64,000 bases of DNA, taken from a virus. A program made the position numbers and the translations under genes. Position 1 is the first letter of the stretch. Every line of letters begins with the position of its first letter. Below the pieces are notes generated by a model. That model ran no database searches and was not told the origin of the DNA. It worked only from the letters and a program-made list of their open reading frames with translations. Positions 1-64,000 of this stretch are shown here, one piece after another. The stretch lies in the UHGV virus genome UHGV-0240317. The stretch is one strand, 5' to 3'.

Positions 1-749
1 TCAGTGGCTGGTACAGAACTGCCAATATCAGAGATTGGGTAAGACTGACCATAGATTCGTTTAGCCGTATACACAGCAGGGAAGCTATCAGTTCCTTTAA
101 AGCTGGTTAAGTGGCCTACAGCATTAAATGCGTCATCAGTAAAGCCGGACATACCACGCATAGCAAAGTCATGGCACTGATAAGGCAAATGTAAGTCGTT
201 GTCACAAGTAAGGTCAGCCCACTTCTTACAGATACGTTTGTAGTGCAATGCAATAGTTGCAATGGTACAAGCCTTCCAAATCTCAGCAGAGAAAGCATCT
301 TCCAGATAACCTGCTACCCAATGGAAACCTGAAACAGTGTTCTGAAAAACAATCATCGGAACACGCATAGGGACAACCGTGCCTTCTTCTACAGCGTATA
401 CTTCAACTGGTAGATAACCTAAGTCGTGAAGTGCTTCCCAATGCTCTCGACCGATAGCATCTTTACCCAGAACACCATTCATGACTTCTAAGATTTCGTC
501 AATTGCTTCTTTTTTATCACGTTCAAAGAAGGTGGCATTCCAATGGTCTATCAAGTAATCTTTAACGAAACGTTGAATACCAAAAGCCACTACACCATCA
601 ATTACTAAGGGGCTGTTAAACCACTTATCACTACGTGGTGTCAGGTTCAACATAAGATATTGCGTAGCATCTGGATACTGATATATATGTGATGCCTTGT
701 AAGCATCTGCATTAAGACCTGCTGGTACTGCATAAAGTGATTTAGTCAT
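1..749 (-). CDS. nicotinamide phosphoribosyltransferase-like protein (NadV/NAMPT family), N-terminal part only; gene runs off the window start
   Basis: Minus-strand translation from ATG at 749 reads MTKSLYAVPAGLNADAYKASHIYQYP...HDFAMRGMSGF...SFKGTDS, resembling NAMPT N-terminal motifs; preceded by GAGAGAG RBS; not in ORF track because it has no stop in window. Confidence 0.7.
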   Translation of the reverse strand, partial: MTKSLYAVPAGLNADAYKASHIYQYPDATQYLMLNLTPRSDKWFNSPLVIDGVVAFGIQRFVKDYLIDHWNATFFERDKKEAIDEILEVMNGVLGKDAIGREHWEALHDLGYLPVEVYAVEEGTVVPMRVPMIVFQNTVSGFHWVAGYLEDAFSAEIWKACTIATIALHYKRICKKWADLTCDNDLHLPYQCHDFAMRGMSGFTDDAFNAVGHLTSFKGTDSFPAVYTAKRIYGQSYPISDIGSSVPAT

Positions 750-757
750 CTTTTAAT

Positions 758-785
758 CTCTCTCAAAATGGGGCTTTCAAGCCCC
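758..785 (-). terminator. GC hairpin (GGGGCTT gaa AGCCCC) followed by U-run, between prs-like and NAMPT-like genes
   Basis: Inverted repeat 770-785 with AUUUUGAG on minus strand. Confidence 0.4.
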
Positions 786-794
786 TATAAACTT

Positions 795-1676
795 TCAATC
801 AAGGTTTGCTACAGTAACTTGACCATAATGTGTTAAGCCACGGTCTTTAGCTTCGCCTAAAGAGTTTGTAGTGTAAATATGGTCGATACCGTTGTCAAGA
901 AGGTTTTCAACACCTTTAGAGAAGATACCATGTGTTACATAAAGCTCAACACGTTTTGCACCTGCTTCACGTAGGTGTTTAGCTGCCTCTACGAAGGTTC
1001 GACCACCATCACAGATATCATCAAGAATCATGACGGTTTTATCGGTCAAATCAACATCGTCAAGGATTCGCATACCAGTGATTTCTCCAGTCTTAAGATT
1101 TCGCACCTTAGACATTGTGATATATGGTTTATCCACCTCTTTAGCAGTCTCTGCAATCTTCTTAGAAGCACCTGCATCTGGGGCTACTAAGTAATCAATT
1201 AGAGGGTCATTTGCATAGTGGACTGCAATCTCCTTTTGAGGAATACTTTGGAAGCAGTTAAACAGGTTATCTGGTACATAACTGTGAGGGTCAACTGCAC
1301 AGACTGCACCAAATCCCATTGCATTTACCTGTTTAGCAAAAACCTTTAAAGCTGCTGCGTCGCCTTTAAACATGTGACGGTCATATCGTGCATTTGGTAA
1401 GTAGTAAAAGATGACAGTCTTCATGGCATAATCATGAGGAACTAAATCATCAATTGCTTCTTTAGCAAGTGCCACAGCAAACAATGTGTCTTTGTCATAA
1501 CCCTTTACAATCATAACCACATTGTTAATAGATGATGCTGCATAAGCAGTAAAATCAACAAGCTCTTGTGAAAAGTGTCCACCAATCTCACCAGAAGGAA
1601 ATTGGATAATGTTAAACTCTTCTTCATGAGTTCCTTTAGTTGGTGAATGAACTGTAACACGGATAGATGTTTTCAT
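795..1676 (-). CDS. ribose-phosphate pyrophosphokinase (PRPP synthetase)-like protein; candidate ADP-ribose pyrophosphokinase of a NAD+ reconstitution pair
   Basis: 293 aa; PRPP-binding loop ILDDICDGGRT and Prs-like N-terminal domain; ATG start with GAGAGAG RBS. Confidence 0.7.
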   Translation of the reverse strand: MKTSIRVTVHSPTKGTHEEEFNIIQFPSGEIGGHFSQELVDFTAYAASSINNVVMIVKGYDKDTLFAVALAKEAIDDLVPHDYAMKTVIFYYLPNARYDRHMFKGDAAALKVFAKQVNAMGFGAVCAVDPHSYVPDNLFNCFQSIPQKEIAVHYANDPLIDYLVAPDAGASKKIAETAKEVDKPYITMSKVRNLKTGEITGMRILDDVDLTDKTVMILDDICDGGRTFVEAAKHLREAGAKRVELYVTHGIFSKGVENLLDNGIDHIYTTNSLGEAKDRGLTHYGQVTVANLD

Positions 1677-1805
1677 AGTTTTCTCTCTCTCTCAATCAAA
1701 GGTTACGTTTGTTACTGATATTGCAGCAGAACGTTTTAGGTTTGACAGATACATATCATCTCCAAAATAAAAAGGGAACCTTTACAGTTCCCCTATAGTA
1801 TCTGT

Positions 1806-2126
1806 TTACTGAGCTACTTTCAAGATGCTTGTGAATGAAATCTCACTCTCATCCATAAACTCTTTTGCTTCCCCAGTAACTTTTACAAAGTTATCTAGGC
1901 AGATAATCTTCTTATCTTTCTTGCTGTAGGTTAGCTTAACCTTTTCAATATCTTTCTTAGAGCTTTTCTCTTCATTAAAGAGCTTCACAGCTTCTTTGAA
2001 TGGAAGGTATGAGCCATCATCATCGCTAATAAAACCTGTACCACAATAGTAGAAGTTATACTCTTTAGCCATAAACTTGCACAGTACGAAAATCTGTAAT
2101 TTACGAGTGTTATAAACTTTGCTCAT
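1806..2126 (-). CDS. hypothetical protein
   Basis: 106-aa ORF in compact minus-strand gene array. Confidence 0.45.
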   Translation of the reverse strand: MSKVYNTRKLQIFVLCKFMAKEYNFYYCGTGFISDDDGSYLPFKEAVKLFNEEKSSKKDIEKVKLTYSKKDKKIICLDNFVKVTGEAKEFMDESEISFTSILKVAQ

Positions 2127-2128
2127 GA

Positions 2129-2386
2129 TTATTTAGCCTTCTTATTACGTTTACGGTTACGAGATTTCTTAGCTGCTCGTTTAATAGCTGCTGCACCAGA
2201 CGGACGATGGGCTTGTTTCTTACCACCTTTGCCACGGCCTACATAGATACTTTTCATAATCTCACTAGCCATCTTCTCATCCATCTTGAAGTTCTGCATA
2301 AGATGAGTCACATCAACACCAGTGAGCATACCTAATGAAGCTAGTGCTGCTTTTACTTTTGATTTAAAACTGTTCCAGAGTCCCAT
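2129..2386 (-). CDS. hypothetical protein with highly basic C-terminus
   Basis: 85-aa ORF; C-terminal KKSRNRKRNKKAK. Confidence 0.45.
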   Translation of the reverse strand: MGLWNSFKSKVKAALASLGMLTGVDVTHLMQNFKMDEKMASEIMKSIYVGRGKGGKKQAHRPSGAAAIKRAAKKSRNRKRNKKAK

Positions 2387-2730
2387 TTCGTATCTCTCTC
2401 AACCTTTTCACAAAAGGTTTTAAGTTCTTCTTCAGTGACACCAACAATATTGTCGCCGACGTTTAAATTTGTTTTGTAGAACATTGTGTAGTTACCTTTA
2501 CCGACAACTTCAAATGCTCCAGCCTTCTCAATCTCTGCTAAGGCTTCCATTCCAACATTACCGAAAAGGAAGTTTGTATACTTTCTCCATTCATCAAGTA
2601 GCTCGGTCTTAACTTTATAAGTACCCAATAAAGCACTGTTAAAAGAAAGAACCATTACCTCACCTTTTCCGTAACCCACTTTACGACGAGACTTACTCGG
2701 CTCTCCACTGACAATCACCTTGCCACCCAT
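2353..2730 (-). CDS. hypothetical protein (start uncertain: 2730 or 2655)
   Basis: ORF-track frame 2353-2811 overlaps nrdG; internal ATGs at 2730 and 2655 both have purine-rich upstream sequence. Confidence 0.35.
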   Translation of the reverse strand: MGGKVIVSGEPSKSRRKVGYGKGEVMVLSFNSALLGTYKVKTELLDEWRKYTNFLFGNVGMEALAEIEKAGAFEVVGKGNYTMFYKTNLNVGDNIVGVTEEELKTFCEKVERDTKWDSGTVLNQK

Positions 2731-3178
2731 ACTCTTTTCTCCAGAGGTTTTGGTTATCAGAACCACGATATGGTTTAACTGTTGGTTTAGATGAATCATA
2801 CTTACCATCAATCACCACGTCAACATATTTCATTACATCTAGGTGAATTTTTTCGTGTAACTGAAAACCTGTCCAAAGCCATATAGACTTTTCTGGATAA
2901 ACAGTTTTAATACGCTTGCATATGTTGGTGACCTCTTGAATGTTTCTGTCATCCAGAGGTTCTCCACCAAGTATTGACAGCCCACTGACGGCATTATCAT
3001 CCATTAACTTAATGATGCCATAAAGGTTTGCATAAGTGAACTCTTTACCAGCATTAAACTTCCAAGACTCCCTGTTAAAGCAGCCTTCACAGTGATGCTT
3101 ACAACCAGCTACGAAGAGGCTTACACGAACCCCTTCACCATTAGCTGTGTCAAATGGTCGAATCTCCATGTAATTCAT
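2693..3178 (-). CDS. nrdG: anaerobic ribonucleotide reductase activating protein (radical SAM)
   Basis: 161 aa; cysteine cluster GCKHHCEGCFN and glycine-rich SAM region LSILGGEPL; adjacent to nrdD. Confidence 0.8.
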   Translation of the reverse strand: MNYMEIRPFDTANGEGVRVSLFVAGCKHHCEGCFNRESWKFNAGKEFTYANLYGIIKLMDDNAVSGLSILGGEPLDDRNIQEVTNICKRIKTVYPEKSIWLWTGFQLHEKIHLDVMKYVDVVIDGKYDSSKPTVKPYRGSDNQNLWRKEYGWQGDCQWRAE

Positions 3179-3187
3179 CTAGTTACC

Positions 3188-3487
3188 TCACCAATACATA
3201 TAAGTGTTCTTAGCGGCTTTCTTTGGAGACTTGCTATCAATGTCAAAGTCTTCATCTAAGAAGGCTGTCTTAGAAAGCTGCCTGATTTGTGTTCTTGTAA
3301 GACGTTTAGTAGCCTTCTTAATCTCCCTACAAGGTTGACTTGTAAAGTCATAAGAGCCACCTTTTCTGGACATCATATCAGAATGGAAGTAGACATCTGA
3401 AGCATTTTCTCTGTTACGTACCTCATTTCTCCACTCATAGAGTCCATGAACGTTCTTTAAACCTTTTCTTCGAATTGTTTTACTCAT
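3188..3487 (-). CDS. hypothetical protein
   Basis: 99-aa ORF. Confidence 0.4.
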   Translation of the reverse strand: MSKTIRRKGLKNVHGLYEWRNEVRNRENASDVYFHSDMMSRKGGSYDFTSQPCREIKKATKRLTRTQIRQLSKTAFLDEDFDIDSKSPKKAAKNTYMYW

Positions 3488-3879
3488 TTAAACACCACCT
3501 GACAAGGAACCTGTTTAGTAATAAATTCTTCACAGTGCTCTTTAATGAAGTTTTGTAGTGGCACACAGTCTTGTGCACAAGTCATTAGCATAATGTACTC
3601 TGGATTCATGATGTTTTCAAGACTGTAGAAGACAACATCATCAGATAGTTCGTGACCATCTTCTTCAGACCAAGTTCCAGTGACTACAGCTAATTTGTCA
3701 AGCAATTCATTAGGCAATGCTACACCATCTTCTACAGAATCACTTAGAACGTTGTCGCCGATATACAATGTGAAGACCGTGTGGAATGTTGAGTATCTTA
3801 CATGATTCTTTTCACAAGAGCCACACTCTGAGGCATAATCTTTAATCCACTCTAACTGTTTTTGGCTCAACTTAATCAT
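3484..3879 (-). CDS. hypothetical protein
   Basis: 131-aa ORF with overlapping stop/start to neighbours. Confidence 0.45.
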   Translation of the reverse strand: MIKLSQKQLEWIKDYASECGSCEKNHVRYSTFHTVFTLYIGDNVLSDSVEDGVALPNELLDKLAVVTGTWSEEDGHELSDDVVFYSLENIMNPEYIMLMTCAQDCVPLQNFIKEHCEEFITKQVPCQVVFK

Positions 3880-4076
3880 AATTTCACCTTAGTTGGTAAT
3901 GCACTGAATGCTATGACTAACCCTAAAAATGGTTTGAAGCATGACCATAAATCCATCTGACCATGATATGAGAAACTCCATTGTGGGTCTGAAAAACCCC
4001 ATACCATAACACTAACCCCAAAGAAGAAGACTAGAATATGGAGTATGTATATCAACGCTTTTGATATCTTAAACAT
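3876..4076 (-). CDS. hypothetical small membrane protein
   Basis: 66 aa, hydrophobic segment ALIYILHILVFFFGVSVMVWGF. Confidence 0.4.
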   Translation of the reverse strand: MFKISKALIYILHILVFFFGVSVMVWGFSDPQWSFSYHGQMDLWSCFKPFLGLVIAFSALPTKVKL

Positions 4077-4229
4077 TTTAACTTACCTTTCAATTCGCAA
4101 TAAGAGAGTCATAAAAAGAACCCTAGTAAGACAGAACCTATGAACAACCCAATAATACTCTCTGCCATATCTAACATCCAATAAAAAGGTGATGTAAGCC
4201 TATCAAGACTCACACCACCATGTCAAGTT

Positions 4230-5177
4230 TTACATAGAAACCCTATCCTTAATTTCTGCCATCTTAGCGTCATTCATTCGAGACTGACCTTTAATTTTTG
4301 TGAATGACAAGTACCCGCACACCCTGTTAATCACAGAGATATCGTGTGAATGGCAAACCTCACACTCTTCAACATCAGCCTTTGGTCTGTTACCACAATG
4401 TTCACAGATTGCTAAGTCAAAGTTAAGTCCCTGATAGAAACCTTTCAACATCCCTCTTGTAATACAACTTTTAAGTGCTGATAAGTTTTCTGGATTAGCT
4501 ACCCTTACATACTGGATTCTGCCGCCTCTACAGATATGGAAGAAGGGTTCTTCTAAGTCCTGCTTCTCAAATGGTGAGATGTTTGCTGCAACATTCATAT
4601 GGAAACTGTTTGTGAAGTATTCCTTGTCAGAAACACCTTTAATAATCCCAAACATCTCTCTGAACTGTTTTAGCTGAGTTCCGCAAAGTGATTCTGCTGG
4701 AGTACCATAGACGGCATATAAGAAGCCATCTTCATTTTTAAACTCTTCGGTTTTCATGTTGATGTATGCCAGAACATCATATGCAAAGCTATAGTTTCCA
4801 ACTTCATGAAGTCGTTTACCTTCAGCAAGAACAGACAACTCATCAAGCGCAGTAACACCAAAAGAAGCTGTGAAGGACTTCACAATATCCCAACCAACCT
4901 TGTCAGTAGGCTTCTTAGTTCCTTTGTACAGACCACCTTGTGTAAATGCAAGAGGGTTAGAACTTGCTGGCATATTAGCAATCATTTCATAGCGTTTCTT
5001 GTGGAAACTACGAATCATCTCTAGGTACTTATCAAGCTCTTTCCAGAAATCTAAACCATTCTCTTTAGAGTACTGGTAAATCATCGGTAAGTTCAAAGAT
5101 ACAGCACCAATGTTTGCACGACCTACATAAAACTCTTCACCATATTCGTTATGGTATGGTGATAAAAATGCTCTACA
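4230..5177 (-). CDS. nrdD: anaerobic ribonucleoside-triphosphate reductase, exon 2 (C-terminal part with glycyl-radical motif)
   Basis: Open frame begins CRAFLSPYHNEYGEEF upstream of the ORF-track start; C-terminus has Cys cluster CEHCG...CEVCHSHD and glycyl radical motif RVCGYL; junction with exon 1 gives ...VISPMG|CRAFLSP... Confidence 0.8.
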   Translation of the reverse strand, partial: CRAFLSPYHNEYGEEFYVGRANIGAVSLNLPMIYQYSKENGLDFWKELDKYLEMIRSFHKKRYEMIANMPASSNPLAFTQGGLYKGTKKPTDKVGWDIVKSFTASFGVTALDELSVLAEGKRLHEVGNYSFAYDVLAYINMKTEEFKNEDGFLYAVYGTPAESLCGTQLKQFREMFGIIKGVSDKEYFTNSFHMNVAANISPFEKQDLEEPFFHICRGGRIQYVRVANPENLSALKSCITRGMLKGFYQGLNFDLAICEHCGNRPKADVEECEVCHSHDISVINRVCGYLSFTKIKGQSRMNDAKMAEIKDRVSM

Positions 5178-5919
5178 CTTGTTGTTCAGGTAAGTTCGCT
5201 AAGCTTACCCCGCTTTATTCAAGCTGCTTACTGTCGCCAGTAAGTCCAGACTATATCTTCTACTTATTTCTAAGTAGCGTACCATTTCGAGTCGCTTGAC
5301 CCTACACCGCTACATTCATCACGGTTAGTCGTTCGGCATTTAGATGTATTCAAACTCATATTCGAAGTTATTATGCTCTTTTACACCCTTCAATATTGAA
5401 GAGATGGTCTTGCGATTGTGTCCAAGTATATTGGATAACTCTCGTATTGACTTAGTAACAATAACTTCCTTTGTCACTTTGTGTGTGGCTTTCACGGCAT
5501 ATGAACGCTTGTGGAACTTGTAGCACCCGTTCTCATAACCCTCTTTAGCATTCTCAGAATGAGTACCCCATTCTAAGTTGGATGCGTGGTTATTTAGTTT
5601 GTTATCGTCCTTATGTTTTACAATTGGAAGATTATTTGGGTTAGGTACATATTTCTCAGCAACTAACCTGTGGACATACATGTCACGATTCTTCTTACCG
5701 TAAAACCTCACTTTCATATACCCAGTGTTGGATTTCCACTGCGTAAGCTCTACACCATTTTCCCTAAAGACTTTTCTATCTTCAGTGACGTGATAGTTTG
5801 GCATGTAAGACTCCTATGTTGTATAGTTTCTTACATCGTACATCATTTAGCACAGGATTGTCTACATCTGTAGAGTTTCCCTGTTTAGGCACGTTTTAGA
5901 TGAGCTATAGAGCTTGTTA
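5178..5919 (-). mobile_element. group I self-splicing intron in nrdD (with embedded HNH homing endonuclease ORF)
   Basis: Exon 1 ends with U (…AUGGGU|UAA), intron ends with G (…CUGAACAACAAG|); core elements CTAAACAGGGAAACTCTACAGATGTAGACAATCCTGTGCTAAAT and GTAGGGTCAAGCGACTCGAAATGG ... ATATAGTCTGGAC closely resemble the T4 td/nrd group IA2 intron core as remembered. Confidence 0.8.
5340..5804 (-). CDS. HNH homing endonuclease (intron-encoded)
   Basis: 154 aa; HNH motif HKDDNKLNNHASNLEWGTHSEN; ATG with AGGAG RBS; lies inside nrdD intron. Confidence 0.75.
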   Translation of the reverse strand: MPNYHVTEDRKVFRENGVELTQWKSNTGYMKVRFYGKKNRDMYVHRLVAEKYVPNPNNLPIVKHKDDNKLNNHASNLEWGTHSENAKEGYENGCYKFHKRSYAVKATHKVTKEVIVTKSIRELSNILGHNRKTISSILKGVKEHNNFEYEFEYI

Positions 5920-7116
5920 ACCCATCGGTGAAATAACCTTACCAGAACGCTCAAAAGCCTCTGCTACAGCACCATGACCAGATACACTTAAGAAGTCTGG
6001 ATACATTGCTTTAGAGCAACACTCAATAGCTTTACTGTACAGGTGACTTTGACAGATATTTTCATCATGTCTCTTCTGGTCATAAATATAAACCAGTTTA
6101 GGGAATACAACAGGTTTTTTGCTCTTGCCTTGTCCATTCATACGAACATCTAGGAGAGTACTTGCAATCATGTATTGTAGTCGATTATCCTCATTAGACA
6201 TATCTGAGTCAAGTAAACCAAATGTTAAAGTTGTGAATGCAAAATCACCACGGCTACAAGGTACGGTATTTAGTTTCATCTCAAGTGACTGAAAACCTTG
6301 AGTCAGTTCAATTTGTAACTGCTCCATTACATAATTGTGGTAATGCTCTTTAGGAATACCATAAGATGATGCTTTCTCAGCATGATAGCGTAGAGACTTC
6401 TTAGCATACGGTACAAGTACCTTATCAATCTCTGCTAAAGTAAAACCACCAAATTGCTGTGCAGTTGCTGAAAGTACTACGTCACCAATAACCTGCAACG
6501 CTGACAGTACAGATTTAGGTTCACAGTACTCAATGCCGGACATTTCAAAGCCACCTTTTAGTACTTTACCAATGTCAAACAGGCAACAGTTAATACCACC
6601 AAAAATCAGGTCTCTCAAATCGTGGATATAGATAAAGCCTTTCTCAATGGCTTCAAGTTCCTCTGGTGTTAGATGATACTGTTTAAAGATTTCTTTAGTC
6701 AGGTAACCACGGATAATTGAACCTTTCGTAGAAATTAAACTGCTGTCAAAGTTAGCATTTTCACGGTCACCTAAGAAGAGTGTATCTTTGGTCTTCTGGT
6801 AAAGCTCATCCCAATTTTGAGCAACTTCTTTACGGTAATTTCTATATGTTGAGTAAGACTCATAAATCTCGTGATTGACTTCTGCCAAAGCACCCTCAAC
6901 AATACTGTGAATATCATTTACAGAAATTAGCAAATTATTCTGCTTAGTGGACTTTACCAGAATCCTCATAAATGCTGACTCAAGAGCTTGGGTAACATCT
7001 GGTGGAAGTTCTTTATATCCAACCCTGTTAGCTGACTTTGTGACTGCTGCTAAAACTTTTTTGATATCAGGTTCTTCAAGTGAGCCATTCTTTTTAATAA
7101 TCTGTACTTTGTTCAT
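5920..7116 (-). CDS. nrdD: anaerobic ribonucleoside-triphosphate reductase, exon 1 (N-terminal ATP-cone and catalytic core)
   Basis: 399 codons starting MNKVQIIKKNGSLEEPDIKKV (ATP-cone-like); ends ...YPDFLSVSGHGAVAEAFERSGKVISPMG immediately before intron-borne stop. Confidence 0.8.
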
Positions 7117-7130
7117 TATTACCCCTTTAC

Positions 7131-7156
7131 ATGCTAAAAAGGTCTCCGAAGAGACC
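7131..7156 (-). terminator. hairpin with UUCG tetraloop (GGTCTC ttcg GAGACC) plus U-run, immediately upstream of nrdD
   Basis: Inverted repeat 7141-7156 followed on minus strand by UUUUUAGCAU. Confidence 0.45.
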
Positions 7157-7164
7157 CTTTCATT

Positions 7165-7371
7165 TTAAATCTTTTTAGAAAACTTCGCAAAGAGTTCTCT
7201 TAGTTTTTCAGCGATACCTAACTGTATCTCTAATATTTCGAAGATAACCCATAGTAACATGGCTCCAAACAATGAACCTTGTTCAAAGTCAGTAAATAGG
7301 TTAACGATAAGCATACCAATCACAATAGCTGGTGCATCAACAACCAAACCTTCCCAAATGCGTTTAAGCAT
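7165..7371 (-). CDS. hypothetical small membrane protein
   Basis: 68 aa, hydrophobic core VVDAPAIVIGMLIVNLF. Confidence 0.4.
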   Translation of the reverse strand: MLKRIWEGLVVDAPAIVIGMLIVNLFTDFEQGSLFGAMLLWVIFEILEIQLGIAEKLRELFAKFSKKI

Positions 7372-7606
7372 TATTCACCTCTGCCATAAAATTCTGTAGC
7401 GTACCAACAGGTTTTAGGTTTTGTCCATCAGTTTTCATGATGAATGGCATCTGACGAACTGGCATCTGTGCAATATCCATCAGGTCTGATAGTTCATAGT
7501 CCTGCCCTAACATTCTCACAACATGGTCAATACCACGAGCTTTTGCAAAATTCTTTGCAGTCTCACACTGAGGGCATCCAGTTTTGGAGTAAATTACATA
7601 AGTCAT
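7364..7606 (-). CDS. glutaredoxin/thioredoxin-like redox protein (RNR hydrogen donor)
   Basis: 80 aa; CPQC active-site motif near N-terminus; sits between nrdB and nrdD. Confidence 0.65.
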   Translation of the reverse strand: MTYVIYSKTGCPQCETAKNFAKARGIDHVVRMLGQDYELSDLMDIAQMPVRQMPFIMKTDGQNLKPVGTLQNFMAEVNNA

Positions 7607-8679
7607 TAAGGAACCTCTAAAAATCCACTATTCAAATCATCTACAACAGTATTCAACAGGTACGCACCGTTCTGTTGCTCCTGATTAGCATTCTGCTCTT
7701 TATCAATTTCCATCTTCTTAATCATGTACTTCAAAGGTGGTTCTTTAGGAGCTACAAAATCTCTGGGAATGCCAAACATATCATACAGTGGTGCAGCATT
7801 ATAGTAAACCCACTCATGAAGAAGCTTTGTATTTAAGCCAACTACAGCACGTCCTTCGGAGAAGATATAATACGACCATTTCTCTTCACTTTCAACTACT
7901 TCATCTAAGATTACTTTAATCTCTGGAAGAATTTGTTGAAAAGCTTTCTGCCATTCATCATCTCTTAAAGTTTCTTTTAAAACTTCAATATCAATTTTAG
8001 TGTGAAGGATTTCGTCAAGCATAATTTTCTGAACAGCTTGAGCAATACCCTGAAATTTATCTTGAGCATCAAGTGCAAAAGTACATGCAAAGGATGCCAT
8101 AAAAGATATGCCTTCAAGTGCAGTCACTGCAAATAGACCTTTCAGAATCACTTTATGGAAGTGTAAAGGGTCTTTGTCCAGAAGTGAATCACGGACATAA
8201 CTCAGTCGATAGTTTATACCTTCATCCAGTAATTCTTCAAGAACACGATTCACAGTTTTTAATCGGTCTTGTACAGCAATGTTCTGGTTAATCTCATCTA
8301 AGATTGTTTCAGGATTTTTAATACACTGTCTTACAATCTCCGAGTAAGTAAGAGCATGTAGGTTTTCAATCTCAGACTGCTTCATAATTGCAGTTGCATA
8401 GATGTCATCAGAGATGAATGGTGCAAAAGCAAACGCTAAACTCTTAGCAACTTGGGTATCTGCTTCCCACTGCCACTTAAGAATCTCAAGCATTACACCT
8501 GACATTGATGCTGGTACACTCTCAAAATCAAGACGTGATTGTTCAAAAGGGAACTCATCTTCTGACCAGTCTTGTGCTTTTTGTTGTTTATAGAGTTCAA
8601 AGATTTTTGGGTAGTGCTTGTTAAGTGAGTCAAATGTCTTTCTCTCACCACCTAAAAAGATTGGGTGCTGGTTAATCAT
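7606..8679 (-). CDS. nrdB: ribonucleotide reductase class Ia small (beta) subunit
   Basis: Ferritin-like small-subunit sequence; ATG at 8679 overlaps upstream stop (ATGA); follows nrdA. Confidence 0.75.
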   Translation of the reverse strand: MINQHPIFLGGERKTFDSLNKHYPKIFELYKQQKAQDWSEDEFPFEQSRLDFESVPASMSGVMLEILKWQWEADTQVAKSLAFAFAPFISDDIYATAIMKQSEIENLHALTYSEIVRQCIKNPETILDEINQNIAVQDRLKTVNRVLEELLDEGINYRLSYVRDSLLDKDPLHFHKVILKGLFAVTALEGISFMASFACTFALDAQDKFQGIAQAVQKIMLDEILHTKIDIEVLKETLRDDEWQKAFQQILPEIKVILDEVVESEEKWSYYIFSEGRAVVGLNTKLLHEWVYYNAAPLYDMFGIPRDFVAPKEPPLKYMIKKMEIDKEQNANQEQQNGAYLLNTVVDDLNSGFLEVP

Positions 8680-8933
8680 AGCGTGATTTCTCCTTTCTTT
8701 ATCATTTCTAAGGCTTGTTTTCTGTCTAAAACTTCCCAATTTTCTTTGTTAAACATCTCATAAGGTCTTGCATAGATTTTACCATCTGCTGTAGAGATGT
8801 AAGAGATACCAGCAACCCATGAGTCATCATTTTGTTTTATCATCATGTCTGTGCTACTCACATAGTACATCGTTTTCCGAGGCTTGTGGAGCAAGTATAT
8901 TGGTCGCTCATGTTTTTCTATTAAATCTTTCAT
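8676..8933 (-). CDS. hypothetical protein between nrdA and nrdB (start uncertain)
   Basis: ORF 8676-9017 overlaps nrdA end; internal Met MKDLIEKHERP at 8933 chosen. Confidence 0.35.
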   Translation of the reverse strand: MKDLIEKHERPIYLLHKPRKTMYYVSSTDMMIKQNDDSWVAGISYISTADGKIYARPYEMFNKENWEVLDRKQALEMIKKGEITL

Positions 8934-8988
8934 GGTCTCTCCAAAGTTATTTTTAGAGGGTCTTTTACGACCCTCATAGTTATTAAAA

Positions 8989-11223
8989 CTAAACACCACA
9001 ACCCTCGCAATAGGCATCTTGCAGTGCAGACTTACCTACACCGATGCGACTGTTAAGGTAGTACATGGTTTTCATACCTACCGAGTTGGCATAAATCATG
9101 TACTTCAAAGCTTGAGCCAATGATACCTTCTTAGACTTTGCATAGTCAACATAGAAGTCTGAAGAGATAGCTTGACCAGTGAACTTTTGAACAATTGCAT
9201 AACAATCAATCAGGTCAAAGGTGTCAATACCCCAAGCAATTTCATATACATACTTCAACTCTTCATAATCTGGAACAATAAACAGTACATTACCAGTTGC
9301 AGACTTTTTAGTTAAAATAAAGTCACGAATTGGGTACAATCCATTTGTTGTATTAGTCGCCAGTGAAGAACTCTCATTAGGCATATAAGCCTCAAGTACA
9401 GAGTTTCGGATTCCACCATTTTCTTTGATACGTTGTGCTAAGTCATCCCAATCATATCGTAGTTTTGCATCATGCTTTTCATCAATCTTCTTGTTGGCTG
9501 TCTTTGGAGGAACCCAGCCTTCAGGATACTTAGTGAACTTCATGTACTCTGGAACTCCACGCTCTTTAGCAAGTCTCAGAGAGGCTTCGTGTAAGTAGTA
9601 AGAGTGCATTTCAGCAAGCTCATGAAGCTTCGTCTTACCTGCTCTTGAAGAGTAGTTCACGTAGTTTTTTGCAAGGTAATGAGCCACATTTGTAAGGCCA
9701 ATACCAACAGAACGACGCTTCTGAACATGGTTACGCATCGACGGATACGGATAATCCATAAGGTCAATAACGGAGTCAACCATTGCAAGAGCATAATAAG
9801 CAACGTCAGCGTATTCATCTTCTGAAATTCTCCCTGCAACCAAACTAGCTAGGAAGCAAAGAGCTACCTCACCATCCTCTTTCACAGCATCATCTCTGTA
9901 AAGGTCTGTCTCTTTCTCAAAGCCGTACACTGGCAACACAATTTCCATACAAAGATTTGACATCTTCAAAGGTTCTTTAAATGGCGTATGTGTGTTTGCA
10001 TTATTCGTGAAGAATGGGTACACACGGCCTGTTGCATAACGCTGCTGGATAAACAGTTTAGCAATTTCACGAGCCTTTACTCGTCTGTGCTTAACACCTG
10101 AATGGACTGCGTGACCAACTGCCATAGCAAACTCATCAGCAGATGCTGTGTAGAACATGTCATAGAGTTTTGGTGCATCCTTGTAAGAGAATAGCAACCA
10201 GTCTGTATCATATTGAACACACTGCCAGAAATAATCATTTGTACCAAATGAGTAGTCCATCTCGTTAATACGTTTCGAAGGAACCGTTGTAGGGTGCTTC
10301 AAACGCAGTAAATCTTCAATCTGCGGGTCTAGAGCAGTATAGAAGTTGTTAGCTGAACCACCACGACTCTTCTGTTTGTTTGCCTCTACAGATGAACGTA
10401 CAAGCTTGTAATAAGGTAGCTTACCCATGTGTTCAATAGTATTTTGACGGATACCATCACCAATAGTGCGAGTCTCCATCAGCATCCCGATACCAGCTTG
10501 CTTTGTAGTCATATCATAAGCAACCTTTGCAGCAATACCGAGAGATTCAGCGGTATCATTCGCCTTAATCAAACAGCATGACGCATAACCTGATTTAGTG
10601 GCTCTTAAACCATTCAGGTAAGGAGTAGGAGCGTTAATCTTCAGGTCAGATAGGTAAGTGTACAGCTTGATAACATCTTGCAGTCTACGGTGCTTTGGTT
10701 GCTTCTCAAAGGCTTTCATAGCCATACCCATAAACATAAATTGTGGTGACTCAAAAAGTCTTCCCGTTTTAATATCACGGATACCATACTTGTCTCTGAA
10801 CTGTTTCAGGACTGCATAACCATAAGAGATATCTTTTGAGTGCACAATGTACCCTTGCAGGTATTCAAGCTCTTCCTGAGAATAGTCCATCTTCTCCCAA
10901 AGTCCTGCTCTCTCCATATTTTTAACGAAGGTAACCAGCGTAGGAACCTTAGTAAAACCTCCAAAGGCTTCTTTGTAGATAATTCCCAGAAGTAGCCGTC
11001 CAGCCATATCTGAGTACTCTTGAGTTTGTTTATCAACACAAACATCAATCATGGCTTGGTGCATCTCTTTTGTAGTGCAACCTTCATAGACACGTTTCAT
11101 GGCTTCCATAGTGACTTCTGACCAGATGATTCCGCGCTTATCTGCCCATGATGCCCACTTATTCAGTCTTTCTGGGTCAAAGCTTACTACTGTACCGTTT
11201 GATTTTTTAATTGTCTTAATCAT
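8989..11223 (-). CDS. nrdA: ribonucleotide reductase class Ia large (alpha) subunit
   Basis: 744 aa; N-terminal ATP-cone, C-terminal cysteine pair YCEGCGV typical of class I large subunits. Confidence 0.85.
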   Translation of the reverse strand: MIKTIKKSNGTVVSFDPERLNKWASWADKRGIIWSEVTMEAMKRVYEGCTTKEMHQAMIDVCVDKQTQEYSDMAGRLLLGIIYKEAFGGFTKVPTLVTFVKNMERAGLWEKMDYSQEELEYLQGYIVHSKDISYGYAVLKQFRDKYGIRDIKTGRLFESPQFMFMGMAMKAFEKQPKHRRLQDVIKLYTYLSDLKINAPTPYLNGLRATKSGYASCCLIKANDTAESLGIAAKVAYDMTTKQAGIGMLMETRTIGDGIRQNTIEHMGKLPYYKLVRSSVEANKQKSRGGSANNFYTALDPQIEDLLRLKHPTTVPSKRINEMDYSFGTNDYFWQCVQYDTDWLLFSYKDAPKLYDMFYTASADEFAMAVGHAVHSGVKHRRVKAREIAKLFIQQRYATGRVYPFFTNNANTHTPFKEPLKMSNLCMEIVLPVYGFEKETDLYRDDAVKEDGEVALCFLASLVAGRISEDEYADVAYYALAMVDSVIDLMDYPYPSMRNHVQKRRSVGIGLTNVAHYLAKNYVNYSSRAGKTKLHELAEMHSYYLHEASLRLAKERGVPEYMKFTKYPEGWVPPKTANKKIDEKHDAKLRYDWDDLAQRIKENGGIRNSVLEAYMPNESSSLATNTTNGLYPIRDFILTKKSATGNVLFIVPDYEELKYVYEIAWGIDTFDLIDCYAIVQKFTGQAISSDFYVDYAKSKKVSLAQALKYMIYANSVGMKTMYYLNSRIGVGKSALQDAYCEGCGV

Positions 11224-11227
11224 TTTT

Positions 11228-11255
11228 GAATCCTACAGATGAAAAGAGCCTCCGA
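11228..11255 (-). terminator. hairpin with UUCG tetraloop (GAGCCTC ttcg GAGGCTC) plus U-run, 5 nt upstream of nrdA RBS
   Basis: Inverted repeat 11238-11255, minus strand followed by UUUUC. Confidence 0.45.
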
Positions 11256-11269
11256 AGAGGCTCCCTAGT

Positions 11270-11605
11270 TTAAATCTTGAAAATTTGCTCATTCTGCCAC
11301 ATATCGTAAAACTTATCACTTACTTTTGTGACTGAAGAGGCGTGCATACAATTTAGGAACCATGACGGTGTACTAGCATCCATAATTGTTTCAAGTTTTT
11401 GTGTGACATTCACATCCATGTCTGCAACAACGTAATTGCCTCGCATCTTGCAAACAATTCTTCCAAACAAGATTGCACTTCTACCTCTTCTGTCGTCACA
11501 GTACATAACTGTGTCTCCGTGCTTAACATCTTGTCCGATACTATCAACACCTAATTTAGCACCTGAGATAATGTCATCATAAGATAGCTTTTTTGCTTTA
11601 GGCAC
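11270..11605 (-). CDS. hypothetical protein
   Basis: 111-aa ORF. Confidence 0.45.
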   Translation of the reverse strand: MPKAKKLSYDDIISGAKLGVDSIGQDVKHGDTVMYCDDRRGRSAILFGRIVCKMRGNYVVADMDVNVTQKLETIMDASTPSWFLNCMHASSVTKVSDKFYDMWQNEQIFKI

Positions 11606-11930
11606 GGTATTTCTCCAAGTTTCTTTTTAGATATAACCAACCATAGTCAGTTCTTTCTACACCCATGAAGAGTGGAGCCATTACAACTTTACCAAAAGTA
11701 TTCCTGTGTTGACAGATTTCAAAAGAATACTCTTTCTCAATATCAATCCCGTATTTGTACAGGACTGCTTTTAAAACTTGTTCATTATCCAGAAGTGTAT
11801 CTGGAGTCTCACCATACTTCTCAAGTAACGGGTCATTCATAAACACCGTCATAGAGATATTGTAGTTTGAGAAGTGGCTCTTCTGAGACACACCTTCTTT
11901 ATTAATGTTCTGTGAATCCATTATAACCAA
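11598..11930 (-). CDS. hypothetical protein
   Basis: 110-aa ORF. Confidence 0.45.
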   Translation of the reverse strand: MVIMDSQNINKEGVSQKSHFSNYNISMTVFMNDPLLEKYGETPDTLLDNEQVLKAVLYKYGIDIEKEYSFEICQHRNTFGKVVMAPLFMGVERTDYGWLYLKRNLEKYRA

Positions 11931-12657
11931 CCCCTTTTAACCAGCACTTCAGGTTATTAGCATCATAATTCAGTTTCGGGTATGAGGTTACATGGAACTG
12001 CTCACCATCATAGTAGACAATATCTGCAATCCATAGTCCATTCTCTTTACAGAAGTCTTTATCTGCTTTAGAGGTAATTGGATTAACTTCTACAAAACCA
12101 TCTACACCCAAATCCTTTAAGCTACATACAATACCTTTGCAGATAACGCATGTGTCAGATACTACCACAAAAAGTTCTTGGCTTTCAAGTTCTACAATGT
12201 ATTCACCAAGCTGAACTTTAGGGAGATTAGATTGCTTCATAATCTTCCCATCGGCTGCGCGAACAATTGCATACCACTCTTTACCATCAACTACTGACAT
12301 TCTGATGATACACTCTTGACCAGTACGCTTCTCAATATCTGCAAGACGTTTTAAAGCTTCTTCATAGTCGTCTGTGTACTTCAGGTCATTATTATGGCAA
12401 ACGGCTTCCATAGCGCCATTGTGGTCATGCTGTGACAGGTAAATCAAACCGTCAAGAACATATTGCAAATCTGCCTGAGCATCCAATGTCTCAATGGGGT
12501 CTTTCTCTTCAATTGCTTTTACAAGCTCTTTTGCTTCTTCAAGCATACACAGAGATTGAGATTTCAAAGATTCCCAATACTCATTACTGTAGGGTTGCTT
12601 TTGAGTGTTTCCACAACGAAGGTTCCAGTTTTTTACTGATTCTCTTGAGTTAAACAT
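11902..12657 (-). CDS. hypothetical protein (N-terminal region weakly MazG-like: EEAKELVKAIEE...DAQADLQYVLDGL)
   Basis: 251-aa ORF; acidic-helix motif only, no firm assignment. Confidence 0.4.
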   Translation of the reverse strand: MFNSRESVKNWNLRCGNTQKQPYSNEYWESLKSQSLCMLEEAKELVKAIEEKDPIETLDAQADLQYVLDGLIYLSQHDHNGAMEAVCHNNDLKYTDDYEEALKRLADIEKRTGQECIIRMSVVDGKEWYAIVRAADGKIMKQSNLPKVQLGEYIVELESQELFVVVSDTCVICKGIVCSLKDLGVDGFVEVNPITSKADKDFCKENGLWIADIVYYDGEQFHVTSYPKLNYDANNLKCWLKGVGYNGFTEH

Positions 12658-12896
12658 TCGGACTCCTTAAAATATCTGTTAACTTTTAGCTCTCGTGTTT
12701 CAATATATTCTAGATGCTCACGTAGCTCTTGGCGTTTAAGCATTAGGTGCTGCATTTGAGATTCAACAGCTTCAACTTCTTTAATTATCGACTCTCTAGC
12801 ATTTGCAAGAGTTCGCTCAAGTTCTTCAATCTTGCTGTCAACCTTTGCTACATGACTCACAGCTTTATTTTTGTTAAACATTTTATTCTCTCTCAA
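12633..12896 (-). CDS. hypothetical coiled-coil protein
   Basis: 87-aa ORF rich in E/L/K heptads. Confidence 0.4.
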   Translation of the reverse strand: MRENKMFNKNKAVSHVAKVDSKIEELERTLANARESIIKEVEAVESQMQHLMLKRQELREHLEYIETRELKVNRYFKESECLTQENQ

Positions 12897-12902
12897 TAGT
12901 TA

Positions 12903-13400
12903 TCAAGCACAATTTGCTTTCATTACCTTATGGATTCTTTTTTCAGCATCTTCATAAGTTTCTTTAGTAATAAACTTAATTGCTGCAATATTGGCATTGT
13001 AGAAGAGCCTGAGCTTCGAGTCAATCCTTTTTGTCATTACATCGAATTTATGTTGAAGGTTTGCTTCACCATAGACTAGACCACCTTTTGTGTAGTAGGT
13101 TTGAATAATGTAAAAATCAAAAGATTCTTTTCCAAAGCTTTCAATATCTTTTTTAATATACTCAGAAGAGGTTTCGTAAGTCATCCAATCACTCTCCTTA
13201 GTGACTACCTTCTTCCGAGTCTTCCCAGCAACTTTTCTTTTTGTCACACTGTTAAGCTGTTTCTTTCCGATATAATATTGTCCAGTCTTCTTACAGTGCA
13301 CTAAATAGACAAAGCCAAAATGTTTAGTGGGGTCAACTTCCCCACATAAAGATACCCAATGACCGTAGGTAGGGCAATTGCCAAATCCTTTAATCTTCAT
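12903..13400 (-). CDS. GIY-YIG-like domain protein (possible free-standing endonuclease)
   Basis: 165 aa; FGFVYLVHCKKTGQYYIGKK fits GIY-(10)-YIG spacing. Confidence 0.4.
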   Translation of the reverse strand: MKIKGFGNCPTYGHWVSLCGEVDPTKHFGFVYLVHCKKTGQYYIGKKQLNSVTKRKVAGKTRKKVVTKESDWMTYETSSEYIKKDIESFGKESFDFYIIQTYYTKGGLVYGEANLQHKFDVMTKRIDSKLRLFYNANIAAIKFITKETYEDAEKRIHKVMKANCA

Positions 13401-14430
13401 TCATACACGGCTCCCAATTATATTTCTTGAAAGAGAAATTGTCTTTTGGATTTCTCTCTTGATATGCTATCCAGAAATGCTGTTCCATTAACTCTAATGG
13501 TGTTTTGGTAACAGTCTGTCCATCCCATGACACATAGGTATAAGAATCTTTTTTAGCATAAAGTTCATAGATAGCGTCAAGACACTCTTTGTAGGTCTCT
13601 TTACCCTCTAAAGCATTCATCACAGCTACTTTACCAGCACCTTTTAGGCCGAAGTAGTTGTCTGCATTATCTCCAGCAACAGCCTGATAGCACAAGAATT
13701 TAAAACCTACACCAACTGTTTTTGCAGCTTTTGGTTTTGATTTGATAGGACAATCCCAGATATCACCAACATTATTGTCAGCAATAAAGATTAGTGGTGA
13801 TTTTTCATAGGTCATATCAATGCAGTAAGTCCCTTCAGCTTGTCGAAGGTCTTTGTCAATGCTCATAAGAGCAGCTTTCTTACCCATCTTTTCAGCTTTA
13901 GCAATTACGATTGAATCGGCTTCGAAGCCACCCTTTAAGAGTTTGAATTCTGGTCTTGACAGAAGATACTCACGACAAGCAACTAAGTGTGTTGGTGTGA
14001 CAGCATCTTTACGGTTACCTTGATATTGGTGCTCAAGACCTTTAATGTCTTTATGTTTATGCACACCTTTCTCTGTTAAATAACCTACCCAAGTTCTCTC
14101 TTTACCAACAATCTTAAGCCATTCCTGAAGCACCTGTTGAGTAGCCATGATAGCTTCTTTTTCACTCTTAGCTTCTTTCCAAGTCTGTCTTTCCCATTCA
14201 TCTTCATCAAATGTCAGGCCAAGCTCTTCCACAAGGATTCTCTGGTCTGCTAACCATCTTGCAGCATCTTTCGCATTATCAAATGGCTCAGATTCTTCTG
14301 CTGTGAGTTTATTGATGTATTTATATTTTGCTTTCTCAACTACACAAGCACCTTTATAGGCAATACTGTCAGAGTCGATAAAAACATGTGTAACTGAATC
14401 GGGAAGTTTTGTTAATGTGTACTTCTCCAT
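13390..14430 (-). CDS. 5'-3' exonuclease / flap endonuclease (RNase H-like, FEN family)
   Basis: 346 aa; FIDSDSIAYKG N-terminal metal site and EADSIVIAKAEKMG...MSIDKDLRQ FEN motifs. Confidence 0.65.
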   Translation of the reverse strand: MEKYTLTKLPDSVTHVFIDSDSIAYKGACVVEKAKYKYINKLTAEESEPFDNAKDAARWLADQRILVEELGLTFDEDEWERQTWKEAKSEKEAIMATQQVLQEWLKIVGKERTWVGYLTEKGVHKHKDIKGLEHQYQGNRKDAVTPTHLVACREYLLSRPEFKLLKGGFEADSIVIAKAEKMGKKAALMSIDKDLRQAEGTYCIDMTYEKSPLIFIADNNVGDIWDCPIKSKPKAAKTVGVGFKFLCYQAVAGDNADNYFGLKGAGKVAVMNALEGKETYKECLDAIYELYAKKDSYTYVSWDGQTVTKTPLELMEQHFWIAYQERNPKDNFSFKKYNWEPCMNED

Positions 14431-14439
14431 TATGGCTCT

Positions 14440-14477
14440 CCATATGAAAAAGCCCCATACTAAGTACAGGGCTTTAA
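14440..14477 (-). terminator. hairpin (AGCCC...GGGCT) with U5 run downstream of SSB-like gene
   Basis: Minus strand AAAGCCCUGUACUUAGUAUGGGGCUUUUUCAUAUGG. Confidence 0.4.
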
Positions 14478-14492
14478 AGTAACTTTTAGAGA

Positions 14493-15350
14493 TTAGTCTT
14501 CTGTATCGAAGTCTTCATCTTCTTCGTCATCTGGGTCTGGCAAGTCTTCATCGTCACCATCATCAGAATCATTCGAAGATTTATGGTCTGTTGCGTCTTC
14601 TTCAGTGATTTCACCGTTATCTTCGACACCATCAAGACCAAGCATAGCCAGTTCATCTTCATCCAGTTCAGGTTCACCGTTAGCACCGTTACCACCAGTG
14701 TAAGGTACAAGAGTATCAATGATAAACTGTTCCTGAATAGGTTTTGTCAGAACATTGTTCTCAAAGGTGTAGAAGTGAGTAGAAAGAATCACACTACCAA
14801 AAGAACCGTTACCAACTGCAATATCTGGATGAATTACATCATAGTTCTTGTCATCTTCATGTTTATCAGATGCTTGAGCTTTGATTTTCTTCATCGGCTG
14901 CTTAACAGCTACACGCTTACCATTTACTTCTTCAATCAGCATTACAGGGAATGACTGTTTAGCTGTCCATACAGCACCATCTTTATAAGCTGCTGCACGA
15001 CTTACTTTCAAGATGTAGTAAGTGTCTGCTTCAAAAGGTGGTTTGCAACCAAACTTCTCTTCGAAGTCATCTGCATCAACTGCTTCAGTAGTAACTTTAT
15101 CCCAACCTTCTGGGTTCTTCTTAGACTTAGTAAACTCTTTAAACAGTTTGTTACCGTCTTCTGCCAGAATTGATACGCTGTAGTTACAGTCCTTGCCTGG
15201 GAATTTCTTATCAATAGACTTACCTTTTCCCGGACGTGGTGAAGTGTTCAGGTAATAAAACCAGACATCTTTCAGGAGGTAACGCAGAGTTTGACGTTCA
15301 GTACCGTTGTACTTCTCTACCGGAGCTTTCATTTTAACAACTTTAGACAT
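14493..15350 (-). CDS. single-stranded DNA-binding protein-like with acidic C-terminal tail
   Basis: 285 aa; C-terminus DSDDGDDEDLPDPDDEEDEDFDTED resembles acidic tails of phage SSBs; position in replication module. Confidence 0.45.
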   Translation of the reverse strand: MSKVVKMKAPVEKYNGTERQTLRYLLKDVWFYYLNTSPRPGKGKSIDKKFPGKDCNYSVSILAEDGNKLFKEFTKSKKNPEGWDKVTTEAVDADDFEEKFGCKPPFEADTYYILKVSRAAAYKDGAVWTAKQSFPVMLIEEVNGKRVAVKQPMKKIKAQASDKHEDDKNYDVIHPDIAVGNGSFGSVILSTHFYTFENNVLTKPIQEQFIIDTLVPYTGGNGANGEPELDEDELAMLGLDGVEDNGEITEEDATDHKSSNDSDDGDDEDLPDPDDEEDEDFDTED

Positions 15351-15421
15351 TATTTAAACCTCTATCTCAATTTATGAAGAGTACCAATTCTAATTTGTTG
15401 ATACTCTATTGTCAAATATTA

Positions 15422-15571
15422 ATTACTGGAAGTTGTGCTTATCTTTAGAAGCTGCTTTACGTGCAGTTTTTCCAGTTCTTACACGCTTCTCTTCATAGTA
15501 TTTTGCTGGTTTTCCAGCAGTGGCTTTTAAGGAATCCCCAAAAACTTTTTCAAATGCTTTAGAGTGTTTCA
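15422..15571 (-). CDS. small basic protein (49 aa, below ORF-track cutoff)
   Basis: ATG at 15571; translation MKHSKAFEKVFGDSLKATAGKPAKYYEEKRVRTGKTARKAASKDKHNFQ; fills intergenic gap. Confidence 0.3.
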
Positions 15572-15862
15572 TGATATTCTCCGATATACTTGATATTCAA
15601 ACACATTTTCTTTTATTACAAACAGCCAACCAATATTATGTTCAGGTATAGCGATGATGACTGTGACAGTATTGTGATAGGACTTTTTCTCTACTTCGAC
15701 ACCACCATCACATTTCATGTAGAGCATTCTATAGAACCTATCAACCTTTGTCAAACACTCTTCCTGAAATTCATTTAAACTTTTTTCTCCAAAGAAGGGT
15801 ATGAACCCCTCTCTTTTATAACTATCACTCAGTTTCAAACGGGCAGTCATCTGCATCCTCAC
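15569..15862 (-). CDS. hypothetical protein
   Basis: 97-aa ORF. Confidence 0.4.
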   Translation of the reverse strand: MRMQMTARLKLSDSYKREGFIPFFGEKSLNEFQEECLTKVDRFYRMLYMKCDGGVEVEKKSYHNTVTVIIAIPEHNIGWLFVIKENVFEYQVYRRIS

Positions 15863-17810
15863 TTAATACAGGTGGAATCGTTGAGCTTTGACGCTGTTCT
15901 TCAGTATAGACTTCACCAGTCTCACGGTCAAACACTTCATCTTCATAATGAGGTAGAGAGTCATCATAATGGTCTTCAGCTTCACCAATACCAAACTGTT
16001 GACGAATATTTTCTGCTGCACCATCAATGTCAACACCACATCCAGAAGCTTTGATAAGACGTCCTGTGTCGGGATTGTACCAAGTATGACCAGCAATACC
16101 TGTTGACTTACCATGACGACGACACTTAGTTAACTTGATTTTTGTCAAGTTTTTCTTAACAGGGTCTGGGTCAACCTTGTTACGCATTAACAGAATGTTG
16201 TTCATAGAAATCTGGAAATACGCACCAGAACCTTTAATATCCTCTTCAGAGATATCTCCACCTTCGGAGTTAGCCTTCTGACCACCTGCACTCTTACGAA
16301 CGTGACAGACGTTCACCTGTGCATACTGGTAGCGTTTGCAACGGCGCAATAGCTCAGACAAAACTTCCTCTTCATCCGTATCTGAACGTGACAGAGCCAA
16401 CGTAATAGGGTCAAGAATAATAATCTTACAGTCTAAGCTGTTAACAAGATAGTCAACAAACTCCAGCAAGTTATCTTGGTCAATTGCCCCTTGATGGTCT
16501 ACGATGTGGATACGACGACCTTTAGACAGTTCTACGTGTGCTTCCTTCAATTCATCCCAATCACGTTCGTCATAAGGAATCTCAGAAATCTGCTTGCTAA
16601 GGTGGATTGCACAGAGCATCTCCATCAACTCTTCATAGGTATCTTCTACAGGAATTACACCAATATTGTAATCGGTATCTTTCCAAGCAGTGTAAATCAT
16701 TTCACGAGTGTATGCTGATTTACCCACTGAAGATGGTGCTGCCAGAGTTGTAATCTCTCCTAAACCGTAACCACCATAAGTCAGCCTGTTCAAATCTCCG
16801 AAAGATTCTGGGAAAGGAATCAATGGAATCTGACCACGATTCTTCATTGCCTCAAAACCATCTGCGAAGTTCTTGATACCAGCAGGACAGTAACGAGGTG
16901 CATTGTAGATACGCTGCTTAAATCCTTCCAGAACTGTATCTTTCTCTTTATAGAACTTTGTCCACCATTCGTTAAGGTCTTTTACACCTTCTGGATACTG
17001 GAATAAACGAACCTTCTCGATAGGGAGAATGCCAGCAGCCTCTTTGGTAGCTTTAGCACCTGCTTCATCGTTATCAAAGCACAAGTAAATCTCATCAAAT
17101 GATGTGATGTACTGATAGTTGTCTTTGATAGACTTAATGTTTGCACCTGATGGAACAGATACGTGACAGTAATTCTTACGACGAGACTTGTCCTTAATCG
17201 CAAGAGAAGTCATATAGATTGCTGTCGCACATTCCATCTCACCTTCCCAGATGAATAGACGGTTACCACCTTCTGGAGCAATCCATGAACCGAACATTGC
17301 CAGCTCACCTTTAATGTCTCCAACACCACCTGAGAAGTCTTTTAGCTTACCTCGTAGGTGTTCTTTTGGATGGTCTTCTGGATAACGATGACGTACACGG
17401 TAACCAACGTGCTCTAGCTTACCATCTTCATTACGTTTGTAAGTTGGATAGAAATGCGCATCAATTTCACCATCACTGTCAATGTCAACCTTGATACCTA
17501 AACGCTCAAGAACTTTTGCAGGAATCTTCCTGTCTTTTAAGTCCATTGCTTCAAGGTTTTCTTTCACATCGTCTAAATCCATTCCACGGAAAGTACGGTT
17601 TTTATTGTCTGAACCAGTAGAATAAGTGCTCACGATTTGTCCTTTATCAAAATCCCACTCTGGGAAGCCTTTGTTACAACTAAAGCAAGTCATCGAATAA
17701 GAATCATCGTCATGATGATAGATTGAACCAGCATCTGATGAACCACAACGTGGACATGCACAATGACCAATAAACTGACCAGCCTCTTTCAATTTACGAC
17801 CTTTAGACAT
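15825..17810 (-). CDS. bifunctional DNA primase-helicase (T7 gp4-like: zinc ribbon, TOPRIM, DnaB-like ATPase)
   Basis: N-terminal CxxC...CxxC (CACPRCGS...CFSCNK), TOPRIM acidic motif IYLCFDNDEAGAKA, Walker A LAAPSSVGKSAYT and Walker B KIIILDPITLAL; ATG at 17810. Confidence 0.8.
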   Translation of the reverse strand: MSKGRKLKEAGQFIGHCACPRCGSSDAGSIYHHDDDSYSMTCFSCNKGFPEWDFDKGQIVSTYSTGSDNKNRTFRGMDLDDVKENLEAMDLKDRKIPAKVLERLGIKVDIDSDGEIDAHFYPTYKRNEDGKLEHVGYRVRHRYPEDHPKEHLRGKLKDFSGGVGDIKGELAMFGSWIAPEGGNRLFIWEGEMECATAIYMTSLAIKDKSRRKNYCHVSVPSGANIKSIKDNYQYITSFDEIYLCFDNDEAGAKATKEAAGILPIEKVRLFQYPEGVKDLNEWWTKFYKEKDTVLEGFKQRIYNAPRYCPAGIKNFADGFEAMKNRGQIPLIPFPESFGDLNRLTYGGYGLGEITTLAAPSSVGKSAYTREMIYTAWKDTDYNIGVIPVEDTYEELMEMLCAIHLSKQISEIPYDERDWDELKEAHVELSKGRRIHIVDHQGAIDQDNLLEFVDYLVNSLDCKIIILDPITLALSRSDTDEEEVLSELLRRCKRYQYAQVNVCHVRKSAGGQKANSEGGDISEEDIKGSGAYFQISMNNILLMRNKVDPDPVKKNLTKIKLTKCRRHGKSTGIAGHTWYNPDTGRLIKASGCGVDIDGAAENIRQQFGIGEAEDHYDDSLPHYEDEVFDRETGEVYTEEQRQSSTIPPVLSEDADDCPFETE

Positions 17811-18003
17811 TAACACCTCTTCGTTGTAGTTCTGCCTTCAATCCATTTTCAATCTTGTCCAGTTCATGAATCTCATCTGCAATCTCTTTCCTTCGTGATT
17901 CAACTCTCTTAAGACGTTCAATCATTACCTCATTGGAAAGAGATGAGAGTTCCACTAAACGGTGGTCAATAACTTTAAAATTGTCTTTTACTCTCATCTT
18001 CAT
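17803..18003 (-). CDS. hypothetical coiled-coil protein
   Basis: 66-aa ORF. Confidence 0.4.
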   Translation of the reverse strand: MKMRVKDNFKVIDHRLVELSSLSNEVMIERLKRVESRRKEIADEIHELDKIENGLKAELQRRGVNV

Positions 18004-18011
18004 TCTCTCTT

Positions 18012-18755
18012 TTAAATCTTCAGGATAGCTCTTAGCTTGCTCTCAAGGTCTGCAAGAGTACCATTATTATGAATAATGTCACGCTCATATTTTGTAGAAA
18101 TCCCATTTTCTGAAACATGTGATGAAACTTTGTCCACATTGTCTCTTTTTACTTCAATGGTTTGGTGTGCAAATCTACTCAGCCACTCAGCTTCAGAGTC
18201 AAATCTTAAATCACTGATTAAAACAACACCTTCTTGATTTCTAAGTGAGCAAACATCAAAGAAATTTACCATTCGTTTTTCGAGGTCTTTAGCCCAGAAC
18301 TTGTCACCCATAACTTTACGGATAACTTCAGTGCCCCAAATCTGTTGGATTTGTCTTGATGAGAATTTATACTTTTTACTAAATCCCAGACGTGTTAATA
18401 GGGTCGGCTTAGCAACCTTCTTAAGTTCCATGATTAATCGTCCGGTTAACTCTGACATAAGCTTAAAATCCATATGGTAACGCTCACCTTTGAAGGTGAA
18501 CTCCATAGCCTCTGTAACTTTGGACATCAGTTCAGGATATGATAAATCAAAAACCTGTGGAGTCTCTTTAGTTTCACCATACAGGTCATTCCAAGTCAGG
18601 TCAAATATCTTTGATGCAGATAGCTTAAGGTTGTCTGCATAGGCCATTACTGCAACATTGTAGCCGTACTCATCCTCTAAGATGTTCTTCACAATAGAAC
18701 ATGAGGTGTCTTTTCCAGAGCGTGCCTTTCCAGTAAATGCGATAATATTACTCAT
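18012..18755 (-). CDS. deoxynucleoside monophosphate kinase
   Basis: 247 aa; N-terminal P-loop IIAFTGKARSGKDT closely matches T4 gp1 dNMP kinase start LIFLSGVKRSGKDT as remembered. Confidence 0.65.
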   Translation of the reverse strand: MSNIIAFTGKARSGKDTSCSIVKNILEDEYGYNVAVMAYADNLKLSASKIFDLTWNDLYGETKETPQVFDLSYPELMSKVTEAMEFTFKGERYHMDFKLMSELTGRLIMELKKVAKPTLLTRLGFSKKYKFSSRQIQQIWGTEVIRKVMGDKFWAKDLEKRMVNFFDVCSLRNQEGVVLISDLRFDSEAEWLSRFAHQTIEVKRDNVDKVSSHVSENGISTKYERDIIHNNGTLADLESKLRAILKI

Positions 18756-18816
18756 TTTATCTCCCTTAATTACTAAAAAGCCCCCAACTAAGGAGGCTTG
18801 TAAGATTTATAAAGAC

Positions 18817-19617
18817 TTAGTGCAGTTGCTCAGCAGACTCTTTTTCAGACATAGCTGAGATTTGCTTCACAAAATCATCACCGAAGTTAATGCGTAGCTT
18901 CTCTTCAATGATTGAAGCACCAATACTCACCAAAACATCATTGATTGCTTGCATACTAACGCCACCAGTCATCTCCTCAATGAACTCAATACTCACACCC
19001 ATCATCTGTGACAGTTGGATTAGTGCAACGATATTCATCATCGTAGAGATAGCTGGAATCATCAGTGCAACTTTCACCTGAAGTGGTTCAATGTCAGCTA
19101 CAGAGTCATTTTCAACAGCTTTTTCCAAAGACTCTTTAGTTTGCTGGATAATCTCTTTGATTCGTGGGTTTAATTCTTCTACGCCCCAATCAAGTTTTTC
19201 ATATCGTGAAAGTTTCTCTTCCATGCGCTTCTCAAGAGCAGCCATAACAGCACTAGTTGATGAAATTAACAGGTCAATTAGTTCATCATTACCTGCGAGT
19301 AGTAGCAAGTCTTTTTCTTCAGTGGTCATGGCAATATAGTCATTTTTCTGCATCTTATAAAAAATGAACTCTGCAAGAGCATCAACACCTACAACGATAG
19401 ATGCTAAAGCAAGTGTTTTGTCGCAAAGCATCATGTTAACCTGTTCTGCAAAAGCACCGTTATCAAACTTGTCTTCAGGCAAGTTATAGCTTGCAGGCAT
19501 AAACTGTTCTGTGTAGTTGTTGCCACGAAGAATCATAGCCATGCTTTCTACGGCATTGATTAAGAACGCTTCGTCAACACCTTTTTCTTCAAGCATCTTT
19601 TCTACATCGATATTCAT
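18817..19617 (-). CDS. hypothetical acidic protein
   Basis: 266-aa ORF. Confidence 0.45.
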   Translation of the reverse strand: MNIDVEKMLEEKGVDEAFLINAVESMAMILRGNNYTEQFMPASYNLPEDKFDNGAFAEQVNMMLCDKTLALASIVVGVDALAEFIFYKMQKNDYIAMTTEEKDLLLLAGNDELIDLLISSTSAVMAALEKRMEEKLSRYEKLDWGVEELNPRIKEIIQQTKESLEKAVENDSVADIEPLQVKVALMIPAISTMMNIVALIQLSQMMGVSIEFIEEMTGGVSMQAINDVLVSIGASIIEEKLRINFGDDFVKQISAMSEKESAEQLH

Positions 19618-19618
19618 A

Positions 19619-20041
19619 TTATTTCTCTCTCAGTTTGTTAAGTTTCTTTCTAGAACATTTTAAGTTTTCGGATGAAGAAAAGTCAAGTGTCTTTTCAGAA
19701 CGTGGATAATAGTGCCTATCCCAAGAAGTTTCAACATCGTTAATCAGTGATGCTAGGTTACACAGGTCTGTACCACTTTGCAACCTCTTTTTAAGAGAAT
19801 CTAGTAAAGCAACTGTGTCTTTAGCTTTACGTCTCGCTGTAGCAACATCTTTCATATGCTCAAATACAGAGCATTTTAAGTCATCTTCATAGTTTTCAGA
19901 CAACTCTATTTCATGTTGTATATCAACCATTCTCCTGTGATGGTGAGCATATTCCCGCTGAGCAGCAATGTCAAGTTCTTCCAACTTCTGCAAAGCTCTA
20001 ACAAAGTCAGCTATGTCTGGGTGAACAAACATTTTCTGCAT
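19619..20041 (-). CDS. hypothetical protein
   Basis: 140-aa ORF, first gene of minus-strand block after divergent region. Confidence 0.45.
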   Translation of the reverse strand: MQKMFVHPDIADFVRALQKLEELDIAAQREYAHHHRRMVDIQHEIELSENYEDDLKCSVFEHMKDVATARRKAKDTVALLDSLKKRLQSGTDLCNLASLINDVETSWDRHYYPRSEKTLDFSSSENLKCSRKKLNKLREK

Positions 20042-20298
20042 GTAAGCCTCTTTTAAGTAACTATTAAGTTTTAATCTTTTATCTTAACGTATTCTATACG
20101 TTATACTTTAAAGCTTTTTAAAAGCTATTAAATAATCTTTTAAGAGTTTTAAAGTATCTGTATAGTTAAACTGTTAAGTAACCTTTTAAGTAAAAACCCA
20201 CTTCGCAAAGATTAACACCTTGTCAAGTGCATTGTCAACTTGCTTTTTATAATTTTTTGCAGTAATGTATGAGGTTAATGATTTTAGAGGGAGTAAAA

Positions 20299-22441
20299 AT
20301 GGAAAACGTAGATTTTAAAAACTTACATTTAGTTGGTGATACAGAAACTGATGGTTTACTCCTTGAGTTCACTAAAGTGCACGTAATGGCTTTCGCAGAC
20401 TATAAATCTGACGATGAAGAGCCACCTGTATGGGTCTTTACAGATGAGCCTATCCTCGGTCACAAGTATACCAAGTACATTAAGGGTGGCTTACGTGAAG
20501 GTGTTGAATTTGCGTTAAAGGCAAAACGTCTTTGCATCCATAATGGTCTCGGTTATGACTGGTGGGTTTTTAATCACATTGCACCTGATTTATGGAACTT
20601 TGATAATCCAAAGTGTAAACCGTGGAGTAATTTCTTTCAGGATTCTCTTATCCAGTCTCGTGTTCAGTGGATGGATAGACCAACCCCAAAAGGTTATAAG
20701 GGTGCTCATGGCTTGGCTGCATGGGGTGCTCGTGTTGGTGTCCGTAAACCAGAGATTGAACATTGGGGTGTGTGGAATGCAGAAATCTTCACTCGTGTTG
20801 TAGAAGATATCCGTATTAACGCCAAAACTAAACGGGCACTTGATAATGAATATCTCAAGCTTAAGAAGTGTGGCATAGATACTTATGAAACCTACATGCG
20901 AGCTAAAGAAACATCTTTTTGGATGAGTCAACAAGCTATCAATGGCTGGAAAGCTGATAAAGAGCTTATGGAGTTCCATGTAAAGGAACTTGACAAGTTG
21001 ACTAATGAGCTTGCTTCAGAGGTTGAACCACATCTACCTCCAACTATTAAGACCAAAGGTAAAGTCACTGGAGAAGAGTTTGCAAAAGCTTGGAATGAGT
21101 ATGTTGAAACATTTGGTCATGCAGATGGACTGAAGAGAATTACCAAGTACCCTAAGACAAAGTATCGTCAGCAGGTACGTAATGGTGAGATGCAGACTTA
21201 TGAAATCAAACCATTTGGTAAGCCAACTACAAAGATTTTTAACATTGAAAAGAGAAATTGCTATACACCAACCAACTCTGTAACTGGTGAAGAGTACAAG
21301 GAAGGTTTTGTAGCAATGAAGGATGCTCGTGCAATTTGCAATGAGTTGAATGCAAAGATTGGTAAGAAATGCAAAGACTGGAAGCCAGCAAAAACAGTTA
21401 AGACTGTGAAGTACTATAACAGCCATGTTGTTAACCACTTTGAGCTTGAGTCAAGTCGCTACACAGGTTTGATTGATGCACCATATACACCAATCGAGTT
21501 CGAAGTTTCTCGTATGACTCAGGTAGCAGTTGTTAAAGACTACTTGAAATCAGTTGGTTGGATTCCAGATGACTGGAACTATAAGAAAGACTCTGATGGT
21601 CGTCCTGTTAAGGTTTGTCGCTTCAAAGACAACAAAAAGATGATTACAAAGCATCCTAAATGGCAGGAAATGGTTGAACGGTGTGGTTTGAGCTATGTTG
21701 AACATGAAGGCGTCCAGTACATTGAGCATAACTGGTCTGTGAAGAAATACACAGATTTGCTTGAGCCTTGCTTAATCCGTACTTCACCAAAACTTACTGA
21801 ATCATCTTATGATACGATTGAAGGTGAGCTTGGACAGAAGATTGCTAAGTACTATACTTTGATGCACCGACGCAGAACTATTGAGAACTCAAAGGATGAT
21901 GAGAAAGGTTGGTTAAACCAGATTCGTCCTGATGGTCGCCTTAGTGCTGGTGCAATGGTGTTTGGTACTTCAACTGGACGTATGACACAATATGGTATTG
22001 TAAACGTACCGTCTGGTGCTGCTGTCTATGGAGCACCTATGAGGGAGGTGTGGATTTGTGAAGAGGGGACTAACATTGTTTCTGTTGACCAGAACTCAGC
22101 CCAGCTTGTTTTACTGTGTAACTTTATGGGTGATAAAGACTTCACCAAAGCAGTAACTGAAGGTAAAGAGTCAGTAGAGTTCACTAAGCAAGATGATGGT
22201 AGATACTACTGTAAACATCTTGACAAGTATCTTAACCCAGAAACTGACAAGTATCTGCGTTATGATGCTGAAAATGACCTCTATGAAGTCTACACAGGGA
22301 CTGATGCGCATACACTGAACAGTATTTACTTTGGTCTTAACAAGGAAGAAGATATTGTCCGTTGTAGGGAGACACAGGGTGAGGAACTTCTCCACGAGAT
22401 TACAAAAGGTCGTAAGAAAGCCAAAAATGGCATTTATGCGT
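20299..22441 (+). CDS. DNA polymerase family A (T7 gp5-like), exon 1 (3'-5' exonuclease and N-terminal polymerase domains)
   Basis: ATG 20299 with GAGGGAG RBS; exo motifs LVGDTETDGL and HNGLGYDWWV; exon ends ...RKKAKNGIYA + U, before in-frame stop located in intron. Confidence 0.8.
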
Positions 22442-22709
22442 CAGTGGCGCATGTAAAACGTTGTGAATTGCTGGAAGCCTAAGTCTGTAAAGATATGGTA
22501 ATCAGCAGCGAAGCCTCTTGAGAGGAACGTTCAGAGACTATCGAAAAGCATACTTAATGTATGAACTGAGTAGAGTAGGGTGGTAAGCTAATGACCATAC
22601 CCAAGTGCAACGGTAGCATCACTGCTACGTGATATAGTCCGACACTCCGTAGAAATGCGGAGAAGTTCATAAGAGAACTGGTACACCTTGCGAGTGTATT
22701 GACCAGATG
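22442..22709 (+). mobile_element. ORF-less group I intron in DNA polymerase gene
   Basis: P1: exon ATGCGU pairs with intron GCGCAU (U-G at splice site); P7 strands GTTCAGAGACTATCG and GATATAGTCCGAC; terminal G at 22709; splicing restores ...NGIYALLFGAGDEKF matching T7 pol motif YGFLYGAGDEK. Confidence 0.75.
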
Positions 22710-23266
22710 TATTGTTCGGTGCAGGTGATGAGAAGTTTGCCAAAACCATTAAGGCAGCTTCTACAGAGGAAGGTGCATTGACTAAGCAGACCTACTATAT
22801 GCGTCTACCAAAGATTAAGAAACTACTTGATAGCTTAGAAGCCGATTTTAAGGCGTCTAAAAAGGCTCTGGAAGAGGTTTTTGGGAAGAATTCTTCAATT
22901 GCTAAAGGTGGTTATATCAGAGTCGCTGGAGCATGGATATGGTGCAAATCTCCACATAAACTACTGAACTACCTCCTGATGAGTTCGGAAGCACAGATTC
23001 AGAATGAGGCCATCAACCTAGCAGCAAGAAAAGCCTGTGAAGATGGCCTGACAAAACTGAATGCTCGAAAACCAGCTATCGGAGCAAGGTTACTTCTGGC
23101 ATATCACGATGAAAATAGTTGGGAATGTCCAGAGGGTATGACACAGGATATGAAAGCAATTGCTGACTGGATGTATGGACAAGCTTCAAAAAACTTAGGT
23201 TTGAGGAAAGAAACACTTGTAACTGGTACAGCAAAGGTTGGTAAGAGCTGGTATGAGGTGCATTGA
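22710..23266 (+). CDS. DNA polymerase family A, exon 2 (motif B/C region to C-terminus)
   Basis: Begins (L)LFGAGDEKFAK; contains ...AYHDENSWECPEG (motif C-like HDE) and C-terminal ...WYEVH. Confidence 0.8.
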
Positions 23267-23269
23267 TTG

Positions 23270-23803
23270 ATGGATTTTATTTCACAAAAACGTTTAAAGG
23301 AGCTACTACACTATGACCCCGAAACAGGGGTCTTTACTTGGCTTCGTAGAGAAGGTAAATCAAGAGCTGTTAGTGTTTTTAACAGTAACTATGCAGGAAA
23401 GGTAGCAGGTAATGTTCAGACAGATTCAACTGGTCATAAACAGATTAGTATCTATTTTGACAAGAAAGCACATAAAGCACACAGACTCGCATGGCTTTAT
23501 GTATATGGCAAGATGCCAAAAGGTATCATTGACCATATCAACGGAGACTCTCTTGACAACAGGATTGCAAACTTAAGGGAAGCAGATGACTTCCAAAGTG
23601 CTTGGAATAAAGGTAAACTAGCCACCAATAAATCTGGGTACAAGGGTGTAAGCCTTAAGAAGAAGTCTGGTAAGTGGGTCGCACAGATAAGTTATAAAGG
23701 TAAGAAGATGTTTTTAGGTTACCATGACACCCCTGAAGAAGCCCATAAAGCTTACTGTGAAGCTGCTATGAAACTCCACGGAGAGTTTGCAAAACTAAGT
23801 TGA
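23270..23803 (+). CDS. HNH homing endonuclease with AP2 DNA-binding domain (free-standing, abutting DNA polymerase gene)
   Basis: HNH region HRLAWLYVYGKMPKGIIDHINGDSLDNRIANL; AP2-like SGYKGVSLKKKSGKWVAQISYKGKKMFLGYHDTPEEAHKAY. Confidence 0.75.
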   Translation: MDFISQKRLKELLHYDPETGVFTWLRREGKSRAVSVFNSNYAGKVAGNVQTDSTGHKQISIYFDKKAHKAHRLAWLYVYGKMPKGIIDHINGDSLDNRIANLREADDFQSAWNKGKLATNKSGYKGVSLKKKSGKWVAQISYKGKKMFLGYHDTPEEAHKAYCEAAMKLHGEFAKLS

Positions 23804-23854
23804 CAAGGTGCTCATGGAAGAGTACCTTATACTATATCTTATATAGGAGGGCTT

Positions 23855-24064
23855 ATGAGCCATCGTGGAAGAACCCATGCAGCGATGATGAAAGGTGCTT
23901 CAAAGGAAACTATCAAGAACCGTAAGCAGAAGTTGTTTGAGAGAATGAATAGACTCATTGATAACACTTCCCTGTCTGGTGGTGAGAAAGTTTTCCTTAA
24001 AAGTAACCTTAAAAGCATTGCACAAGAACTTGTAGATATTGAATATTGGGGACATCAAAAATGA
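23855..24064 (+). CDS. hypothetical protein
   Basis: 69 aa; AGGAGGG RBS 6 nt upstream of ATG. Confidence 0.5.
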   Translation: MSHRGRTHAAMMKGASKETIKNRKQKLFERMNRLIDNTSLSGGEKVFLKSNLKSIAQELVDIEYWGHQK

Positions 24065-24279
24065 CACTTGCAGACGTTATTCAGCAACTTCATGATAACT
24101 GCTATACTCCAGAGTTGATTCAGGAGATGTGTATTGTAGTGATGCCTAGCAAGTTCGTAAAAGCCTTTAACAGTGACACTTTAAGGTCTGCACACATTCT
24201 TATTGTTGAAGGGAAGATTGCAAAAGACCGTACCGGAGTCCTTAAGGGTGAACGTATTGATATTGACTTAGCTTTTTAA
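24061..24279 (+). CDS. hypothetical protein
   Basis: ATGA overlap with upstream stop; 72 aa. Confidence 0.45.
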   Translation: MTLADVIQQLHDNCYTPELIQEMCIVVMPSKFVKAFNSDTLRSAHILIVEGKIAKDRTGVLKGERIDIDLAF

Positions 24280-24288
24280 GGGAAAACT

Positions 24289-24495
24289 ATGGAAGTCTTA
24301 GTAAACTATATCTATTGTTATGATGTTGTTCACTCCACTACAACCGTAGCTCAACGTAATCCCATCATCCCACGAGAAGGTGAGTTGGTTCGCATTGATG
24401 GTTGGACTTACACTGTGGAAAGCATCATTCATAAGTTTGATGTTGCTGGCGATGTTCAAGTTATCGACGTAGAGATTGGTGGTAAGAGAAAATGA
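24289..24495 (+). CDS. hypothetical protein
   Basis: 68 aa; stop overlaps ligase start. Confidence 0.45.
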   Translation: MEVLVNYIYCYDVVHSTTTVAQRNPIIPREGELVRIDGWTYTVESIIHKFDVAGDVQVIDVEIGGKRK

Positions 24496-25592
24496 CAATC
24501 CTGTACAAACAAAATAAAGACGGTTCCTTCAACGTCTGGTCATGCGTTGCTGTAGGTGACAAAGTTATTACAACCTACGGTAAAGAAAATGGCAAGATGA
24601 CGTTTGAAGAGTATACAGCAGAACCTAAAAACATCGGTAAAAAGAATGAGCGTAACGCTGAACAGCAAGCCCTCTTTGAAGTTGCTGCTAAGTATAAAAA
24701 ACAAGTTGACCGCAAAGGTTATGCTTACACAAAAGAATCTGCACAGAATACTGAGAAGGTAGGTGTACAGCTTGCTCATGATGCTGCAAAGGTTAGTCAT
24801 GCAAAGTATCTGAAGTTCCCTGCTGATGCTCAACCAAAACTTGATGGTGTCCGTTGTAGAATTTCAAGAGATGCTGATTCAGTCAGTTTCACAGCTTATT
24901 CTCGTGAGAACACTATTTATAAAATTCCTACTGAGCTAACACCTGACATTATGGCAATGTTGAGGCTCCATAAAGATGTTGATGAATTTGATGGTGAGAT
25001 TTATGCTCATGGGTGGGACTTAGAAGATATTGTCTCTATGATTAAAAATGAAGACAATCCTGACAGACACTTACTTAAGTTCTACTGGTATGATATCTGT
25101 GACAGTACTAAAACGTGGCCTGAGCGTAGAGATATTATTGAGACTTCACCATTGAATGACTTTAGAGACGGCTGTAAAGTTGTTCCTGTTAAATCTCGTC
25201 GTGTAAATTCTTGGGAAGAGTTTGATGAAGCTCATGATAAGTGGGTTGAAGCTAAGTTTGAAGGTGCAATGTACCGTTCAATCTCTGAAGACTCCTTCTA
25301 TGAGTGTTGTCACCGTTCATACTTCTTGATTAAGCACAAGAAGATGCACACTGAAGAGTTTAAAGTGACTGGTGTAAAGACTGATAAGCGTGGTCATGGC
25401 AAGTTCGTTGTAGAGACTCTTCCTAACGTCTTTGTAGATGTCTCATGGAAGACTACTCATGAGAAGAAACAGTATCTTGCTGAACATCCTGAAGAGTTTA
25501 TCGGGAAACCTTTGACGGTTCAGTTCCAGAAGATGACTCGTAAAGGTTCTTTACAGTTCCCTGTTGGGTTAGTTATTCGAGACTACGAATAA
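24492..25592 (+). CDS. ATP-dependent DNA ligase
   Basis: 366 aa; nucleotidyltransferase motif I PKLDGVRC (KxDGxR) with downstream motifs (FDGEIYAHG). Confidence 0.75.
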   Translation: MTILYKQNKDGSFNVWSCVAVGDKVITTYGKENGKMTFEEYTAEPKNIGKKNERNAEQQALFEVAAKYKKQVDRKGYAYTKESAQNTEKVGVQLAHDAAKVSHAKYLKFPADAQPKLDGVRCRISRDADSVSFTAYSRENTIYKIPTELTPDIMAMLRLHKDVDEFDGEIYAHGWDLEDIVSMIKNEDNPDRHLLKFYWYDICDSTKTWPERRDIIETSPLNDFRDGCKVVPVKSRRVNSWEEFDEAHDKWVEAKFEGAMYRSISEDSFYECCHRSYFLIKHKKMHTEEFKVTGVKTDKRGHGKFVVETLPNVFVDVSWKTTHEKKQYLAEHPEEFIGKPLTVQFQKMTRKGSLQFPVGLVIRDYE

Positions 25593-25599
25593 AAAGTTG

Positions 25600-25627
25600 T
25601 TGACATAGGAAATTTGGTGAGTATACT
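25600..25627 (+). promoter_or_regulatory. sigma70-like promoter candidate (TTGACA-16 nt-TATACT)
   Basis: TTGACA at 25600-25605, TATACT at 25622-25627; downstream of ligase, upstream of repeat array and accessory genes. Confidence 0.35.
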
Positions 25628-25639
25628 GAGCAGCATAAA

Positions 25640-25975
25640 CCAACGGGTACTCACCAGCATCACTTAAGAGTCTTTTAAAAGGGTTTTTAAGTAATGTGAT
25701 GTTTGGTTTGGTGTGGTCAGGTAATGTGATGTCTGGTTTAGTGCGGTGATGTGCGGTCCGGTAAGGTCCGGTGCGGTAAAGTGCGGGTAGTTAGTCTCAG
25801 CTACATTAAAATGAGACTTACCTTTTTAAAAGGTCTTTAAGAGGGTCTTTTAATAAGGTGCTGTATGGTAAGGTGATGTCTGGTGTGGTAGGGTGAGGTT
25901 AAGTGAAGTGAAGTGAGGTGAGGTATGGGTGGATGGTAGTAGCCACGTTAAAAATCTACCAAGTTTCTAAAGAGT
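25640..25975. repeat. intergenic repeat array 1: two units of [GGTCTTTAAGAGGGTCTTTTAA-like box] + [GGTNN pentamer-periodic tract ~70-100 nt] + [covarying stem-loop]
   Basis: Tracts such as tGGTttGGTgtGGTcaGGTaa... ending GGGTAG, followed by hairpins AGTCTCA-gctacattaaaa-TGAGACT and GGTAG-tagccacgttaaaaat-CTACC. Confidence 0.6.
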
Positions 25976-26018
25976 CTTCTGTTGAGGGTTCTTTACAAAC
26001 AACTTAACAATCAACTAA

Positions 26019-26624
<606 letters not shown>

Positions 26625-26626
26625 TT

Positions 26627-27067
26627 ATGAATACAAAAGCATTAGCAGCAAAGTTTAGTTATGGTGACACTGTATCACACTCTGAGATGGACACCTTCTT
26701 AGGTATTGTGAAGCCAACTTATCAAGGTGACATTGTTAAGTACGAAGATGAAATGAAGGCTTATGCGCTTACACGTCTAAACCGACTTGAGAAGTTTATT
26801 GAGAAGCTTCTTAAAGAAGAGAAGATTTATCTGGTTGCTTCAATGGGTGTTGGTTATCGTGTGGTTGAACCTAAGCATCAAGCAACTATTGCAAAACGCA
26901 AAATGTCTGGTAAGATTGGTCGTGCTTTAAAGCAAGCCACTCAAGCTATTGAGAATGTGAACACTATGGCACTTAGTCATCAAGAACGCTCACGACTGAT
27001 TGAACAGCAAAACCATTTAGCTGCTATGAAAGCTAACATTAACAAGCAACGTAGAAAACCTTTCTAA
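26627..27067 (+). CDS. hypothetical protein
   Basis: 146-aa ORF, basic C-terminus. Confidence 0.5.
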   Translation: MNTKALAAKFSYGDTVSHSEMDTFLGIVKPTYQGDIVKYEDEMKAYALTRLNRLEKFIEKLLKEEKIYLVASMGVGYRVVEPKHQATIAKRKMSGKIGRALKQATQAIENVNTMALSHQERSRLIEQQNHLAAMKANINKQRRKPF

Positions 27068-27077
27068 GTTGACTAGG

Positions 27078-27101
27078 TAGCCTCTTCGGAGGCTCCTTTT
27101 T
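27078..27101 (+). terminator. intrinsic terminator with UUCG tetraloop (AGCCTC ttcg GAGGCT) + U5
   Basis: Inverted repeat 27079-27094 followed by CCTTTTTAAAA. Confidence 0.55.
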
Positions 27102-27495
27102 AAAAGGTCTTTAAGAGGGTCTTTTAATGAGGTTTGGTATGGTCAGGTATGGTGTGGTGTTGTAAGGTTTGGTGCGGTCAGGTTAGGCTTGGTATGGGTA
27201 GTTAATCGGAGCTACATAAAAATCCGATTACATCACTTAAGAGTCTTCTAAGAGGGTTTTTAAGTGGTGTTTGGTAGGATAGAGTAAGGTAAGTTAAGGT
27301 AGGGTGAGGTCTGGTATGGTAAGGTAATGTATGGGTAGTTAATCGGAGCTACATAAAAATGAGACTCACATCACTTAAGAGTCTTTAAAAAGGGTTTTTA
27401 AGTGTTGTGAGGTGATGTAAGGTCGGGTATGGCTATGTCTTGTATGGTTTGGTATGGAAGGATGGCAGTAGCCTTATAAAAAATCTGCCAAATAA
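27093..27495. repeat. intergenic repeat array 2: three units of box + GGTNN periodic tract + stem-loop (paralogous to array 1)
   Basis: Units end GGGTAGTTAATCGGAGCTACATAAAAATCCGATT, ...AATCGGAGCTACATAAAAATGAGACT (chimeric, unpaired), GGCAG-tagccttataaaaaat-CTGCC. Confidence 0.6.
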
Positions 27496-27581
27496 GCTAT
27501 AAAATCTGTTGACAGTTCAGGTGTTATAGCTTATTTTTATACTCAACGTCATACAAAATTTAATATAACTTTGAGGTGTTT

Positions 27582-27965
27582 ATGAAAAAGATTTTATTAG
27601 CTGCTGCAATGGTTATGGCAATGAGTTTACCAGTTAATGCAACAGAACTGCCAAATGTGAACTTATCAGGTGTCCCAGAGGATACTTGCCAGATTGTAAA
27701 AGGTGTTGCTCTAGCTAATGGTGAACTACTTAAACCAATCTCTGAAGAGTCTTTAACAGAGATGACTGACAAGGTAACTGACTATCAGTATCGTGTTCTT
27801 GCAGAGTATTTCCTGCAATCTGCAAATATTAAAGAGAAGCACCATGATGATATTGATGTACAGGCTATGCTTAATCATCGTATTCAGTTTAAAGAAGATT
27901 TGATGCAAAAAGCTATGTATGGTGTTGAGTATTTCTTAGAAAACAGAAGCTGCACAGGTATTTGA
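27582..27965 (+). CDS. hypothetical secreted/periplasmic protein (signal peptide)
   Basis: MKKILLAAAMVMAMSLPVNA-TEL: n-region, hydrophobic core, AxA-like cleavage site. Confidence 0.55.
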   Translation: MKKILLAAAMVMAMSLPVNATELPNVNLSGVPEDTCQIVKGVALANGELLKPISEESLTEMTDKVTDYQYRVLAEYFLQSANIKEKHHDDIDVQAMLNHRIQFKEDLMQKAMYGVEYFLENRSCTGI

Positions 27966-27966
27966 T

Positions 27967-28179
27967 ATGGCTCTTAAAAAGTTACATCCCAGAAGCGGTT
28001 ATGGTAAGATAATTGATGATACAGACGGCTTTACAGTCTTTACAGTTATCTGTCAAGATGATTCACAGATTGAAAAGGCTCTTGATGATTATCTTAATGA
28101 TGAACGTGAAAAGGTTAGGGCTACAAACATAGATTCATTGATTGACACTTCACGCAAACGGAAGAAGAAAGATGAATGA
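27967..28179 (+). CDS. hypothetical protein
   Basis: 70-aa ORF. Confidence 0.4.
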   Translation: MALKKLHPRSGYGKIIDDTDGFTVFTVICQDDSQIEKALDDYLNDEREKVRATNIDSLIDTSRKRKKKDE

Positions 28180-28471
28180 AGTTTTTGACCCTTATGCCCC
28201 ACAAGATGATTGGGAGGCTGATAGAGAGGCTGAAATGGAGAGTTATATTTGTCCAATGGATGTAGACGAAATGAGAGACTTCGTTGCACATCGTTTTAAG
28301 AGAGAGATTAAATCAAGAGGTCTTTCTCAAGAGCAAGTTGCTAAAATTTGTGGTATCTCTCAGTCTCGTGTATCCAACATAATCCATCTCACTGGTAATG
28401 TCTCCCTTGAGTATATGTTGGAAGTATGTGAAAAATTTGGTGTTAATTTCAATTTAAGGTTGGCAGATTAA
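28172..28471 (+). CDS. helix-turn-helix (XRE/Cro-like) DNA-binding protein
   Basis: LSQEQVAKICGISQSRVSNI matches HTH_XRE pattern. Confidence 0.55.
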   Translation: MNEVFDPYAPQDDWEADREAEMESYICPMDVDEMRDFVAHRFKREIKSRGLSQEQVAKICGISQSRVSNIIHLTGNVSLEYMLEVCEKFGVNFNLRLAD

Positions 28472-28472
28472 T

Positions 28473-28832
28473 ATGAAACGTGAAAACATTATCCACTCTG
28501 AAAACTTCGCATTAGGCTTTTATGGTGTACCTACTCACCTTGAAAAGTATTATGGTGTAAAAATTCTTTCCAATCTCATTATGGCTTACAAAGATGGTAA
28601 GATTAAGCATACTGAGAAGAAACGTGTCATGGGCTATATGGCTGTAGGTTCAGCAATCTCGAACATTAAGCTGGAAACAACTAGCAGTCAGATTGTGAAA
28701 GACCACTTCATCAAAGAGCTTTACCAGAATCTTGATGGTGTAGATGTTCAGGCTGTTTGGCTGGATGTTGATGGTCACAACTACACAAGTTTTGTTTTTA
28801 AAAACGATGACATCAAGTGTCTGTTCCCATAA
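28473..28832 (+). CDS. hypothetical protein
   Basis: 119-aa ORF. Confidence 0.45.
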   Translation: MKRENIIHSENFALGFYGVPTHLEKYYGVKILSNLIMAYKDGKIKHTEKKRVMGYMAVGSAISNIKLETTSSQIVKDHFIKELYQNLDGVDVQAVWLDVDGHNYTSFVFKNDDIKCLFP

Positions 28833-28835
28833 TAG

Positions 28836-29360
28836 GTGATTACTATGATTGATATCTACTTACAAGATGCTCATGCAGATTTCCTTAAAGTGATGCTTAA
28901 AAAGTTTATGGCTTCACAGTATGAGAATGAAGCATCTTTTAAAATAGTTACATGTGGCGATGAAGCTGGTTTTGTTGAGATTGAACATGAAGGTACTGGA
29001 AAGATTGTTTGTAAGCTACCTGATAGTATGTTCTCTAGCACATTCTTAACAAAGACTAGTATAAATGTTAAGCTTGTGCCTCAGATTGAAACATACTCTG
29101 GTACAGATTACCCTAAAGGTTTTAAGTCACTGATGAAGCACTTCTTAGATGACTTTGTAAGTAATCTTCTGAGGGAGGTAAAAGAAAGTCGTACAGTGTT
29201 GACTGTAGAGAACATAGGAGGAACTATCAAGGTCACTTCTGACTGTTTTGTTATGAGCCTCTTCGACTTCGTCCCTAAGAACTTTGATGGTATTCTGGAT
29301 GAAGAAGATGACTGTGTAGATTTTATATTGGTTCTTGAGCCAGTTTTTGAGGTTAAATAG
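28836..29360 (+). CDS. hypothetical protein (start 28836 GTG or 28845 ATG)
   Basis: 174-aa ORF. Confidence 0.45.
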   Translation: MITMIDIYLQDAHADFLKVMLKKFMASQYENEASFKIVTCGDEAGFVEIEHEGTGKIVCKLPDSMFSSTFLTKTSINVKLVPQIETYSGTDYPKGFKSLMKHFLDDFVSNLLREVKESRTVLTVENIGGTIKVTSDCFVMSLFDFVPKNFDGILDEEDDCVDFILVLEPVFEVK

Positions 29361-29621
29361 ATGAAAATTGAACACTGCTATGAGTCTGATGGAACACCTA
29401 TCCGTTGTCCACATTGTGGGTGTACAGACTTACAAGGTGAGGTAAGTGAAATAGTCAACGGTCATATTGCTGAAGAAAGTACCCGATGCACAGGGTGTAA
29501 TGAAATTATCGCTTTCTGGGCTTATGGTTCATACCAACCATCTCCACATTTTATCTACCATCGTAGTAAAGTTGTGAAGAGTGTCATCAACTGGTTCATT
29601 AAGAAAGGGTTTACAAAATGA
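29361..29621 (+). CDS. hypothetical zinc-ribbon protein
   Basis: CPHCGC ... CTGC cysteine pairs. Confidence 0.45.
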   Translation: MKIEHCYESDGTPIRCPHCGCTDLQGEVSEIVNGHIAEESTRCTGCNEIIAFWAYGSYQPSPHFIYHRSKVVKSVINWFIKKGFTK

Positions 29622-30163
29622 TTAAACTAATATTTGCAAGTGGTGAAAACGGTGAATTTGGTACACCGACTGGTATGCCGTGGCCTCGACATAAGCAAGA
29701 TATGCAAGAGTTTAAGAGACTCACTAAAAACAACTTAGTAGTGATGGGTAATGAGACTTTCAAGACTCTGGGGGGTAAGCCTTTACCAGAACGTGCAAAC
29801 CTCATCTTAACAAATTCTGTACCATACTTAGGCATAGACTTTGGCAAAGATGATGTAATGTATGCTAAAGCCAGTAAAGAGTCATTTGGAGCATTTTTGA
29901 AGTATCTTGATAGCTCTATTGATGAAGATGTCTTTGTAATTGGTGGCGCAGGTGTCCTTGTCGATGCTTTACCGTATGCTGATGTAGTGTTCCATACTGT
30001 TTTCCATAAAGTTACTGAAGAGGTCACTGTGTATTTACCTTTTGAGAACTTCTTTGAGAAGCTGTATGATAACCGTGTATTTACAAAGGTGCAGTCAAGA
30101 CCCTCAGATGATGGTAAAGCAACCTTTGAAATTTATGTTCCACAAGTAAAAGGACACTTTTGA
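29618..30163 (+). CDS. frd: dihydrofolate reductase
   Basis: 181 aa; IFASGENGEFG, GMPW and VVMGNETFKTLG motifs characteristic of DHFR. Confidence 0.8.
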   Translation: MIKLIFASGENGEFGTPTGMPWPRHKQDMQEFKRLTKNNLVVMGNETFKTLGGKPLPERANLILTNSVPYLGIDFGKDDVMYAKASKESFGAFLKYLDSSIDEDVFVIGGAGVLVDALPYADVVFHTVFHKVTEEVTVYLPFENFFEKLYDNRVFTKVQSRPSDDGKATFEIYVPQVKGHF

Positions 30164-30164
30164 T

Positions 30165-31064
30165 ATGTCACAAGCAGATTCAAGTTACAAAAATATCCTG
30201 AACCATGTTTTATCCGTTGGTGAACTGCGTACTACACGAACTGGAGACGTTATCTCTGCATTTGCTCCACCACAATTTCGTTTTGATATGAGAACTGGTT
30301 TCCCACTCTTAACATCTAAACAGGTGTTTACACGGCAAGTTATTGGGGAAGCTTTATGGTTCCTGAATGGTGAGAATAAACTTGGTGAACTCCGTTACCG
30401 TACTTGGGGTGAAAATGACGGAGAACGTTGGACTATCTGGTCAGATGATTTTAAACGATGGCTAAGTTCTAATTATTCTTCTGAACAAGATTGGTTAGAA
30501 GATGCAGGTGGGAGAATCTATGGGGTCCAGTGGAGAAACTTCGAAGGTCATAATGGTTGTGTTGTAGACCAGTTAGAGACCTTAGTAACGAAGATGAAGG
30601 GTGATATCACAGACCGTTACATGCTTGTTAATGCTTGGAATGCAGCAGATATTGCAGCAAACTCAATGGCTTTAGCACCTTGTCATGTTCTGTTTCAGAT
30701 TTATATAACTAATGAAGGTGAAGTGGATTTGCAATGGTATCAGCGTTCTGTAGACACCTTTTTAGGACTTCCGTTTAACATTGCGTCTTATGGCTTCATC
30801 TTAGAAGTTCTTTGCAAGATGACTGGATACACTCCACGGTACTTGATAGGTGTCTTTGGAGATACTCAGATTTATCAGAACCATATGAAGCAGGTTTATG
30901 AACTGATGAACAATGAAGAGTTCCATGCACCTACTTTTGAGATTGGTGTACAGCTTAACACTTTAAGTGACTTAAAACATCTTACTGCAAGTGACTTTAT
31001 TGGTGGAATTAACAACTACCAACATGCAGGGAAGATTGAAGCACCTTTGTCAGTAGGTAAATAA
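30165..31064 (+). CDS. td: thymidylate synthase
   Basis: 299 aa; LAPCHVLFQIY active-site cysteine motif and FPLLTSKQVF folate-binding region. Confidence 0.85.
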   Translation: MSQADSSYKNILNHVLSVGELRTTRTGDVISAFAPPQFRFDMRTGFPLLTSKQVFTRQVIGEALWFLNGENKLGELRYRTWGENDGERWTIWSDDFKRWLSSNYSSEQDWLEDAGGRIYGVQWRNFEGHNGCVVDQLETLVTKMKGDITDRYMLVNAWNAADIAANSMALAPCHVLFQIYITNEGEVDLQWYQRSVDTFLGLPFNIASYGFILEVLCKMTGYTPRYLIGVFGDTQIYQNHMKQVYELMNNEEFHAPTFEIGVQLNTLSDLKHLTASDFIGGINNYQHAGKIEAPLSVGK

Positions 31065-31069
31065 AACAA

Positions 31070-31098
31070 AAAAGGCTCCCGTCAAAAGGAGCCTTAAA
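31070..31098. terminator. bidirectional intrinsic terminator between convergent td and minus-strand genes
   Basis: AGGCTCC cgtcaaa GGAGCCT flanked by A-run upstream and T-run downstream. Confidence 0.6.
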
Positions 31099-31101
31099 AT
31101 T

Positions 31102-31473
31102 TTATTTTTCAGTATTCTTTGTGTTCTTCTCAGTAATAGCTTGGAGGGCTGATACTGATTGAGCCAGATTATTCACACTGTCAGAGAATTTATCAAGAGT
31201 TTTGGTAAGTTTTGCGTTTTCACCCTTAACATTCTCTAACTGAACTTTCTGGTTCTCCATCCCTAACTGAATCAGTCTCATGTCAGACTGTAAATCACGA
31301 ATAGCTAAATAGTTACTTTTGGAATAATTATCGAGCTGCTGTAACTTTGTTGTGACAGACACTTCTTGTTTACCACTTGAAACTTGCATCGTGGTATACA
31401 TCCCAATAACACTAAAAATACCAACTACAATTGCACCAATATTATTTTTAAAAGCTTCCTCTAGCCACTTCAT
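31102..31473 (-). CDS. hypothetical membrane-anchored coiled-coil protein
   Basis: N-terminal TM (IGAIVVGIFSVIGMY) then coiled coil. Confidence 0.4.
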   Translation of the reverse strand: MKWLEEAFKNNIGAIVVGIFSVIGMYTTMQVSSGKQEVSVTTKLQQLDNYSKSNYLAIRDLQSDMRLIQLGMENQKVQLENVKGENAKLTKTLDKFSDSVNNLAQSVSALQAITEKNTKNTEK

Positions 31474-31667
31474 TTATTCTCCCCCTTAAAAGCTTTTTCT
31501 AAGTTATCTACGAACTCATCATCAATAGGTGTGTCTGTTTTACTCGCAAGGTATCTTGCAAGCTTAAAGAACACTTTCTCAATCATGTATTCACTTAGAA
31601 GGGATAAAATGAGTTTCCAGAAGAAGCTACCTAGATTTTTTAGAAGAATTGCTAGGATTGTAGGCAT
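31470..31667 (-). CDS. hypothetical small membrane protein
   Basis: 65 aa, N-terminal hydrophobic segment. Confidence 0.35.
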   Translation of the reverse strand: MPTILAILLKNLGSFFWKLILSLLSEYMIEKVFFKLARYLASKTDTPIDDEFVDNLEKAFKGENK

Positions 31668-31746
31668 TTAATCACCTCATCAGCCAAGATGGTGAGAATA
31701 CCCATAAAGAATATTAACACCATCTTAACAATCAGTCAACAAGGGA

Positions 31747-34314
31747 TTAAGCAGTTCTTACCCAAGCCATTAACTTGTAGAACTGGTTAGTAACACTAAA
31801 TGCTGAACCAGAACCTGTACCACCAGTGTTACCACTAACTGTATGAGTGTGAGCACCGATACCTACAGAGTGGGAATGGTCGCCAGCACCACTTGTAGTA
31901 CCAGACCATGTATGTGTATGGTTGCCAGTTGTGTTAGTGTTAGGGAATTTATTGTCCCTTCTGTCAAGCCAGTCAAGTGTTCTAGGGAGACTGTTACCAA
32001 TGGTTGTATAACCGTACAAAGCATCACCACCATTAACCAATAGTAGACCTAAGTGGTGAGCGTGGTCACCAGCAGCACTTGTTGTACCACTTACAGAGTG
32101 AGTGTGTCCACCAGTACTATTAGTTCCCTTCGTACCATAATCAAAAGATGAAGTAGTTGCAGAGAAACTATGAGTGTGTGATGGTAAGTTACCAACAGCT
32201 AACGTCACAGAATCTGAACCACCTGTTGTAGCAACATCTGAACCGTTTGCTGCTGCAATTCTGATAGTTCTACCAACACCATTGTTCAGGTACGTCCAAG
32301 TTAACCCAGGCAACGCTGTGTTAGGGTTAACATTACTGTTAAACCACGTTACAATACCAACTGGGTAGATTTTATTAAGGTCTGTAGAGTCACTTACTGC
32401 CTGTGCAATCTTCTGGTCAGTCTCAGCTTTAGTGTATGCACCGATATCTGAAGGGGTTGGTTTTTGCATACTTGTGTAGTATTTTGCAACAGTGCCTTTA
32501 ACAATACCTTGTGGTGCATCATCAAATGTTTGTGGAGTTTCAAACAACTGTACACTTGCATTACTAGAAGACTGAACTCTTGTTGTTGTCCCATTTTGGG
32601 AATTACCAACTCTACAGTAGATATCATAAGTATCACCAGACGTATTCACATAACCAATGTCACTGATAAGATTATTCTTCGAGACTCTCCAAGCTACAGC
32701 GTTTAGACCCTTCGGTCTGTTATTTGATGTTCTCAAGACAATCTCACACTTACCTGCCTGATGTGGTGTATTAGCCTTAAAACCTGACCCACCAAATACT
32801 TCAATCACCGCAGTGGATGCAGCTTGTGGCATCACAACAGTAGCAAGTTTAGCCCACTTGTCAGTGCTTCCTTTATTGAAGCCAGTACTTCTGATTCTCA
32901 AATATCTCTCATCACTAGTACTTTGGGTGAAGTATCTCCCATCAATGTTAGTCCAATCAGAAGGTCGAACTTGACCAATGATGCTCAATGTTTTATTGAT
33001 AACAGCGATACTAGATAGAATAACTTCACAATCTGTCTTGTGATTGCGAATGGTAACATCATCACTCCCTGAGCCATTACCTACATACCACCTGTAAGCA
33101 CCAGTGCTGTCCTGACCTCTAATGTACAATGGTGAGTTCTCAGAAGAGTTTTTTAACCTAATGGCTTCACCGTTTGCTTGAATAATTTGTTGGAAAGTGA
33201 AAGTGTTAGCCACATTAATCTTAGCAAGATTACTCAAAGTAGCTGCTGGAATGTATCTAGAGTCAATGTTAGCCCAATCAGAAGGTTGAACTTGACCAAC
33301 GACTTTAAGTTGCTTATTAACCTTAACATAACCATTGTCGAGTCTAAGATTAGAACCATACGTATAGTTGTGGATTAATACAGCAGGTGTATTATCACCA
33401 TTACCTACATACCACTTACCAGAGCCATCATTAGCTTCGCCTTTAATGTACAGTGCACCATTAGCTACAGTATTTTTTAACCTTAAGGCTGCACTATTCG
33501 TCTCAATTGATAGGATTTGATTAAATGTATTCACGCCTCTAAAGGTATTATCACCAGATAACTGTGCAAACCTCTGATTAGCTGCTGTCTGAGTAAAATA
33601 CCTAGCATCTAAGTTAGTCCAATCAGAAGGTCGAACTTGACCAGTGATTTGAATTGATTTATTCACAGAGATTAGGTTAGCTAAAATAGCTACGTATGCA
33701 CCAGATTTAACGTTTTTTAAAACAAGGTTGTCTGTGCCTTTATTATCATTGCCTAGATACCATCTGTTAGTACCATCTGCATCTTGACCACGAATATACA
33801 GCGGCATTCCTTGTGTAATATTCTTAACAATAAGAGCTTTATTGTCAGAGAGAATAGCTTGAGTACCTCTAAATGTGTTATTTACAGCTAATCTTGAGTA
33901 TCTTGCATCATTTTCTTCATTAGTTCTCATCCCAAGTTCATTAGGACTTGGTTTATTCAGAGTATGATAAACAGTTGCTGACCTTGAAGCATCTGCAATA
34001 GTCAGTTTAAGACCATTTGCGTTGATTTTAAAAGTCTTTAAAACATCCCCGATATTAATCTCAGAAGAGCCTGTTGGGTTAAATACTACCTTACCACCAT
34101 AAAGTAACTTAACAATTCCTAAGTCACCCGTCATAGTGCTACCAGCAATCTGAACAAATCTTTCAAGTTTAAAAGAAGCTAAGAAATCTCGATAGGTCAT
34201 TCGACGGTCTTCATCGCCAAGCATTTCAGGTCTCTTTTTAACTCTGACATGAAGAAGGTCATCTGAACGGATTGTATCGATTGAGTTTAATTCACTCAAC
34301 TTGTAATCTGCCAT
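31747..34314 (-). CDS. tail fibre protein with internal tandem repeats and C-terminal His-rich (HxH) module
   Basis: 855 aa; three ~98-aa repeats; C-terminus HTHSFS...GHTHSVSG...DHAHH...NHTHTWSG...[17 protein letters not shown] ending AWVRTA. Confidence 0.7.
32994..33885. repeat. three in-frame tandem repeats (~294 bp each) inside tail fibre gene
   Basis: Protein repeats ...LYI(R/K)G(Q/E)..G..(R/K)WY(L/V)GN...GQV(R/Q)PSDW(T/A)N(L/I)D.RY...; antisense ORF-track peptides 32824-33018 and 33178-33378 are near-identical. Confidence 0.6.
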
Positions 34315-34319
34315 TATAA

Positions 34320-34349
34320 ATTTTCCTCTTAAAAGGGGCTATCAAGCCC
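34320..34349 (-). terminator. hairpin (GGGGCT tgata AGCCCC) + U-run upstream of tail fibre gene
   Basis: Inverted repeat 34334-34349, minus strand followed by UUUUAAGAGG. Confidence 0.45.
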
Positions 34350-34360
34350 CTGTAAAGAAA

Positions 34361-35548
34361 TTAAGCTGTTCTCTGCCATACATAAAGTACGAAGGATGGC
34401 TGCTCAATGTTAAAAGCTTGTCCACCACCAACTCTGTTAGTGTTCCCGCTATGCGTATGCTCAGAAGAAGAAACTGTTACAGTACCATTGTGTGTATGTG
34501 AACCAATACCAACCGTATGGCTGTGAGCACCAATACCAACCGTGTGGTTGTGGTTACCAGTCGTGTTAGTGGTCACACTGAAAGAGTGGGCATGTGAACC
34601 AGCAACTTCACAGACAGCATCTGCTGAGTACCATGATTGGTCATTCCTTGAAGACCAAACCATTGCAGGTCTTTCCGATAAACCACCACCTGCTTCATAG
34701 GTCAATCTGTGGTTGTGAGCACCAGCCGCATTTGTTGACCCACTACCCACATGGTTGTGGTTACCAGTCGTGTTAGTGGTCTTTGTTCCATAGTCAAAAG
34801 AGTTGGTAGTCTTAGTTCCATAATCAAAAGCTGAAATTGACACCGTTGCATTATGGGTGTGACCACCGCCACTAAGAGACACAGAGTGTGAGTGTTGTGG
34901 CATGTTATTAACTGACAAAGTGACAGTTGAAGCACCAAATACAGAGCCTGCTGGTCTTGTATCAGAGTCATAACCAACCAATGCTCTACCTTTTGAAACT
35001 AACTCCCAAGTTCCTCCACAAATTAAATACGTAGAAGGGTTTGCAGAGTTCATGGAAAGATGGATAGTACCTACTGGATAAGAAGCCTGAACAGCCTTGT
35101 ACAAGTTATTTACTGCTCTTGCTGTAGCATACTTATCTGCATCTTCGTTATAAAGGTTCGATGTTGTCCAGTTCTGGACATTGCGCAACCCTACCTGTGC
35201 CTTAGTTGTATTGTGTGGGTTGCTCTTGTCCTGAATATGCTGTTGAACAAGATTATTAACCTCTTCTGAAGACATAATCTGTAGATTTGCTCTTGCCTGA
35301 GCTACATTAGTAACGTCTGATAAGTTATTTGCAGCAACTAACTGAAGAGCATTAATAACATTATCTAAACCAATTTGTGTTTTAGTAACACCATGAGGGT
35401 TATTTCTTAGGCTTGAGTGTGGAGCAAGTAATTGCTCAAGAGTGCACCTCTTATCCTCAATACCCTGCTTAAGATGGAAGATATCACTAAGGTCAATTGG
35501 TAAGGCTGCTTGAGGCAAGGCACTAATTTGAATTTCACCTACTGCCAT
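34361..35548 (-). CDS. tail fibre protein paralog sharing C-terminal His-rich module
   Basis: 395 aa; C-terminus HSHSVSLSGGGHTHN...FDYGTK...NHNHVG...AHNHR...SHAHSFS...HNHTVGIGAHSHTVGIGSHTHNG ending VWQRTA. Confidence 0.65.
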   Translation of the reverse strand: MAVGEIQISALPQAALPIDLSDIFHLKQGIEDKRCTLEQLLAPHSSLRNNPHGVTKTQIGLDNVINALQLVAANNLSDVTNVAQARANLQIMSSEEVNNLVQQHIQDKSNPHNTTKAQVGLRNVQNWTTSNLYNEDADKYATARAVNNLYKAVQASYPVGTIHLSMNSANPSTYLICGGTWELVSKGRALVGYDSDTRPAGSVFGASTVTLSVNNMPQHSHSVSLSGGGHTHNATVSISAFDYGTKTTNSFDYGTKTTNTTGNHNHVGSGSTNAAGAHNHRLTYEAGGGLSERPAMVWSSRNDQSWYSADAVCEVAGSHAHSFSVTTNTTGNHNHTVGIGAHSHTVGIGSHTHNGTVTVSSSEHTHSGNTNRVGGGQAFNIEQPSFVLYVWQRTA

Positions 35549-35550
35549 TA

Positions 35551-43548
<7,998 letters not shown>

Positions 43549-43549
<1 letters not shown>

Positions 43550-43788
43550 TACATTTTTCCTGCTCTTCTAAGTTCGTTGTAAGCAATTTCCTCTTTATAC
43601 GACCTCTGAATTTCAAGAAATTGTCTCAATGATAATAAATCAGAGAATGTCATAGCAAAGAGTTGGTCAAGTGTTTCTTTACACCCTTCCATACCATAAA
43701 TAGCAAGCACAAATTTCATCTCGTCTGCTTCTTCATAGGTTGCCTCTACAGCAGCATCAGTTAGTGGTGTCTGTAGAGTATTACCCAT
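43549..43788 (-). CDS. putative tail assembly chaperone (small)
   Basis: 79 aa between chaperone-like ORF and tape measure. Confidence 0.4.
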
Positions 43789-43790
43789 GT

Positions 43791-44189
43791 TTACTGAGAA
43801 GTTAGGCTTTTGAAAATGCTTGCTTCGAAAAAACTTCCGAAGTTTGCCTCCAGCGCAAATGCTAAGTAATCAATAAACTCACCGTAGTTTGCTTGGAAGT
43901 ATGTATCAATATTAAGTGGGAAATCATCAACAGTTGCCCCTTGAAATAATAGTGTAGCCATTTCTTCAAGGTTAATTTCTTCAATTCTGTCAAAACAAGC
44001 TTCAACAAGTTCTTTAAATGGAACCATTGGAGCTTCTTTTTTATCTTTATCAGTCAGACTTGACAGCATCTGTGCAAATGTTGGAACAACAATCTTACCC
44101 AACTTCATAGACATCTTAATACCATCTCTTGCCCCAAGCAGAATGATATTTACTTTCTTACCATTAATTACTCTAGATTCTGTTTTCAT
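43791..44189 (-). CDS. putative tail assembly chaperone
   Basis: 132 aa; position tube-chaperone-TMP. Confidence 0.4.
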   Translation of the reverse strand: MKTESRVINGKKVNIILLGARDGIKMSMKLGKIVVPTFAQMLSSLTDKDKKEAPMVPFKELVEACFDRIEEINLEEMATLLFQGATVDDFPLNIDTYFQANYGEFIDYLAFALEANFGSFFEASIFKSLTSQ

Positions 44190-44207
44190 TGTGATTCCTT
44201 AATACTT

Positions 44208-44249
44208 TTAAAAGAAACAAAAAAGGGGAAGACCTTTTAAAGTCTCCCC
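44208..44249 (-). terminator. strong intrinsic terminator after tail tube gene
   Basis: GGGGAGAC uuuaaaag GUCUUCCCC followed by UUUUUUGUUUCUUUU on minus strand. Confidence 0.6.
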
Positions 44250-44262
44250 CTTATAGGATTTA

Positions 44263-44709
44263 TTAAACACTTGACGCTGGAATTGTAGAAGTGTAGTCTA
44301 GCTTCTCACAACCAAAAATCCAAGTTTTAGAGTTCTGGTCACGCCCAAGTTCAATCTGTGGTAATTCCTGCAACCAAGCATTAATACCAGTTGCCAGAAC
44401 AGAGCCTGATGGGTCGTATATTACGAAGTTAGAAGAGATGTCTTCTTCAAGTTCCATGTTGTCTTGTTTAGCTTGAATTGCAGAAAGCATCTGGTTAGAG
44501 AGAGAAGTCTGCATTAGCTCAATCTCAATAGTACCTGTCTTGTCTGCATTTCTTGTCAGAGCAACTTGACCACCTGCCCCAACAACTGGTGTCACAAGTG
44601 GTGATGTTCTCTGTAGACGTAAAAATGAGTCTGGGGCAAAGCCTTCAATGGCAATACCATTCCAGCTACATACAACGTCTTTAGGGGAATATTGCTGATA
44701 CATAGCCAT
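44263..44709 (-). CDS. putative tail tube protein
   Basis: 148 aa directly downstream of sheath-sized gene and upstream of terminator. Confidence 0.5.
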   Translation of the reverse strand: MAMYQQYSPKDVVCSWNGIAIEGFAPDSFLRLQRTSPLVTPVVGAGGQVALTRNADKTGTIEIELMQTSLSNQMLSAIQAKQDNMELEEDISSNFVIYDPSGSVLATGINAWLQELPQIELGRDQNSKTWIFGCEKLDYTSTIPASSV

Positions 44710-44724
44710 TCCAATTTACCTCTA

Positions 44725-46077
44725 TTATTCGTAAGCCACTGTACCTTTCAAGTCAACATCCAAGATAGCCCCTGCTAAGATACCTGCAAAGGTAACATCT
44801 TTCAGGATACGAGCTTTCTTGTCTGCCAAAGCAACTTGAGAGGCTTTAGGAACATTAACTGTGTAAGATGACAGGAAGTTTCTGTTGACTGCTCTTTGTA
44901 GAGAGGTTTCAATGACTTGACGAATACGGGTAATACCAGTATCATCATAAGTAATCTTACCACCCTTCTGGTTAATTAGCAAGTCCCTCAGAGAAGTTTT
45001 CAGGTCTGATTCTAACCAGTCAACGCCACGGACGATATCAATCCATTCCCCACCAGAAGTAATCCCTCTACGAACCACTGGAACACCACCATCAAGGTCA
45101 ATAAAGTTACAGTGACGTGCATCTAAAGCTGACTTCTGAATACTTGTCAGAGGTCTCTTATTAGATGGTTGTAGAGAAGCTGCTACACCAGTTAGCTGAG
45201 CATTACCCCAAGCAATTGAACCTGCATCATATGGAGCACCATAAGCAATGTATGCCATCTCTGGGTAATCTTCTGCTGCTGCGTGATGCCACAAGCAAAC
45301 TGTGCGAGTATACATACTCTTAGCAAGCTGTGCTGGAACATCATTTGCACTGTTTAATTCTGTACCTTGCAGTGCTGCTACATCAGAGTTAGCTGTGAAG
45401 AAGATTTTCTTACGAGCCTGAATCTCAGAAGCCATTGCTAAGACAAATTGTTGAGTTCTGTCTTCTGCTGCAATGAAATACCAGTCAGTAGAATAAGCTT
45501 CAATGGCTGCCAGAGCAGTTGATGCTGTATCAGCAGTTGTGCTTGCAATAGATACAGTCTGTGCTGTAGTTGTTACCTTCACAAAGTCGTTATCACCAGC
45601 TTTGGTAATAATCATTGTGGCGGAACCAGCACTACCAGTTACATTCACAGAAACCTTATCTTTGATGGTTGGGTCATCTTCAATCTGTGATTTAAACTGT
45701 TGCAATACTTTCTCAGCAGTGTCTGATTCTTGTGCTGTATACTGATATGGTTGAGAAATTCCACCCCCAGCAGCTACAGTAATTGAGTAGTCTGTGCTTT
45801 CAGTAACAGAGTCGGGAATTGATACAGTGTACTGCATAGCACGTCTACCAATATAAAGCTGAGTTACTTTAGGAGTCTGACTCCAAAGTTGTTTAGCAGC
45901 CTTATATGCAGCAGACCTCTCATCGAAATCTTCAGCAACTTCAGTTAAGGAAGTGTAGCCACGGACTCTTTCTTCAAAGTTATCTGTTGAAGCTAAGAAT
46001 AGTGGCAAACCAAAACCTTCTCTTGTAGTTCCTGCGGTGTTCAATGTAATATCTACATTAACAATTGGATTCCACAT
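44725..46077 (-). CDS. putative tail sheath protein
   Basis: 450 aa; sheath-tube-chaperone-TMP gene order typical of contractile tails. Confidence 0.5.
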   Translation of the reverse strand: MWNPIVNVDITLNTAGTTREGFGLPLFLASTDNFEERVRGYTSLTEVAEDFDERSAAYKAAKQLWSQTPKVTQLYIGRRAMQYTVSIPDSVTESTDYSITVAAGGGISQPYQYTAQESDTAEKVLQQFKSQIEDDPTIKDKVSVNVTGSAGSATMIITKAGDNDFVKVTTTAQTVSIASTTADTASTALAAIEAYSTDWYFIAAEDRTQQFVLAMASEIQARKKIFFTANSDVAALQGTELNSANDVPAQLAKSMYTRTVCLWHHAAAEDYPEMAYIAYGAPYDAGSIAWGNAQLTGVAASLQPSNKRPLTSIQKSALDARHCNFIDLDGGVPVVRRGITSGGEWIDIVRGVDWLESDLKTSLRDLLINQKGGKITYDDTGITRIRQVIETSLQRAVNRNFLSSYTVNVPKASQVALADKKARILKDVTFAGILAGAILDVDLKGTVAYE

Positions 46078-46677
46078 TTATTTTACCCCTTTGGAGTCTA
46101 CATCTAGATGGATAGTATATTCTGGTGGCTCTTGTCCTTCTTCATAAACCAACTCACCATCAACAATGACACGCTCAATAATACTTCCACGTTCATCTTT
46201 CAGGACTGAGTTTTTTACAAGAGTTACAACAAGAGGTGCAGAATTTTCGAAATCTGTATTGAGATAAGTGTAATCATTTGGGATTGCTCCAGTGTCTAGT
46301 ACTGTAGCTCCTGTTTCTTCAAGGATTAAATCTCTGACTGAACTCATCTCTAATCGTTGTTTAAGCTCAAGCATAATACTGTGAGCACCTTTACCATTTA
46401 CCGTAATCAATACAGGAATCTGAAAAGCAATTCTGTAGCAAACTACATCATCCTCAACAAACTTATCAAGAACCCAACCATAAGGTGTTGCAGCATCTTG
46501 ACAATATACGGTAATAAATGGCTGGTCAGGCTTTAAACCTTTGTCATTTGAGTTATCAGAAGGGTAAGCTCTAATTACGTTTGGTCTATTATTTTTATCA
46601 CGAGCTAGTCTGTGACCAATAACATCCACTAAGGTTCTAACTAGACCTTTTTCAAGTTCTGCTGTTTCTAACTGCAT
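46078..46677 (-). CDS. hypothetical head-tail joining / tail completion protein
   Basis: 199 aa between capsid and sheath genes. Confidence 0.35.
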   Translation of the reverse strand: MQLETAELEKGLVRTLVDVIGHRLARDKNNRPNVIRAYPSDNSNDKGLKPDQPFITVYCQDAATPYGWVLDKFVEDDVVCYRIAFQIPVLITVNGKGAHSIMLELKQRLEMSSVRDLILEETGATVLDTGAIPNDYTYLNTDFENSAPLVVTLVKNSVLKDERGSIIERVIVDGELVYEEGQEPPEYTIHLDVDSKGVK

Positions 46678-47053
46678 TCATTTTATCCCTTCTAATAATG
46701 ATATATTCATAATGGGACGTATGGGCTAATTGCTGTGACCAATCCATAGTCATAAATACCTCATACTCATGACCATCAATCATAACAATATCAGACTCAT
46801 TCCACTCTACATCATCTGAAGTTCTAAGTTTATATGTGGTATACAGGATTCTTGTATCTGTAAGTCTAATACCTTCCGGTAAAGCAATCTGTGTACCATT
46901 CTTTACAGAACCTTTGATATATGGCTGGATATTGCCTCTACAGTTAACCTCTACAATATCTTGTGAAGCTACCCAATCACCATCATCGTTATAATAACCG
47001 TCTTCAGAGACTTTACGCTTTACTACAAAGCTGTGTCTGTTTAAGAGTCTCAT
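46652..47053 (-). CDS. hypothetical head-tail joining protein
   Basis: 133-aa ORF. Confidence 0.35.
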   Translation of the reverse strand: MRLLNRHSFVVKRKVSEDGYYNDDGDWVASQDIVEVNCRGNIQPYIKGSVKNGTQIALPEGIRLTDTRILYTTYKLRTSDDVEWNESDIVMIDGHEYEVFMTMDWSQQLAHTSHYEYIIIRRDKMNAVRNSRT

Positions 47054-47532
47054 TTTTTAATACCCTTCTTAGTAGAAATTTTATAAGCAAGGTTATCTCT
47101 TAAGTCACCTGTCTCAACAAGAGGTGCGTTAAATCCTTTTTTCTTGACTGTGGAAGGTGCGTTAGGAGGAAGGATAGCAGAATTACCAAAACCCCTTTTA
47201 ATTACCTTTTGAGCATTCTTTGCAAATGCTTCTAAGGTATCTGAAGGGTCTGTGTTGAGACTGCTAAGTTGCTTATATAGATTCTTCTTAGTCTGCTCTA
47301 ACAAGGTCTGTTTGTTTAGCATCATAGTGATTTCAAACAACCTACGATATACTTTACCAGAAGCTGAAGGAACCCCAATAACTTCTTGTAAATACATTAA
47401 AGCAGGGTAAGAAAAACCAGAGCTATGTTGACCTTGTTCTTGAAAATACCCAACTTGAGCATTAGCCGTTTGCAAGTTCTTCATAGCCCCGACTAATTTT
47501 GCTCTAGCGGGGTGAATAACCCTTTTAACCAT
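47050..47532 (-). CDS. hypothetical head-tail connector protein
   Basis: 160-aa ORF. Confidence 0.35.
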   Translation of the reverse strand: MVKRVIHPARAKLVGAMKNLQTANAQVGYFQEQGQHSSGFSYPALMYLQEVIGVPSASGKVYRRLFEITMMLNKQTLLEQTKKNLYKQLSSLNTDPSDTLEAFAKNAQKVIKRGFGNSAILPPNAPSTVKKKGFNAPLVETGDLRDNLAYKISTKKGIKK

Positions 47533-47981
47533 TATTCATCTCGCTCGATAATAAATACGCCATTAACACGGTTGCAGTAATCTCTGCCTTCGTATCTGGC
47601 AGCATCACCATATTCTGTGTATTTCTTGACAGAGCAAGGATTCTGACGACGCATGTCAATATCACACTGATTAATACCACCTGCATAGGGTAGTCCTGAA
47701 ACAGAGCTTTTAACAAGGTCATCATAAACAGCTTTCAGAGATTTGAATCTGGAAGAGTTACGTAAATAAACACCACCAACCTTCTCATCTCCCATCTTGG
47801 CTACTTGAAAGAGTAAATATTTAAGAGCTTTGATGGCTGCTTTCTTTTCATCCTTTCCAGATTCTAGATAGAACCACTCTAGCACAGACTGTTCAATAAG
47901 GATTTCATCATTATTGGTGTCTGTGCAGAGGACTCTTACTCTATCAAGAGGGTTATTGGCTGGGTCGCCTGTATAACACAT
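47532..47981 (-). CDS. hypothetical head completion protein
   Basis: 149-aa ORF. Confidence 0.35.
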   Translation of the reverse strand: MCYTGDPANNPLDRVRVLCTDTNNDEILIEQSVLEWFYLESGKDEKKAAIKALKYLLFQVAKMGDEKVGGVYLRNSSRFKSLKAVYDDLVKSSVSGLPYAGGINQCDIDMRRQNPCSVKKYTEYGDAARYEGRDYCNRVNGVFIIERDE

Positions 47982-48002
47982 TCATAACCCTCCTTAAGAA
48001 TA

Positions 48003-49115
48003 TTATTCACCTTTAGCGTCAGAACGAACATCTACCAGCAACTGAGGACGAGTACAGTATGGCAGCATGTAAGAGTGAGCTTCAAAGTCGATACCTTCGT
48101 CACGGTCTTTTTCGTATTCGAATACGTATAGTTCCTGACCAAGTGTATTCGCATAACCCATCTTAGGACATGGGCCATATGCCACTTCGAAGATGTTGTT
48201 TGCTTCACCCAGCATAGAAACGTTAGGGAAAGCATGTCCTACACCTACAGTTCCATCCTGAGTAACACCATCAATGCTAACCAGAGTGTGAACCTTACCA
48301 CGCTTGTCTTTGAACTTACCGTTGTACTGGACAAACTTAACACCACCGTAGTAGAAGGTGTTCATATGAGCCTGAACGCCGTCAGCACCACCAGTTCTCA
48401 GAGAACCAGTAATCTGTTGCCAAGCCAGTGGAGTCTGCTGTGCAAGATAAGCGTCACGAATCTTAGGATGCTTAACCAGTTTGCTGAAGAATACACGGTC
48501 AACAACTACGTGAATCTCTTCACCGTTGATTACAGTGCCAGTCTTAGCTTCGTCTTCCATGTGCATACGCAGTTCTTCAATAGCAGCGTCAATGTCAGCA
48601 TTAGGATTGTCGAGGTCGAAGTGAATAGTCTTCTTCTCAACGTCGAACTGCTTGTACAGGTCAGCGTACAGAGTACCACGAGCATCAACAACTTTACCCT
48701 TCAGAGCTTGCATAAACAGGAACTCACGAGTAATATCGAACTTGGTACGAATCTTCATCAGCTTCTTAGCACGTACTACAGCTTCAGTAGTCAGTTCGTT
48801 TGCAGTGCCTGGCTGACGTACACCCTGAATCTCATCAGGAGTAATGCTTTCAACTTCTTTGAAGTACATCATTGGGAAGCTGATTTGACGAACACGCTCA
48901 GGTGCGCTAGTCTCTGCTTTACGGCTATCACGGTCTACCGCATCAAGCAAGCTAACATCCCAATCAGTCAAGTCCATAAGGAAAGTAGTTTGGGTGATTG
49001 GTGCTGAACGGAACAGACCTAAGTTGGAAATATACCCATAAGTATTTGGGATAGACTGGACTTCACCAGTCAGGTCAGCAAGGTAAAATCTGCTTTTTTC
49101 AGAATTAGTCAACAT
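48003..49115 (-). CDS. major capsid protein
   Basis: 370 aa; follows protease/scaffold and decoration-like gene; ATG 49115. Confidence 0.6.
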   Translation of the reverse strand: MLTNSEKSRFYLADLTGEVQSIPNTYGYISNLGLFRSAPITQTTFLMDLTDWDVSLLDAVDRDSRKAETSAPERVRQISFPMMYFKEVESITPDEIQGVRQPGTANELTTEAVVRAKKLMKIRTKFDITREFLFMQALKGKVVDARGTLYADLYKQFDVEKKTIHFDLDNPNADIDAAIEELRMHMEDEAKTGTVINGEEIHVVVDRVFFSKLVKHPKIRDAYLAQQTPLAWQQITGSLRTGGADGVQAHMNTFYYGGVKFVQYNGKFKDKRGKVHTLVSIDGVTQDGTVGVGHAFPNVSMLGEANNIFEVAYGPCPKMGYANTLGQELYVFEYEKDRDEGIDFEAHSYMLPYCTRPQLLVDVRSDAKGE

Positions 49116-49148
49116 TGTAAAATTCTCCAGAATGTCTTATTATTGTTA

Positions 49149-49526
49149 TTACAGGCCAGTTGGTACGAAATCAATACCTTTAGCAGCCAGAGCTTTCTTG
49201 ACGTTCTCAGCGTTAACACCGGATTCAAGTTTAAGCATGTCTTTCAGTTCTGCATCACGGTGGATACCAACAACTTTCAACTGACCATGATAAGACAGTT
49301 GCAGGTCTGCATAAAAGTTAACGATACATACAGAGTCGGCCTGAGTCTCTTCTCCTGCTGCAACTTTAGTACCATCTGCTTTCAGAACTTCACCTACACG
49401 GTATTCTGTAGAAGCTTTTGGAGTGTACTCTTTACGAGAGTGGCCTGTTGGGGTAATCTGTTCCCAAAGAATGATATCATTCAGAGGTTCTCTGTTACCT
49501 AACTTAGTAAAACCTTGATATGCCAT
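49149..49526 (-). CDS. putative head decoration / minor capsid protein
   Basis: 125 aa between protease and capsid gene. Confidence 0.4.
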   Translation of the reverse strand: MAYQGFTKLGNREPLNDIILWEQITPTGHSRKEYTPKASTEYRVGEVLKADGTKVAAGEETQADSVCIVNFYADLQLSYHGQLKVVGIHRDAELKDMLKLESGVNAENVKKALAAKGIDFVPTGL

Positions 49527-49537
49527 TATTGTGTTCC

Positions 49538-50884
49538 TTATTTGATAAGAGATTTTAGAGCATTCTGGAGAGCCAGTTTGCGTTGTTCAGCGGTGTCTTC
49601 TGAAGCATTCTTAGCTGGTTCTTTTTCTTCTTCAACCAAATCAGCTTCGCCGTCATTACCCACTTCTTCCATAGCGTTGGAATGTTCAAGAACAGCACCA
49701 GCAGTTTCTTTCAGCTTGGTGATTTCTGATTCTTTTTCTTCCATTGCAGAAGCATGGGACGCGATAGTTTCATTAAGTTTCTGGTTAGCACCTTCCATAG
49801 CATTCATAAACAGAACACTCAGAGGGTTATCAAGACCAGCACCTAAAATAGTCGTTGCAGCTTCTTTTGCATCAAATCCAAAAGCTTCAGCAGAAGCAGA
49901 AATCTTATTAGTCAAATCTGACAAAGCAGCTTCCTGTTCTTTGGCTTTCATTTGAGCAACCTGAAGACGCAAAGCTTCTAGTTCTTGCTTTTCTTGTTCA
50001 GTCATTTCTTCACCTGAATTGTTAACGTTTAAACTTACAGGAGCCTCTTCAGAACCTTGTAAGTAATTTAAGAAATCATCTTGAGACATGATTGAGTTAA
50101 TTAAACCAAGTTCAAGAGCTTCCTGAGCAGAATAAACATTCGCCTCAGTATTCTTTACAGCTTCTTCAGAGAGATTACGAGATTCAGCTACAAAACCTGT
50201 AAAGGTTGCGTAGGTATCATTAATTCTCTTTTGAAGTCTTTCTTTGCTTTCTTCTGAGAGTGCTTGGAATGGTGAACCCATACCTTTAAACTCACCAGCT
50301 TTGATGACGTTAATTGTTACGCCATTCTTTTCAAATGCCTTAGTTAATTCCTGATGAACCATGATTACACCGATAGAACCAACATCTGCATCTGGTGATG
50401 CAATAATTTCTTCAGCAGAAGATGCAAGAGCATATGCAGCGGAACAAGCGAACTCATCTACATAAGCAATAATTTTCTTTTGGCCTCTTGAAGCCATAAT
50501 GTGACGTGCTAATTCAAAGCAACCTGAAGCTTCACCACCACCAGAATCAATATGCAGAACAATAGTCTTGATTGACTCATCTGCTAAAGCTTCGTCAAAG
50601 CCTCTACGCAAACCTTCATAAGAGCTTAATCCACCTGTACACATTGCATCAATGAATGTCATACGATGGGTTAAACCACCCATAATAGGGATAATAGCAA
50701 CGTCATCTTTTACTTTTAAAAGACTTCTTGCTTCACCTTTGGGTTTATCAAAGTTTACTGCTGCTTGGACATCACCCAGCAATCTGTTATTCACATAAGT
50801 TGCTGCTGAGTGAGCTAATGATTCAGTGGCTAGTAAAGGTTGGTTGAATAATCTATCAGCAAGTCTGAAGATATTCGAACTCAT
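49538..50884 (-). CDS. prohead protease (S49/ClpP-like) fused to scaffold-like coiled-coil C-terminus
   Basis: IVLHIDSGGGEASG...YVDEFACSAAYALASSA...DADVGSIGVI peptidase core; C-terminal E/A/K-rich coiled coil. Confidence 0.6.
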   Translation of the reverse strand: MSSNIFRLADRLFNQPLLATESLAHSAATYVNNRLLGDVQAAVNFDKPKGEARSLLKVKDDVAIIPIMGGLTHRMTFIDAMCTGGLSSYEGLRRGFDEALADESIKTIVLHIDSGGGEASGCFELARHIMASRGQKKIIAYVDEFACSAAYALASSAEEIIASPDADVGSIGVIMVHQELTKAFEKNGVTINVIKAGEFKGMGSPFQALSEESKERLQKRINDTYATFTGFVAESRNLSEEAVKNTEANVYSAQEALELGLINSIMSQDDFLNYLQGSEEAPVSLNVNNSGEEMTEQEKQELEALRLQVAQMKAKEQEAALSDLTNKISASAEAFGFDAKEAATTILGAGLDNPLSVLFMNAMEGANQKLNETIASHASAMEEKESEITKLKETAGAVLEHSNAMEEVGNDGEADLVEEEKEPAKNASEDTAEQRKLALQNALKSLIK

Positions 50885-50895
50885 TTTTACTCACC

Positions 50896-51228
50896 CTATT
50901 TGTTTAAATCTACAGAGACTGAAGAGATAACATAGATACCTTCTTCAGCAAAGAATTGAGGTTTGCTAAGAGCGCCAGTTGCCACGCATTTATTGTTAGC
51001 ATCCCACAAGCTATAGTGTGAGACCGTTGCAGAAGCTGGGACAGTAATATTAACTGTGTCTTCTGAGGCAATTAAGCCATTATCCGGTTCAGAAAAATAA
51101 ATAGCCACTGGCTGAGTAACCTTATTTGCTGTAGGGTCTGCCGTTGGGTCTACATTGTGTAAAATAATAGTCGTTGGGGTTAGCGTGGCGAGGATTTTAT
51201 TCTTACCATCAATAGTTAATGTTCCCAT
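50896..51228 (-). CDS. hypothetical head protein
   Basis: 110-aa ORF. Confidence 0.35.
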   Translation of the reverse strand: MGTLTIDGKNKILATLTPTTIILHNVDPTADPTANKVTQPVAIYFSEPDNGLIASEDTVNITVPASATVSHYSLWDANNKCVATGALSKPQFFAEEGIYVISSVSVDLNK

Positions 51229-51728
51229 TAATTAAACCTTACTTTTTGTTTAAGGACTGTTGAATGGTTACCAGATTCATCTACCACATTTACAATCATA
51301 TCATATACTTTACCTTTGACAAGTACTTTGTAATCATTTTGTGAAAAAATGTATTCAAGTCTGTTTGTTTCTTTATTAACTGTCATTGGAGATTGAAATG
51401 CAGTGTCGAGGGTAATGAAAGCGGCTTCAATGCTATTAACATTGATACGTTTATTCTCGCAGTTATATAACTTTACACCCAAAAGGCATGAACTGTCAAA
51501 TGGAATTTTAACAATTTCACTACAATTTCCTAAAATAAACGGTTTTCCACTCATTGGTGCATCAAGTAACCTGCAAATAGTGAAAACGTCAGAGGTTCCA
51601 CCATCACTTACATAACCTGAAAGGCTGACCCTTGAGCCAGCCTCTACAGATAATTTGTCAGTGATAATAAGAACACCTCTATACGAATGCACTCGTGTAG
51701 CATTTGAAATAGAGATAACTTCAGCCAT
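51228..51728 (-). CDS. hypothetical head morphogenesis protein
   Basis: 166-aa ORF. Confidence 0.35.
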   Translation of the reverse strand: MAEVISISNATRVHSYRGVLIITDKLSVEAGSRVSLSGYVSDGGTSDVFTICRLLDAPMSGKPFILGNCSEIVKIPFDSSCLLGVKLYNCENKRINVNSIEAAFITLDTAFQSPMTVNKETNRLEYIFSQNDYKVLVKGKVYDMIVNVVDESGNHSTVLKQKVRFN

Positions 51729-53194
51729 TATTTATTTGCCTTATTTGCTGTGCTCGGGTCTTTCGCTGAAGGTGTCTTTGCAGTACCTTCTCCAGCGGTC
51801 TTATAACCATCTCCTGAGCGGCTTTGGCTATTTGGAGAAAGCTTTTCAGATACTGGCTGAGACTCATCAGCAGGAGGAAGACCAATATGCTCTCTAAGCT
51901 TGTTAGATAGCTCTTTGTCAACTTCCAAAGCACCTACTGCAACAGTCTTCTGGATATAAGAACCAATTACTTCAAGGTCTGGAGTTTCGATATCATCATA
52001 AGTGATTTGTACATGTTCTTCATCGTCCCACATATTAAGAGCATAAGTCTGTGCAACTAAATCACGGTTAATTACGTTCTTAATTTGCTTCAGCAGAATA
52101 TCTACCGACATCGCTAGTAGGCTTGTCTTAGAATCTGCAAGAGAGAATGAACCGTATTTTGACTGACCCATAGCAAGAACATCTGACATAAATGCCATCA
52201 TAATCTGCTTGGAATATCTGTCAATAATAGAACCTGTATCGTATGCTTTAGCACCCTGTCTAGAAACTAATGAGAACTCAAAAATATCCTCTTTAGTATC
52301 TGGGTCGATATATCTAGGCCAGATTAAACCTGCTCTATCATTAGCAATCATATCGTTAACAACAGTTTTGCAGTATTGTACGAAAGCTTTCTTTTCAGGT
52401 TCTGCATTTTCATCCAGATAATCTGGTGGTAAACCAATCTTTGGCATACCTACCAAGTCTCTTGAAACACCAACAGCTTCGTACTCTTCAATCTGGACTT
52501 TGTACTTCCACGGTACATAGGCATTAAGTAATGGTGAACGACCTTCTGGGTTTCCATATTCATCATCATACTTAAACAGCATGAATTTAGCTCGTGGAAG
52601 TTTTCTTGTTAGTGGTCTTTCTCCAAGATTAATTGCTCCAGCAATATGTGAAACATTTCTCAGATTCTGTCTAACACCAGTAACTTTTCTAAAGTCTTCG
52701 TCAAAATACCACTTATCAAGTGTTGATTGGTTTCTGATTGGTAATTTAGCCCATCCAATGAGACCATCATCAAATTTTGACTGGTACTTTCCTTTTTTAC
52801 CCTGTCGCTTCTTATAAACTTTCTCGTTAACACAGAACCCATAAGTGCAGAATGACATTACAGAGTTAATAAAATCTGCCCAATCATGCTCCATGTCGTC
52901 CATTAAAGAATTAAAGAAGTCTGCTCTTTCAAGCATTTTAGGGTCTTGCTCTTTTCCCTTTGGAGGTACAAATCTCCAGTTGACTTTTCTGACAAACATC
53001 TTAATAATATTTACAGATGCTGCTACAGCAGGGTCACGCATCATTAATTGGAAAGTTTTAATACTTTCAGGGAACCTTAGTGCCTGACGAGGTTCTTCAT
53101 AGATTCTTCCATTCTTAACCTTCAGACCCAAAGAACCTACTTCACCCATTCTAAATGGTGGTAAGCTTTCTTGTGTTTCTGTAATATCTGCCAT
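51728..53194 (-). CDS. portal protein
   Basis: 488 aa directly downstream of large terminase; acidic/basic C-terminal tail. Confidence 0.6.
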   Translation of the reverse strand: MADITETQESLPPFRMGEVGSLGLKVKNGRIYEEPRQALRFPESIKTFQLMMRDPAVAASVNIIKMFVRKVNWRFVPPKGKEQDPKMLERADFFNSLMDDMEHDWADFINSVMSFCTYGFCVNEKVYKKRQGKKGKYQSKFDDGLIGWAKLPIRNQSTLDKWYFDEDFRKVTGVRQNLRNVSHIAGAINLGERPLTRKLPRAKFMLFKYDDEYGNPEGRSPLLNAYVPWKYKVQIEEYEAVGVSRDLVGMPKIGLPPDYLDENAEPEKKAFVQYCKTVVNDMIANDRAGLIWPRYIDPDTKEDIFEFSLVSRQGAKAYDTGSIIDRYSKQIMMAFMSDVLAMGQSKYGSFSLADSKTSLLAMSVDILLKQIKNVINRDLVAQTYALNMWDDEEHVQITYDDIETPDLEVIGSYIQKTVAVGALEVDKELSNKLREHIGLPPADESQPVSEKLSPNSQSRSGDGYKTAGEGTAKTPSAKDPSTANKANK

Positions 53195-53211
53195 TCTTCT
53201 TCACCTAGCTA

Positions 53212-54813
53212 TCAACGTCTAAGCCCCTCATACGGGTTTCCTCTCACTAAGTCTGTGTGAGCACCCATTGATGGTGGCTTGAATAATTTAACTTCGTTAA
53301 GACTGTTGAAAGCATCACTGGTAGCATCCACTTGGTCATCTTTAGTTTTACCATCACCACAAAAGCCTTCAAGCTCTTGGAAGTAAGCTTCATTCCAACT
53401 ACCTCTCAAGACTTTTACAAGTCCAGCTTCAGAAGCAGCAGAAAACCCCGCAAATCGGGTAACTTTATCTTTATTTGTTGGTTTAGCTCTTGCACGATAG
53501 CCTTTCTCGGCAAGTTTCCTGATGAGGGATGTTGCATAGGATTTACCAGCAGCGCCTGGGTCTTGAGGGATAAAAATACCAGTTCGCTTACCGTCACTTT
53601 CAGCAGTCAAATTAATTTGTGTTTCGACTCCAGAGGGTCTATCTCTAAATCTTACTACATCAATGATATAATAGCAACCGTCTTTTTTAGATTTACCCAT
53701 CTTAACACCCGCTGTCCAGTCTGGGTTAGGGTTAATTTCAGATGGTAAAGTCGCTGCTAAGTCCCATGCTCTGACATCAAAAACATCTTCTGGTAGTGAA
53801 TCAACAATCTCACACCATTGTCTTTGCCAATAGTTTGAACCTTCTGCACGAGCCTTCCAGTTACCGAAACGAAGTCTTGCAACGTTTACAGGTGTGTTGT
53901 TTTCCAACTTACCACGATATTTAGGTTCTAAGAAGTCAAGAATTGGGTTATCATCAATCGTACCAGAGATGAAGGTGTATGTTTGAGGAATCTCAAGAGG
54001 GAACATTTCAAGAATCTTGTCTCTCTCCCAATCAGAAACCATCACACCATCGTTCATAACATACCAACGAATACGACCACACTTTTCAGGGTCTGGATAA
54101 CCTTCTTCATCTAAGAATGGCTCTACCCAATCGTAAATAAAGTGGTCTCTGTCTGGGTTCATGGAAATCTTCATGTATGAATCACCTTCAGCACCAGAAC
54201 GTAGACGGGTTTGTAGGTATGAAATCTGTGAAGCAGAGAAGTGTGTACCTTCGTCAAAGTAGATAGCTGAGTATTCAATACCCTGATGACCTTCAGCGTG
54301 CTTTTCAAGTTCTAGGTAGGTAAACTTGATAGTTGCCCCAGAAGGGAATGTGATAGTCATTTTCTGCTCGTGAGGAATCCCACCAAACTTACCAAATAGT
54401 TTCTTTGCAGCAGGCCATAAACCACCTTGTAACTGTGTTGTATTTCGACGGAAATATACAGCATTATAGTTAGGGTCTTCAATAAATCTTAAAGAGTCCA
54501 TTAACAATGCAGCAGTTTTACCAGCACCAGCAGCACCACCATATAAAACCAAGTCAGCATTAGTATTTAAAAACACCTCTTGAGAACCCGGTTGAGGGGC
54601 TACATAATTCTTATCAGTCATCAATTTGAAGATAAGTCTAACTTGGTCTGGTGTGTATCTTAATAAAGTCAGAATTTGAGTTGGAAGGAATTTAGAGGGG
54701 TCTTTACCGAATGATTTGATAATTTCTTTTACTTCATCAGAAAGCCCCAACTCTCCAGCTAGGACTTTCCTAACATCTTCCACTCGCTTCTGCTTAACAG
54801 CATTTAAGTCCAT
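53212..54813 (-). CDS. terminase large subunit
   Basis: Walker A LVLYGGAAGAGKTAAL; C-terminal nuclease-like acidic residues; ATG 54813 with GGAGGTG RBS (ORF-track start 54828 is an upstream TTG). Confidence 0.8.
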   Translation of the reverse strand: MDLNAVKQKRVEDVRKVLAGELGLSDEVKEIIKSFGKDPSKFLPTQILTLLRYTPDQVRLIFKLMTDKNYVAPQPGSQEVFLNTNADLVLYGGAAGAGKTAALLMDSLRFIEDPNYNAVYFRRNTTQLQGGLWPAAKKLFGKFGGIPHEQKMTITFPSGATIKFTYLELEKHAEGHQGIEYSAIYFDEGTHFSASQISYLQTRLRSGAEGDSYMKISMNPDRDHFIYDWVEPFLDEEGYPDPEKCGRIRWYVMNDGVMVSDWERDKILEMFPLEIPQTYTFISGTIDDNPILDFLEPKYRGKLENNTPVNVARLRFGNWKARAEGSNYWQRQWCEIVDSLPEDVFDVRAWDLAATLPSEINPNPDWTAGVKMGKSKKDGCYYIIDVVRFRDRPSGVETQINLTAESDGKRTGIFIPQDPGAAGKSYATSLIRKLAEKGYRARAKPTNKDKVTRFAGFSAASEAGLVKVLRGSWNEAYFQELEGFCGDGKTKDDQVDATSDAFNSLNEVKLFKPPSMGAHTDLVRGNPYEGLRR

Positions 54814-54834
54814 TAAGCACCTCCGCAAATAGAA

Positions 54835-55035
54835 TTATTCAGAGTCTGTAGCAGTCTCTTCTTTCTTAACTTCGAACTTTGCATCAACAGCATCAAGAAG
54901 TGCATCCATAGATGCCTCTTTAATATCAATACCTGTTGCTACAGATAATCTGTCTGCAATTGCCATGATAGTATTCTGCATAAATTCTAGCTTCTTGTTA
55001 GCTTCATAAAGTTCTTTATAAACGGTCTCGCTCAT
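54835..55035 (-). CDS. hypothetical protein
   Basis: 66-aa ORF upstream of terminase. Confidence 0.4.
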   Translation of the reverse strand: MSETVYKELYEANKKLEFMQNTIMAIADRLSVATGIDIKEASMDALLDAVDAKFEVKKEETATDSE

Positions 55036-55064
55036 TATGTTTTCTCCAAATAATTAACCATGTT

Positions 55065-55095
55065 TCCCCTTAAAAAAGACGGTACAGAGACCGTC
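55065..55095 (-). terminator. intrinsic terminator at downstream end of tRNA cluster
   Basis: GACGGT cucugua ACCGUC followed by UUUUUUAAGGGG on minus strand. Confidence 0.5.
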
Positions 55096-55259
55096 AAGGA
55101 GAAACCACAATGTACGTCAGAGACATACTGTATAAGCCTTCTTATAAAGTATAACTCTGTAAAAAAGCCCTGTCTAAAAATACTCTTCGGTAGCGAAAGG
55201 AAGAATACTTATAGCAGGGCATTATTATTATTTTAATTGAGAGAGAGAGTAAAATAACT

Positions 55260-55335
55260 TGGAGAATCCGAAGGGACTCGAACCCTTATAAGCCTGTTTT
55301 GCAGACAGGCACATAGCCATTTCTGTCACGGATTC
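55260..55335 (-). tRNA. tRNA-Cys (anticodon GCA)
   Basis: Acceptor GAATCCG/CGGATTC, T-arm GGGTTCGAGTCCC, anticodon loop CTGCAAA, encoded CCA. Confidence 0.75.
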
Positions 55336-55339
55336 AAAT

Positions 55340-55432
55340 TGGAGGAAGATACCAGACTTGAACTGGTACACCGATTTCTCAGCTACTGGCAGTTTAGCAA
55401 ACTGCTCCCTTACCTTTTAGGGTTAATCTTCC
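55340..55432 (-). tRNA. tRNA-Ser (anticodon GCT), class II
   Basis: 93 nt with long variable arm; anticodon loop TTGCTAA; T-arm ACCAGTTCAAGTCTGGT; CCA. Confidence 0.7.
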
Positions 55433-55433
55433 A

Positions 55434-56009
55434 TTATTTCTGTAATGCGTTCTTCATTTCTGGTGTTGCAATAGTGTCAATCACACCAGTTTTACAAGCA
55501 TCATCAAACCAGTCTGGTAAGATACCTGCTAAGAACCCATTGATATTCGTTTTAAGGTACTCTGCAATAAGGGCAGCTTCTTCTTCAATCATCTGCACAA
55601 CTTCATCTGCATAAGCTGTAATCTTTGAGATACCTTCATTAATCTTACTGACAGCTTGGTTAGCTAAATCAGAAACAGTATCAAGACCCTTATCAATAGC
55701 ATCTTGTAAGTCACTTAATACACCATTAACACTATCCAATGTACTGTTCATCATGTCAATAGCTTTTTGACCATACTCTGTAGCAACACCCATAATACCA
55801 CTGAATGGTGTACAACCAACTTGTTCTCCTGCTGCACCCATAACATTGGAGTATCCCTTTGCTACCTGCATACGTGATGAAAACTCATCAATAGACTTTT
55901 GACCGTAGTCTGTTAGGGTCTTAGTAGTTGCTGTAGTGCTTGTAAGGCTTGTTGTAAAGCTGTTTAGAAGGACTGTTGTAAGTCCAGCAGCAACAAGTTT
56001 CTCCTTCAT
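55434..56009 (-). CDS. hypothetical protein embedded in tRNA cluster
   Basis: 191-aa ORF, Ser/Thr/Ala-rich, helical. Confidence 0.4.
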   Translation of the reverse strand: MKEKLVAAGLTTVLLNSFTTSLTSTTATTKTLTDYGQKSIDEFSSRMQVAKGYSNVMGAAGEQVGCTPFSGIMGVATEYGQKAIDMMNSTLDSVNGVLSDLQDAIDKGLDTVSDLANQAVSKINEGISKITAYADEVVQMIEEEAALIAEYLKTNINGFLAGILPDWFDDACKTGVIDTIATPEMKNALQK

Positions 56010-56185
56010 TGTAGGGTCTGTTACAGAGCTAATAGAGCTTACAAGTGATGTAGAAGCAGCTACGGTTCCACCGAGAACTGCTGCACCAGTAATAAGTGGG
56101 TTAGAGAACCCTTTACCGGTTTTTTAAGAGATTAAAAATCTCCTTACCTTGTTCTGTCATCTCTTTCATTAAGCACCTTTGAAAT

Positions 56186-56261
56186 TGGTAGTCCAGTGGG
56201 ATTTGAACCCTCTTCTCATGTTTTTCAGACACGCGCTTTAACCATATAAGCTACTTGGACT
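56186..56261 (-). tRNA. tRNA-Phe (anticodon GAA)
   Basis: Anticodon loop CTGAAAA; T-arm GGGTTCAAATCCC; CCA. Confidence 0.7.
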
Positions 56262-56267
56262 ATAAAT

Positions 56268-56343
56268 TGGGGTGACCTACGGGATTTGAACCCGTATAGA
56301 CCATGTTCACAGCATGGGTCATTACCATTTATGATAAGGCCAC
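56268..56343 (-). tRNA. tRNA-His (anticodon GTG)
   Basis: Anticodon stem-loop CCATG-CTGTGAA-CATGG; T-arm CGGGTTCAAATCCCG. Confidence 0.7.
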
Positions 56344-56374
56344 ATTTAAGGACTCTCGCAAGAATCCTTAGAAG

Positions 56375-56450
56375 TGGCAGCGGCATAAGGATTTGAACCT
56401 TAATAGGACAGCTTCAGAGGCTGCTGCATTGCCAGTTATGCTATACCGCT
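56375..56450 (-). tRNA. tRNA-Gln (anticodon CTG)
   Basis: D-stem GCAT/ATGC, anticodon loop CTCTGAA, T-arm TAAGGTTCAAATCCTTA, CCA. Confidence 0.65.
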
Positions 56451-56455
56451 AAATT

Positions 56456-56534
56456 TGGTACTCCATATCGGATTCGAACCGATACATAACACAGATTTTA
56501 AGTCTGGCCTCTCTGCCAATTGGAGTAATGGAGC
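56456..56534 (-). tRNA. tRNA with anticodon TAA (Leu-type anticodon but class-I-like length)
   Basis: Anticodon loop CTTAAAA; T-arm ATCGGTTCGAATCCGAT; 7-nt variable region; isotype uncertain. Confidence 0.5.
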
Positions 56535-56536
56535 AT

Positions 56537-56611
56537 TGGCGGGGGATGTTGGAATTGAACCAACTTCTTCGATTTCAAAGACCGAGGTTTTAACCTTGTA
56601 AACTAATCCCC
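56537..56611 (-). tRNA. tRNA-Gln (anticodon TTG)
   Basis: Anticodon stem-loop TCGGT-CTTTGAA-ATCGA; T-arm GTTGGTTCAATTCCAAC; CCA. Confidence 0.6.
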
Positions 56612-56620
56612 TTTAAATCT

Positions 56621-57178
56621 TTACTTTCTCAGTGGATGAATAAAGAATGCCAACATAACTCTTTCCCTTGAGAATGCTCTTTCTTCTGGGACAACACTTT
56701 TTAGTTTCCATCCAATATAAATTCTCCAGTAAAACTGTTTACCAAAGACTTTAATTGATGGGATAAAAGCGAATAATCCCCAAGCATTACTGTTCCACAT
56801 TAGGAGATAACCTGTCTGATTATCTTCAGGGTCAGAACTTACGTTGATATTACCTTTCCACTTAGTAACATCTTTTACATCTCTTCCTAATACATGGTAA
56901 GAGAAGTTATAAGCTTTGTTTCTCCAGAGCCATCCGACTCTCTGCATGTAGACACCCAGCTTACCAATCTTTCTAATCTTAGCCCATCTTTTAACGTGGC
57001 CTTCATCACCATCAATCGGGTTGTCATAGGTCTCCATCCATCTGAATCCAAAAGGTAGATGCCCTTTCTTCTCACTGTAGAATGGAACTACGAAAGGTGC
57101 TAAGATGACTGCTAGGGTTGCTGCAAATGGTTCTAACAAAGCTAGGAAAATCCATGAAGCATATTTTAAATATCTCAT
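56621..57178 (-). CDS. hypothetical membrane protein embedded in tRNA cluster
   Basis: 185 aa; N-terminal TM segments IFLALLEPFAATLAVILAPFVV. Confidence 0.45.
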   Translation of the reverse strand: MRYLKYASWIFLALLEPFAATLAVILAPFVVPFYSEKKGHLPFGFRWMETYDNPIDGDEGHVKRWAKIRKIGKLGVYMQRVGWLWRNKAYNFSYHVLGRDVKDVTKWKGNINVSSDPEDNQTGYLLMWNSNAWGLFAFIPSIKVFGKQFYWRIYIGWKLKSVVPEERAFSRERVMLAFFIHPLRK

Positions 57179-57417
57179 CGTCTAATCCTTGTAAGGAGAT
57201 AAATGTTATTATTCGTTTCTAAACCTTCTGGTAAAACTGTCTCAAAAATAACACTCTTTAGCTGTCTACCACCAAAACAATCACGTATAAATCTTTCTAC
57301 TCTAGCGGGGTCACATAAGTACCCTACTTTTAAGAAAATGTGGTGTTCAACACCAATGACCCTGACAAACTCAATATTCTCACAGTTTTCATGTTCAACT
57401 ACTGTTAATGTTTGCAT
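57175..57417 (-). CDS. hypothetical protein
   Basis: 80-aa ORF. Confidence 0.4.
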   Translation of the reverse strand: MQTLTVVEHENCENIEFVRVIGVEHHIFLKVGYLCDPARVERFIRDCFGGRQLKSVIFETVLPEGLETNNNIYLLTRIRR

Positions 57418-57434
57418 AGTATCACCTTTTTATC

Positions 57435-57510
57435 TGGCGCAGGATAAGGGATTCGAACCCCTATTAACAGCTTCGTAGACTGTTGCTCTATCCATTTGAA
57501 CTAATCCTGC
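57435..57510 (-). tRNA. tRNA-Arg (anticodon ACG)
   Basis: Anticodon stem-loop ACAGT-CTACGAA-GCTGT; T-arm AGGGGTTCGAATCCCTT; CCA. Confidence 0.75.
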
Positions 57511-57515
57511 AAAAT

Positions 57516-57593
57516 TGGTGTTCCAAGACGGATTCGAACCGTCACTAATACAAGGTTTGAGCTTGCATCCTCTTCCAATTGGGATACTGGAAC
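57516..57593 (-). tRNA. tRNA with anticodon CAA (Leu-type anticodon but class-I-like length)
   Basis: Anticodon loop CTCAAAC; T-arm GACGGTTCGAATCCGTC; perfect acceptor stem; isotype uncertain. Confidence 0.5.
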
Positions 57594-57594
57594 A

Positions 57595-57669
57595 TGGTAC
57601 TCACTAAAGGACTTGAACCTTTTTCTTCATCTTGTAAGGGTGATGTTTTACCATATAAACTAAGCGAGT
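57595..57669 (-). tRNA. tRNA-Val (anticodon TAC)
   Basis: Anticodon loop CTTACAA; T-arm AAAGGTTCAAGTCCTTT; CCA. Confidence 0.65.
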
Positions 57670-57674
57670 GTGAA

Positions 57675-57760
57675 AGAGGTCTGAAGTTGTGCCGCTAACT
57701 CAACTCCGTGGAATTTGTTACGGTCTTCAGTTGACACCAGCGGTCTTTCACTTGACCTCT
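57675..57760 (-). ncRNA. structured non-tRNA element in tRNA cluster (7-bp closing stem AGAGGTC/GACCTCT, inner 6-bp stem CTGAAG/CTTCAG)
   Basis: No T-loop/CCA; contains GAAGACCGT box related to the repeated elements at 59928-60707. Confidence 0.3.
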
Positions 57761-57764
57761 GAAT

Positions 57765-57841
57765 TGGTGCTGCTCACAGGACTCGAACCTGCATTTCCAT
57801 CCTTACAAGGGATGTGTAATAGCCAATTATACGAAAGCAGC
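57765..57841 (-). tRNA. tRNA-Thr (anticodon TGT)
   Basis: Anticodon stem-loop CATCC-CTTGTAA-GGATG; T-arm GCAGGTTCGAGTCCTGT; CCA. Confidence 0.65.
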
Positions 57842-57847
57842 ATTGTT

Positions 57848-57922
57848 TGGAGCATCCAGAGGGAATCGAACCCTCAACCTCAGTTTGGAAGACTGTAATT
57901 TTCCCGTTTAAACTATGGATGC
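57848..57922 (-). tRNA. tRNA-Gly (anticodon TCC)
   Basis: Anticodon loop CTTCCAA; T-arm GAGGGTTCGATTCCCTC; CCA. Confidence 0.7.
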
Positions 57923-57928
57923 ACTAAT

Positions 57929-58004
57929 TGGTGGAGAAGCAGGGAATTGAACCCTGTACTTAAGTTTGCAAAACTTATGTTTTAACCATGTAAACTACAT
58001 CCCC
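57929..58004 (-). tRNA. tRNA-Ala (anticodon TGC)
   Basis: Anticodon stem-loop TAAGT-TTTGCAA-ACTTA; T-arm CAGGGTTCAATTCCCTG; CCA. Confidence 0.65.
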
Positions 58005-58010
58005 AATGTC

Positions 58011-58086
58011 TGGTACAGGTGGAGGGAATTGAACCCATCGTCTTACTGATTAAGAGTCAGCCGCATAACCATTTTGCTACACCTGC
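58011..58086 (-). tRNA. tRNA-Lys (anticodon CTT)
   Basis: Anticodon loop CTCTTAA; T-loop TTCAATT; acceptor GCAGGTG/CACCTGT; CCA. Confidence 0.6.
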
Positions 58087-58093
58087 ATTAATT

Positions 58094-58170
58094 TGGTACA
58101 CCTAGAGAGATTCGAACTCACACTGAGCAGATTCTAAGTCTGCTGCCTCTACCAATTGGGTTATAGGTGC
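58094..58170 (-). tRNA. tRNA with anticodon TAG (Leu-type anticodon but class-I-like length)
   Basis: Anticodon stem-loop GCAGA-CTTAGAA-TCTGC; T-loop TTCGAAT; isotype uncertain. Confidence 0.5.
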
Positions 58171-58171
58171 A

Positions 58172-58624
58172 TTAAATCAAATGTCTTGAGAATTGACTGT
58201 GGCAATTTGGACACAAGAACCGAAGATTCTCTTTTCTATCATCTAACCAGTTCTCGTTAATGTGGTCAACATCAAGAGTTAGAGGATTACCCAACCAATC
58301 AGGTAACTGACCACATTTAGAGCACTTGTATTCGACACCAGAGGCTATTAAAGCTCTTCTTAGTTGTGAAGACCTCGCTCTTTCACCAGATTCACGTAGA
58401 ATTAGGATTTCTTCAGGCTTTCTTTTTGGTACAGTTTTAATCTTACCAGCCTTTTGTCCGAGAAAATGAGAAGTGTCTATTTCAAACTTTTCTATAACAC
58501 GCTTTAGATGTGACTGAGAACCACCTGCTGGTTTTCTCCCAAGCTTAATAAGTACTTCTCTGAATGATACTGAATCCTTTACTAAAGGTTCAAGAATATC
58601 TTTAGTCAAACTGCTGCGTGCCAT
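58172..58624 (-). CDS. HNH endonuclease (free-standing, inside tRNA cluster)
   Basis: 150 aa; C-terminal HNH/zinc motif CSKCGQ...LDVDHINENW...NLRFLCPNCH. Confidence 0.7.
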   Translation of the reverse strand: MARSSLTKDILEPLVKDSVSFREVLIKLGRKPAGGSQSHLKRVIEKFEIDTSHFLGQKAGKIKTVPKRKPEEILILRESGERARSSQLRRALIASGVEYKCSKCGQLPDWLGNPLTLDVDHINENWLDDRKENLRFLCPNCHSQFSRHLI

Positions 58625-58894
58625 GTGTCAATCTCCCATTAAATCTTTTTAGAGAACTTCTAAGAACCTAAGCAACAAGGTTCCACAACAAGCTGTAATA
58701 ACCTTAGAAGCCCTCTAAAAAGACCTAAAAAGGTCTTTGCATAGTCTTGTTTAATCCGGTGACTAGAACCTTTGGAGAGCTTGATATTATCTCTTCTCCG
58801 TGACACCTACTAGGTGCTTTATCAGTGCGTACAACAATACACGCGGTATACCAAAGCAACATCCGAATGAAGCTTGGCTTTAAATCTTATTAGG

Positions 58895-58982
58895 CGGTAA
58901 GTAAAGGAGTCGAACCCTCACCGTATCTCTACAGTGGCAACAGTTTTCAAGACTGTTTGGCTGCCATTAGCCGCTACCTACC
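58895..58982 (-). tRNA. tRNA-Ser (anticodon TGA), class II
   Basis: 88 nt; anticodon stem-loop ACAGT-CTTGAAA-ACTGT; long variable arm; T-arm GAGGGTTCGACTCCTTT; CCA not encoded. Confidence 0.6.
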
Positions 58983-58995
58983 CCTAATAAGACTT

Positions 58996-59078
58996 TGGCA
59001 TGGGACGGAGGATTTGAACCCCTTTGAAACGGTTTTGGAGGCCGTTGCTCATGCCTTAGAGTCTTAACATCGTCCCAT
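58996..59078 (-). tRNA. tRNA-Trp-like (anticodon CCA) with enlarged D-loop
   Basis: Perfect acceptor ATGGGAC/GTCCCAT, T-arm GGGGTTCAAATCCTCC, anticodon loop CTCCAAA on a 4-bp stem; 83 nt. Confidence 0.45.
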
Positions 59079-59220
59079 ATTATAATTCGAAGCTTACCGT
59101 ATTATCTCAACACTGTAAAGCCCCTTCTCAGATTATTTACATGTTCTGGAAAACATGAGATACAGACCACCTCCCTACAGGAAGACCCGCTTAGGTCGTC
59201 TAAGTAATCTGCTAACTAAT

Positions 59221-59297
59221 TGGCACACCCTACAGGATTCGAACCTGTAACTAACGATTTAGAAGACCGTTGCTCTATCCAATTGAACTAAGGGTGC
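59221..59297 (-). tRNA. tRNA-Arg (anticodon TCT)
   Basis: Anticodon stem-loop ACGGT-CTTCTAA-ATCGT; T-arm ACAGGTTCGAATCCTGT; CCA. Confidence 0.7.
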
Positions 59298-59544
59298 ATT
59301 AATCTTTAAAGACTCTCTGAGAAAGCCCTTAAAGATGCCCACCTTATTAATCATACCGTGGGCTAGTACGCCAAATTCTTCGATGAGGGATTGGAAGACC
59401 TCACTGGTGTTTAGCCTATCAAGCTACTGCCAGAAAAACATTGTCGTTTGCATTTATTTTAAATTTGCAAAATAGACGCTACGCAACGAAAACTAAGGTT
59501 ACTATAAAGTAGTCACATCTCAATGTCAACAACTTTATTGAAAG

Positions 59545-59619
59545 TGGTTGTAGGTGAGGGTATCGAACCCTCTTCTAACGGTTATCAGCCGTTTGCATTA
59601 CCATTTATGCTAACCCACA
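59545..59619 (-). tRNA. tRNA-Ile (anticodon GAT)
   Basis: Anticodon stem-loop AACGG-CTGATAA-CCGTT; T-arm GAGGGTTCGATACCCTC; CCA. Confidence 0.7.
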
Positions 59620-59621
59620 AT

Positions 59622-59698
59622 TGGAGGTTCAGATGGGAATCGAACCCACATTCATAGGGCTTATGAGACCCTTGCATTACCTTATCTGCGACTGAACC
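59622..59698 (-). tRNA. tRNA-Met (anticodon CAT)
   Basis: Anticodon loop CTCATAA; T-arm GTGGGTTCGATTCCCAT; perfect acceptor GGTTCAG/CTGAACC. Confidence 0.65.
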
Positions 59699-59702
59699 AT
59701 AT

Positions 59703-59778
59703 TGGTAGAAGTGGAGGGATTCGAACCCATCGCCTGTCAGATTAAAAGTCTGCCGCATCACCATTCTGCTACACTTCC
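59703..59778 (-). tRNA. tRNA-Lys (anticodon TTT)
   Basis: Anticodon loop CTTTTAA; T-loop TTCGAAT; CCA. Confidence 0.6.
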
Positions 59779-59927
59779 ATTAAATTATCTTTGTAGATAA
59801 GCTACCCAGACTTGCTTAAGGTCTGTAGCGATGTGTATTGTTGGGTTTAAATCTAGAATTTACCCTTTCACCCTTTGTGGTCGCATACTCACAGGTAAGC
59901 TTAATAACTTATCTACAAAGATAATTA

Positions 59928-60060
59928 CCAGACCGTTGTTTAACATCTTAAGTGCTACCATTACACCAACTCGACATCTGCCGAGTGAAGGAATCGAACC
60001 TTCTCCTTTTCTTTACCGGAGAAATAGATTGTTTAAAGTTTGCTGTAAACGGTCTTCTGT
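59928..60060 (-). ncRNA. structured RNA element (repeat-family member 3) containing a tRNA-like module without anticodon arm
   Basis: Closing stem ACAGAAGACCGTT/AACGGTCTGG; interior has canonical T-arm GAAGGTTCGATTCCTTC, 7-bp acceptor-like hairpin ACTCGGC-agat-GTCGAGT and D-arm-like GTGT-AATGGTA-GCAC. Confidence 0.35.
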
Positions 60061-60072
60061 AAATTTGTTGAG

Positions 60073-60151
60073 CCAGACCAAGTTTTAAAATTTTTTCAAA
60101 ATTAAATTGGCTTGAAAATATCATACGTACTTGCTGTAATTGGTCTTCTGC
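60073..60151 (-). ncRNA. structured RNA element (repeat-family member 4)
   Basis: Plus-strand CCAGACC...TTGCTGTAATTGGTCTTCTGC; same terminal boxes as members 1-3. Confidence 0.3.
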
Positions 60152-60211
60152 TCCTTTAAAGAATACTCGTAAGAACTCTTTAAGGGAGGGGCTAAATAGC
60201 CCTCTCAAAAT

Positions 60212-60289
60212 TGGCGGTTACGAAGGGATTTGAACCATCATCATCTCCCGTGACAGGGGAGTATTTTAACCAAATTAAACTACATAACC
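60212..60289 (-). tRNA. tRNA-Asp (anticodon GTC)
   Basis: Anticodon stem-loop CTCCC-CTGTCAC-GGGAG; T-loop TTCAAAT; CCA. Confidence 0.7.
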
Positions 60290-60294
60290 TTTAT

Positions 60295-60382
60295 TGGTGT
60301 GCCGTGTAGGAGTCGAACCTACCGAGTCTCAATGACAAGGGATTTACAGTCCCCACCGCTACCATCTACGGGATAACGACAC
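60295..60382 (-). tRNA. tRNA-Tyr (anticodon GTA), class II
   Basis: 88 nt; anticodon stem-loop GGGGA-CTGTAAA-TCCCT; long variable arm; T-arm GTAGGTTCGACTCCTAC; CCA. Confidence 0.7.
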
Positions 60383-60391
60383 ATTTAAATT

Positions 60392-60468
60392 TGGCGGTTA
60401 GTCAGGGATTCGAACCCTGTGCCATTCGCTTAACAGGCGACCGCACATACCTTATGTGCTTCCTAACC
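60392..60468 (-). tRNA. tRNA-Asn (anticodon GTT)
   Basis: D-stem GCAC/GTGC; anticodon loop CTGTTAA; T-arm CAGGGTTCGAATCCCTG; CCA. Confidence 0.7.
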
Positions 60469-60479
60469 TTAATACATTG

Positions 60480-60541
60480 CCAGACCGTGTTTTTTCTTTT
60501 ATCCGCAAAAAGTATTTTGTTGCTGTAAACGGTCTTCTGTA
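60480..60541 (-). ncRNA. structured RNA element (repeat-family member 1)
   Basis: Plus-strand CCAGACCG...TTGCTGTAAACGGTCTTCTGT; on minus strand directly follows tRNA 3' end. Confidence 0.3.
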
Positions 60542-60545
60542 AATT

Positions 60546-60621
60546 TGGAGGCGGGTGCAGGAGTCGAACCTGCCGATACCATGCTAATGAGACATGTGAG
60601 ACGCCCTTTCTCTATACCCGC
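60546..60621 (-). tRNA. tRNA-Met-type (anticodon CAT), second copy
   Basis: Anticodon stem-loop CATGT-CTCATTA-GCATG; T-arm GCAGGTTCGACTCCTGC; could be initiator or Ile-lysidine type. Confidence 0.55.
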
Positions 60622-60633
60622 AATTCTTAATGA

Positions 60634-60707
60634 CCAGACCAAATCTCTTCTTTGTCCGATTTACCTTCAGATGAATAAGATTAAGTTTGCTGTAATTGGT
60701 CTTCTGT
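60634..60707 (-). ncRNA. structured RNA element (repeat-family member 2)
   Basis: Plus-strand CCAGACC...TTTGCTGTAATTGGTCTTCTGT. Confidence 0.3.
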
Positions 60708-60713
60708 CAAAAC

Positions 60714-60791
60714 TGGCGTTCCAGAAGGGATTTGAACCCTCAGATATCCACTTTGAAAGAGTGGTGACTTTACCATTTTGTCTACTGGAAC
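60714..60791 (-). tRNA. tRNA-Glu (anticodon TTC)
   Basis: Anticodon stem-loop CCACT-CTTTCAA-AGTGG; T-arm GAGGGTTCAAATCCCTT; CCA. Confidence 0.7.
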
Positions 60792-60798
60792 ATTAATT

Positions 60799-60875
60799 TG
60801 GTCTCTGTTGGAGGACTTGAACCTCCGGCCTTACCGCCCCAAACGGAACGCTCTACCAAGCTGAGCTAAACAGAG
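60799..60875 (-). tRNA. tRNA-Pro (anticodon TGG)
   Basis: D-arm GCTC-AGCTTGGTA-GAGC; anticodon loop TTTGGGG; T-arm GGAGGTTCAAGTCCTCC; CCA. Confidence 0.75.
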
Positions 60876-61040
60876 ATAAACTTTTCAAACTCTATGTAAC
60901 CACTTTAACATTATTTTTTAGTGGTTGTCAAGAACTTTTTTAAAATATTTTTCAGTATCTTAGAAAAGCTCTCATTTCGTTTCTATGTAGAACATATTAA
61001 AGGGTATTAAACGCATTGTCAATACCCTTTTTAAAACTTT

Positions 61041-62456
61041 TTACCAGATGTAACGGTCAATCATTACTGCTCTGAGCATTACGCTGGTTGGGTCAAACTT
61101 CTCACCACCAAGCAGAGCTTTTAAAGTGGCTGGAGAGAACCCTGATACTATTGCTACACCATTATCCTTAACAGACACTTCGCAAGTACCACTACGGTTT
61201 GCTAAGTACCAGAATACCAGTTGTGGCATTTCGTATCCAGCTTTTTTGTACTTACTACGAATTACTTCAAAGTTTGTACGACCATTTGCACCGTCAACCT
61301 GATTAAACTCCATATCAGAGAAGATGATAAGCTTACTTGGCATATCTTTCTGAGTCAAGTTGTTTCTCTTACCTGTCTCAAGGATGCGGTCAAAAGCTGC
61401 TTGTAAGTTAGTTGAACCGTATTCAACGTGTCGCATCACCTGACGATGACGGTTTAGTAAATCACCACTCAGTTCGATGAAGTGAGGGTTTGTTGAATAG
61501 ACCATTAACTCATTTTTAAAGCAACCTGTATTGCGTTCTGCTACATACAAGGCAAGTGATACACCAATATCAAGAGCAGTAATGGAGCCAAATTTAACCC
61601 AAGACATTGAGTTTGAAACATCAGACATACATAGAATGTTTTCACCCTCTGCCATCCAGTTTGGTAGTGCTTTCCACTGCTCATTAGCAACATCTGCATT
61701 GCCATACTTAACAGATTTAATCACATCGTATGGGTAAACAGCACCAGCATTAATCTTAGTCTCACCCTTTGATAAGGACTCAATGTAAGCTTTGTAGCGT
61801 TCTCCATCTTTACGGTTAAACAGTTTTTGGTAACGTGCAGCAGCAAGTGAAGGAATCTTACTGTAGTCAATCTTGCCGAACTCATTAGCAGAGATTTTTT
61901 GCTCAACTGTATCAGATAGTGCAGACAAAAGTGTGCGGTACTCTTTCTCACTCAAGTTGGCAAACTTGCAGAAACGTTTTACAAACTGCTTATGACGTGG
62001 TTTGACTCGTGGTAACCACTTAGCTACCAAACCTGCTGTTGCAGGGTCTAGTAATGCTGCTTCTAAATGTTTGAAGGCATCTGTCTCGAAACGAGTACCT
62101 ACGAAGATTTTGAAGTCATCAAAACGACCAAGTTCTGCAATCTTATCCATAATGCGAAGAACCTGTGTAGGCTCTAAAACTTTATCTTCACTTGCTTGAA
62201 GCAAAACAGTTCTGAAGGCTTTACGCTCACCCATACCTTCTCGTACATCTCGCATATGAAGCAAAATACGAACTGCAACATCAACATCCTCACGCAAAGC
62301 TTTGTAGAACAAGTCTGGTAAGATTTCTACATTACTACGGCTTGAACCAGCAGCTTTGTAAAAGTCTACAAGAGCAGACATTGATGAAGTATGGTTTACA
62401 GCACCATTTTCAGTTCGACCTGCATGAAGGTGCGCATGTTTAAATAATTCGCTCAT
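61041..62456 (-). CDS. vWA-domain protein with MIDAS motif; candidate Ro60/TROVE-like or DUF2828-type RNA-associated protein
   Basis: 471 aa; helical N-terminal region then ILCMSDVSNSMSW (DxSxS) ... LIIFSDMEFNQ pattern that I recall from Ro60 vWA domains; ATG 62456. Confidence 0.45.
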   Translation of the reverse strand: MSELFKHAHLHAGRTENGAVNHTSSMSALVDFYKAAGSSRSNVEILPDLFYKALREDVDVAVRILLHMRDVREGMGERKAFRTVLLQASEDKVLEPTQVLRIMDKIAELGRFDDFKIFVGTRFETDAFKHLEAALLDPATAGLVAKWLPRVKPRHKQFVKRFCKFANLSEKEYRTLLSALSDTVEQKISANEFGKIDYSKIPSLAAARYQKLFNRKDGERYKAYIESLSKGETKINAGAVYPYDVIKSVKYGNADVANEQWKALPNWMAEGENILCMSDVSNSMSWVKFGSITALDIGVSLALYVAERNTGCFKNELMVYSTNPHFIELSGDLLNRHRQVMRHVEYGSTNLQAAFDRILETGKRNNLTQKDMPSKLIIFSDMEFNQVDGANGRTNFEVIRSKYKKAGYEMPQLVFWYLANRSGTCEVSVKDNGVAIVSGFSPATLKALLGGEKFDPTSVMLRAVMIDRYIW

Positions 62457-62537
62457 ATTTTACTCTCTTCTCTCATTTGTTGTTTGATGTGACAGACTTT
62501 AGAACAACTTTGTAGAGTCTGTCAACACCTTTTAAAA

Positions 62538-62909
62538 CTATTTTTTGAGAGTCGCTACAGCAGAGAACGTTGGTTTGTTATCTGTCTGGGGTTGACCACC
62601 ATTATCAGGAGCCTTCTTAGTGTCTGCTGCAATCGCTTTCATCTCACCTGCTGAGTGAGTCATGATAGTTTTACCGACCTCAATCATACTCTTGATGGTT
62701 ACATCGTCTGTGTTTAACCCGAACTCTGCAAGCTTAGCAGCATCCCTTGTAACAATCGCTTCAAATAACTTTGCAGCAAACTCAGCAGAATTATCAATGG
62801 TCAGTTGAGCTTTTACGAGTGAGCTTTTGTTACGAGAGCCTTTTGGTCTTCCGGATGGGTTTCCAGACTGGCCTTTTTTAAACTGGCCTTTGTTTGTTCT
62901 ATTTTTCAT
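62538..62909 (-). CDS. hypothetical protein with N-terminal KGQSGNPSGRPKG basic motif
   Basis: 123-aa ORF. Confidence 0.45.
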   Translation of the reverse strand: MKNRTNKGQFKKGQSGNPSGRPKGSRNKSSLVKAQLTIDNSAEFAAKLFEAIVTRDAAKLAEFGLNTDDVTIKSMIEVGKTIMTHSAGEMKAIAADTKKAPDNGGQPQTDNKPTFSAVATLKK

Positions 62910-63158
62910 TGGTATGCCTCTTATAAGACCTCTTAAAAGGCTTTTAAGATAAAAGATAGATATCCAGAAAGATATCTGTTTAAATAGCCTTTTTAGAGGA
63001 ACCTTTTAAGTTATCTTCTAAGTATTTATAAGCCTACACCTTGTCAAGTACTTTGTCAACAACTTTTTTAACTTGCAATAGTTCTTGACTTGTTGTATGG
63101 ATTACTGTACCATCTTACTTAAAGCTGTAGGTCTGCCTTGTTCTACAAAGGAGACTTA

Positions 63159-63320
63159 ATGAGAAAATCAAATAACCCGAAGAAAGGTAAAAATACCAAT
63201 CACTGTAAGGAATCAAAAAGGGTAGAGTTGCTCTACTATTCATCCTCTGAAATTGGTCTGTACCTGTTCTTTCAAAATTACAGAAGACAAGAGGATTATC
63301 TATGTGTAGTTCCCAATTAG
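63159..63320 (+). CDS. hypothetical small protein
   Basis: ATG 63159 preceded by AGGAG; 53 aa. Confidence 0.35.
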   Translation: MRKSNNPKKGKNTNHCKESKRVELLYYSSSEIGLYLFFQNYRRQEDYLCVVPN

Positions 63321-63535
63321 AAATCGCAGATATTATAGATTTATATCAAACTGCAAAGAGTCATGGCTATATAACCTCAATTGGAAAGAATAGTCACTAT
63401 GATGCTTTGACTGGAATGTATTTCAGGGCAATGGCTCAATCTAGTGAACAACACTTAATGGTTTCTTCCAGTGAGTTTACTTCGTTTCTCTATTGCAGCA
63501 AGATTATAAACCGCAGGAGAACTGAAAAATGTTAA
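63302..63535 (+). CDS. hypothetical protein
   Basis: 77-aa ORF. Confidence 0.4.
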   Translation: MCSSQLEIADIIDLYQTAKSHGYITSIGKNSHYDALTGMYFRAMAQSSEQHLMVSSSEFTSFLYCSKIINRRRTEKC

Positions 63536-64000
63536 CAGTAAGTTTTAATTACAATAGTGATGGCTCTGTATCAATTAATTCACCATATGCAAATGACCTT
63601 CTTAAAGAGCTAGTCAATCAGTGTGATAGAGGTCTCCACTATGTTCAAAATTCTTTTAAACAGAAGACTATTGCTAATAACTTGATGCGTGTAACAGTAA
63701 CGGCATCGAATCCAAATTATGACTTTGATAGTGAAAGTCCGTACTCATTAGTTGCTCTTGGAGAGAGCAGCCAATTCAAACTTGTTTGCCACGACTCAGA
63801 AACATTCCTTAAGGTATTTTCCAACCTTATCCATAATAATAAGTACAGCTACGTTGATGGTAGTGTAAATTTCTATCCAGCAAACTACACATGTTTATTG
63901 GTTGATAATATGAGAAAAAGTAAGCAAGAGCCTACAGAAATCTCATTTGATGTGAACTCTAGTCCAGACGCAGAAACAAGTAAGAACTTTGATATGAGTT
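63529..64000 (+). CDS. hypothetical protein, N-terminal part (runs off window end)
   Basis: ATG 63529, open frame MLTVSFNYNSDGSVSINSPYANDLLKELVNQ... continues to window end. Confidence 0.45.
   Translation, partial: MLTVSFNYNSDGSVSINSPYANDLLKELVNQCDRGLHYVQNSFKQKTIANNLMRVTVTASNPNYDFDSESPYSLVALGESSQFKLVCHDSETFLKVFSNLIHNNKYSYVDGSVNFYPANYTCLLVDNMRKSKQEPTEISFDVNSSPDAETSKNFDMS

What the first reader, a model, noticed from the sequence alone, without database searches (positions are those of the whole stretch)
1..1676. Adjacent PRPP-synthetase-like and NAMPT-like genes: candidate NAD+ reconstitution (NARP1-type) counter-defence module
A Prs-like protein (PRPP-binding loop ILDDICDGGRT) is immediately followed by a NadV/NAMPT-like gene. 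From established knowledge, phage pairs of a Prs homolog (ADP-ribose pyrophosphokinase) and a NAMPT homolog can rebuild NAD+ from ADP-ribose and nicotinamide, countering NAD+-depleting immunity (Thoeris, DSR, SIR2-type). Canonical NAD salvage would instead pair NAMPT with an NMN adenylyltransferase, which is not seen in this window.
Basis: partly seen in the sequence, partly recalled or inferred. Interest (0 to 1): 0.8.

Follow-up and report, generated by a model that had tools for sequence, protein, structure and literature searches.

The report
Known phage NAD+ rebuilding operon (NARP1)

Summary
On the minus strand, a complete 293-aa Prs-family gene (1676->795) is followed after a 45-nt spacer by the first 249 codons of a NAMPT-family gene (749->1), which the window start cuts off.

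The window is a Felixounavirus genome piece, about 95% identical in DNA to many FelixO1-like phages. The two proteins are 79% and 97% identical to, and syntenic with, Bas63 (JohannRWettstein) genes 79 and 80. NARP1 (Adps + Namat) was discovered in that operon.

An 88.7-kb metagenome contig identical to the window over 9 kb supplies the rest of the gene. It encodes a 593-aa Namat with the published Namat signature GSYTYQYMTRD. Beyond it lie small ORFs and rIIA/rIIB, not an NMNAT. No NMNAT, Macro (Adpp), RyR (RyDEP) or NUDIX domain was found in the 75 other window ORFs scanned.

The Adps keeps the catalytic Lys (K190). On curated profiles it behaves like the reference Adps proteins, not like E. 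coli Prs.

The locus is already known: an ortholog of the type example, the plain two-gene form, and predicted not to counter aRES. Enzyme activity and the anti-defence phenotype are inferred from orthologs, not shown for this allele. Interest is low.

The parts
795..1676 (-). adps: ADP-ribose pyrophosphokinase (Prs-family), complete, 293 aa
   Evidence: ORF. Family hits. 79% identical to Bas63_0079. 34% identity, 97.8 bits to SPbetaL1 Adps versus 29%, 60.5 bits to E. coli Prs. Scores 119 bits on TIGR01251, like reference Adps (106 and 138 bits) and unlike E. coli Prs (423 bits); no PF13793 N-domain match.
1107..1109 (-). Codon of Adps Lys190, in MSKVRNLKTGEI (catalytic flexible loop)
   Evidence: Aligns with SPbetaL1 Adps K162 in GHKQRNFHTGEI. 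Osterman et al. equate K162 with B. subtilis Prs K197 and chose it for their active-site (K162A) mutant.
996..1028 (-). Ribose-5-phosphate/PRPP-type binding loop ILDDICDGGRT (Adps residues 217-227)
   Evidence: Lies in the C-terminal 113 residues, which are 97% identical to Bas63 Adps.
750..794 (-). 45-nt adps-namat spacer holding the hairpin GGGGCU-UGAA-AGCCCC (770-785), then AUUUUG and the GAGAGAG ribosome-binding region of namat
   Evidence: Fold -12.6 kcal/mol, z = -3.2. Hairpin identical in Bas63, Alf5 and the metagenome contigs. Its role as a weak terminator or RNA-stability element is inferred. It was not called a terminator by the scan.
1..749 (-). namat: nicotinamide ADP-ribose transferase (NAMPT-family), codons 1-249 of 593, cut by the window start two codons before catalytic His251
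   Evidence: Translation. Family hits. Fragment 97% identical to Bas63_0080. The full gene from the identical contig L003 is 575/593 identical to Bas63 Namat and carries GSYTYQYMTRD.
621..626 (-). Namat selectivity-clamp loop residues Lys42-Trp43 (in TPRSDKWFNSPL)
   Evidence: Aligns with SPbetaL1 Arg40. PMC12774641 states that in Bas63-type Namat the residue after Lys does the adenine stacking.
1772..1794 (-). Terminator-like hairpin (9-bp stem plus U-run) closing the upstream DUF7390 gene and marking the 5' boundary of the adps-namat unit
   Evidence: It is the only terminator-like site found in 1-3300.
1677..1771 (-). adps leader. The last ~50 nt (CTGCAAT..CAGTAACAAACGTAAC.TTTGATTGAGAGAGA) are conserved with Bas63 although the sequence further upstream differs
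   Evidence: Alignment. No convincing sigma-70 promoter and no Rfam match. The promoter is unassigned.

Best explanation
This is the NARP1 (NAD+ reconstitution pathway 1) operon of a Felixounavirus.

When a host NAD+-depleting defence splits NAD+ into ADP-ribose and nicotinamide, two phage enzymes rebuild it. Examples of such defences are SIR2-HerA, type I Thoeris, DSR1/2 and SEFIR. Adps (795-1676) uses ATP to pyrophosphorylate the ribose C1'' of ADP-ribose, giving ADPR-PP. Namat (1-749 plus about 1 kb beyond the window) transfers the ADP-ribosyl group of ADPR-PP onto nicotinamide, giving NAD+ directly and releasing pyrophosphate. No NMN intermediate and no adenylyltransferase are needed. The phage thereby restores the NAD+ pool and completes infection.

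Shown here: gene presence, integrity and order; orthology to the Bas63 operon; conservation of the catalytic and specificity residues; absence of NMNAT, Macro and RyR partners.

Inferred from orthologs and the literature: the two enzyme reactions and the anti-defence phenotype. Because there is no Adpp phosphatase, the operon is predicted not to overcome aRES, which yields ADPR-1''-phosphate.
For: - Taxonomy: the window is a Felixounavirus. 254 phage records match 1-1676, and 248 of them cover at least 80% of it.
- Orthology and synteny with the type example: Adps is 79% and Namat 97% identical to bas63_0079/0080, in the same place downstream of nrdG and the DUF7390 gene and upstream of rIIA/rIIB.
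- Literature, Bas63 phenotype: Bas63 lacking genes 79-80 loses the ability to overcome SIR2-HerA. ADPR-PP (m/z 720.010) appears only with the operon present.
- Literature, independent screen: single deletions of g79 or g80 reduce plating on Sir2-HerA cells by 10^4 to 10^6, and complementation restores it.
- Literature, SPbetaL1 enzymes: Adps converted ADPR plus ATP, while the control assay for Prs activity gave no measurable product. Namat prefers ADPR-PP over PRPP.
- Adps features: catalytic Lys190 matches SPbetaL1 K162, and the KxRN..TGEI loop is shared with SPbetaL1 Adps but not with E. coli Prs.
- Adps profile scores: they match reference Adps, not Prs.
- Namat features inside the window: D15, Y17, K42-W43, F195, R198, D221, A248. 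In the identical contig L003: R327, D329 and the SCH signature GSYTYQYMTRD at 488-498.
- No NMNAT, NUDIX, Macro or RyR domain in the 75 other window ORFs scanned or in the 8 kb beyond the window.
Against: - No enzyme from this phage, nor Bas63 Adps itself, has been assayed in vitro. The Bas63 protein did not purify well, and the biochemistry comes from SPbetaL1 proteins that are only about 34% identical for Adps.
- The N-terminal 180 residues of this Adps are only 68% identical to Bas63 Adps.
- More than half of namat, including the catalytic His and the SCH motif, lies outside the window. It is known only from an identical metagenome contig.
- A formal Adps-versus-Prs phylogeny was not built here.
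Confidence: 0.93

Rival explanations
1. Classical NAD+ salvage and PRPP supply, as still annotated in GenBank. The Prs-like enzyme makes PRPP from ribose-5-phosphate, the NAMPT-like enzyme makes NMN from PRPP and nicotinamide, and a host NMN adenylyltransferase (NadD or NadR) finishes NAD+. This would boost NAD+ and nucleotide pools for replication rather than counter defence.
For: - Database names and curated models still say so. NCBIfam NF006629 'nicotinate phosphoribosyltransferase' passes its cut-off for the full protein (468 bits versus 405), and every GenBank record calls the pair Prs/NAMPT.
- The operon sits at the end of a nucleotide-metabolism block: nrdA, nrdB, nrdD, nrdG, glutaredoxin, dNMP kinase.
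- Namat can make NMN from PRPP in vitro.
Against: - The Bas63 orthologs generate ADPR-PP in vivo and are needed specifically on NAD+-depleting hosts.
- SPbetaL1 Adps gave no measurable product in the control assay for Prs activity.
- The protein fails every Prs equivalog and subfamily cut-off except the generic TIGR01251. It lacks a detectable PF13793 N-domain, which E. coli Prs hits at 179 bits.
- Namat carries the adenine-clamp motif that confers ADPR-PP preference.
Confidence: 0.04
2. NARP1 with broader duties. As well as rebuilding NAD+ after SIR2-, TIR- or SEFIR-type depletion, the pair also relieves defences that do not simply cleave NAD+, or supports adenine-nucleotide recovery. Its selective value would then not be limited to NADase systems.
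For: PhageMaP reports that g79 and g80 of Bas63 also counter the Ec86 retron (about 10-fold and 10^3-fold loss of plating) and affect fitness on hhe hosts. Namat keeps residual PRPP activity.
Against: - These are single-study phenotypes from a preprint, with proposed rather than shown mechanisms.
- NARP1 did not counter type II Thoeris or aRES.
- Nothing in the sequence bears on the question.
Confidence: 0.25
3. Extended pathway variant: NARP1-AP with an Adpp phosphatase, or NARP1 with a RyDEP glycosidase, able to use ADPR-1''-phosphate or cyclic ADPR signals as input.
For: Such three-gene operons exist in other phages: 15% of NARP1 phages carry a Macro-domain gene, and mycobacteriophage DyoEdafos carries RyDEP inside its NARP1 locus.
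Against: - No Macro (PF01661) or RyR (PF02026) domain in any of the 75 other window ORFs scanned or in the neighbours beyond the window.
- The spacer between the two genes is only 45 nt.
- The upstream neighbour is a DUF7390 protein separated by a terminator-like hairpin.
Confidence: 0.02

Closest known systems
NARP1 operon of Escherichia phage JohannRWettstein (Bas63), genes bas63_0079 (Adps) and bas63_0080 (Namat), MZ501086
   Same: Same genus, same gene order and orientation, same flanking genes (nrdG, DUF7390 gene, adps, namat, small ORFs, rIIA, rIIB), and an identical intergenic hairpin. Namat is 97% identical over 593 aa. Adps C-terminal 113 aa are 97% identical.
   Different: Adps N-terminal 180 aa are only 68% identical (58 non-synonymous and 55 synonymous codon differences). 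The window carries the commoner of two Ounavirinae Adps alleles: about 155 records at 90-99% identity versus 93 at 60-80%. The window lacks the two ORFs (gp77 GIY-YIG, gp78) that lie just upstream of adps in Bas63 and Alf5.
NARP1 of Bacillus phage SPbetaL1 (OQ921341): biochemically characterised Adps, and Namat with a reported crystal structure (the top PDB matches, 9w5w/9w5x, are probably this protein; identity inferred)
   Same: Same two-gene architecture. Same catalytic Lys loop KxRN..TGEI in Adps. Same NAM/NAD+ contact residues and GSxTYQYxTRD clamp helix in Namat.
   Different: Adps is only 34% identical over 195 aa. Namat is 491 aa versus 593 aa: the Felixounavirus protein has a 15-aa and a roughly 77-aa insertion. 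The clamp loop uses K42-W43 instead of R40. The genes overlap in SPbetaL1 instead of having a 45-nt hairpin spacer.
NARP2 of Vibrio phage KVP40 (NadV Nampt + NatV Nmnat)
   Same: A NAMPT-family enzyme used by a phage to restore NAD+ against depleting defences.
   Different: NARP2 needs an NMN adenylyltransferase partner and starts from PRPP. No NMNAT is present here, a Prs-like Adps is present instead, and Namat carries the ADPR-PP clamp motif. NARP1 and NARP2 have not been found together in one phage.
NARP1-AP of Vibrio phage Gary (Adps, Macro-domain Adpp, Namat)
   Same: Same Adps and Namat core.
   Different: No Macro-domain phosphatase here, so ADPR-1''-phosphate made by aRES should not be usable (scans).
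Bacterial and archaeal PRPP synthase (Prs): E. coli class I, and archaeal class III such as Sulfolobus 4twb
   Same: Same family and motifs (NARYDR/YARQDR, DPHS/DLHA, PDAGA/PDIGG, DDxxDxGxT). The best solved-structure matches by sequence are archaeal Prs (4twb 7e-18, 3lpn, 1u9y).
   Different: Scores 119 bits on TIGR01251 versus 423 for E. coli Prs. Fails all equivalog cut-offs. The N-terminal domain is not recognised by PF13793. The catalytic loop is KVRNLKTGEI instead of DKRRPRANVS. The substrate is inferred to be ADP-ribose.

Membership tests
NARP1 (Adps + Namat) | Prs-family gene immediately upstream of, and co-oriented with, a NAMPT-family gene | tested here: met
   1676->795, then 749->1, with a 45-nt spacer.
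NARP1 (Adps + Namat) | The Prs-family member belongs to the phage Adps group rather than to canonical Prs | tested here: met
   79% identity and synteny with Bas63 Adps. 97.8 bits to SPbetaL1 Adps versus 60.5 bits to E. coli Prs. TIGR01251 gives 119 bits, compared with 106 and 138 for reference Adps and 423 for E. coli Prs. No PF13793 match. A formal tree was not built.
NARP1 (Adps + Namat) | Adps catalytic lysine (SPbetaL1 K162, B. subtilis Prs K197) | tested here: met
   K190 in MSKVRN aligns with K162 in GHKQRN.
NARP1 (Adps + Namat) | Namat catalytic core: nicotinamide pocket and ribose contacts D13', Y15', F189, R192, D215, A242, R306, D308 of SPbetaL1 | tested here: met
   Inside the window: D15, Y17, F195, R198, D221, A248. 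In the identical contig L003: R327, D329 and the ATEH histidine (His251).
NARP1 (Adps + Namat) | Namat selectivity-clamp loop (SCL) with an adenine-stacking residue (R, or K/Y followed by the stacking residue) | tested here: met
   K42-W43 in TPRSDKWFNSPL, identical to Bas63 (rule taken from PMC12774641).
NARP1 (Adps + Namat) | Namat selectivity-clamp helix motif GS-X-phi-X-phi-X-phi-TRD with aromatic X | tested here: met
   The motif is not inside the window. GSYTYQYMTRD sits at residues 488-498 of the full gene on contig L003, which is identical to the window over 9,000 nt.
NARP1 (Adps + Namat) | ADPR + ATP -> ADPR-PP, then ADPR-PP + nicotinamide -> NAD+ | not testable with these tools
   Shown in vitro for SPbetaL1 proteins and in vivo (ADPR-PP ion) for Bas63. 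Not shown for this allele.
NARP1 (Adps + Namat) | Rescues the phage from NAD+-depleting defence systems | not testable with these tools
   Shown for Bas63 deletions in two independent studies.
NARP2 (Nampt + Nmnat) | NMN adenylyltransferase (NatV-like) encoded by the phage | tested here: not met
   No CTP_transf_like or NUDIX hit in the 75 other window ORFs scanned or in ORFs within 8 kb beyond the window. None is annotated among Bas63 genes 1-119.
NARP1-AP (with Adpp) | Macro-domain ADPR-1''-phosphate phosphatase in the operon | tested here: not met
   No Macro domain in any scanned ORF. The spacer is 45 nt.
NARP1 + RyDEP | RyR-domain (PF02026) glycosidase in or beside the operon | tested here: not met
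   No PF02026 hit.
Canonical PRPP synthase (Prs) | Passes curated Prs equivalog or subfamily models and has the Prs N-terminal domain PF13793 | tested here: not met
   Only the generic TIGR01251 is passed, narrowly (119.4 versus 113). NF002320 gives 90.5 versus 297, and the other specific models fall far below their cut-offs. PF13793 is absent. The E. coli Prs control passes with 533, 423 and 179 bits.

The most novel reading that the evidence does not exclude
The Adps allele in this window is the commoner Ounavirinae allele. Its N-terminal 180 residues are about 32% diverged from the Bas63 protein, which has been studied in vivo, while the C-terminal domain and Namat are 97% identical. The most novel reading not excluded is that this allele is functionally distinct, in kinetics, regulation or escape from a host factor that recognises Adps. 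Its mosaic boundary inside the gene would then be maintained by recombination driven by the free-standing homing endonucleases that flank or split this operon in relatives.
Probability: 0.06. Interest if true: 0.4.

Novelty: already known. Interest (0 to 1): 0.15.

Why it matters
NARP1 lets a phage undo the damage of many unrelated NAD+-depleting defences at once. Recognising it therefore predicts host range against SIR2-HerA, type I Thoeris, DSR and SEFIR hosts, and sensitivity to aRES.

For this window the value is in annotation, not discovery. Public records and curated model libraries (NCBIfam of June 2026, Pfam, PHROGs) still name the pair 'ribose-phosphate pyrophosphokinase' and 'nicotinamide/nicotinate phosphoribosyltransferase'.

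Tried and rejected
- Rfam on 1-2400 at E<=1 found nothing, so no known RNA element sits in or around the operon.
- The sigma-70 promoter scan of 1-3300 gave fewer sites (5) than shuffles (8.6). No site is suitably placed upstream of adps, so the promoter stays unassigned.
- The inter-gene hairpin did not meet the terminator criteria. Its function is left as inference.
- I looked for accessory genes next to the operon. The upstream neighbours are DUF7390 and proteins with no Pfam match. The Bas63 extras gp77 and gp78 also gave no Pfam hit at E<0.01, although a preprint calls gp77 GIY-YIG.
- I tested whether the gp77/78 indel explains the Adps allele split and rejected it. Alf5 has both ORFs yet carries the window-type allele at 96% DNA identity.
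- No named phage genome is identical to the window; the best are about 95-97%. The exact sequence was found only in a metagenome contig.
- I did not build a full Prs/Adps or Nampt/Namat tree, and did not fetch KVP40 NadV. Orthology to Bas63 plus the motif tests made them unnecessary.
- Structure prediction was not run, because it could not decide substrate specificity.
Full report
**What is in the sequence**

Positions 1-1676 hold two co-oriented genes on the minus strand. The first is a complete 293-aa ORF running 1676->795. The second starts at ATG 749->747 and stays open to base 1, giving 249 codons plus two bases.

The first protein matches these families:
- Pfam PF00156 and PF14572.
- NCBIfam TIGR01251, ribose-phosphate diphosphokinase, E=1.4e-34.
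- PHROG 619, E=6.5e-98.

The second protein matches:
- PF18127 NAMPT_N.
- NCBIfam NF006629, E=1.2e-62.
- PHROG 16547, E=1.8e-129.

The genes are separated by 45 nt. This spacer contains a stable hairpin, GGGGCU-UGAA-AGCCCC, at 770-785 (-12.6 kcal/mol, z = -3.2). A terminator-like hairpin at 1794-1772 separates the pair from the upstream DUF7390 gene.

**Where the window comes from**

The region is 94-97% identical in DNA to some 250 FelixO1-like phages of Escherichia, Salmonella, Shigella and Citrobacter, genus Felixounavirus, subfamily Ounavirinae. No named genome is identical.

An exact-protein look-up found an 88,697-bp metagenome contig (ENA ERZ27273059 k119_109691, locus L003). It matches the window with 0 mismatches over the 9,000 nt compared. 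I used it to read beyond the window start.

**Relation to the known system**

NARP1 was discovered in Escherichia phage JohannRWettstein (Bas63), a Felixounavirus, as the operon of genes 79-80 (Osterman et al., bioRxiv 10.1101/2024.02.11.579819). I fetched Bas63 (MZ501086, accession taken; annotation).

- The window Prs-like protein is 79% identical to bas63_0079 over all 293 residues, without gaps.
- The NAMPT-like fragment is 97% identical to bas63_0080.
- The full 593-aa protein from L003 is 575/593 identical to bas63_0080.
- Gene order is the same on both sides: nrdG, small ORFs, DUF7390 gene, adps, namat, small ORFs, rIIA, rIIB.

These are therefore orthologs of the type example, not merely similar genes.

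**What the literature shows for the orthologs**

- Bas63 lacking genes 79-80 can no longer overcome SIR2-HerA.
- An ion assigned as ADPR-PP appears in SIR2-HerA cells infected by wild-type Bas63 but not by the deletion mutant.
- The Bas63 enzyme did not purify well, so the in-vitro work used the phage SPbetaL1 homologs. That Adps converted ADPR plus ATP, while the control assay for Prs activity gave no measurable product. That Namat made NAD+ from ADPR-PP and nicotinamide and preferred ADPR-PP over PRPP.
- An independent knockout screen found that deleting g79 or g80 lowers plating on Sir2-HerA cells by 10^4-10^6, and complementation restores it.
- A report of SPbetaL1 Namat crystal structures defined an adenine 'selectivity clamp'. 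It consists of a variable loop (SCL) and a helix motif GS-X-phi-X-phi-X-phi-TRD (SCH) that is absent from Nampt.

**Tests of the defining features: Adps**

- K190, in MSKVRNLKTGEI, aligns with SPbetaL1 K162 (GHKQRNFHTGEI). K162 is the active-site lysine the discoverers chose to mutate. E. coli Prs has DKRRPRANVS at this position.
- The window protein is closer to SPbetaL1 Adps (34% identity, 97.8 bits) than to host Prs (29%, 60.5 bits).
- On TIGR01251 it scores 119 bits. Bas63 Adps scores 138 and SPbetaL1 Adps 106, whereas E. coli Prs scores 423.
- It fails every specific Prs model, for example NF002320 at 90.5 bits against a cut-off of 297.
- It lacks a detectable PF13793 N-terminal domain. 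E. coli Prs matches that domain at 179 bits.

**Tests of the defining features: Namat**

- Inside the window: the nicotinamide-pocket residues D15, Y17, F195, R198, D221, A248, and the Bas63-type clamp loop K42-W43.
- Just outside the window, read from L003: catalytic His251 (two codons beyond base 1), R327, D329, and the SCH signature GSYTYQYMTRD at 488-498.

**Absence of alternative partners**

I scanned the 75 other ORFs chosen by eye from the >=80-aa ORF list (plus one of 66 aa) against Pfam. They gave ribonucleotide reductases, thymidylate synthase, DHFR, dNMP kinase, ligase, polymerase, primase-helicase, structural proteins and homing endonucleases. They gave no NMN adenylyltransferase, NUDIX, Macro or RyR domain.

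The 8 kb beyond the window start holds the rest of namat, ORFs of 111 and 58 aa, rIIA, rIIB and three further ORFs. None has such a domain. Nothing of the kind is annotated among Bas63 genes 1-119.

It also excludes the extended forms NARP1-AP (Macro-domain Adpp phosphatase) and NARP1 with RyDEP. Plain NARP1 was reported not to overcome the aRES system, which converts NAD+ to ADPR-1''-phosphate. I therefore predict the same limitation here; this is an inference.

**Mechanism: shown and inferred**

Shown here:
- An intact adps gene and the 5' 42% of namat, complete in an identical contig.
- Orthology to the Bas63 operon.
- Conserved catalytic and specificity residues.
- A compact two-gene unit bounded upstream by a terminator-like hairpin.

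Inferred from orthologs:
- Adps pyrophosphorylates ADP-ribose with ATP.
- Namat joins ADPR-PP to nicotinamide to give NAD+.
- The phage thereby escapes SIR2-HerA, type I Thoeris, DSR1/2 and SEFIR-type depletion.

Unresolved:
- The promoter. No convincing sigma-70 site was found.
- The role of the inter-gene hairpin, which could be a partial terminator or a stability element.

**How this locus differs from Bas63**

The Adps N-terminal 180 residues are 68% identical to Bas63 Adps, while residues 181-293 are 97% identical. DNA identity rises from about 48-81% across nt 1-504 to about 89-95% from nt 505 onward.

Across phage genomes the protein falls into two groups: about 155 records at 90-99% identity to the window, and 93 at 60-80%, which includes Bas63. 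The window therefore carries the commoner allele, while the in-vivo work was done on the other.

The ratio of synonymous to non-synonymous codon differences in the diverged part is 55:58. This looks like older divergence brought in by recombination, not like strong positive selection. The conserved C-terminal part holds the catalytic loop and the phosphate-binding loop. By analogy with Prs, that loop should contact the phosphate bearing the extra AMP of ADPR, which argues for unchanged substrate choice; this is an inference.

**Verdict**

The locus is nevertheless the already described NARP1 operon in its original genus, present in essentially every sequenced Felixounavirus (248 of the 254 matching records cover at least 80% of the region). 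It is ordinary for this phage group. Its main practical message is that public annotation still mislabels both genes.

Noticed in passing
window 1677-1805 (compare L002 11949-12735, L001 3646-4432): Bas63 and Alf5 carry two extra ORFs right upstream of adps: gp77 (171 aa) and gp78 (92 aa). The PhageMaP preprint reports gp77 as a GIY-YIG protein that counters the Ec67 retron. The window has only a 129-nt intergenic region here, so this phage lacks them. The adps upstream flank is a variable slot.
   Followed up: partly
window 795-1676: adps is mosaic relative to Bas63. Codons 1-180 are 68% identical and codons 181-293 are 97% identical. Two allele groups exist across Ounavirinae: about 155 records versus 93. 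The gp77/78 indel does not track the alleles, since Alf5 has both ORFs together with the window-type allele.
   Followed up: partly
window 750-794 (compare L011 3083-3598): In some relatives a homing-endonuclease gene sits between adps and namat: phiSUSP1 has a 492-nt 'putative homing endonuclease' gene, and ULIM3 and VpaE1_ev108 have an HNH gene with about 470 extra nt. The 45-nt hairpin spacer is therefore an insertion hot spot.
   Followed up: partly
L003 8928-10709 (continuation of the window gene beyond base 1): Felixounavirus Namat is 593 aa versus 491 aa for SPbetaL1 Namat. It has a 15-aa insertion after the catalytic His region and a roughly 77-aa insertion (about residues 343-420) with no Pfam match. 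The function of the inserted segment is unknown.
   Followed up: no
L009 5082-8353 and L010 5083-8364 (Cronobacter malonaticus and Superficieibacter chromosomes): The closest non-phage homologs of this Adps (40-48% identity) form a prs-like plus nadV-like operon. It is divergent from an NrtR-type (NUDIX + WHD_NrtR) regulator gene, lies among housekeeping genes, and has no phage genes nearby. The Superficieibacter NadV-like protein carries the Namat motif GSFTYQYNTRD. In Cronobacter the namat-like gene is split into 348 + 157 aa. From my own recollection (not checked here), NrtR-family regulators respond to ADP-ribose, which would suggest a chromosomal NARP1 controlled by its own substrate.
   Followed up: partly
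window 4230-7116: nrdD is split into two ORFs (5917-7116 and 4230-5096) by an insert carrying an HNH endonuclease ORF (5340-5804). A sub-threshold group I intron match lies at 5227-5407 (33 bits, E=2e-6). Bas63 annotates the gene as a two-piece join.
   Followed up: partly
window 20269-23803: A group I intron (Rfam RF00028, 62 bits) lies at 22379-22662, at the end of the 737-aa ORF 20269-22482. It is followed by two ORFs at 22712-23266 and 23267-23803. HNH, AP2 and DNA_pol_A domain hits occur somewhere in the scanned group of ORFs that includes these three, but that scan does not say which ORF. By position relative to the Bas63 DNA polymerase gene, the polymerase gene appears interrupted here, unlike the 2,730-nt Bas63 gene.
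   Followed up: partly
window 55260-60875: There are 26 tRNA genes on the minus strand in several clusters, interspersed with small ORFs.
   Followed up: yes
window 34335-34350: A one-mismatch copy of the adps-namat hairpin (GGGGCTTGATAGCCCC) lies between two tail-fibre genes. This suggests the hairpin is a recurrent inter-gene punctuation element in this phage, not something specific to NARP1.
   Followed up: no
window 1-1676 (annotation libraries): NCBIfam release 20 (June 2026) still assigns full-length Namat to the equivalog 'nicotinate phosphoribosyltransferase' above its cut-off (468 versus 405 bits). Neither NCBIfam nor the Pfam and PHROG libraries returned an Adps- or Namat-specific family for these proteins, so pipelines will keep mislabelling NARP1 genes.
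   Followed up: yes

What the first reader, a model, noticed from the sequence alone, without database searches (positions are those of the whole stretch)
5178..5919. Group I intron with an HNH (not GIY-YIG) homing endonuclease in nrdD
The nrdD reading frame is restored exactly as ...VISPMG|CRAFLSP... when 5178-5919 is removed. The intron core strongly resembles T-even phage group IA2 introns as I recall them, but the embedded ORF is an HNH endonuclease, whereas I recall the T4 nrdD intron carrying a GIY-YIG enzyme. That would indicate independent endonuclease invasion or shuffling between introns.
Basis: partly seen in the sequence, partly recalled or inferred. Interest (0 to 1): 0.6.

Follow-up and report, generated by a model that had tools for sequence, protein, structure and literature searches.

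The report
Mobile self-splicing intron in phage nrdD
A Felix O1-like phage carries a mobile self-splicing group I intron, with its own HNH homing endonuclease, just before the catalytic cysteine codon of its anaerobic ribonucleotide reductase gene; it is an ordinary kind of element that databases annotate only as a split gene.

Summary
Window 5919..5178 (minus strand, 742 nt) interrupts nrdD between Gly399 and Cys400. Natural intron-less alleles (Felix O1, wV8) confirm both boundaries to the base. The insert has a T4-like group IA2 core. On eight related introns, 85 proposed pairs are 99.8% paired and 42 show compensatory changes. The embedded 154-aa ORF is an I-HmuI-like HNH endonuclease under strong purifying selection (dN/dS about 0.06).

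Felix O1-like phages show three states: intron-less, HNH-bearing, and an in-frame ORF-deleted derivative. A roughly 54-nt tract of exon 2 travels with the intron, which is a co-conversion signature of homing.

T4's nrdD intron lies about 110 codons upstream and carries I-TevII 3' of P9, so this is a different intron, not T4's with a swapped enzyme. The same intron-plus-HNH composite occupies the same site in JSE (T4-related), Vequintavirus, Justusliebigvirus (phi92, annotated as spliced) and Vibrio phages.

Verdict: a new member of a known kind and mainly an annotation gap. Splicing and cleavage are inferred, not shown.

The parts
5920..7116 (-). nrdD exon 1 (399 codons: ATP-cone plus the N-terminal half of NrdD), ending ...SPMG
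   Evidence: ORF list. Pfam ATP-cone and NRDD profile positions 1-250. Alignment to T4 NrdD.
5178..5919 (-). Group I (IA2-like) intron, 742 nt. It starts with an in-frame UAA and ends in G.
   Evidence: Exact presence/absence against intron-less alleles. The ORF-deleted natural derivative scores 54.4 bits on RF00028 (gathering score 50), and the phi92 homolog scores 70.6. Covariation analysis.
5899..5926 (-). P1/P10 guide region. The 5' exon GAUGGGU (5926..5920) pairs with the internal guide GCUCAUC (5905..5899), with U.G at the splice site. The adjacent GCUCUAUA (5913..5906) pairs with the first 8 nt of exon 2.
   Evidence: Read from the sequence; coordinates. P1 shows 7 pairs, 100% paired in 8 introns, with changes on both sides at 2 pairs.
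5839..5898 (-). 5' half of the core: J1/3, P3 (5893..5888), P4 (5884..5879), P5/P5' (5874..5861), P4' (5857..5852), P6 (5851..5850) and the P6a 5' strand (5844..5839).
   Evidence: P3 has 5 of 6 pairs with compensatory changes; P6a has 6 of 8.
5340..5804 (-). HNH homing endonuclease ORF (154 aa) looped out of P6a. AGGAG lies 7 nt upstream of the ATG. The last two sense codons form the P6a 3' strand.
   Evidence: Pfam HNH_3. Full-length match to I-HmuI, PDB 1U3E, E = 2.3e-8. Invariant His64, Asp67, Asn72, Asn76 and Asn85 in the clade. dN/dS 0.05-0.06.
5178..5348 (-). 3' half of the core: P6a' (5348..5343), P6', J6/7, P7 (5330..5326), P7.1, P7.2, P3' (5283..5278), P8, J8/7 (5259..5254), P7' (5253..5249), P9 with a GCGA loop (5244..5227), P9.1, P9.2, and the tail ending in omega-G at 5178.
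   Evidence: Rfam partial match 5407..5227, 33.1 bits, E = 2e-6. Helix coordinates. Covariation.
4230..5177 (-). nrdD exon 2 (315 codons plus stop), beginning at the Cys400 codon and including the glycyl-radical domain.
   Evidence: There is no ATG/GTG/TTG between the 3' splice site and the TTG at 5096, and an in-frame stop lies 8 codons inside the intron.
5124..5177 (-). Exon-2 tract (+1..+54) that co-segregates with the intron. It is the probable co-conversion tract and the probable endonuclease recognition region.
   Evidence: It differs at 13-14 of 60 positions from all three intron-less alleles and at only 0-3 of 60 among intron-bearing alleles. The same tract sits in momo on an otherwise C600M2-like background.

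Best explanation
A mobile, self-splicing group I intron of the T4-like IA2 type sits in the nrdD gene of a Felix O1-like phage, immediately before the catalytic cysteine codon.

Splicing (inferred). After transcription the RNA folds into P1-P9.2. An external guanosine attacks the U.G pair at the end of exon 1, and the terminal G of the intron then directs exon ligation, with P10 aligning exon 2. This restores a 714-aa NrdD. The in-frame UAA at the first intron codon stops ribosomes at the splice site.

Homing (inferred). The intron's P6a loop carries an I-HmuI-like HNH endonuclease. In mixed infections this enzyme is expected to nick or cut intron-less nrdD alleles close to the insertion site, most likely contacting the first ~55 bp of exon 2. 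Recombinational repair from the intron-bearing genome then copies the intron plus short exon flanks into the recipient.

Shown here: the exact boundaries, the conserved and covarying RNA structure, an intact endonuclease gene under selection, the three allele states, and co-conversion tracts.

Inferred only: catalysis of splicing, endonuclease activity and the position of its cut.
For: - Boundaries and frame.
- Only splicing can express Cys400 and the next 26 residues. There is no start codon between the 3' splice site and position 5096.
- RNA family: RF00028 scores 54.4 bits (gathering score 50) for the natural ORF-deleted allele, whose core is identical to the window's across the aligned stretch. 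The phi92 same-site homolog scores 70.6 bits.
- Structure: 14 helices and 85 pairs; 99.8% of cells are paired; 42 pairs changed on both sides; 0 of 500 shuffles reach this; slid controls give 31-44% paired.
- The invariant P7 and J8/7 are shared with T4 td and nrdD, introns the literature describes as self-splicing (PMC2988022).
- Constraint: between the window and LNA1 the core differs at 7 of 277 positions, while synonymous sites in the ORF have dS 0.49 and dN/dS is 0.06.
- HNH: Pfam HNH_3, full-length homology to I-HmuI, and catalytic His and Asn invariant across homologs of 41-49% identity.
- Mobility: among 225 Felix O1-like records there are roughly 60 HNH-bearing, 35 ORF-deleted and 120 intron-less alleles (estimated).
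- Co-conversion: the exon-2 tract is linked to the intron on two different genetic backgrounds.
Against: - There is no experimental evidence of splicing or cleavage for this element in any paper I could find.
- The window copy itself scores only 33.1 bits on RF00028, below the gathering score of 50, because the ORF splits the core.
- I aligned the structural alignment by hand to the proposed structure, which favours paired cells.
- In this clade the residue aligned with I-HmuI's Asp just before the catalytic His is Lys, Cys or Arg. From my recollection of the I-HmuI structure that Asp is a metal ligand, so the metal site may be built differently.
- nrdD is probably dispensable in aerobic laboratory growth, so weak splicing would be tolerated.
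Confidence: 0.88

Rival explanations
1. Genes in pieces. The HNH gene has simply split nrdD, and the two halves are translated separately and assemble after translation without RNA splicing. This is the Aeromonas phage Aeh1 nrdA/mobE case.
For: GenBank and RefSeq records annotate two separate nrdD CDSs plus an HNH CDS. The Aeh1 precedent is cited in PMC3653736 and PMC7344957.
Against: The 27 codons after the insert, including the Cys aligned with T4 Cys290, have no start codon and are preceded by an in-frame stop. A separately translated C-terminal piece would begin at 5096 and lack the active-site cysteine. The insert carries a complete, covarying group I core that is far better conserved than synonymous sites. 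Nothing in this model explains that conservation.
Confidence: 0.05
2. One reading: this is the T4 nrdD (sunY) intron in which the GIY-YIG gene I-TevII was replaced by an HNH gene through endonuclease shuffling.
For: Same host gene, a similar IA2 core (71% identity to the T4 nrdD core), and a different endonuclease family.
Against: The insertion sites are about 110 codons apart. The ORF lies in P6a here but 3' of P9 in T4. The core is no closer to T4 nrdD than to the same-site introns of other phages (67-72%). The HNH-intron composite is conserved at this site in five phage lineages.
Confidence: 0.03
3. A decaying element. The intron still splices, but the HNH enzyme is no longer an active homing endonuclease. 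It might be inactive, or retained as a maturase or regulator, with the intron spreading only by ordinary recombination.
For: The residue aligned with I-HmuI's Asp before the catalytic His is replaced. About 35 records carry an ORF-deleted intron, on at least two backgrounds, so spread without a cis-encoded enzyme happens.
Against: dN/dS is about 0.06 over dS of about 0.49. The HNH His and Asn residues are invariant across 40-53% diverged homologs. Short, sharply bounded co-conversion tracts next to the insertion site are what break-initiated homing produces. The Asp replacement is shared by the whole clade, with an invariant Asp67 three residues after the His.
Confidence: 0.12

Closest known systems
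nrdD intron of Escherichia phage phi92 (annotated 'spliced variant') and its HNH-bearing versions in Justusliebigvirus (arall, phiWec187), Vequintavirus (HMD-6, JEP1, phiWec191), Krischvirus JSE and Vibrio phages (F101, 1.084.O)
   Same: Identical insertion site (...MG|C...). The same IA2 core with P7.1/P7.2 and P9.1/P9.2. A homologous I-HmuI-like HNH (39-53% aa identity) in the same P6a loop, with its 3' end forming the P6a 3' strand.
   Different: The cores are only 67-72% identical. In those relatives the ORF reads on through P6', J6/7 and P7 (...EMPND*), whereas here a UAA in the P6/P6a internal loop ends it 5 codons earlier. P9 differs by three compensatory pairs, and P10 is 8 bp here against 5 bp.
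Phage T4 td intron with I-TevI
   Same: IA2 core; the 3' half matches at about 71% by blastn. The ORF is looped out of P6a and its end overlaps the core. An in-frame UAA lies at the first intron codon. It inserts in a conserved nucleotide-metabolism gene.
   Different: The host gene is thymidylate synthase. The enzyme is GIY-YIG, not HNH. td has a P2 element that is absent here.
Phage T4 nrdD (sunY) intron with I-TevII
   Same: Same host gene and a 71% identical IA2 core.
   Different: It is inserted about 110 codons upstream, at Tyr180 rather than Cys290. Its ORF lies 3' of P9 and encodes a GIY-YIG enzyme.
I-HmuI, the HNH endonuclease of the Bacillus phage SPO1 DNA polymerase intron (PDB 1U3E)
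   Same: The proteins are homologous end to end (E = 2.3e-8, residues 5-152 against 14-169). They share the HNH_3 motif and a C-terminal helix-turn-helix-like region, and both are intron-encoded.
   Different: Different host gene and phage group. The Asp preceding the catalytic His in I-HmuI is Lys here. From my own knowledge, I-HmuI nicks one strand; whether this enzyme nicks or cuts both strands is unknown.
I-TevIII, the HNH enzyme of the T4/RB3 nrdB intron
   Same: An HNH-family enzyme encoded in the P6 region of a T-even IA2 intron in a ribonucleotide reductase gene (PMC1865063).
   Different: No detectable sequence similarity to the T4 I-TevIII remnant (best E = 0.3). It is a different HNH subfamily, in a different gene (nrdB).

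Membership tests
Group I intron (Rfam RF00028) | The 5' exon ends in U and forms a U.G wobble with the internal guide sequence (P1). | tested here: met
   GAUGGGU (5926..5920) pairs with GCUCAUC (5905..5899). U.G is invariant in all 8 aligned introns.
Group I intron (Rfam RF00028) | The intron ends in G (omega-G), and P10 aligns the 3' exon. | tested here: met
   The intron ends ...ACAACAAG|UGU. An 8-bp P10 (GCUCUAUA with UGUAGAGC) is contiguous with P1.
Group I intron (Rfam RF00028) | A conserved core P3-P8 with the P3/P7 pseudoknot, P7 and J8/7. | tested here: met
   All helices are present. P7 (GACUA with UAGUC) is invariant and J8/7 (AAGAUA) is nearly so, shared with T4 td and nrdD. P3, P4, P5, P6a and P8 show compensatory changes.
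Group I intron (Rfam RF00028) | A score at or above the Rfam gathering threshold (50 bits). | tested here: inconclusive
   The window copy scores 33.1 bits (E = 2e-6) for the 3' half and 15.5 bits for the 5' half, because the 465-nt ORF splits the core. The natural ORF-deleted allele, with an identical core across the aligned stretch, scores 54.4 bits, and phi92 scores 70.6.
Group I intron (Rfam RF00028) | Guanosine-dependent self-splicing. | not testable with these tools
   This needs in-vitro GTP labelling or RT-PCR.
Subgroup IA2 (T-even phage type) | Extra helices P7.1 and P7.2 between P7 and P3', plus P9.1 and P9.2. | tested here: met
   P7.1 (ACCG with CGGU), P7.2 (GGGUC with GACUC), P9.1 and P9.2 are all present and covary. 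This definition of the subgroup comes from my own knowledge.
HNH homing endonuclease, I-HmuI-like (Pfam HNH_3) | The HNH_3 domain above the Pfam cut-off. | tested here: met
   41.2 bits against a cut-off of 24.8, E = 1.2e-10, residues 43-86.
HNH homing endonuclease, I-HmuI-like (Pfam HNH_3) | Catalytic His and the Asn residues of the HNH motif conserved. | tested here: met
   His64, Asn72, Asn76 and Asn85 are invariant in six clade members of 41-99% identity.
HNH homing endonuclease, I-HmuI-like (Pfam HNH_3) | An Asp immediately before the catalytic His (DH in I-HmuI). | tested here: not met
   The aligned residue is Lys63 here, and Lys, Cys or Arg in relatives. An invariant Asp67 follows the His. 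That the I-HmuI Asp is a metal ligand is my recollection of the structure paper.
HNH homing endonuclease, I-HmuI-like (Pfam HNH_3) | Site-specific nicking or cleavage of the intron-less allele. | not testable with these tools
   This needs a biochemical assay.
Mobile (homing) intron | Presence/absence polymorphism at one precise site among close relatives. | tested here: met
   Intron-less, HNH-bearing and ORF-deleted alleles occur within Felix O1-like phages.
Mobile (homing) intron | Co-conversion of flanking exon sequence. | tested here: met
   Exon 2 positions +3..+54 are linked to the intron. In the first 60 nt of exon 2, momo differs from its close relative C600M2 at 17% of positions, against 1-7% in the other bins.
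Phage T4 nrdD (sunY) intron / I-TevII | The same insertion site and a GIY-YIG ORF 3' of P9. | tested here: not met
   The site is about 110 codons away. The ORF is an HNH gene in P6a.

The most novel reading that the evidence does not exclude
One intron-plus-HNH composite has moved between unrelated phage groups: Ounavirinae, Straboviridae (JSE), Vequintavirinae, Stephanstirmvirinae and Vibrio myophages. Each time it landed on the codon boundary before the thiyl-radical cysteine of NrdD. That would be cross-family homing driven by an endonuclease that recognises the most conserved stretch of the enzyme. A 2010 review of T4-related genomes saw 'no convincing evidence' that such elements move across phage clusters (PMC2993671). 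Felix O1-like phages would then offer a natural time series of the homing cycle: empty site, active endonuclease, deleted endonuclease.
Probability: 0.6. Interest if true: 0.45.

Novelty: new member of a known kind. Interest (0 to 1): 0.3.

Why it matters
Practical value: more than 90 Felix O1-like genomes, many of them proposed as biocontrol or therapy phages, annotate nrdD as two genes plus a 'homing endonuclease'. Their exon 2 starts at an arbitrary internal codon. The gene should be annotated as a spliced join.

Biological value: the element adds a well-sampled case to a known theme, in which mobile group I introns target catalytic-site codons of ribonucleotide reductase genes. All three stages of the homing cycle, and clear co-conversion tracts, are visible in one phage genus. 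Homologs at the same site occur in at least four other phage lineages. This makes it a convenient system for testing cross-lineage intron transfer and the target recognition of an I-HmuI-type enzyme. It does not change any concept.

Tried and rejected
- Rfam at gathering threshold on the whole window missed this intron. It found only a second one, in the DNA polymerase gene. The relaxed scan found two partial matches.
- My first recollection of the T4 nrdD intron sequence was in fact the td intron. Extracting T4 nrdD showed a different site.
- An automatic MAFFT alignment of the ORF-less cores misplaced several helices. I replaced it with a hand-segmented alignment, padded with N so that the tool kept the register.
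- SUSP2 as an intron-less comparator for momo was unusable beyond +360 because an indel broke my ungapped comparison. I used C600M2 instead.
- The promoter scan gave one sigma-70-like site inside the intron upstream of the ORF (5864..5835), but the region holds no more sites than shuffles do: 9 found against 9.1 expected.
- A hairpin over the ORF's ribosome-binding site has z = -1.6, which is not significant, and it is not conserved in LNA1.
- There is no similarity to the T4 I-TevIII remnant or to the window's other HNH ORF beyond the motif itself.
- The phi92 genome paper (PMC3457257) is not held in the library.
- I did not use the large protein or metagenome searches. The phage collection already answered the question.

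Full report
**What the window is.** The 901 bases around the finding are 98-99% identical to many Felix O1-like phages (genus Felixounavirus), such as FSL SP-010, Mushroom and Si3. The window is therefore not a T-even phage. It has the Felix O1 nrdA-nrdB-grx-nrdD-nrdG cluster on the minus strand and a large tRNA block.

**Checking the observation.**
- On the minus strand, a 399-codon ORF (7116..5920) carries an ATP-cone and the first half of the NrdD profile.
- The frame that opens at 5177 (CRAFLSP...) carries the second half and the glycyl-radical domain.
- Joining 5920 to 5177 gives a 714-aa protein with no internal stop.
- Intron-less relatives (Felix O1, wV8, NRG857CP1) read CCGATGGGT|TGCAGAGC at exactly this point. 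The 742-nt insert 5919..5178 is therefore delimited by natural empty sites, not only by frame arguments.
- The exon-1 codon GGT is followed directly by an in-frame TAA.

**It is a group I intron.**
- *Rfam.* At its curated threshold Rfam misses the intron, because a 465-nt ORF splits the core. A relaxed scan finds the 3' half at 33.1 bits (E = 2e-6) and the 5' half at 15.5 bits.
- *The ORF-deleted allele.* About 35 Felix O1-like records carry a 316-nt version in which the ORF has been removed by an in-frame 426-nt deletion. It keeps ATGCCA and the last 33 nt of the ORF. Its core is identical to the window's across the aligned stretch, and it scores 54.4 bits (gathering score 50). The ORF-less homolog in phi92 scores 70.6 bits.
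- *Helices.* I assigned P1, P10, P3-P9, P7.1, P7.2, P9.1 and P9.2 by comparison with the T4 td and nrdD introns (coordinates).
- *Covariation test.* I tested the structure on eight introns: the window, phi92, HMD-6, phiWec191, two Vibrio phages, T4 td and T4 nrdD. Of 85 pairs, 99.8% of cells are paired and 42 pairs changed on both sides. None of 500 shuffles matches this, and sliding the partners drops pairing to 31-44%. The alignment was hand-fitted to the structure, which inflates the paired fraction. The compensatory changes are plain in the sequences, for example P3 CGUGCC/GGUACG against UCUAUC/GAUAGA and CACCUC/GGGGUG.
- *Splice-site pairings.* P1 has the U.G wobble at the splice site. 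The intron ends in G. An 8-bp P10 lies directly beside P1 in the guide sequence.
- *Subgroup.* P7.1 and P7.2 place it in the T-even IA2 type.

**It must splice for NrdD to work.** The cysteine just after the insert aligns with Cys290 of T4 NrdD in SPMGCR. From my own knowledge of the T4 NrdD structure, that is the thiyl-radical cysteine. The 27 codons from the 3' splice site to the first possible start (TTG at 5096) contain no ATG, GTG or TTG, and an in-frame stop lies 8 codons inside the intron. A 'genes in pieces' arrangement would therefore lose the active-site cysteine.

Between the window and phage LNA1, the RNA core differs at 7 of 277 positions, while synonymous sites of the embedded ORF have diverged to dS 0.49. 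The core is under strong constraint.

**The ORF.**
- The 154-aa protein matches Pfam HNH_3.
- It aligns end to end with I-HmuI, the HNH endonuclease of the SPO1 DNA polymerase intron (PDB 1U3E, E = 2.3e-8).
- His64, Asp67, Asn72, Asn76 and Asn85 are invariant across clade members that are only 41-49% identical.
- dN/dS is 0.05-0.06.
- One departure: the Asp that precedes the catalytic His in I-HmuI is Lys here, and Lys, Cys or Arg in relatives.
- The ORF sits in the P6a loop, and its last two sense codons form the P6a 3' strand.
- It is unrelated to the I-TevIII remnant of T4.

**Evidence of mobility.**
- *Allele states.* Among 225 Felix O1-like records, roughly 60 carry the HNH-bearing intron, about 35 the ORF-deleted intron, and about 120 none. 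These are estimates from the coverage and place counts.
- *Linked exon tract.* All intron-bearing alleles share a tract in exon 2, positions +3 to +54. It differs from every intron-less allele examined at 13-14 of 60 positions, mostly at third codon positions, against 0-8% elsewhere.
- *A second background.* Phage momo is 93-99% identical per bin to the intron-less phage C600M2 across 1.7 kb of nrdD. The exception is the first 60 nt of exon 2 (17% different), where momo matches the window instead.
- *Reading.* Intron plus a short donor flank on a foreign background is the classic co-conversion signature. It suggests, by inference, that the enzyme recognises the start of exon 2.

**Comparison with T4.** T4's nrdD intron (1033 nt) splits codon Tyr180 (AYE|YEV). 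Its GIY-YIG ORF, I-TevII, begins after P9. The window's intron is about 110 codons downstream and has its ORF in P6a. The core is about as close to T4 nrdD (71%) and td (66.5%) as to the same-site introns elsewhere (67-72%). So this is not T4's nrdD intron with a swapped enzyme.

**The real relatives.** The same MG|C site is occupied by a homologous intron with a homologous HNH in the same loop in five other groups:
- the T4-related phage JSE, at 53% aa identity;
- Vequintavirus phages HMD-6, JEP1 and phiWec191;
- Justusliebigvirus phages arall and phiWec187;
- phi92, where the ORF has been lost and GenBank annotates a 'spliced variant';
- several Vibrio phages, at 39-44% identity.

These rest. 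In all, 113 phage records hold the enzyme at E <= 1e-24.

**Literature.**
- The Felix O1 genome paper reported no introns, which is correct for that intron-less strain (PMC3185647).
- Later papers describe nrdD of UAB_Phi87, HB-2014 and JH2 as 'interrupted by a homing endonuclease', without mentioning an intron (PMC4837284 and PMC3728262).
- One paper lists 'two introns' from an RNA scan of SPJ41 without detail (PMC9951933).
- A 2010 review counts only three endonuclease-bearing introns in T4-related phages and does not list the JSE nrdD one (PMC2993671).
- I found no splicing or cleavage experiment for this element.

**Verdict.** This is a genuine, probably active, mobile group IA2 intron with an I-HmuI-type HNH homing endonuclease. 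It is a new, well-populated member of a well-known kind and chiefly an annotation gap.

Noticed in passing
window 22379-22662 (+), with ORFs 20269-22482 and 22712-23266: A second, ORF-less group I intron (RF00028, 62.3 bits, above the gathering score) splits the family-A DNA polymerase gene near the ...AKNGIY / FGAGDEK motif. Relatives show three states here too: no intron (for example Shigella phage Z31, with a span about 268 nt shorter), the ORF-less form as in the window, and a version about 530 nt longer annotated 'endonuclease VII' (PMBT20, JH2, pEP20).
   Followed up: partly
window 23267-23803 (+): A free-standing HNH_3 + AP2 endonuclease ORF (178 aa) starts one base after the stop codon of the split DNA polymerase gene. 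It is not closely related to the nrdD intron HNH (E = 0.014). An ORF-less intron with a free-standing endonuclease next to it resembles the published cases of introns mobilised in trans.
   Followed up: partly
window 4230-5096 (-), and the matching CDSs in public records (e.g. L001 3405-4271): Public annotations start 'nrdD part 2' at an internal TTG or ATG, which leaves out 27 codons including the catalytic cysteine. Exon 1 is annotated as ending at the intron's first codon. More than 90 records share this mis-annotation. Of the records I examined, only phi92 annotates a join.
   Followed up: yes
L015 (JEP1) 1-1412 and L010 (Vibrio phage F101) 1-2337: In these phages nrdD is interrupted a second time, further upstream, by another ORF (an HNH endonuclease in F101, a hypothetical protein in JEP1). 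nrdD can therefore carry at least two insertions besides the T4 site.
   Followed up: no
Hits H250-H252 (Campylobacter phages A142, A13b, A135, ~140 kb): Records labelled as Campylobacter jejuni phages carry an HNH with the same identity and E-value to the window's enzyme as Vequintavirus phiWec191 (50.4%, 1e-33). Two 'Campylobacter' records and one 'Staphylococcus' record also match Felix O1-like nrdD exons. The host labels or the samples may be mixed up.
   Followed up: no
window 55263-60875 (-): A block of 24 tRNA genes on the minus strand (Rfam tRNA hits of 31-63 bits), typical of Felix O1-like genomes.
   Followed up: no
L001 (Mushroom) 4336-4836 compared with window 3484-4076: Phage Mushroom has an extra NUMOD3-type homing endonuclease gene between nrdD and nrdG. 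The window instead has two small ORFs (131 and 66 aa). This is another endonuclease presence/absence difference in the same gene cluster.
   Followed up: no
L004 (phi92) 2499-2744 compared with L017 (arall) and L012 (phiWec187): phi92 lost the whole HNH ORF through a clean deletion. Its P6a helix is still intact. This parallels the independent in-frame ORF deletion seen in Felix O1-like phages such as momo and MBP4696116.
   Followed up: partly

What the first reader, a model, noticed from the sequence alone, without database searches (positions are those of the whole stretch)
20216..20245. Shared motif ACACCTTGTCAAGT-C-TTGTCAAC in both divergent intergenic regions
The same about 25-nt sequence with two tandem TTGTCAA(G/C) copies occurs at 20216-20240 (between the minus-strand early block and the DNA polymerase) and at 63038-63062 (between the vWA-protein block and plus-strand ORFs). 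On the minus strand each copy reads TTGACA, giving tandem -35-like hexamers. This suggests a common promoter or operator controlling divergent transcription.
Basis: seen in the sequence. Interest (0 to 1): 0.4.

Follow-up and report, generated by a model that had tools for sequence, protein, structure and literature searches.

The report
Shared leftward promoter core, Felix O1-like phage
The repeated 25-base motif is real and is most likely the core of two matching host-type promoters that start the two long leftward operons of a Felix O1-like phage; it is an ordinary kind of element, except that a second, equally conserved "-35" hexamer sits inside the promoter spacer and its role is not known.

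Summary
The window is a Felix O1-like phage (Felixounavirus, about 98% identity), reverse-complemented relative to NC_005282. The motif is real. ACACCTTGTCAAGT-NNN-TTGTCAAC lies at 20215-20239 and 63036-63060, with 0.01 matches expected by chance. The linker is 3 nt, not 1.

In the complete Felix O1 and SUSP1 genomes it occurs only in these two divergent intergenic regions (genes 96/97 and 40/41).

On the minus strand each copy has the anatomy of a sigma70-type promoter: an A-tract, a distal TTGACA, 17-18 bp, then TAATCT (preceded by TGT) or TAGGCT. A second TTGACA is embedded in the spacer. The transcribed leaders downstream are also similar; the plus-strand sides are not.

Three comparisons support this reading:
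- Distant relatives keep a single reverse TTGACA-N17/18-TAnnnT at the same places.
- 59 T4-like phage loci carry the same tandem hexamers 11-13 bp apart, and 58 of them keep TAnnnT 17-18 bp from the distal hexamer.
- Other promoter-like sites in the window share the AAAAAGTTG-TTGACA signature.

One copy was published as predicted promoter P41, and the other is annotated as a promoter in GenBank records. The invariant second hexamer is unexplained. An operator for the phage HTH protein gp85 remains possible. No transcription start sites have been mapped.

The parts
20215..20239 (-). Shared 25-nt core, copy 1 (written on + as ACACCTTGTCAAGTGCATTGTCAAC). It lies in the DNA polymerase / gene-97 divergent intergenic region.
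   Evidence: Conserved in Felixounavirus, Suspvirus and Mooglevirus.
63036..63060 (-). Shared 25-nt core, copy 2 (written on + as ACACCTTGTCAAGTACTTTGTCAAC). It lies in the gene-40 / gene-41 divergent intergenic region and overlaps the published predicted promoter P41 of Felix O1.
   Evidence: PMC3185647 read.
20233..20238 (-). Distal TTGACA of copy 1, the inferred -35 hexamer of the leftward promoter P_A.
   Evidence: Sequence. Listed as TTGACA-N18-TAATCT. A GenBank promoter annotation in ASO1A lies on this strand.
20221..20226 (-). Proximal TTGACA of copy 1, embedded in the promoter spacer at about -24 to -19. Its function is unresolved.
   Evidence: Invariant in all 24 flank-anchored IGR1 loci.
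20209..20217 (-). TGT + TAATCT, the inferred extended -10 of P_A. The transcription start is inferred near 20202.
   Evidence: Mooglevirus has TGG + TAGTCT, so the TGn and TAnnnT positions are kept and the free positions vary.
20244..20248 (-). A-tract (AAAAA on the minus strand) just upstream of the distal hexamer, resembling an UP element.
   Evidence: One search shows the flank ataaaaagcaag-TTGACA.
63054..63059 (-). Distal TTGACA of copy 2, the inferred -35 hexamer of the leftward promoter P_C.
   Evidence: ttaaaaaagttg-TTGACA-N17-TAGGCT.
63042..63047 (-). Proximal TTGACA of copy 2, embedded in the spacer.
   Evidence: The TTGAC core is kept in all 27 flank-anchored IGR2 loci.
63031..63036 (-). 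TAGGCT, the inferred -10 of P_C. The transcription start is inferred near 63024.
   Evidence: The variants TAGGCT, TAGCCT and TAGTGT all keep T, A and the final T.
63064..63069 (-). A-tract (AAAAAA on the minus strand) upstream of the distal hexamer, resembling an UP element.
   Evidence: The same AAAAAGTTG-TTGACA signature occurs at other promoter-like sites in the window.
20180..20191 (-). Leader box ACTTAAAAGGTT, about +12 to +23 of the inferred P_A transcript.
63000..63011 (-). Leader box ACTTAAAAGGTT, about +14 to +25 of the inferred P_C transcript.
20042..20208 (-). Inferred 5' leader of unit A. It holds four CTT[TA][TA]AAG octamers (starting at 20050, 20106, 20137, 20183) and palindromes.
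62910..63030 (-). Inferred 5' leader of unit C. It holds four CTT[TA][TA]AAG octamers (starting at 62920, 62932, 62941, 63003) and two hairpin or palindrome elements.
20240..20268 (+). Candidate rightward promoter for the DNA polymerase unit, TTGCTT-N17-TAATGT, lying back-to-back with the motif.
   Evidence: Both hexamers and the 17-bp length are conserved across genera while the spacer sequence varies. The match to consensus is weak (6 of 12).
63085..63113 (+). Candidate rightward promoter for the gene-40 unit, TTGACT-N17-TACCAT.
   Evidence: Identical in three genera.
63053..63082 (+). Second rightward candidate, which uses half-site 2 as its -35: TTGTCA-N18-(TGc)AATAGT.
   Evidence: Mooglevirus has AATACT. 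IGR1 has no counterpart.
19619..20041 (-). First gene of leftward unit A (homologue of Felix O1 ORF97).
62538..62909 (-). First gene of leftward unit C (DUF5681 protein, homologue of Felix O1 ORF41).
28142..28471 (+). HTH_3 (XRE-type) regulator, homologue of Felix O1 gp85. It is only a candidate for binding the embedded element.

Best explanation
Each copy of the motif is the core of a promoter for the host RNA polymerase (sigma70-type) that fires leftward, on the window's minus strand.

One copy heads the operon that starts with the ORF97 homologue: replication and nucleotide-metabolism genes, Felix O1 genes 97-131 and 1-23. The other heads the operon that starts with the DUF5681 gene: the DUF2828/DUF7788 protein, the tRNA cluster, terminase and virion genes, Felix O1 genes 41-79.

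Read on the minus strand, the anatomy is:
- an A-tract resembling an UP element;
- the distal TTGACA as the -35 hexamer;
- a spacer of 18 bp (copy 1) or 17 bp (copy 2);
- a weak -10, TGT-TAATCT in copy 1 and TAGGCT in copy 2.

The second TTGACA and the ACACC flank lie inside that spacer. The two regions also share a leader box, ACTTAAAAGGTT, at the same offset, and arrays of CTTWWAAG octamers. They therefore look like two copies of one promoter-plus-leader module.

What is shown: the motif, its uniqueness in the genome, its conservation, and the promoter geometry with its covariation. What is inferred: that RNA polymerase starts there, at about 20202 and 63024. What is unexplained: why the embedded second hexamer is as invariant as the -35. 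Possibilities are an alternative docking register for sigma region 4 or an overlapping operator.
For: 1. Uniqueness. There are two exact copies in the window against 0.01 expected, and the double site occurs only at these two divergent regions in the whole Felix O1 and SUSP1 genomes.

2. Conservation pattern.
- In 24 IGR1 and 27 IGR2 loci collected through flanking sequence, not through the motif, both reverse-strand TTGAC cores are always present 12 bp apart, while the bases between them vary freely.
- The -10 positions T, A and final T are kept while the free positions vary: TAATCT/TAGTCT, with the preceding TGT changing to TGG, and TAGGCT/TAGCCT/TAGTGT.

3. Distant relatives have a single reverse TTGACA with good geometry at the same places.
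- Arno18: TTGACA-N17-TAGGCT.
- phiEa104: TTGACA-N18-TACATT.
- Yersinia phage P778: TTGACA-N17(TGT)-TAAAGT.
- In Arno18 and P778 this hexamer lies back-to-back with a plus-strand TTGACN-N17 promoter.

4. An independent data set.
- 59 unique regions upstream of gene 55 in T4-like phages carry the same tandem hexamers 11, 12 or 13 bp apart.
- 58 of the 59 have TAnnnT 17 bp (46) or 18 bp (12) from the distal hexamer.
- All 12 cases with an 11-bp period restore the 17-bp spacing with one extra base before the -10.
- TGn is common.

5. In a sample of viral contigs, non-coding tandem hexamers are followed by TAnnnT at 16-18 bp in 29 of 57 cases, against 2 of 52 in coding contexts. Several have a perfect TATAAT, and at least one (L191) is followed by an ATG with a Shine-Dalgarno-like GGGG on the same strand.

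6. The flank AAAAAGTTG-TTGACA recurs at other promoter-like sites in the window: 25600(+), 59529(-), 60931(-), with looser versions at 61022(-) and 62525(-).

7. Directionality. The leaders on the minus-strand side are significantly similar (score 32 against 18.6 +/- 2.9; 0 of 1000 shuffles), and the plus-strand sides are not.

8. Earlier predictions. P41 in Whichard et al. 2010 (PMC3185647) uses the distal hexamer of copy 2. The ASO1A GenBank record annotates a minus-strand promoter over copy 1.
Against: - No transcription start site has been mapped. My literature searches found none for this genus.
- Both -10 hexamers match the consensus at only 3 of 6 positions, so a simple consensus scanner does not call either promoter.
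- Copy 2 lacks an in-register TGn.
- A plain sigma70 promoter does not explain an invariant TTGACA in its spacer.
- In the T4-like clade the same promoter points away from gene 55 and runs antisense to the upstream gene, so its product there is unknown.
- RT-PCR in Felix O1 shows the first genes of all four units (38, 41, 42, 96, 97, 98) peaking at 25 min rather than 5 min. That is not what an unregulated strong early promoter would give.
Confidence: 0.68

Rival explanations
1. The conserved element is mainly an operator. A phage-encoded DNA-binding protein binds the embedded ACACC-TTGTCAAG element, or both half-sites, and switches both leftward promoters together to give temporal control. The candidate is the XRE-type HTH protein gp85 (28142-28471). 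The site lies between the -35 and the -10.
For: - The proximal hexamer and its flank are as invariant as the -35 although they lie in a promoter spacer.
- Only these two promoters in the genome carry the embedded element.
- The first genes of the units peak at 25 min.
- gp85 is an HTH_3 protein with a borderline Sigma70_r4 match.
- gp85 homologues occur in 261 records, essentially all Escherichia, Salmonella, Shigella and Citrobacter phages of this lineage. None was found in the Erwinia, Pectobacterium, Hafnia or Yersinia relatives, and those examined (Arno18, phiEa104, PMBT37, P778) carry only a single hexamer.
Against: - The co-distribution is a single phylogenetic contrast.
- Conservation in the T4-like set is asymmetric: CTTGAC is invariant and the last bases are free, as in a -35 hexamer. 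It does not look like a palindromic operator of the kind XRE dimers bind.
- The spacing between hexamers varies from 11 to 13 bp in that clade.
- No binding data exist.
- This rival is not exclusive of the promoter reading.
Confidence: 0.2
2. The motif works on the plus strand as an activator box or -35 substitute, like a T4 middle promoter or a Pho box. It would drive the DNA polymerase unit and the gene-40 unit.
For: - The motif lies closer to the plus-strand genes.
- TTGTCA matches TTGACA at 5 of 6 positions.
- In IGR2, half-site 2 plus 18 bp reaches TGc-AATAGT.
- In T4-like phages the motif is co-oriented with gene 55 and is followed 12 bp later by a conserved TGGTAnAnT.
Against: - The distance from the motif to any plus-strand -10 candidate is inconsistent: 23 bp in IGR1, 16 bp in IGR2, 12 bp in the T4-like clade.
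- The TATAAT at 20248 is not conserved in other genera.
- The plus-strand flanks of the two regions are not similar.
- In the T4-like clade a start 7 nt after TGGTAnAnT would fall inside or after the gene 55 ATG.
- The Pho-box period of 11 bp and its A/T-rich linker are not matched.
Confidence: 0.07
3. The two regions are replication origins, either iteron-like or, as in T4, origins primed by a promoter transcript. The motif would be part of the origin.
For: - The regions are AT-rich.
- There are two copies per genome, one next to the polymerase and primase-helicase genes.
- Arrays of CTTWWAAG octamers and palindromes are concentrated there: 8 of the 26 octamers in the window lie in 0.8% of its length.
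- From general knowledge, the T4 origins oriF and oriG are promoter-based.
Against: - There are only two repeats in the motif.
- No DnaA-box-like or longer iteron array of the motif was found.
- The geometry is that of a promoter.
- Strand-skew evidence is not usable because gene orientation switches at the same points.
- No data exist on Felix O1 origins.
Confidence: 0.04

Closest known systems
Predicted promoter P41 of Felix O1 (Whichard et al. 2010, PMC3185647) and the 'promoter' features in GenBank record MZ726791 (ASO1A); the record of AYO145A (NC_028825) also lists two promoter features in this region
   Same: P41 (TTGACA-N15-TATAGG, 21515-21541) starts at the distal hexamer of copy 2. 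The ASO1A feature (TTGACA-N16-GTTAAT) starts at the distal hexamer of copy 1.
   Different: - Those were single-site consensus matches in different registers.
- The paper states that no other homologous sequence was found in the 40-41 or 96-97 regions.
- The 25-nt identity between the two regions, the second hexamer and the shared leader were not noted.
- The window has TGTAGG where Felix O1 has TATAGG, which favours the N17 TAGGCT register.
Strong phage early promoters for host sigma70 polymerase with UP elements and extended -10 (T7 A1-A3, T5 and T4 early promoters)
   Same: A consensus TTGACA preceded by an A-tract, a 17-18 bp spacer, TGn in copy 1, and a position at the head of long operons.
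   Different: The -10 hexamers are weak (3 of 6). A second perfect TTGACA is conserved at about -23 to -18. As far as I know and could find, that is not a described element of such promoters.
-35-like element in lambdoid PR' promoters (sigma-dependent pausing and Q loading)
   Same: A second TTGAC-type hexamer close to a -10-type element in a phage promoter region, bound by sigma region 4 in a non-standard geometry. This comes from my own knowledge; only shows that the term is used in papers on sigma-dependent pausing.
   Different: In PR' the element lies about 1 bp from a -10-like pause element downstream of the start. Here it lies 5-6 bp upstream of the promoter's own -10. No Q-like antiterminator was looked for.
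Pho box (PhoB binding site CTGTCAT-N4-CTGTCAT)
   Same: Direct repeats that contain TGTCA, close to a -10.
   Different: The period is 12 bp (11-13 in T4-like phages), not a fixed 11. The linker is not A/T-rich. The orientation relative to the best -10 is opposite.
Mobile promoter-plus-stem-loop cassettes of T4-type phages (PeSL)
   Same: A reused promoter module followed by conserved hairpin-forming sequence, present in more than one place in a genome.
   Different: This comparison comes from memory and was not tested. Here there are only two copies, at the operon heads, not in hyperplastic regions.

Membership tests
sigma70-type (host RNA polymerase) promoter | -35 hexamer close to TTGACA | tested here: met
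   Perfect TTGACA at 20238-20233 and 63059-63054 on the minus strand.
sigma70-type (host RNA polymerase) promoter | -10 hexamer TAnnnT 17 +/- 1 bp downstream | tested here: met
   TAATCT at 18 bp and TAGGCT at 17 bp. Both match the consensus at only 3 of 6 positions, and the stricter scanner misses them.
sigma70-type (host RNA polymerase) promoter | Hexamers and spacer length conserved while spacer sequence and neutral positions vary | tested here: met
   Ounavirinae alignments. In the T4-like set, 58 of 59 sequences keep the spacing, with compensation for the 11-bp period. The embedded hexamer in the spacer does not vary, which is the exception.
sigma70-type (host RNA polymerase) promoter | Upstream of and co-oriented with genes | tested here: met
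   Gene starts lie 161 and 115 nt downstream of the inferred starts in the window. This is not met in the T4-like clade, where the promoter is antisense.
sigma70-type (host RNA polymerase) promoter | Mapped transcription start or polymerase binding | not testable with these tools
   No TSS data were found in the literature library.
Extended -10 promoter | TG at -15/-14 | tested here: inconclusive
   Copy 1 has TGT-TAATCT (TGG-TAGTCT in Mooglevirus), so the feature is met. Copy 2 has GTG-TAGGCT, one position out of register.
Pho box | Two 7-bp direct repeats with a fixed 11-bp period and an A/T-rich linker, about 10 bp upstream of the -10 on the same strand | tested here: not met
   The period is 12 bp in all 51 Ounavirinae loci and 11-13 bp in T4-like loci. 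The linkers are GTGCA, GCCCT and similar.
Lambda CII-type activator site | TTGC-N6-TTGC tetrads straddling a poor -35 | tested here: not met
   The repeats here are TTGACA hexamers at -35 and at about -20, and the -35 is perfect.
T4 MotA-dependent middle promoter | MotA box (a/t)(a/t)(a/t)TGCTT(t/c)A centred at -30, 12 +/- 1 bp from the -10 | tested here: not met
   A TGCTT lies next to the motif only in IGR1 (20241-20245), 15-17 bp from TAATGT, and is absent from IGR2. Homologues of MotA and AsiA were not searched for.
Operator of an XRE/Cro-type repressor | Inverted repeat of two half-sites bound by a dimer, overlapping a promoter | tested here: inconclusive
   The site overlaps the promoter spacer. 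Only a short CTTG-N-CAAG symmetry is present, and it is not conserved in the T4-like variants. Co-distribution with gp85 is shown.
Intrinsic terminator | G+C-rich hairpin followed by a T-run | tested here: not met
   No terminator-like site in either region.
Known RNA family (Rfam) | Match at or near the gathering score | tested here: not met
   No match in IGR1. IGR2 gave only chance-level hits of about 20 bits against gathering scores of 100-141.
T4-type late promoter | TATAAATA enriched upstream of late genes | tested here: not met
   One copy at 63030-63023 on the minus strand, but only 3 in the window against 3.4 expected. It is not conserved in Suspvirus or Mooglevirus.

The most novel reading that the evidence does not exclude
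Promoters with two TTGAC(A) hexamers 11-13 bp apart may be a distinct and widespread phage promoter architecture. The first hexamer is the -35. The second lies at about -23 to -18 and is under equally strong selection. The arrangement occurs in Felix O1-like enterobacterial phages, in a large clade of aquatic T4-like phages and in other viral contigs. The second hexamer would be a functional docking site, for sigma region 4 in a second register or for a phage factor such as gp85, that times or throttles the two major leftward operons of Felix O1-like phages.
Probability: 0.25. Interest if true: 0.6.

Novelty: new member of a known kind. Interest (0 to 1): 0.33.

Why it matters
Felix O1 is a classic Salmonella typing phage and is widely used for biocontrol. 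Its genome paper states that neither the promoters in these two divergent regions nor the way transcription is timed is understood.

This analysis assigns the two long leftward operons to a matched pair of promoter-plus-leader modules. It also pins down one element that ordinary promoter rules do not explain. Together these give concrete, cheap experiments: 5'-end mapping, hexamer mutants and gp85 binding. They also give defined parts for engineering or cell-free rebooting of these phages.

The same tandem-hexamer design recurs in distant T4-like phages. If the second hexamer proves functional, the result would reach beyond this genus.

Tried and rejected
1. The literal pattern with a one-base linker has no match.

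2. The perfect TATAAT at 20248-20253, 8 bp after the motif, was considered as a plus-strand -10. I rejected it because it has no -35 at 16-18 bp and is not conserved in Suspvirus or Mooglevirus.

3. The proximal TTGACA was considered as the -35 of a second, overlapping leftward promoter. No TAnnnT is conserved 16-18 bp downstream of it in either region or in the T4-like set.

4. A group of viral contigs (the L010 group) carries the motif with the same ACACC flank and at first looked like a related element. The site lies inside a 233-aa ORF and encodes VDKALDKV, so it is a coding coincidence. About half of the tandem-hexamer hits in viral contigs are of this coding kind.

5. A 34-nt identity between IGR2 and T4-like contig L090 first suggested horizontal transfer. 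Most of it is explained by the general AAAAAGTTG-TTGACA promoter signature, seen elsewhere in the window and across the T4-like clade.

6. Pho box, lambda CII site, MotA box, IHF consensus, T4 late promoter, intrinsic terminator and Rfam families were each checked by eye or by tool and did not fit (see the membership tests).

7. An RNA hairpin formed by the two half-sites has 7 pairs with a central U-U or A-A mismatch and is AT-rich. It is too weak to be a terminator, and I did not pursue it.

8. Literature searches for TSS or RNA-seq data on Felix O1-like phages, and for described double -35 promoters, found nothing relevant.

Full report
**What the window is**

The two regions and their flanks are about 98% identical to Felix O1-like phages (Felixounavirus). 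More distant matches are to Suspvirus and Mooglevirus, and beyond them to phages of Erwinia, Pectobacterium, Hafnia and Yersinia. The window is reverse-complemented relative to the Felix O1 record NC_005282.

From that record's annotation and the genome paper, the window holds four transcription units arranged as two divergent pairs.
- IGR1 (20042-20298) separates a leftward unit from the rightward DNA polymerase unit. The leftward unit begins with the ORF97 homologue and continues with the minor tail protein, dNMP kinase, primase-helicase and nucleotide-metabolism genes. The rightward unit corresponds to Felix O1 genes 96-80.
- IGR2 (62910-63158) separates a leftward unit from a rightward unit of small ORFs that leads to the tail protein and endolysin genes (Felix O1 genes 40-24). 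The leftward unit runs from the DUF5681 gene through the DUF2828/DUF7788 protein, the tRNA cluster, terminase and virion genes (Felix O1 genes 41-79).

**The observation**

With a 3-nt linker, ACACCTTGTCAAGTNNNTTGTCAAC matches exactly at 20215-20239 and 63036-63060, against 0.01 matches expected. No other site in the window comes close. The complete Felix O1 and phiSUSP1 genomes carry the double site only at the two homologous intergenic regions.

**Anatomy on the minus strand**

Copy 1 reads ATAAAAAGCAAG-TTGACA-ATGCAC-TTGACA-AGG-TGT-TAATCT. Copy 2 reads TTAAAAAAGTTG-TTGACA-AAGTAC-TTGACA-AGGTG-TAGGCT.

Each copy therefore has four parts:
- an A-tract;
- a perfect -35 hexamer;
- a spacer of 18 or 17 bp;
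- a TAnnnT hexamer, preceded by an in-register TGn in copy 1.

The second TTGACA and the ACACC flank lie inside the spacer. Both -10 hexamers match the consensus at only 3 of 6 positions, so the simple scanner does not report them.

**Comparative evidence within the subfamily**

I collected loci through flanking sequence rather than through the motif, giving 24 for IGR1 and 27 for IGR2. Every one keeps both reverse TTGAC cores 12 bp apart. The bases between the cores vary: GTGCA, GTACA, GTGTA, GCGCA, GTGCT, GTGAA, GTGAT in IGR1, and GTACT, GTCCT, GTCAT, GAGGA, TCCCC in IGR2.

The inferred -10 elements keep T, A and the final T while the free positions change. Copy 1 has TAATCT or TAGTCT, with TGT changing to TGG. 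Copy 2 has TAGGCT, TAGCCT or TAGTGT.

More distant relatives have a single reverse hexamer with good geometry at the same places:
- Pectobacterium phage Arno18: TTGACA-N17-TAGGCT in IGR1.
- Erwinia phage phiEa104: TTGACA-N18-TACATT in IGR1.
- Yersinia phage P778: TTGACA-N17, ending in TGT, then TAAAGT in IGR2.

In Arno18 and P778 this hexamer lies back-to-back, 3-5 bp away, with a plus-strand TTGACN-N17 promoter. A leftward sigma70-type promoter at both regions is thus the ancestral state. The tandem second hexamer is specific to the Felixounavirus, Suspvirus and Mooglevirus lineage.

**An independent test from unrelated phages**

A scan of IMG/VR for the half-site pair returned the expected Ounavirinae loci. 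It also returned T4-like contigs in which the motif sits between a small gene downstream of uvsW and gene 55, the late sigma factor.

Fetching relatives of that gene 55 gave 59 unique upstream regions with two TTGAC(A/T) hexamers 11, 12 or 13 bp apart. The results were as follows:
- 58 of the 59 have a reverse-strand TAnnnT 17 bp (46) or 18 bp (12) from the distal hexamer.
- All 12 sequences with an 11-bp period keep the 17-bp spacing through one extra base between the proximal hexamer and the -10.
- Most have TGn before the -10.

Variation within the half-sites is asymmetric. CTTGAC is nearly invariant and the following bases are free, which is the pattern of a -35 hexamer and not of a symmetric TTGNCAA site.

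A second scan for TTGACAANNNNCTTGACA gave 109 unique sites. TAnnnT lies 16-18 bp after the distal hexamer in 29 of 57 non-coding contexts, against 2 of 52 coding contexts. Several have a perfect TATAAT, and at least one (L191) is followed by an ATG with a Shine-Dalgarno-like GGGG on the same strand.

Within the window, other promoter-like sites share the flank AAAAAGTTG-TTGACA, most clearly at 25600(+), 59529(-) and 60931(-). The distal hexamer with its flank is therefore this phage's ordinary promoter signature.

**Direction of the shared module**

Downstream of the motif on the minus strand, the two regions align significantly: score 32 against 18.6 +/- 2.9, with 0 of 1000 shuffles reaching it. 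ACTTAAAAGGTT lies at the same offset in both, followed by ACAGATA(T)CTTT. On the plus-strand side there is no similarity (686 of 1000 shuffles reach the score).

CTT[TA][TA]AAG octamers are concentrated in the two leaders. Eight of the 26 in the window lie there, and these are the two densest 260-bp stretches. The inferred leaders fold somewhat better than shuffles, with z-scores of -2.1 and -2.6. No Rfam family matches.

The plus-strand promoter candidates differ between the regions:
- IGR1: TTGCTT(20240-20245)-N17-TAATGT(20263-20268). The hexamers and the spacer length are conserved while the spacer sequence varies between genera.
- IGR2: TTGACT(63085-63090)-N17-TACCAT(63108-63113), and possibly TTGTCA(63053)-N18-TGc-AATAGT.

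The motif is therefore part of a leftward promoter-plus-leader module present twice. It is not a symmetric bidirectional control element.

**What is already known**

Whichard et al. 2010 predicted P41 (TTGACA-N15-TATAGG), which begins at the distal hexamer of copy 2. They wrote that no other homologous sequence was found in the 40-41 or 96-97 regions, and that temporal regulation is not understood. The GenBank record of ASO1A annotates a minus-strand promoter over copy 1. The record of AYO145A also lists two promoter features in the matched region; I did not inspect them.

I found no description of the shared 25-nt core, of the second hexamer or of the shared leader. I also found no transcription-start mapping for this genus.

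**What remains unexplained**

The embedded TTGACA is as conserved as the -35, yet it lies 5-6 bp from the -10 and has no -10 of its own.

RT-PCR in Felix O1 shows the first genes of all four units peaking at 25 min, which hints at regulation.

The window encodes an XRE-type HTH protein, the gp85 homologue at 28142-28471. Its homologues occur in 261 phage records, essentially all from the Escherichia, Salmonella, Shigella and Citrobacter lineage. None was found in the Erwinia, Pectobacterium, Hafnia or Yersinia relatives, and the ones I examined carry a single hexamer. This is one phylogenetic contrast, so it is a lead and not evidence of binding.

In the T4-like clade the promoter points away from gene 55, and a conserved TGGTAnAnT lies 3-4 nt before the gene 55 ATG. 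I cannot explain either fact.

**Verdict**

The finding is real and non-random. The element belongs to a known kind, the host-type phage promoter, and both copies had already been flagged separately as predicted promoters. The conserved second hexamer and its recurrence in distant phages give it modest additional interest.

Noticed in passing
window 22379-22662 (+): A group I intron (Rfam RF00028, 62.3 bits against a gathering score of 50) interrupts the DNA polymerase gene. It splits the gene into 20299-22482 and 22712-23266, and the second part matches the C-terminal part of DNA_pol_A. In Felix O1 the polymerase is annotated as one uninterrupted 906-aa CDS, and the window carries roughly 270 nt more than Felix O1 over the gene, although the pairwise alignment of the junction came out poorly. 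An HNH/AP2 endonuclease gene follows at 23267-23803.
   Followed up: partly
window 20050, 20106, 20137, 20183 and 62920, 62932, 62941, 63003 (octamer starts): CTT[TA][TA]AAG octamers cluster in the two leftward leaders. Eight of the 26 in the window lie there, four per region, and these are the two densest 260-bp stretches of the window. Related CTGTTAAG and CTTTAAAG repeats occur in the same regions of Arno18 and phiEa104. They could be protein-binding or RNA elements.
   Followed up: partly
window 62928-62999 (IGR2) and 20094-20126 (IGR1): A block of about 70 nt in IGR2 is 100% identical across Felixounavirus, Suspvirus and Mooglevirus, although overall identity across this region is only about 80-87%. 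It contains TCTTAAAAG-G-CTTTTAAGA and AGATATC-CAGAAA-GATATCT. In IGR1 the palindrome ACGTAT-TCT-ATACGT becomes ATGTAT-GTT-ATACAT in Mooglevirus, a compensatory double change that suggests a conserved hairpin.
   Followed up: partly
loci L108-L187 (T4-like viral contigs), about 60-20 nt upstream of gene 55: A large clade of aquatic T4-like phages carries a tandem-TTGACA promoter that points away from gene 55 and runs antisense to the upstream gene. It is followed by a conserved CGGTGT(A/T)(G/C)CCC. A conserved TGGTAnAnT lies only 3-4 nt before the gene 55 ATG. The function of each is unknown.
   Followed up: partly
window 25600-25627 (+), 59529-59501 (-), 60931-60902 (-), 61022-60994 (-), 62525-62496 (-): Other promoter-like sites share the signature A-tract + GTTG + TTGACA-N16-18-TAnnnT. 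The site at 59529 corresponds to the published Felix O1 P45. These look like the phage's general class of host-type promoters.
   Followed up: partly
window 28142-28471 (+): An XRE-type HTH_3 protein, the gp85 homologue, is confined to the Felixounavirus, Suspvirus and Mooglevirus lineage. That is the same set of phages that has the tandem hexamer motif.
   Followed up: partly
window 55263-60875 (-): A cluster of 24 tRNA genes lies in the leftward unit downstream of copy 2 of the motif (Rfam gathering hits). Homing endonuclease genes are interspersed in the Felix O1 annotation.
   Followed up: no
loci L067 and L092 (about 671-690 in L067), and L279: Some unrelated viral contigs carry three TTGACA hexamers at a 12-bp period (for example TTGACAATTAAC-TTGACAAGTTAA-TTGACA). 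Arrays of -35-like hexamers may therefore arise repeatedly.
   Followed up: no

What the first reader, a model, noticed from the sequence alone, without database searches (positions are those of the whole stretch)
22442..23803. DNA polymerase gene split by a 268-nt ORF-less group I intron, with a free-standing HNH-AP2 endonuclease directly downstream
The polymerase frame stops at 22480-22482, but conserved motif B/C residues resume at 22710. The intervening sequence has a P1 helix with a U-G splice-site pair (exon ATGCGT / intron GCGCAT), P7-like strands (CAGAGACTA and ATAGTCCGAC) and a terminal G. Splicing yields ...NGIYALLFGAGDEKF. The endonuclease lies outside the intron, which suggests either trans-acting (collaborative) homing or an endonuclease that has escaped a former intron.
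Basis: partly seen in the sequence, partly recalled or inferred. Interest (0 to 1): 0.65.

Follow-up and report, generated by a model that had tools for sequence, protein, structure and literature searches.

The report
Group I intron in phage polymerase
A Felix O1-like phage has its DNA polymerase gene interrupted by a small self-splicing intron, with a selfish nuclease gene just downstream; the call is correct, but both elements are ordinary and already recorded in close relatives.

Summary
The window is a Felixounavirus, 96-97% identical to many GenBank phages. Positions 22442-22709 are a 268-nt group I intron without an ORF (Rfam RF00028, 62.3 bits against a gathering score of 50). It has a P1 helix with a U.G pair, a P10 helix, helices P3-P9, P7.1/P7.2 (subgroup IA2, no P2) and a terminal G. 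Removing it gives an 899-aa family A polymerase that aligns without gaps to the uninterrupted gene of phage HY02 (892/899 identical). The next gene, 23270-23803, encodes an intact HNH_3+AP2 endonuclease.

The same intron is in about 96 GenBank phage records. It is annotated as spliced in phage Meda and mentioned in that genome announcement, so it is already known.

Relatives show a homing cycle with three forms: about 800 nt with an Endonuclease_7 homing gene in P6a, 311 nt with a remnant of that gene, and 268 nt as here.

The HNH-AP2 gene is a separate free-standing element. Four alleles (38-48% identical) occupy the same site, with or without the intron. The "escaped from the intron" idea is rejected. 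Co-mobilisation of the intron by the HNH enzyme is plausible: every ORF-less intron I could inspect has an HNH gene beside it. It is not proven.

The parts
20299..22441 (+). DNA polymerase exon 1: 3'-5' exonuclease domain, motif A and the first half of motif B (...GRKKAKNGIYA plus the first base of a Leu codon). The start may instead be the ATG at 20269.
   Evidence: ORF 20269-22482. Relatives annotate a 2184-nt CDS that begins at the MENVDF start. Weak DNA_pol_A match. The exon 1 end is fixed by colinearity with intron-less alleles.
22442..22709 (+). 268-nt group I intron without an ORF (subgroup IA2-like, no P2). Helices: P1 internal guide 22447-22452; P10 guide 22442-22446; P3 22459-22465/22606-22612; P4 22469-22474/22502-22507; P5 22478-22481/22494-22498; P6 22508-22509/22529-22530; P6a 22514-22517/22522-22525; P7 22534-22541/22634-22640; P7.1 22549-22563; P7.2 22578-22602; P8 22613-22628; P9 22645-22662 with a GAAA loop; P9.1 22680-22704; terminal G at 22709.
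   Evidence: Rfam RF00028 at 62.3 bits. All listed helices are fully paired. The minimum-energy fold recovers P3, P4/P5, P7.1, P7.2, P8 and P9. Variation among 18 copies is compensatory or falls in loops, with two exceptions noted in the full report. The segment is exactly absent from intron-less relatives.
22480..22482 (+). In-frame stop codon 39 nt into the intron. It terminates translation of unspliced RNA.
   Evidence: ORF end; sequence.
22514..22525 (+). Minimal P6a hairpin (CCUC-UUGA-GAGG). In relatives this is where a 43-nt stem remnant or a ~535-nt cassette with an Endonuclease_7 homing gene is inserted.
   Evidence: Alignments with Mushroom (311-nt intron) and JH2 (802-nt intron). Pfam PF02945 at 1.1e-19 for the JH2 ORF.
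22710..23266 (+). DNA polymerase exon 2: the rest of motif B (L-LFGAGDEKF) and motif C (LLAYHDE). It has no start codon of its own other than an annotators' TTG at 22712, and no Shine-Dalgarno sequence.
23270..23803 (+). Free-standing HNH-AP2 homing endonuclease gene, called allele A here (177 aa). Its ATG lies 4 nt after the polymerase stop, with GAGG 11 nt upstream.
   Evidence: Pfam HNH_3 5e-15 and AP2 1.6e-12. About 44 GenBank records carry this allele at 94.8% identity or more. The gene is precisely absent from wV8-like, JH2, EC6, SP4 and VpaE1 genomes.
22150..23266 (+). Hyper-divergent mosaic block of the polymerase gene. It surrounds the intron site and ends at the HNH insertion site. 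Relatives fall into types A, B and C that are 68-84% identical to each other here, against a backbone of about 97%.
   Evidence: Identity map in 100-nt bins over 41 loci; base-by-base map around the splice junction.

Best explanation
Positions 22442-22709 are a self-splicing group I intron of the phage IA2 type (P7.1/P7.2 present, P2 absent). It interrupts the family A DNA polymerase gene of a Felix O1-like phage inside motif B. The insertion point is after the first base of the Leu codon that, from my memory of the E. coli Pol I and T7 sequences, corresponds to Leu764 and Phe528 respectively.

Splicing:
- P1 (exon AUGCGU with guide GCGCAU) presents U22441.G22447 for attack by guanosine.
- P10 (guide CAGUG with exon 2 UAUUG) and the terminal G22709 position the 3' splice site.
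- Exon ligation yields one 899-aa polymerase. Unspliced RNA stops at 22480.

Mobility: the intron has no nuclease gene and cannot home on its own. It is the minimal form of a mobile intron. Sister copies in the genus carry an Endonuclease_7-type homing gene in the P6a loop (~800 nt) or a 43-nt remnant of that cassette (311 nt).

The HNH-AP2 gene at 23270-23803 is a separate, free-standing homing endonuclease gene. It is one of four diverged alleles that alternate at the same site behind the polymerase stop codon.

Inferred, not shown: double-strand breaks made in naive genomes are repaired from an intron-carrying donor. The breaks could come from the Endonuclease_7 enzyme of full-length introns or from the neighbouring HNH-AP2 enzyme. 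Repair would carry the ORF-less intron along by co-conversion. I put the HNH-driven contribution at about 0.4. The confidence of 0.9 applies to the core claims: a self-splicing intron and an independent free-standing endonuclease gene.
For: Shown here:
- Rfam hit above the gathering score, and a complete set of canonical helices, all fully paired.
- Among 18 copies there are 19 variable sites. Eleven are unpaired. P6a 22514/22525 and P8 22617/22624 change C-G to U-A on both sides.
- The 268 nt are exactly absent from intron-less alleles, and the spliced protein aligns to the HY02 polymerase without gaps, 892/899 identical.
- Pfam DNA_pol_A passes its threshold only after splicing.
- The intron is 94-100% identical across polymerase backgrounds that are only 68-84% identical to each other. 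Co-conversion tracts are short: phiWec177 from -8 to +16, and the window's first ~140 nt of exon 2 match the SP4/EC6 alleles.
- The homing gene and the 43-nt remnant both sit in P6a. The 311-nt form keeps the cassette's 5' leader and its last codons with a stop.
- The HNH gene is absent from some intron-containing genomes (JH2, VpaE1, EC6, SP4) and present in at least 10 intron-less records with allele A.
- Four alleles, 38-48% identical, occupy one site.
- Every ORF-less intron I could inspect has an HNH gene downstream: 39 listed records of the 268-nt form plus the 311-nt forms, in 7 distinct combinations of intron form, allele and exon type. Only about 144 of 263 genus records carry such a gene.
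- Phage Meda's record joins the two exons, and its announcement notes the intron (PMC6486253).
Against: - No RNA or enzyme data exist for this phage group, so splicing and both nuclease activities are inferred.
- The single-sequence fold is only modestly more stable than shuffled sequence (z = -1.85). P7 is a pseudoknot that the fold cannot show.
- The link between ORF-less introns and HNH genes rests on related genomes. Treating the 7 combinations as independent gives roughly 0.55^7 = 0.015. Thirty-six intron-bearing records were not listed and could hold exceptions.
- The direction of change between the 268-nt, 311-nt and ~800-nt forms is inferred from retained coding remnants, not proven.
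Confidence: 0.9

Rival explanations
1. Strict collaborative homing. The HNH-AP2 enzyme (allele A) recognises and cuts the uninterrupted intron insertion site of the polymerase gene. The intron protects its own genome by splitting that site. This is the arrangement described for F-CphI with the psbA intron of cyanophage S-PM2 and for T3/PhiI-type phages.
For: The gene sits 557 nt from an ORF-less intron. No allele A carrier inspected (about 44 records) has an intact wV8-type insertion site. Each has either the intron or the HY02-type sequence, which differs from the wV8 type at about 9 of the 30 bases around the site. The review PMC3984707 describes this pathway.
Against: Allele A is always linked to the whole type A polymerase block, so the difference at the insertion site is not specific. 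Allele B occurs with an intact wV8-type site that is identical over -88 to +37 (L004 and L014), so at least that allele does not target the site. The target could equally be the empty intergenic site or any other part of exon 2.
Confidence: 0.2
2. No functional link. The intron and the HNH-AP2 gene are independent selfish elements that are neighbours only because both favour the conserved polymerase region. Their co-occurrence reflects shared ancestry and linkage.
For: Each element occurs without the other. Introns that keep their own homing gene occur both with and without an HNH gene. Felix O1 carries allele C and, according to PMC3185647, has no intron.
Against: ORF-less introns were never seen without an HNH neighbour, across 7 distinct combinations and against a background frequency of about 55%. 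At 557 nt apart, any break-repair event at one element will often co-convert the other.
Confidence: 0.35
3. The HNH-AP2 gene once lay inside the intron and moved out.
For: A related intron (72% identical) in the RNA polymerase gene of Gamaleyavirus ZQ2 is followed by an HNH-AP2 ORF that is 34% identical to the window's protein and appears to lie within that intron's 3' region.
Against: In this genus the intron-borne nuclease belongs to the Endonuclease_7 family, sits in P6a, and has no similarity to the HNH-AP2 protein. The HNH site is occupied in intron-less phages by four diverged alleles. A whole 557-nt exon separates the gene from the intron.
Confidence: 0.03
4. A genuinely split polymerase. 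The two ORFs are translated separately, as most GenBank records annotate them, and nothing is spliced.
For: Most records list two "DNA polymerase" CDSs.
Against: The split falls inside the O-helix of motif B. Exon 2 has no ATG or Shine-Dalgarno sequence. The intervening 268 nt score as a group I intron and evolve under structural constraint. Intron-less relatives encode one colinear protein.
Confidence: 0.02

Closest known systems
The same intron in other Felixounavirus genomes (Salmonella phage Meda, MH586731; announcement PMC6486253)
   Same: The intron is 97-99% identical and sits at the same site. [quoted passage not shown] Meda also has an HNH gene directly downstream.
   Different: Meda carries HNH allele B, which is 46% identical to the window's allele A, on a different exon 2 mosaic. 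Nothing beyond that one sentence has been published, and splicing has not been tested.
[quoted passage not shown]
   Same: All lie in a family A polymerase host gene. All are IA2 introns with P7.1/P7.2 and no P2. The homing gene, where present, is inserted in P6a. All have a U.G pair at the 5' splice site, a terminal G, and an early stop codon in the intron.
   Different: Those introns sit at E. coli Pol I positions 881 (PhiI, W31) and 674 (Pf-WMP3, SPO1, SP82, Bastille), and at 676 in phiL7, according to PMC3428280. This one is in motif B at about position 764; that alignment is from my memory. Their nucleases are HNH enzymes. The intron-borne nuclease of this genus is of the Endonuclease_7 type, and the window's copy has none.
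Trans homing by T4 mobE of the nrdB intron with defunct I-TevIII (PMC2790892), and collaborative homing by F-CphI with the psbA intron of S-PM2 and in T3/PhiI (reviewed in PMC3984707)
   Same: A free-standing homing endonuclease gene lies next to a gene that holds an intron unable to home by itself. Co-conversion could mobilise both elements together.
   Different: In those systems the cleavage sites and super-Mendelian inheritance were measured. Here the HNH-AP2 target is unknown. Allele B, at least, coexists with an intact insertion site, which argues against strict collaborative homing for that allele.
The homing cycle of invasion, nuclease decay and loss (Goddard and Burt model; named from my own knowledge)
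   Same: The genus holds empty sites, introns with an intact homing gene (JH2, EC6, SP4), introns with a frameshifted or unannotated one (VpaE1, Si3), a deletion remnant (311 nt) and a minimal intron (268 nt).
   Different: Precise intron loss has not been demonstrated here. The SUSP1 and SUSP2 alleles, with GCGT at the empty site, are only suggestive.

Membership tests
Group I intron (Rfam RF00028) | Conserved catalytic core (P3-P9, including the P4, P7 and J8/7 sequence elements) scoring above the family's gathering threshold | tested here: met
   62.3 bits against a gathering score of 50, E = 2e-13. GUUCAGAGACUA and GAUAUAGUCC align to the model with high posterior probability.
Group I intron (Rfam RF00028) | P1 helix formed by the 5' exon end and an internal guide sequence, with a U.G wobble pair at the splice site | tested here: met
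   AUGCGU (22436-22441) pairs 6/6 with GCGCAU (22447-22452), including U22441.G22447. These exon bases are invariant in all 18 intron-bearing alleles but vary in intron-less ones.
Group I intron (Rfam RF00028) | Terminal G at the 3' end and a P10 pairing with the 3' exon | tested here: met
   G22709 is the last intron base. CAGUG (22442-22446) pairs 5/5 with UAUUG (22710-22714).
Group I intron (Rfam RF00028) | Removal restores a continuous host gene colinear with uninterrupted homologues | tested here: met
   Exact 268-nt presence/absence. The 899-aa product aligns without gaps to the HY02 polymerase. Pfam DNA_pol_A passes only after splicing.
Group I intron (Rfam RF00028) | Base-paired structure maintained in evolution (compensatory changes) | tested here: met
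   P6a and P8 each show a C-G to U-A double change, and 11 of 19 variable sites are unpaired. Diversity is low, so the test has limited power. My P7.2 pair 22581-22599 is not conserved and is probably a bulge.
Group I intron (Rfam RF00028) | Guanosine-dependent self-splicing | not testable with these tools
   Needs in vitro transcription and splicing, or RT-PCR from infected cells.
Subgroup IA2 (phage type) | Extra helices P7.1 and P7.2 between P7 and P3 | tested here: met
   Hairpins at 22549-22563 and 22578-22602 lie between the P7 5' strand and the P3 3' strand. The free fold recovers them. P2 is absent, as in the PhiI, W31 and Pf-WMP3 introns (PMC3428280).
Free-standing HNH homing endonuclease (HNH_3 + AP2 architecture) | HNH nuclease domain joined to a DNA-binding domain, encoded outside any intron or intein | tested here: met
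   HNH_3 at residues 69-104 and AP2 at residues 122-171. The ORF starts 4 nt after the polymerase stop codon.
Free-standing HNH homing endonuclease (HNH_3 + AP2 architecture) | Presence/absence polymorphism at one precise site among closely related genomes | tested here: met
   The gene is absent with clean junctions in L006-L010, L013, JH2, EC6, SP4 and VpaE1. It is present as alleles A, B, C or D elsewhere.
Free-standing HNH homing endonuclease (HNH_3 + AP2 architecture) | Site-specific cleavage of genomes lacking the gene, with super-Mendelian inheritance | not testable with these tools
   Needs a cleavage assay and phage crosses.
Collaborative homing (free-standing endonuclease plus ORF-less intron sharing one target) | The endonuclease target coincides with the intron insertion site | tested here: inconclusive
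   Carriers of allele A never have the wV8-type intact site, but allele A is linked to the whole type A block. Allele B coexists with an intact wV8-type site.
Collaborative homing (free-standing endonuclease plus ORF-less intron sharing one target) | The ORF-less intron and the free-standing endonuclease gene are adjacent and inherited together | tested here: met
   All inspected 268-nt and 311-nt introns have an HNH gene 557 nt downstream. The reverse does not hold: at least 10 allele A records lack the intron.

The most novel reading that the evidence does not exclude
The polymerase 3' region of Felixounaviruses may be a two-nuclease homing arena. Four interchangeable HNH-AP2 alleles share an identical ~100-nt 3' end, which could serve as a recombination anchor. 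These enzymes would drive gene conversion of a ~1.1-kb polymerase block and so mobilise an intron that has lost its own Endonuclease_7 homing gene. This would be a natural, population-scale case of trans or collaborative homing, and it would explain why ORF-less copies persist only beside an HNH gene.
Probability: 0.35. Interest if true: 0.5.

Novelty: already known. Interest (0 to 1): 0.27.

Why it matters
For annotation: most of the ~96 GenBank records that hold this intron list two "DNA polymerase" CDSs. At least one comparative paper reads the intron's Endonuclease_7 gene as a repair enzyme (PMC8300805). These records should carry a joined CDS and an intron feature.

For biology: the genus offers a sampled series of states. 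These are empty sites, introns with an intact homing gene, decayed homing genes, a remnant and a minimal intron. Next to them lies a hot spot with four free-standing nuclease alleles. The phages are easy to grow, so trans homing and the homing cycle could be tested in crosses.

The insertion point inside the O-helix of motif B appears to differ from the characterised polymerase intron sites (674, 676 and 881). None of this changes current understanding of how group I introns or homing endonucleases work.

Tried and rejected
- Rfam coordinates: the match (22379-22662) is not the intron. Its 5' part is a low-confidence fit of P1/P2 onto exon 1, and it stops before P9.1. I set the boundaries by hand and checked them against intron-less alleles.
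- Free folding of the intron gave only z = -1.85. It is useful for locating helices but not as evidence on its own.
- MAFFT --auto on 41 loci timed out. I reran it with fast settings.
- A 48-nt query specific to the minimal P6a hairpin was too strict and found only the 11 records with an identical sequence, so it could not list all 268-nt introns.
- An early pattern from four genomes suggested that introns keeping their own homing gene lack the downstream HNH. Searches with alleles B and D showed many such introns with an HNH gene (VSe11, VSe102, SBA-1781, SPT-1, Si3, DE7, PC79-13). I dropped the idea.
- I fetched VpaE1_ev78 and VpaE1_ev108 hoping they were laboratory-evolved recombinants of VpaE1. 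Both have an intron-less polymerase gene with an HNH gene downstream, unlike VpaE1. Nothing I found shows they derive from VpaE1, so they give no experimental evidence.
- The MAFFT alignment of the distant ZQ2 intron was unreliable in the P7.1-P8 region. I therefore ran no formal covariation count against distant relatives, and built no RNA model.
- tblastn with the HNH-AP2 and Endonuclease_7 proteins found no further copies in the window.

Full report
**Identity of the window.** Megablast of 20269-23803 finds 263 phage records, nearly all Felixounavirus (Felix O1-like myophages of Salmonella and Escherichia). The best matches are 96-97% identical over the whole query. The 24 tRNA genes at 55263-60875 fit this genus.

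**The observation.** The polymerase ORF runs from 20269/20299 to a stop at 22480-22482, and a second ORF (22712-23266) continues the protein.
- Rfam RF00028 matches 22379-22662 at 62.3 bits against a gathering score of 50. The core elements align well: AAUUGCUGGA for P4, GUUCAGAGACUA for J6/7-P7, and GAUAUAGUCC for J8/7-P7. The model's P1/P2 part is forced onto exon 1 and should be ignored.
- By hand, every canonical helix is present and fully paired: P1 (22436-22441 with 22447-22452, U.G at the splice site), P10 (22442-22446 with 22710-22714), P3, P4, P5, P6/P6a, P7, P7.1, P7.2, P8, P9 with a GAAA loop, and P9.1. G22709 is the terminal base.
- There is no P2. Together with P7.1/P7.2, this matches the IA2 introns of the PhiI, W31 and Pf-WMP3 polymerase genes as described in PMC3428280.
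- The unconstrained fold recovers P3, P4/P5, P7.1, P7.2, P8 and P9, although its z-score is only -1.85.

**Boundaries and product.** In 24 intron-less relatives the two exons abut exactly where 22442-22709 is removed.
- The spliced ORF is 2700 nt and encodes 899 aa. It aligns to the uninterrupted HY02 polymerase with no gaps, 892/899 identical, reading ...GRKKAKNGIYALLFGAGDEKF....
- Pfam DNA_pol_A passes its threshold only for the spliced protein (52.3 bits, one stretch covering residues 702-897 across the junction). The exons alone score 16.9 and 25.6 bits.
- From my memory of the E. coli Pol I (R754, K758, F762, Y766) and T7 (R518, K522, Y526, Y530) sequences, the intron lies after the first base of the codon equivalent to L764/F528, in the O-helix. 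PMC3428280 lists polymerase intron sites 674, 676 and 881, so this appears to be a further site.
- Exon 2 has no ATG or Shine-Dalgarno sequence. A two-polypeptide polymerase is very unlikely.

**Structural constraint.** Among 18 intron copies (16 distinct sequences) there are 19 variable positions.
- Eleven are in loops or bulges.
- 22514/22525 (P6a) and 22617/22624 (P8) change C-G to U-A on both sides.
- 22606 and 22627 change to other allowed pairs.
- Only a single-sequence change in the weak P5 and my doubtful P7.2 pair at 22599 do not fit.

**Relatives show a homing cycle.** About 96 phage records hold the intron. There are three forms, all differing at the P6a loop.
- The 268-nt form, as in the window.
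- A 311-nt form (Mushroom, garuso, Tf and others) with a 43-nt extension of the P6a stem.
- Forms of 780-805 nt (JH2, EC6, SP4, VpaE1, Si3 and others) with a 160-aa ORF that matches Pfam Endonuclease_7 at 1.1e-19.

The 311-nt form keeps the cassette's 5' leader (GUUAGGACUCCUAAA) and its last codons with a stop (GCAAAUAAC...UCCUAAC). It therefore looks like a deletion derivative. VpaE1's nuclease gene is split into two ORFs, and Si3's is not annotated.

**Evidence of mobility.** Relatives are about 97% identical to the window up to roughly 22100 and again after 23750. Between 22150 and 23266 they fall into haplotypes that are only 68-84% identical. The intron itself is 94-100% identical in all of these backgrounds.
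- Base-level maps show short donor tracts. In phiWec177 the HY02-type exon sequence resumes at -9 and at +17.
- In the window the first ~140 nt of exon 2 match the SP4/EC6 alleles and then switch to type A.
- All intron-bearing alleles share UAUGCGU|UAUUGUUCGG. Intron-less alleles read GCAC|UGCUG, GCCC|UGUUA or GCGU|UGCUG.

**The HNH-AP2 gene.** The protein from 23270-23803 has HNH_3 and AP2 domains. It shows no similarity to the Endonuclease_7 protein.
- Four alleles occupy the same site: A (the window), B (Meda), C (Felix O1, tootiki) and D (Mushroom).
- They are 38-48% identical as proteins, yet all end in the same ...TPEEAHKAYCEAAxKLHGEFAKLS.
- About 144 of 263 records have one of them.
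- wV8-like phages, JH2, EC6, SP4 and VpaE1 have none, with clean junctions.
- Allele A occurs with an uninterrupted polymerase gene in HY02, ECOH1, Z31, bumzen, ULIM9, ph2-2, FGS030, CRP22, AN17P8 and one IMG/VR contig.

The gene is therefore an independent free-standing element, not a former intron ORF.

**Is there a functional link?** Every ORF-less intron I could inspect has an HNH gene 557 nt downstream.
- This covers 39 listed 268-nt records, REP5-7 and SUT_S820/S920, and the 311-nt records. They fall into seven different combinations of intron form, allele and exon type.
- Introns that keep their own nuclease gene occur both with and without an HNH gene.
- With a background frequency of about 0.55, seven independent combinations would give about 0.015. 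Independence is doubtful, and 36 intron-bearing records were not listed.
- This fits hitch-hiking by co-conversion, as with T4 mobE and the I-TevIII intron (PMC2790892).
- Strict collaborative homing, where the target equals the insertion site (PMC3984707), is not excluded for allele A. Its carriers never have the wV8-type intact site.
- It is disfavoured for allele B, which coexists with that site unchanged over -88 to +37 (L004, L014).

**Literature.**
- The Felix O1 genome paper reports no introns (PMC3185647).
- The Meda announcement states that an intron without an HNH gene lies in a DNA polymerase gene (PMC6486253), and Meda's CDS is joined.
- The SPJ41 paper lists two introns among its ncRNAs (PMC9951933).
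- A genus-wide comparison does not mention the intron (PMC8300805).
- I found no experimental work on splicing or homing in this genus.

**Verdict.** The feature is real and was correctly read. It is a known kind of element and a known instance. Its value lies in correcting annotations and in offering a convenient natural system for studying trans homing.

Noticed in passing
window 23700-23803, compared with L018, L020 and L021: The four HNH-AP2 alleles at this site are only 38-48% identical as proteins. Yet they share a nearly identical last ~80-106 nt, encoding the C-terminus TPEEAHKAYCEAAxKLHGEFAKLS. This could be a recombination anchor for swapping alleles, or a constrained signal for the downstream genes.
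   Followed up: partly
window 22150-23266: A ~1.1-kb block of the polymerase gene is hyper-divergent among genomes that are otherwise ~97% identical (68-84%, at least three haplotypes). Its left edge lies about 300 nt upstream of the intron site, and its right edge lies at the HNH insertion site.
   Followed up: partly
L019 (Escherichia phage vB_EcoP-ZQ2, Gamaleyavirus) 460-1408: A group I intron about 72% identical to this one over the aligned part (Rfam 91.8 bits) interrupts a gene annotated as RNA polymerase. It is followed by an HNH_3+AP2 ORF (764-1408, 34% identical to the window's protein) that seems to lie inside the intron's 3' part. I did not determine the 3' splice site.
   Followed up: partly
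window 58172-58624 (- strand): A 150-aa ORF with a Pfam HNH match (22.9 bits against a cutoff of 21.4) sits among the tRNA genes of the 55263-60875 cluster. It may be another free-standing homing endonuclease. Neighbouring ORFs in the cluster are DUF7217 and DUF7338.
   Followed up: partly
GenBank records GU169904 (Staphylococcus phage SA1), MG065664 and MG065668 (Campylobacter phages A132 and A126): These records contain polymerase/HNH regions 96-99% identical to Felixounavirus sequence. This suggests chimeric or contaminated assemblies rather than true hosts.
   Followed up: no
L021 (tootiki) 4980-5278 and L025 (HMD-P8) 4811-5281, homologous to the window's ligase gene 24492-25592: In some relatives the DNA ligase gene is annotated as two overlapping CDSs (about 190-220 nt plus about 1.1 kb). 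In the window it is a single ORF. This could be a frameshift, an alternative start or another insertion.
   Followed up: no
window 23855-24495: The small ORFs between the HNH gene and the ligase gene vary in number and order among relatives (two to eight short hypothetical genes). This is another mosaic stretch.
   Followed up: no
L011 and L012 (phiSUSP1, SUSP2) around locus position 4998: These intron-less alleles carry GCGT at the 5' side of the empty site, like intron-bearing alleles. This could mark precise intron loss, or a ready-made homing site.
   Followed up: no
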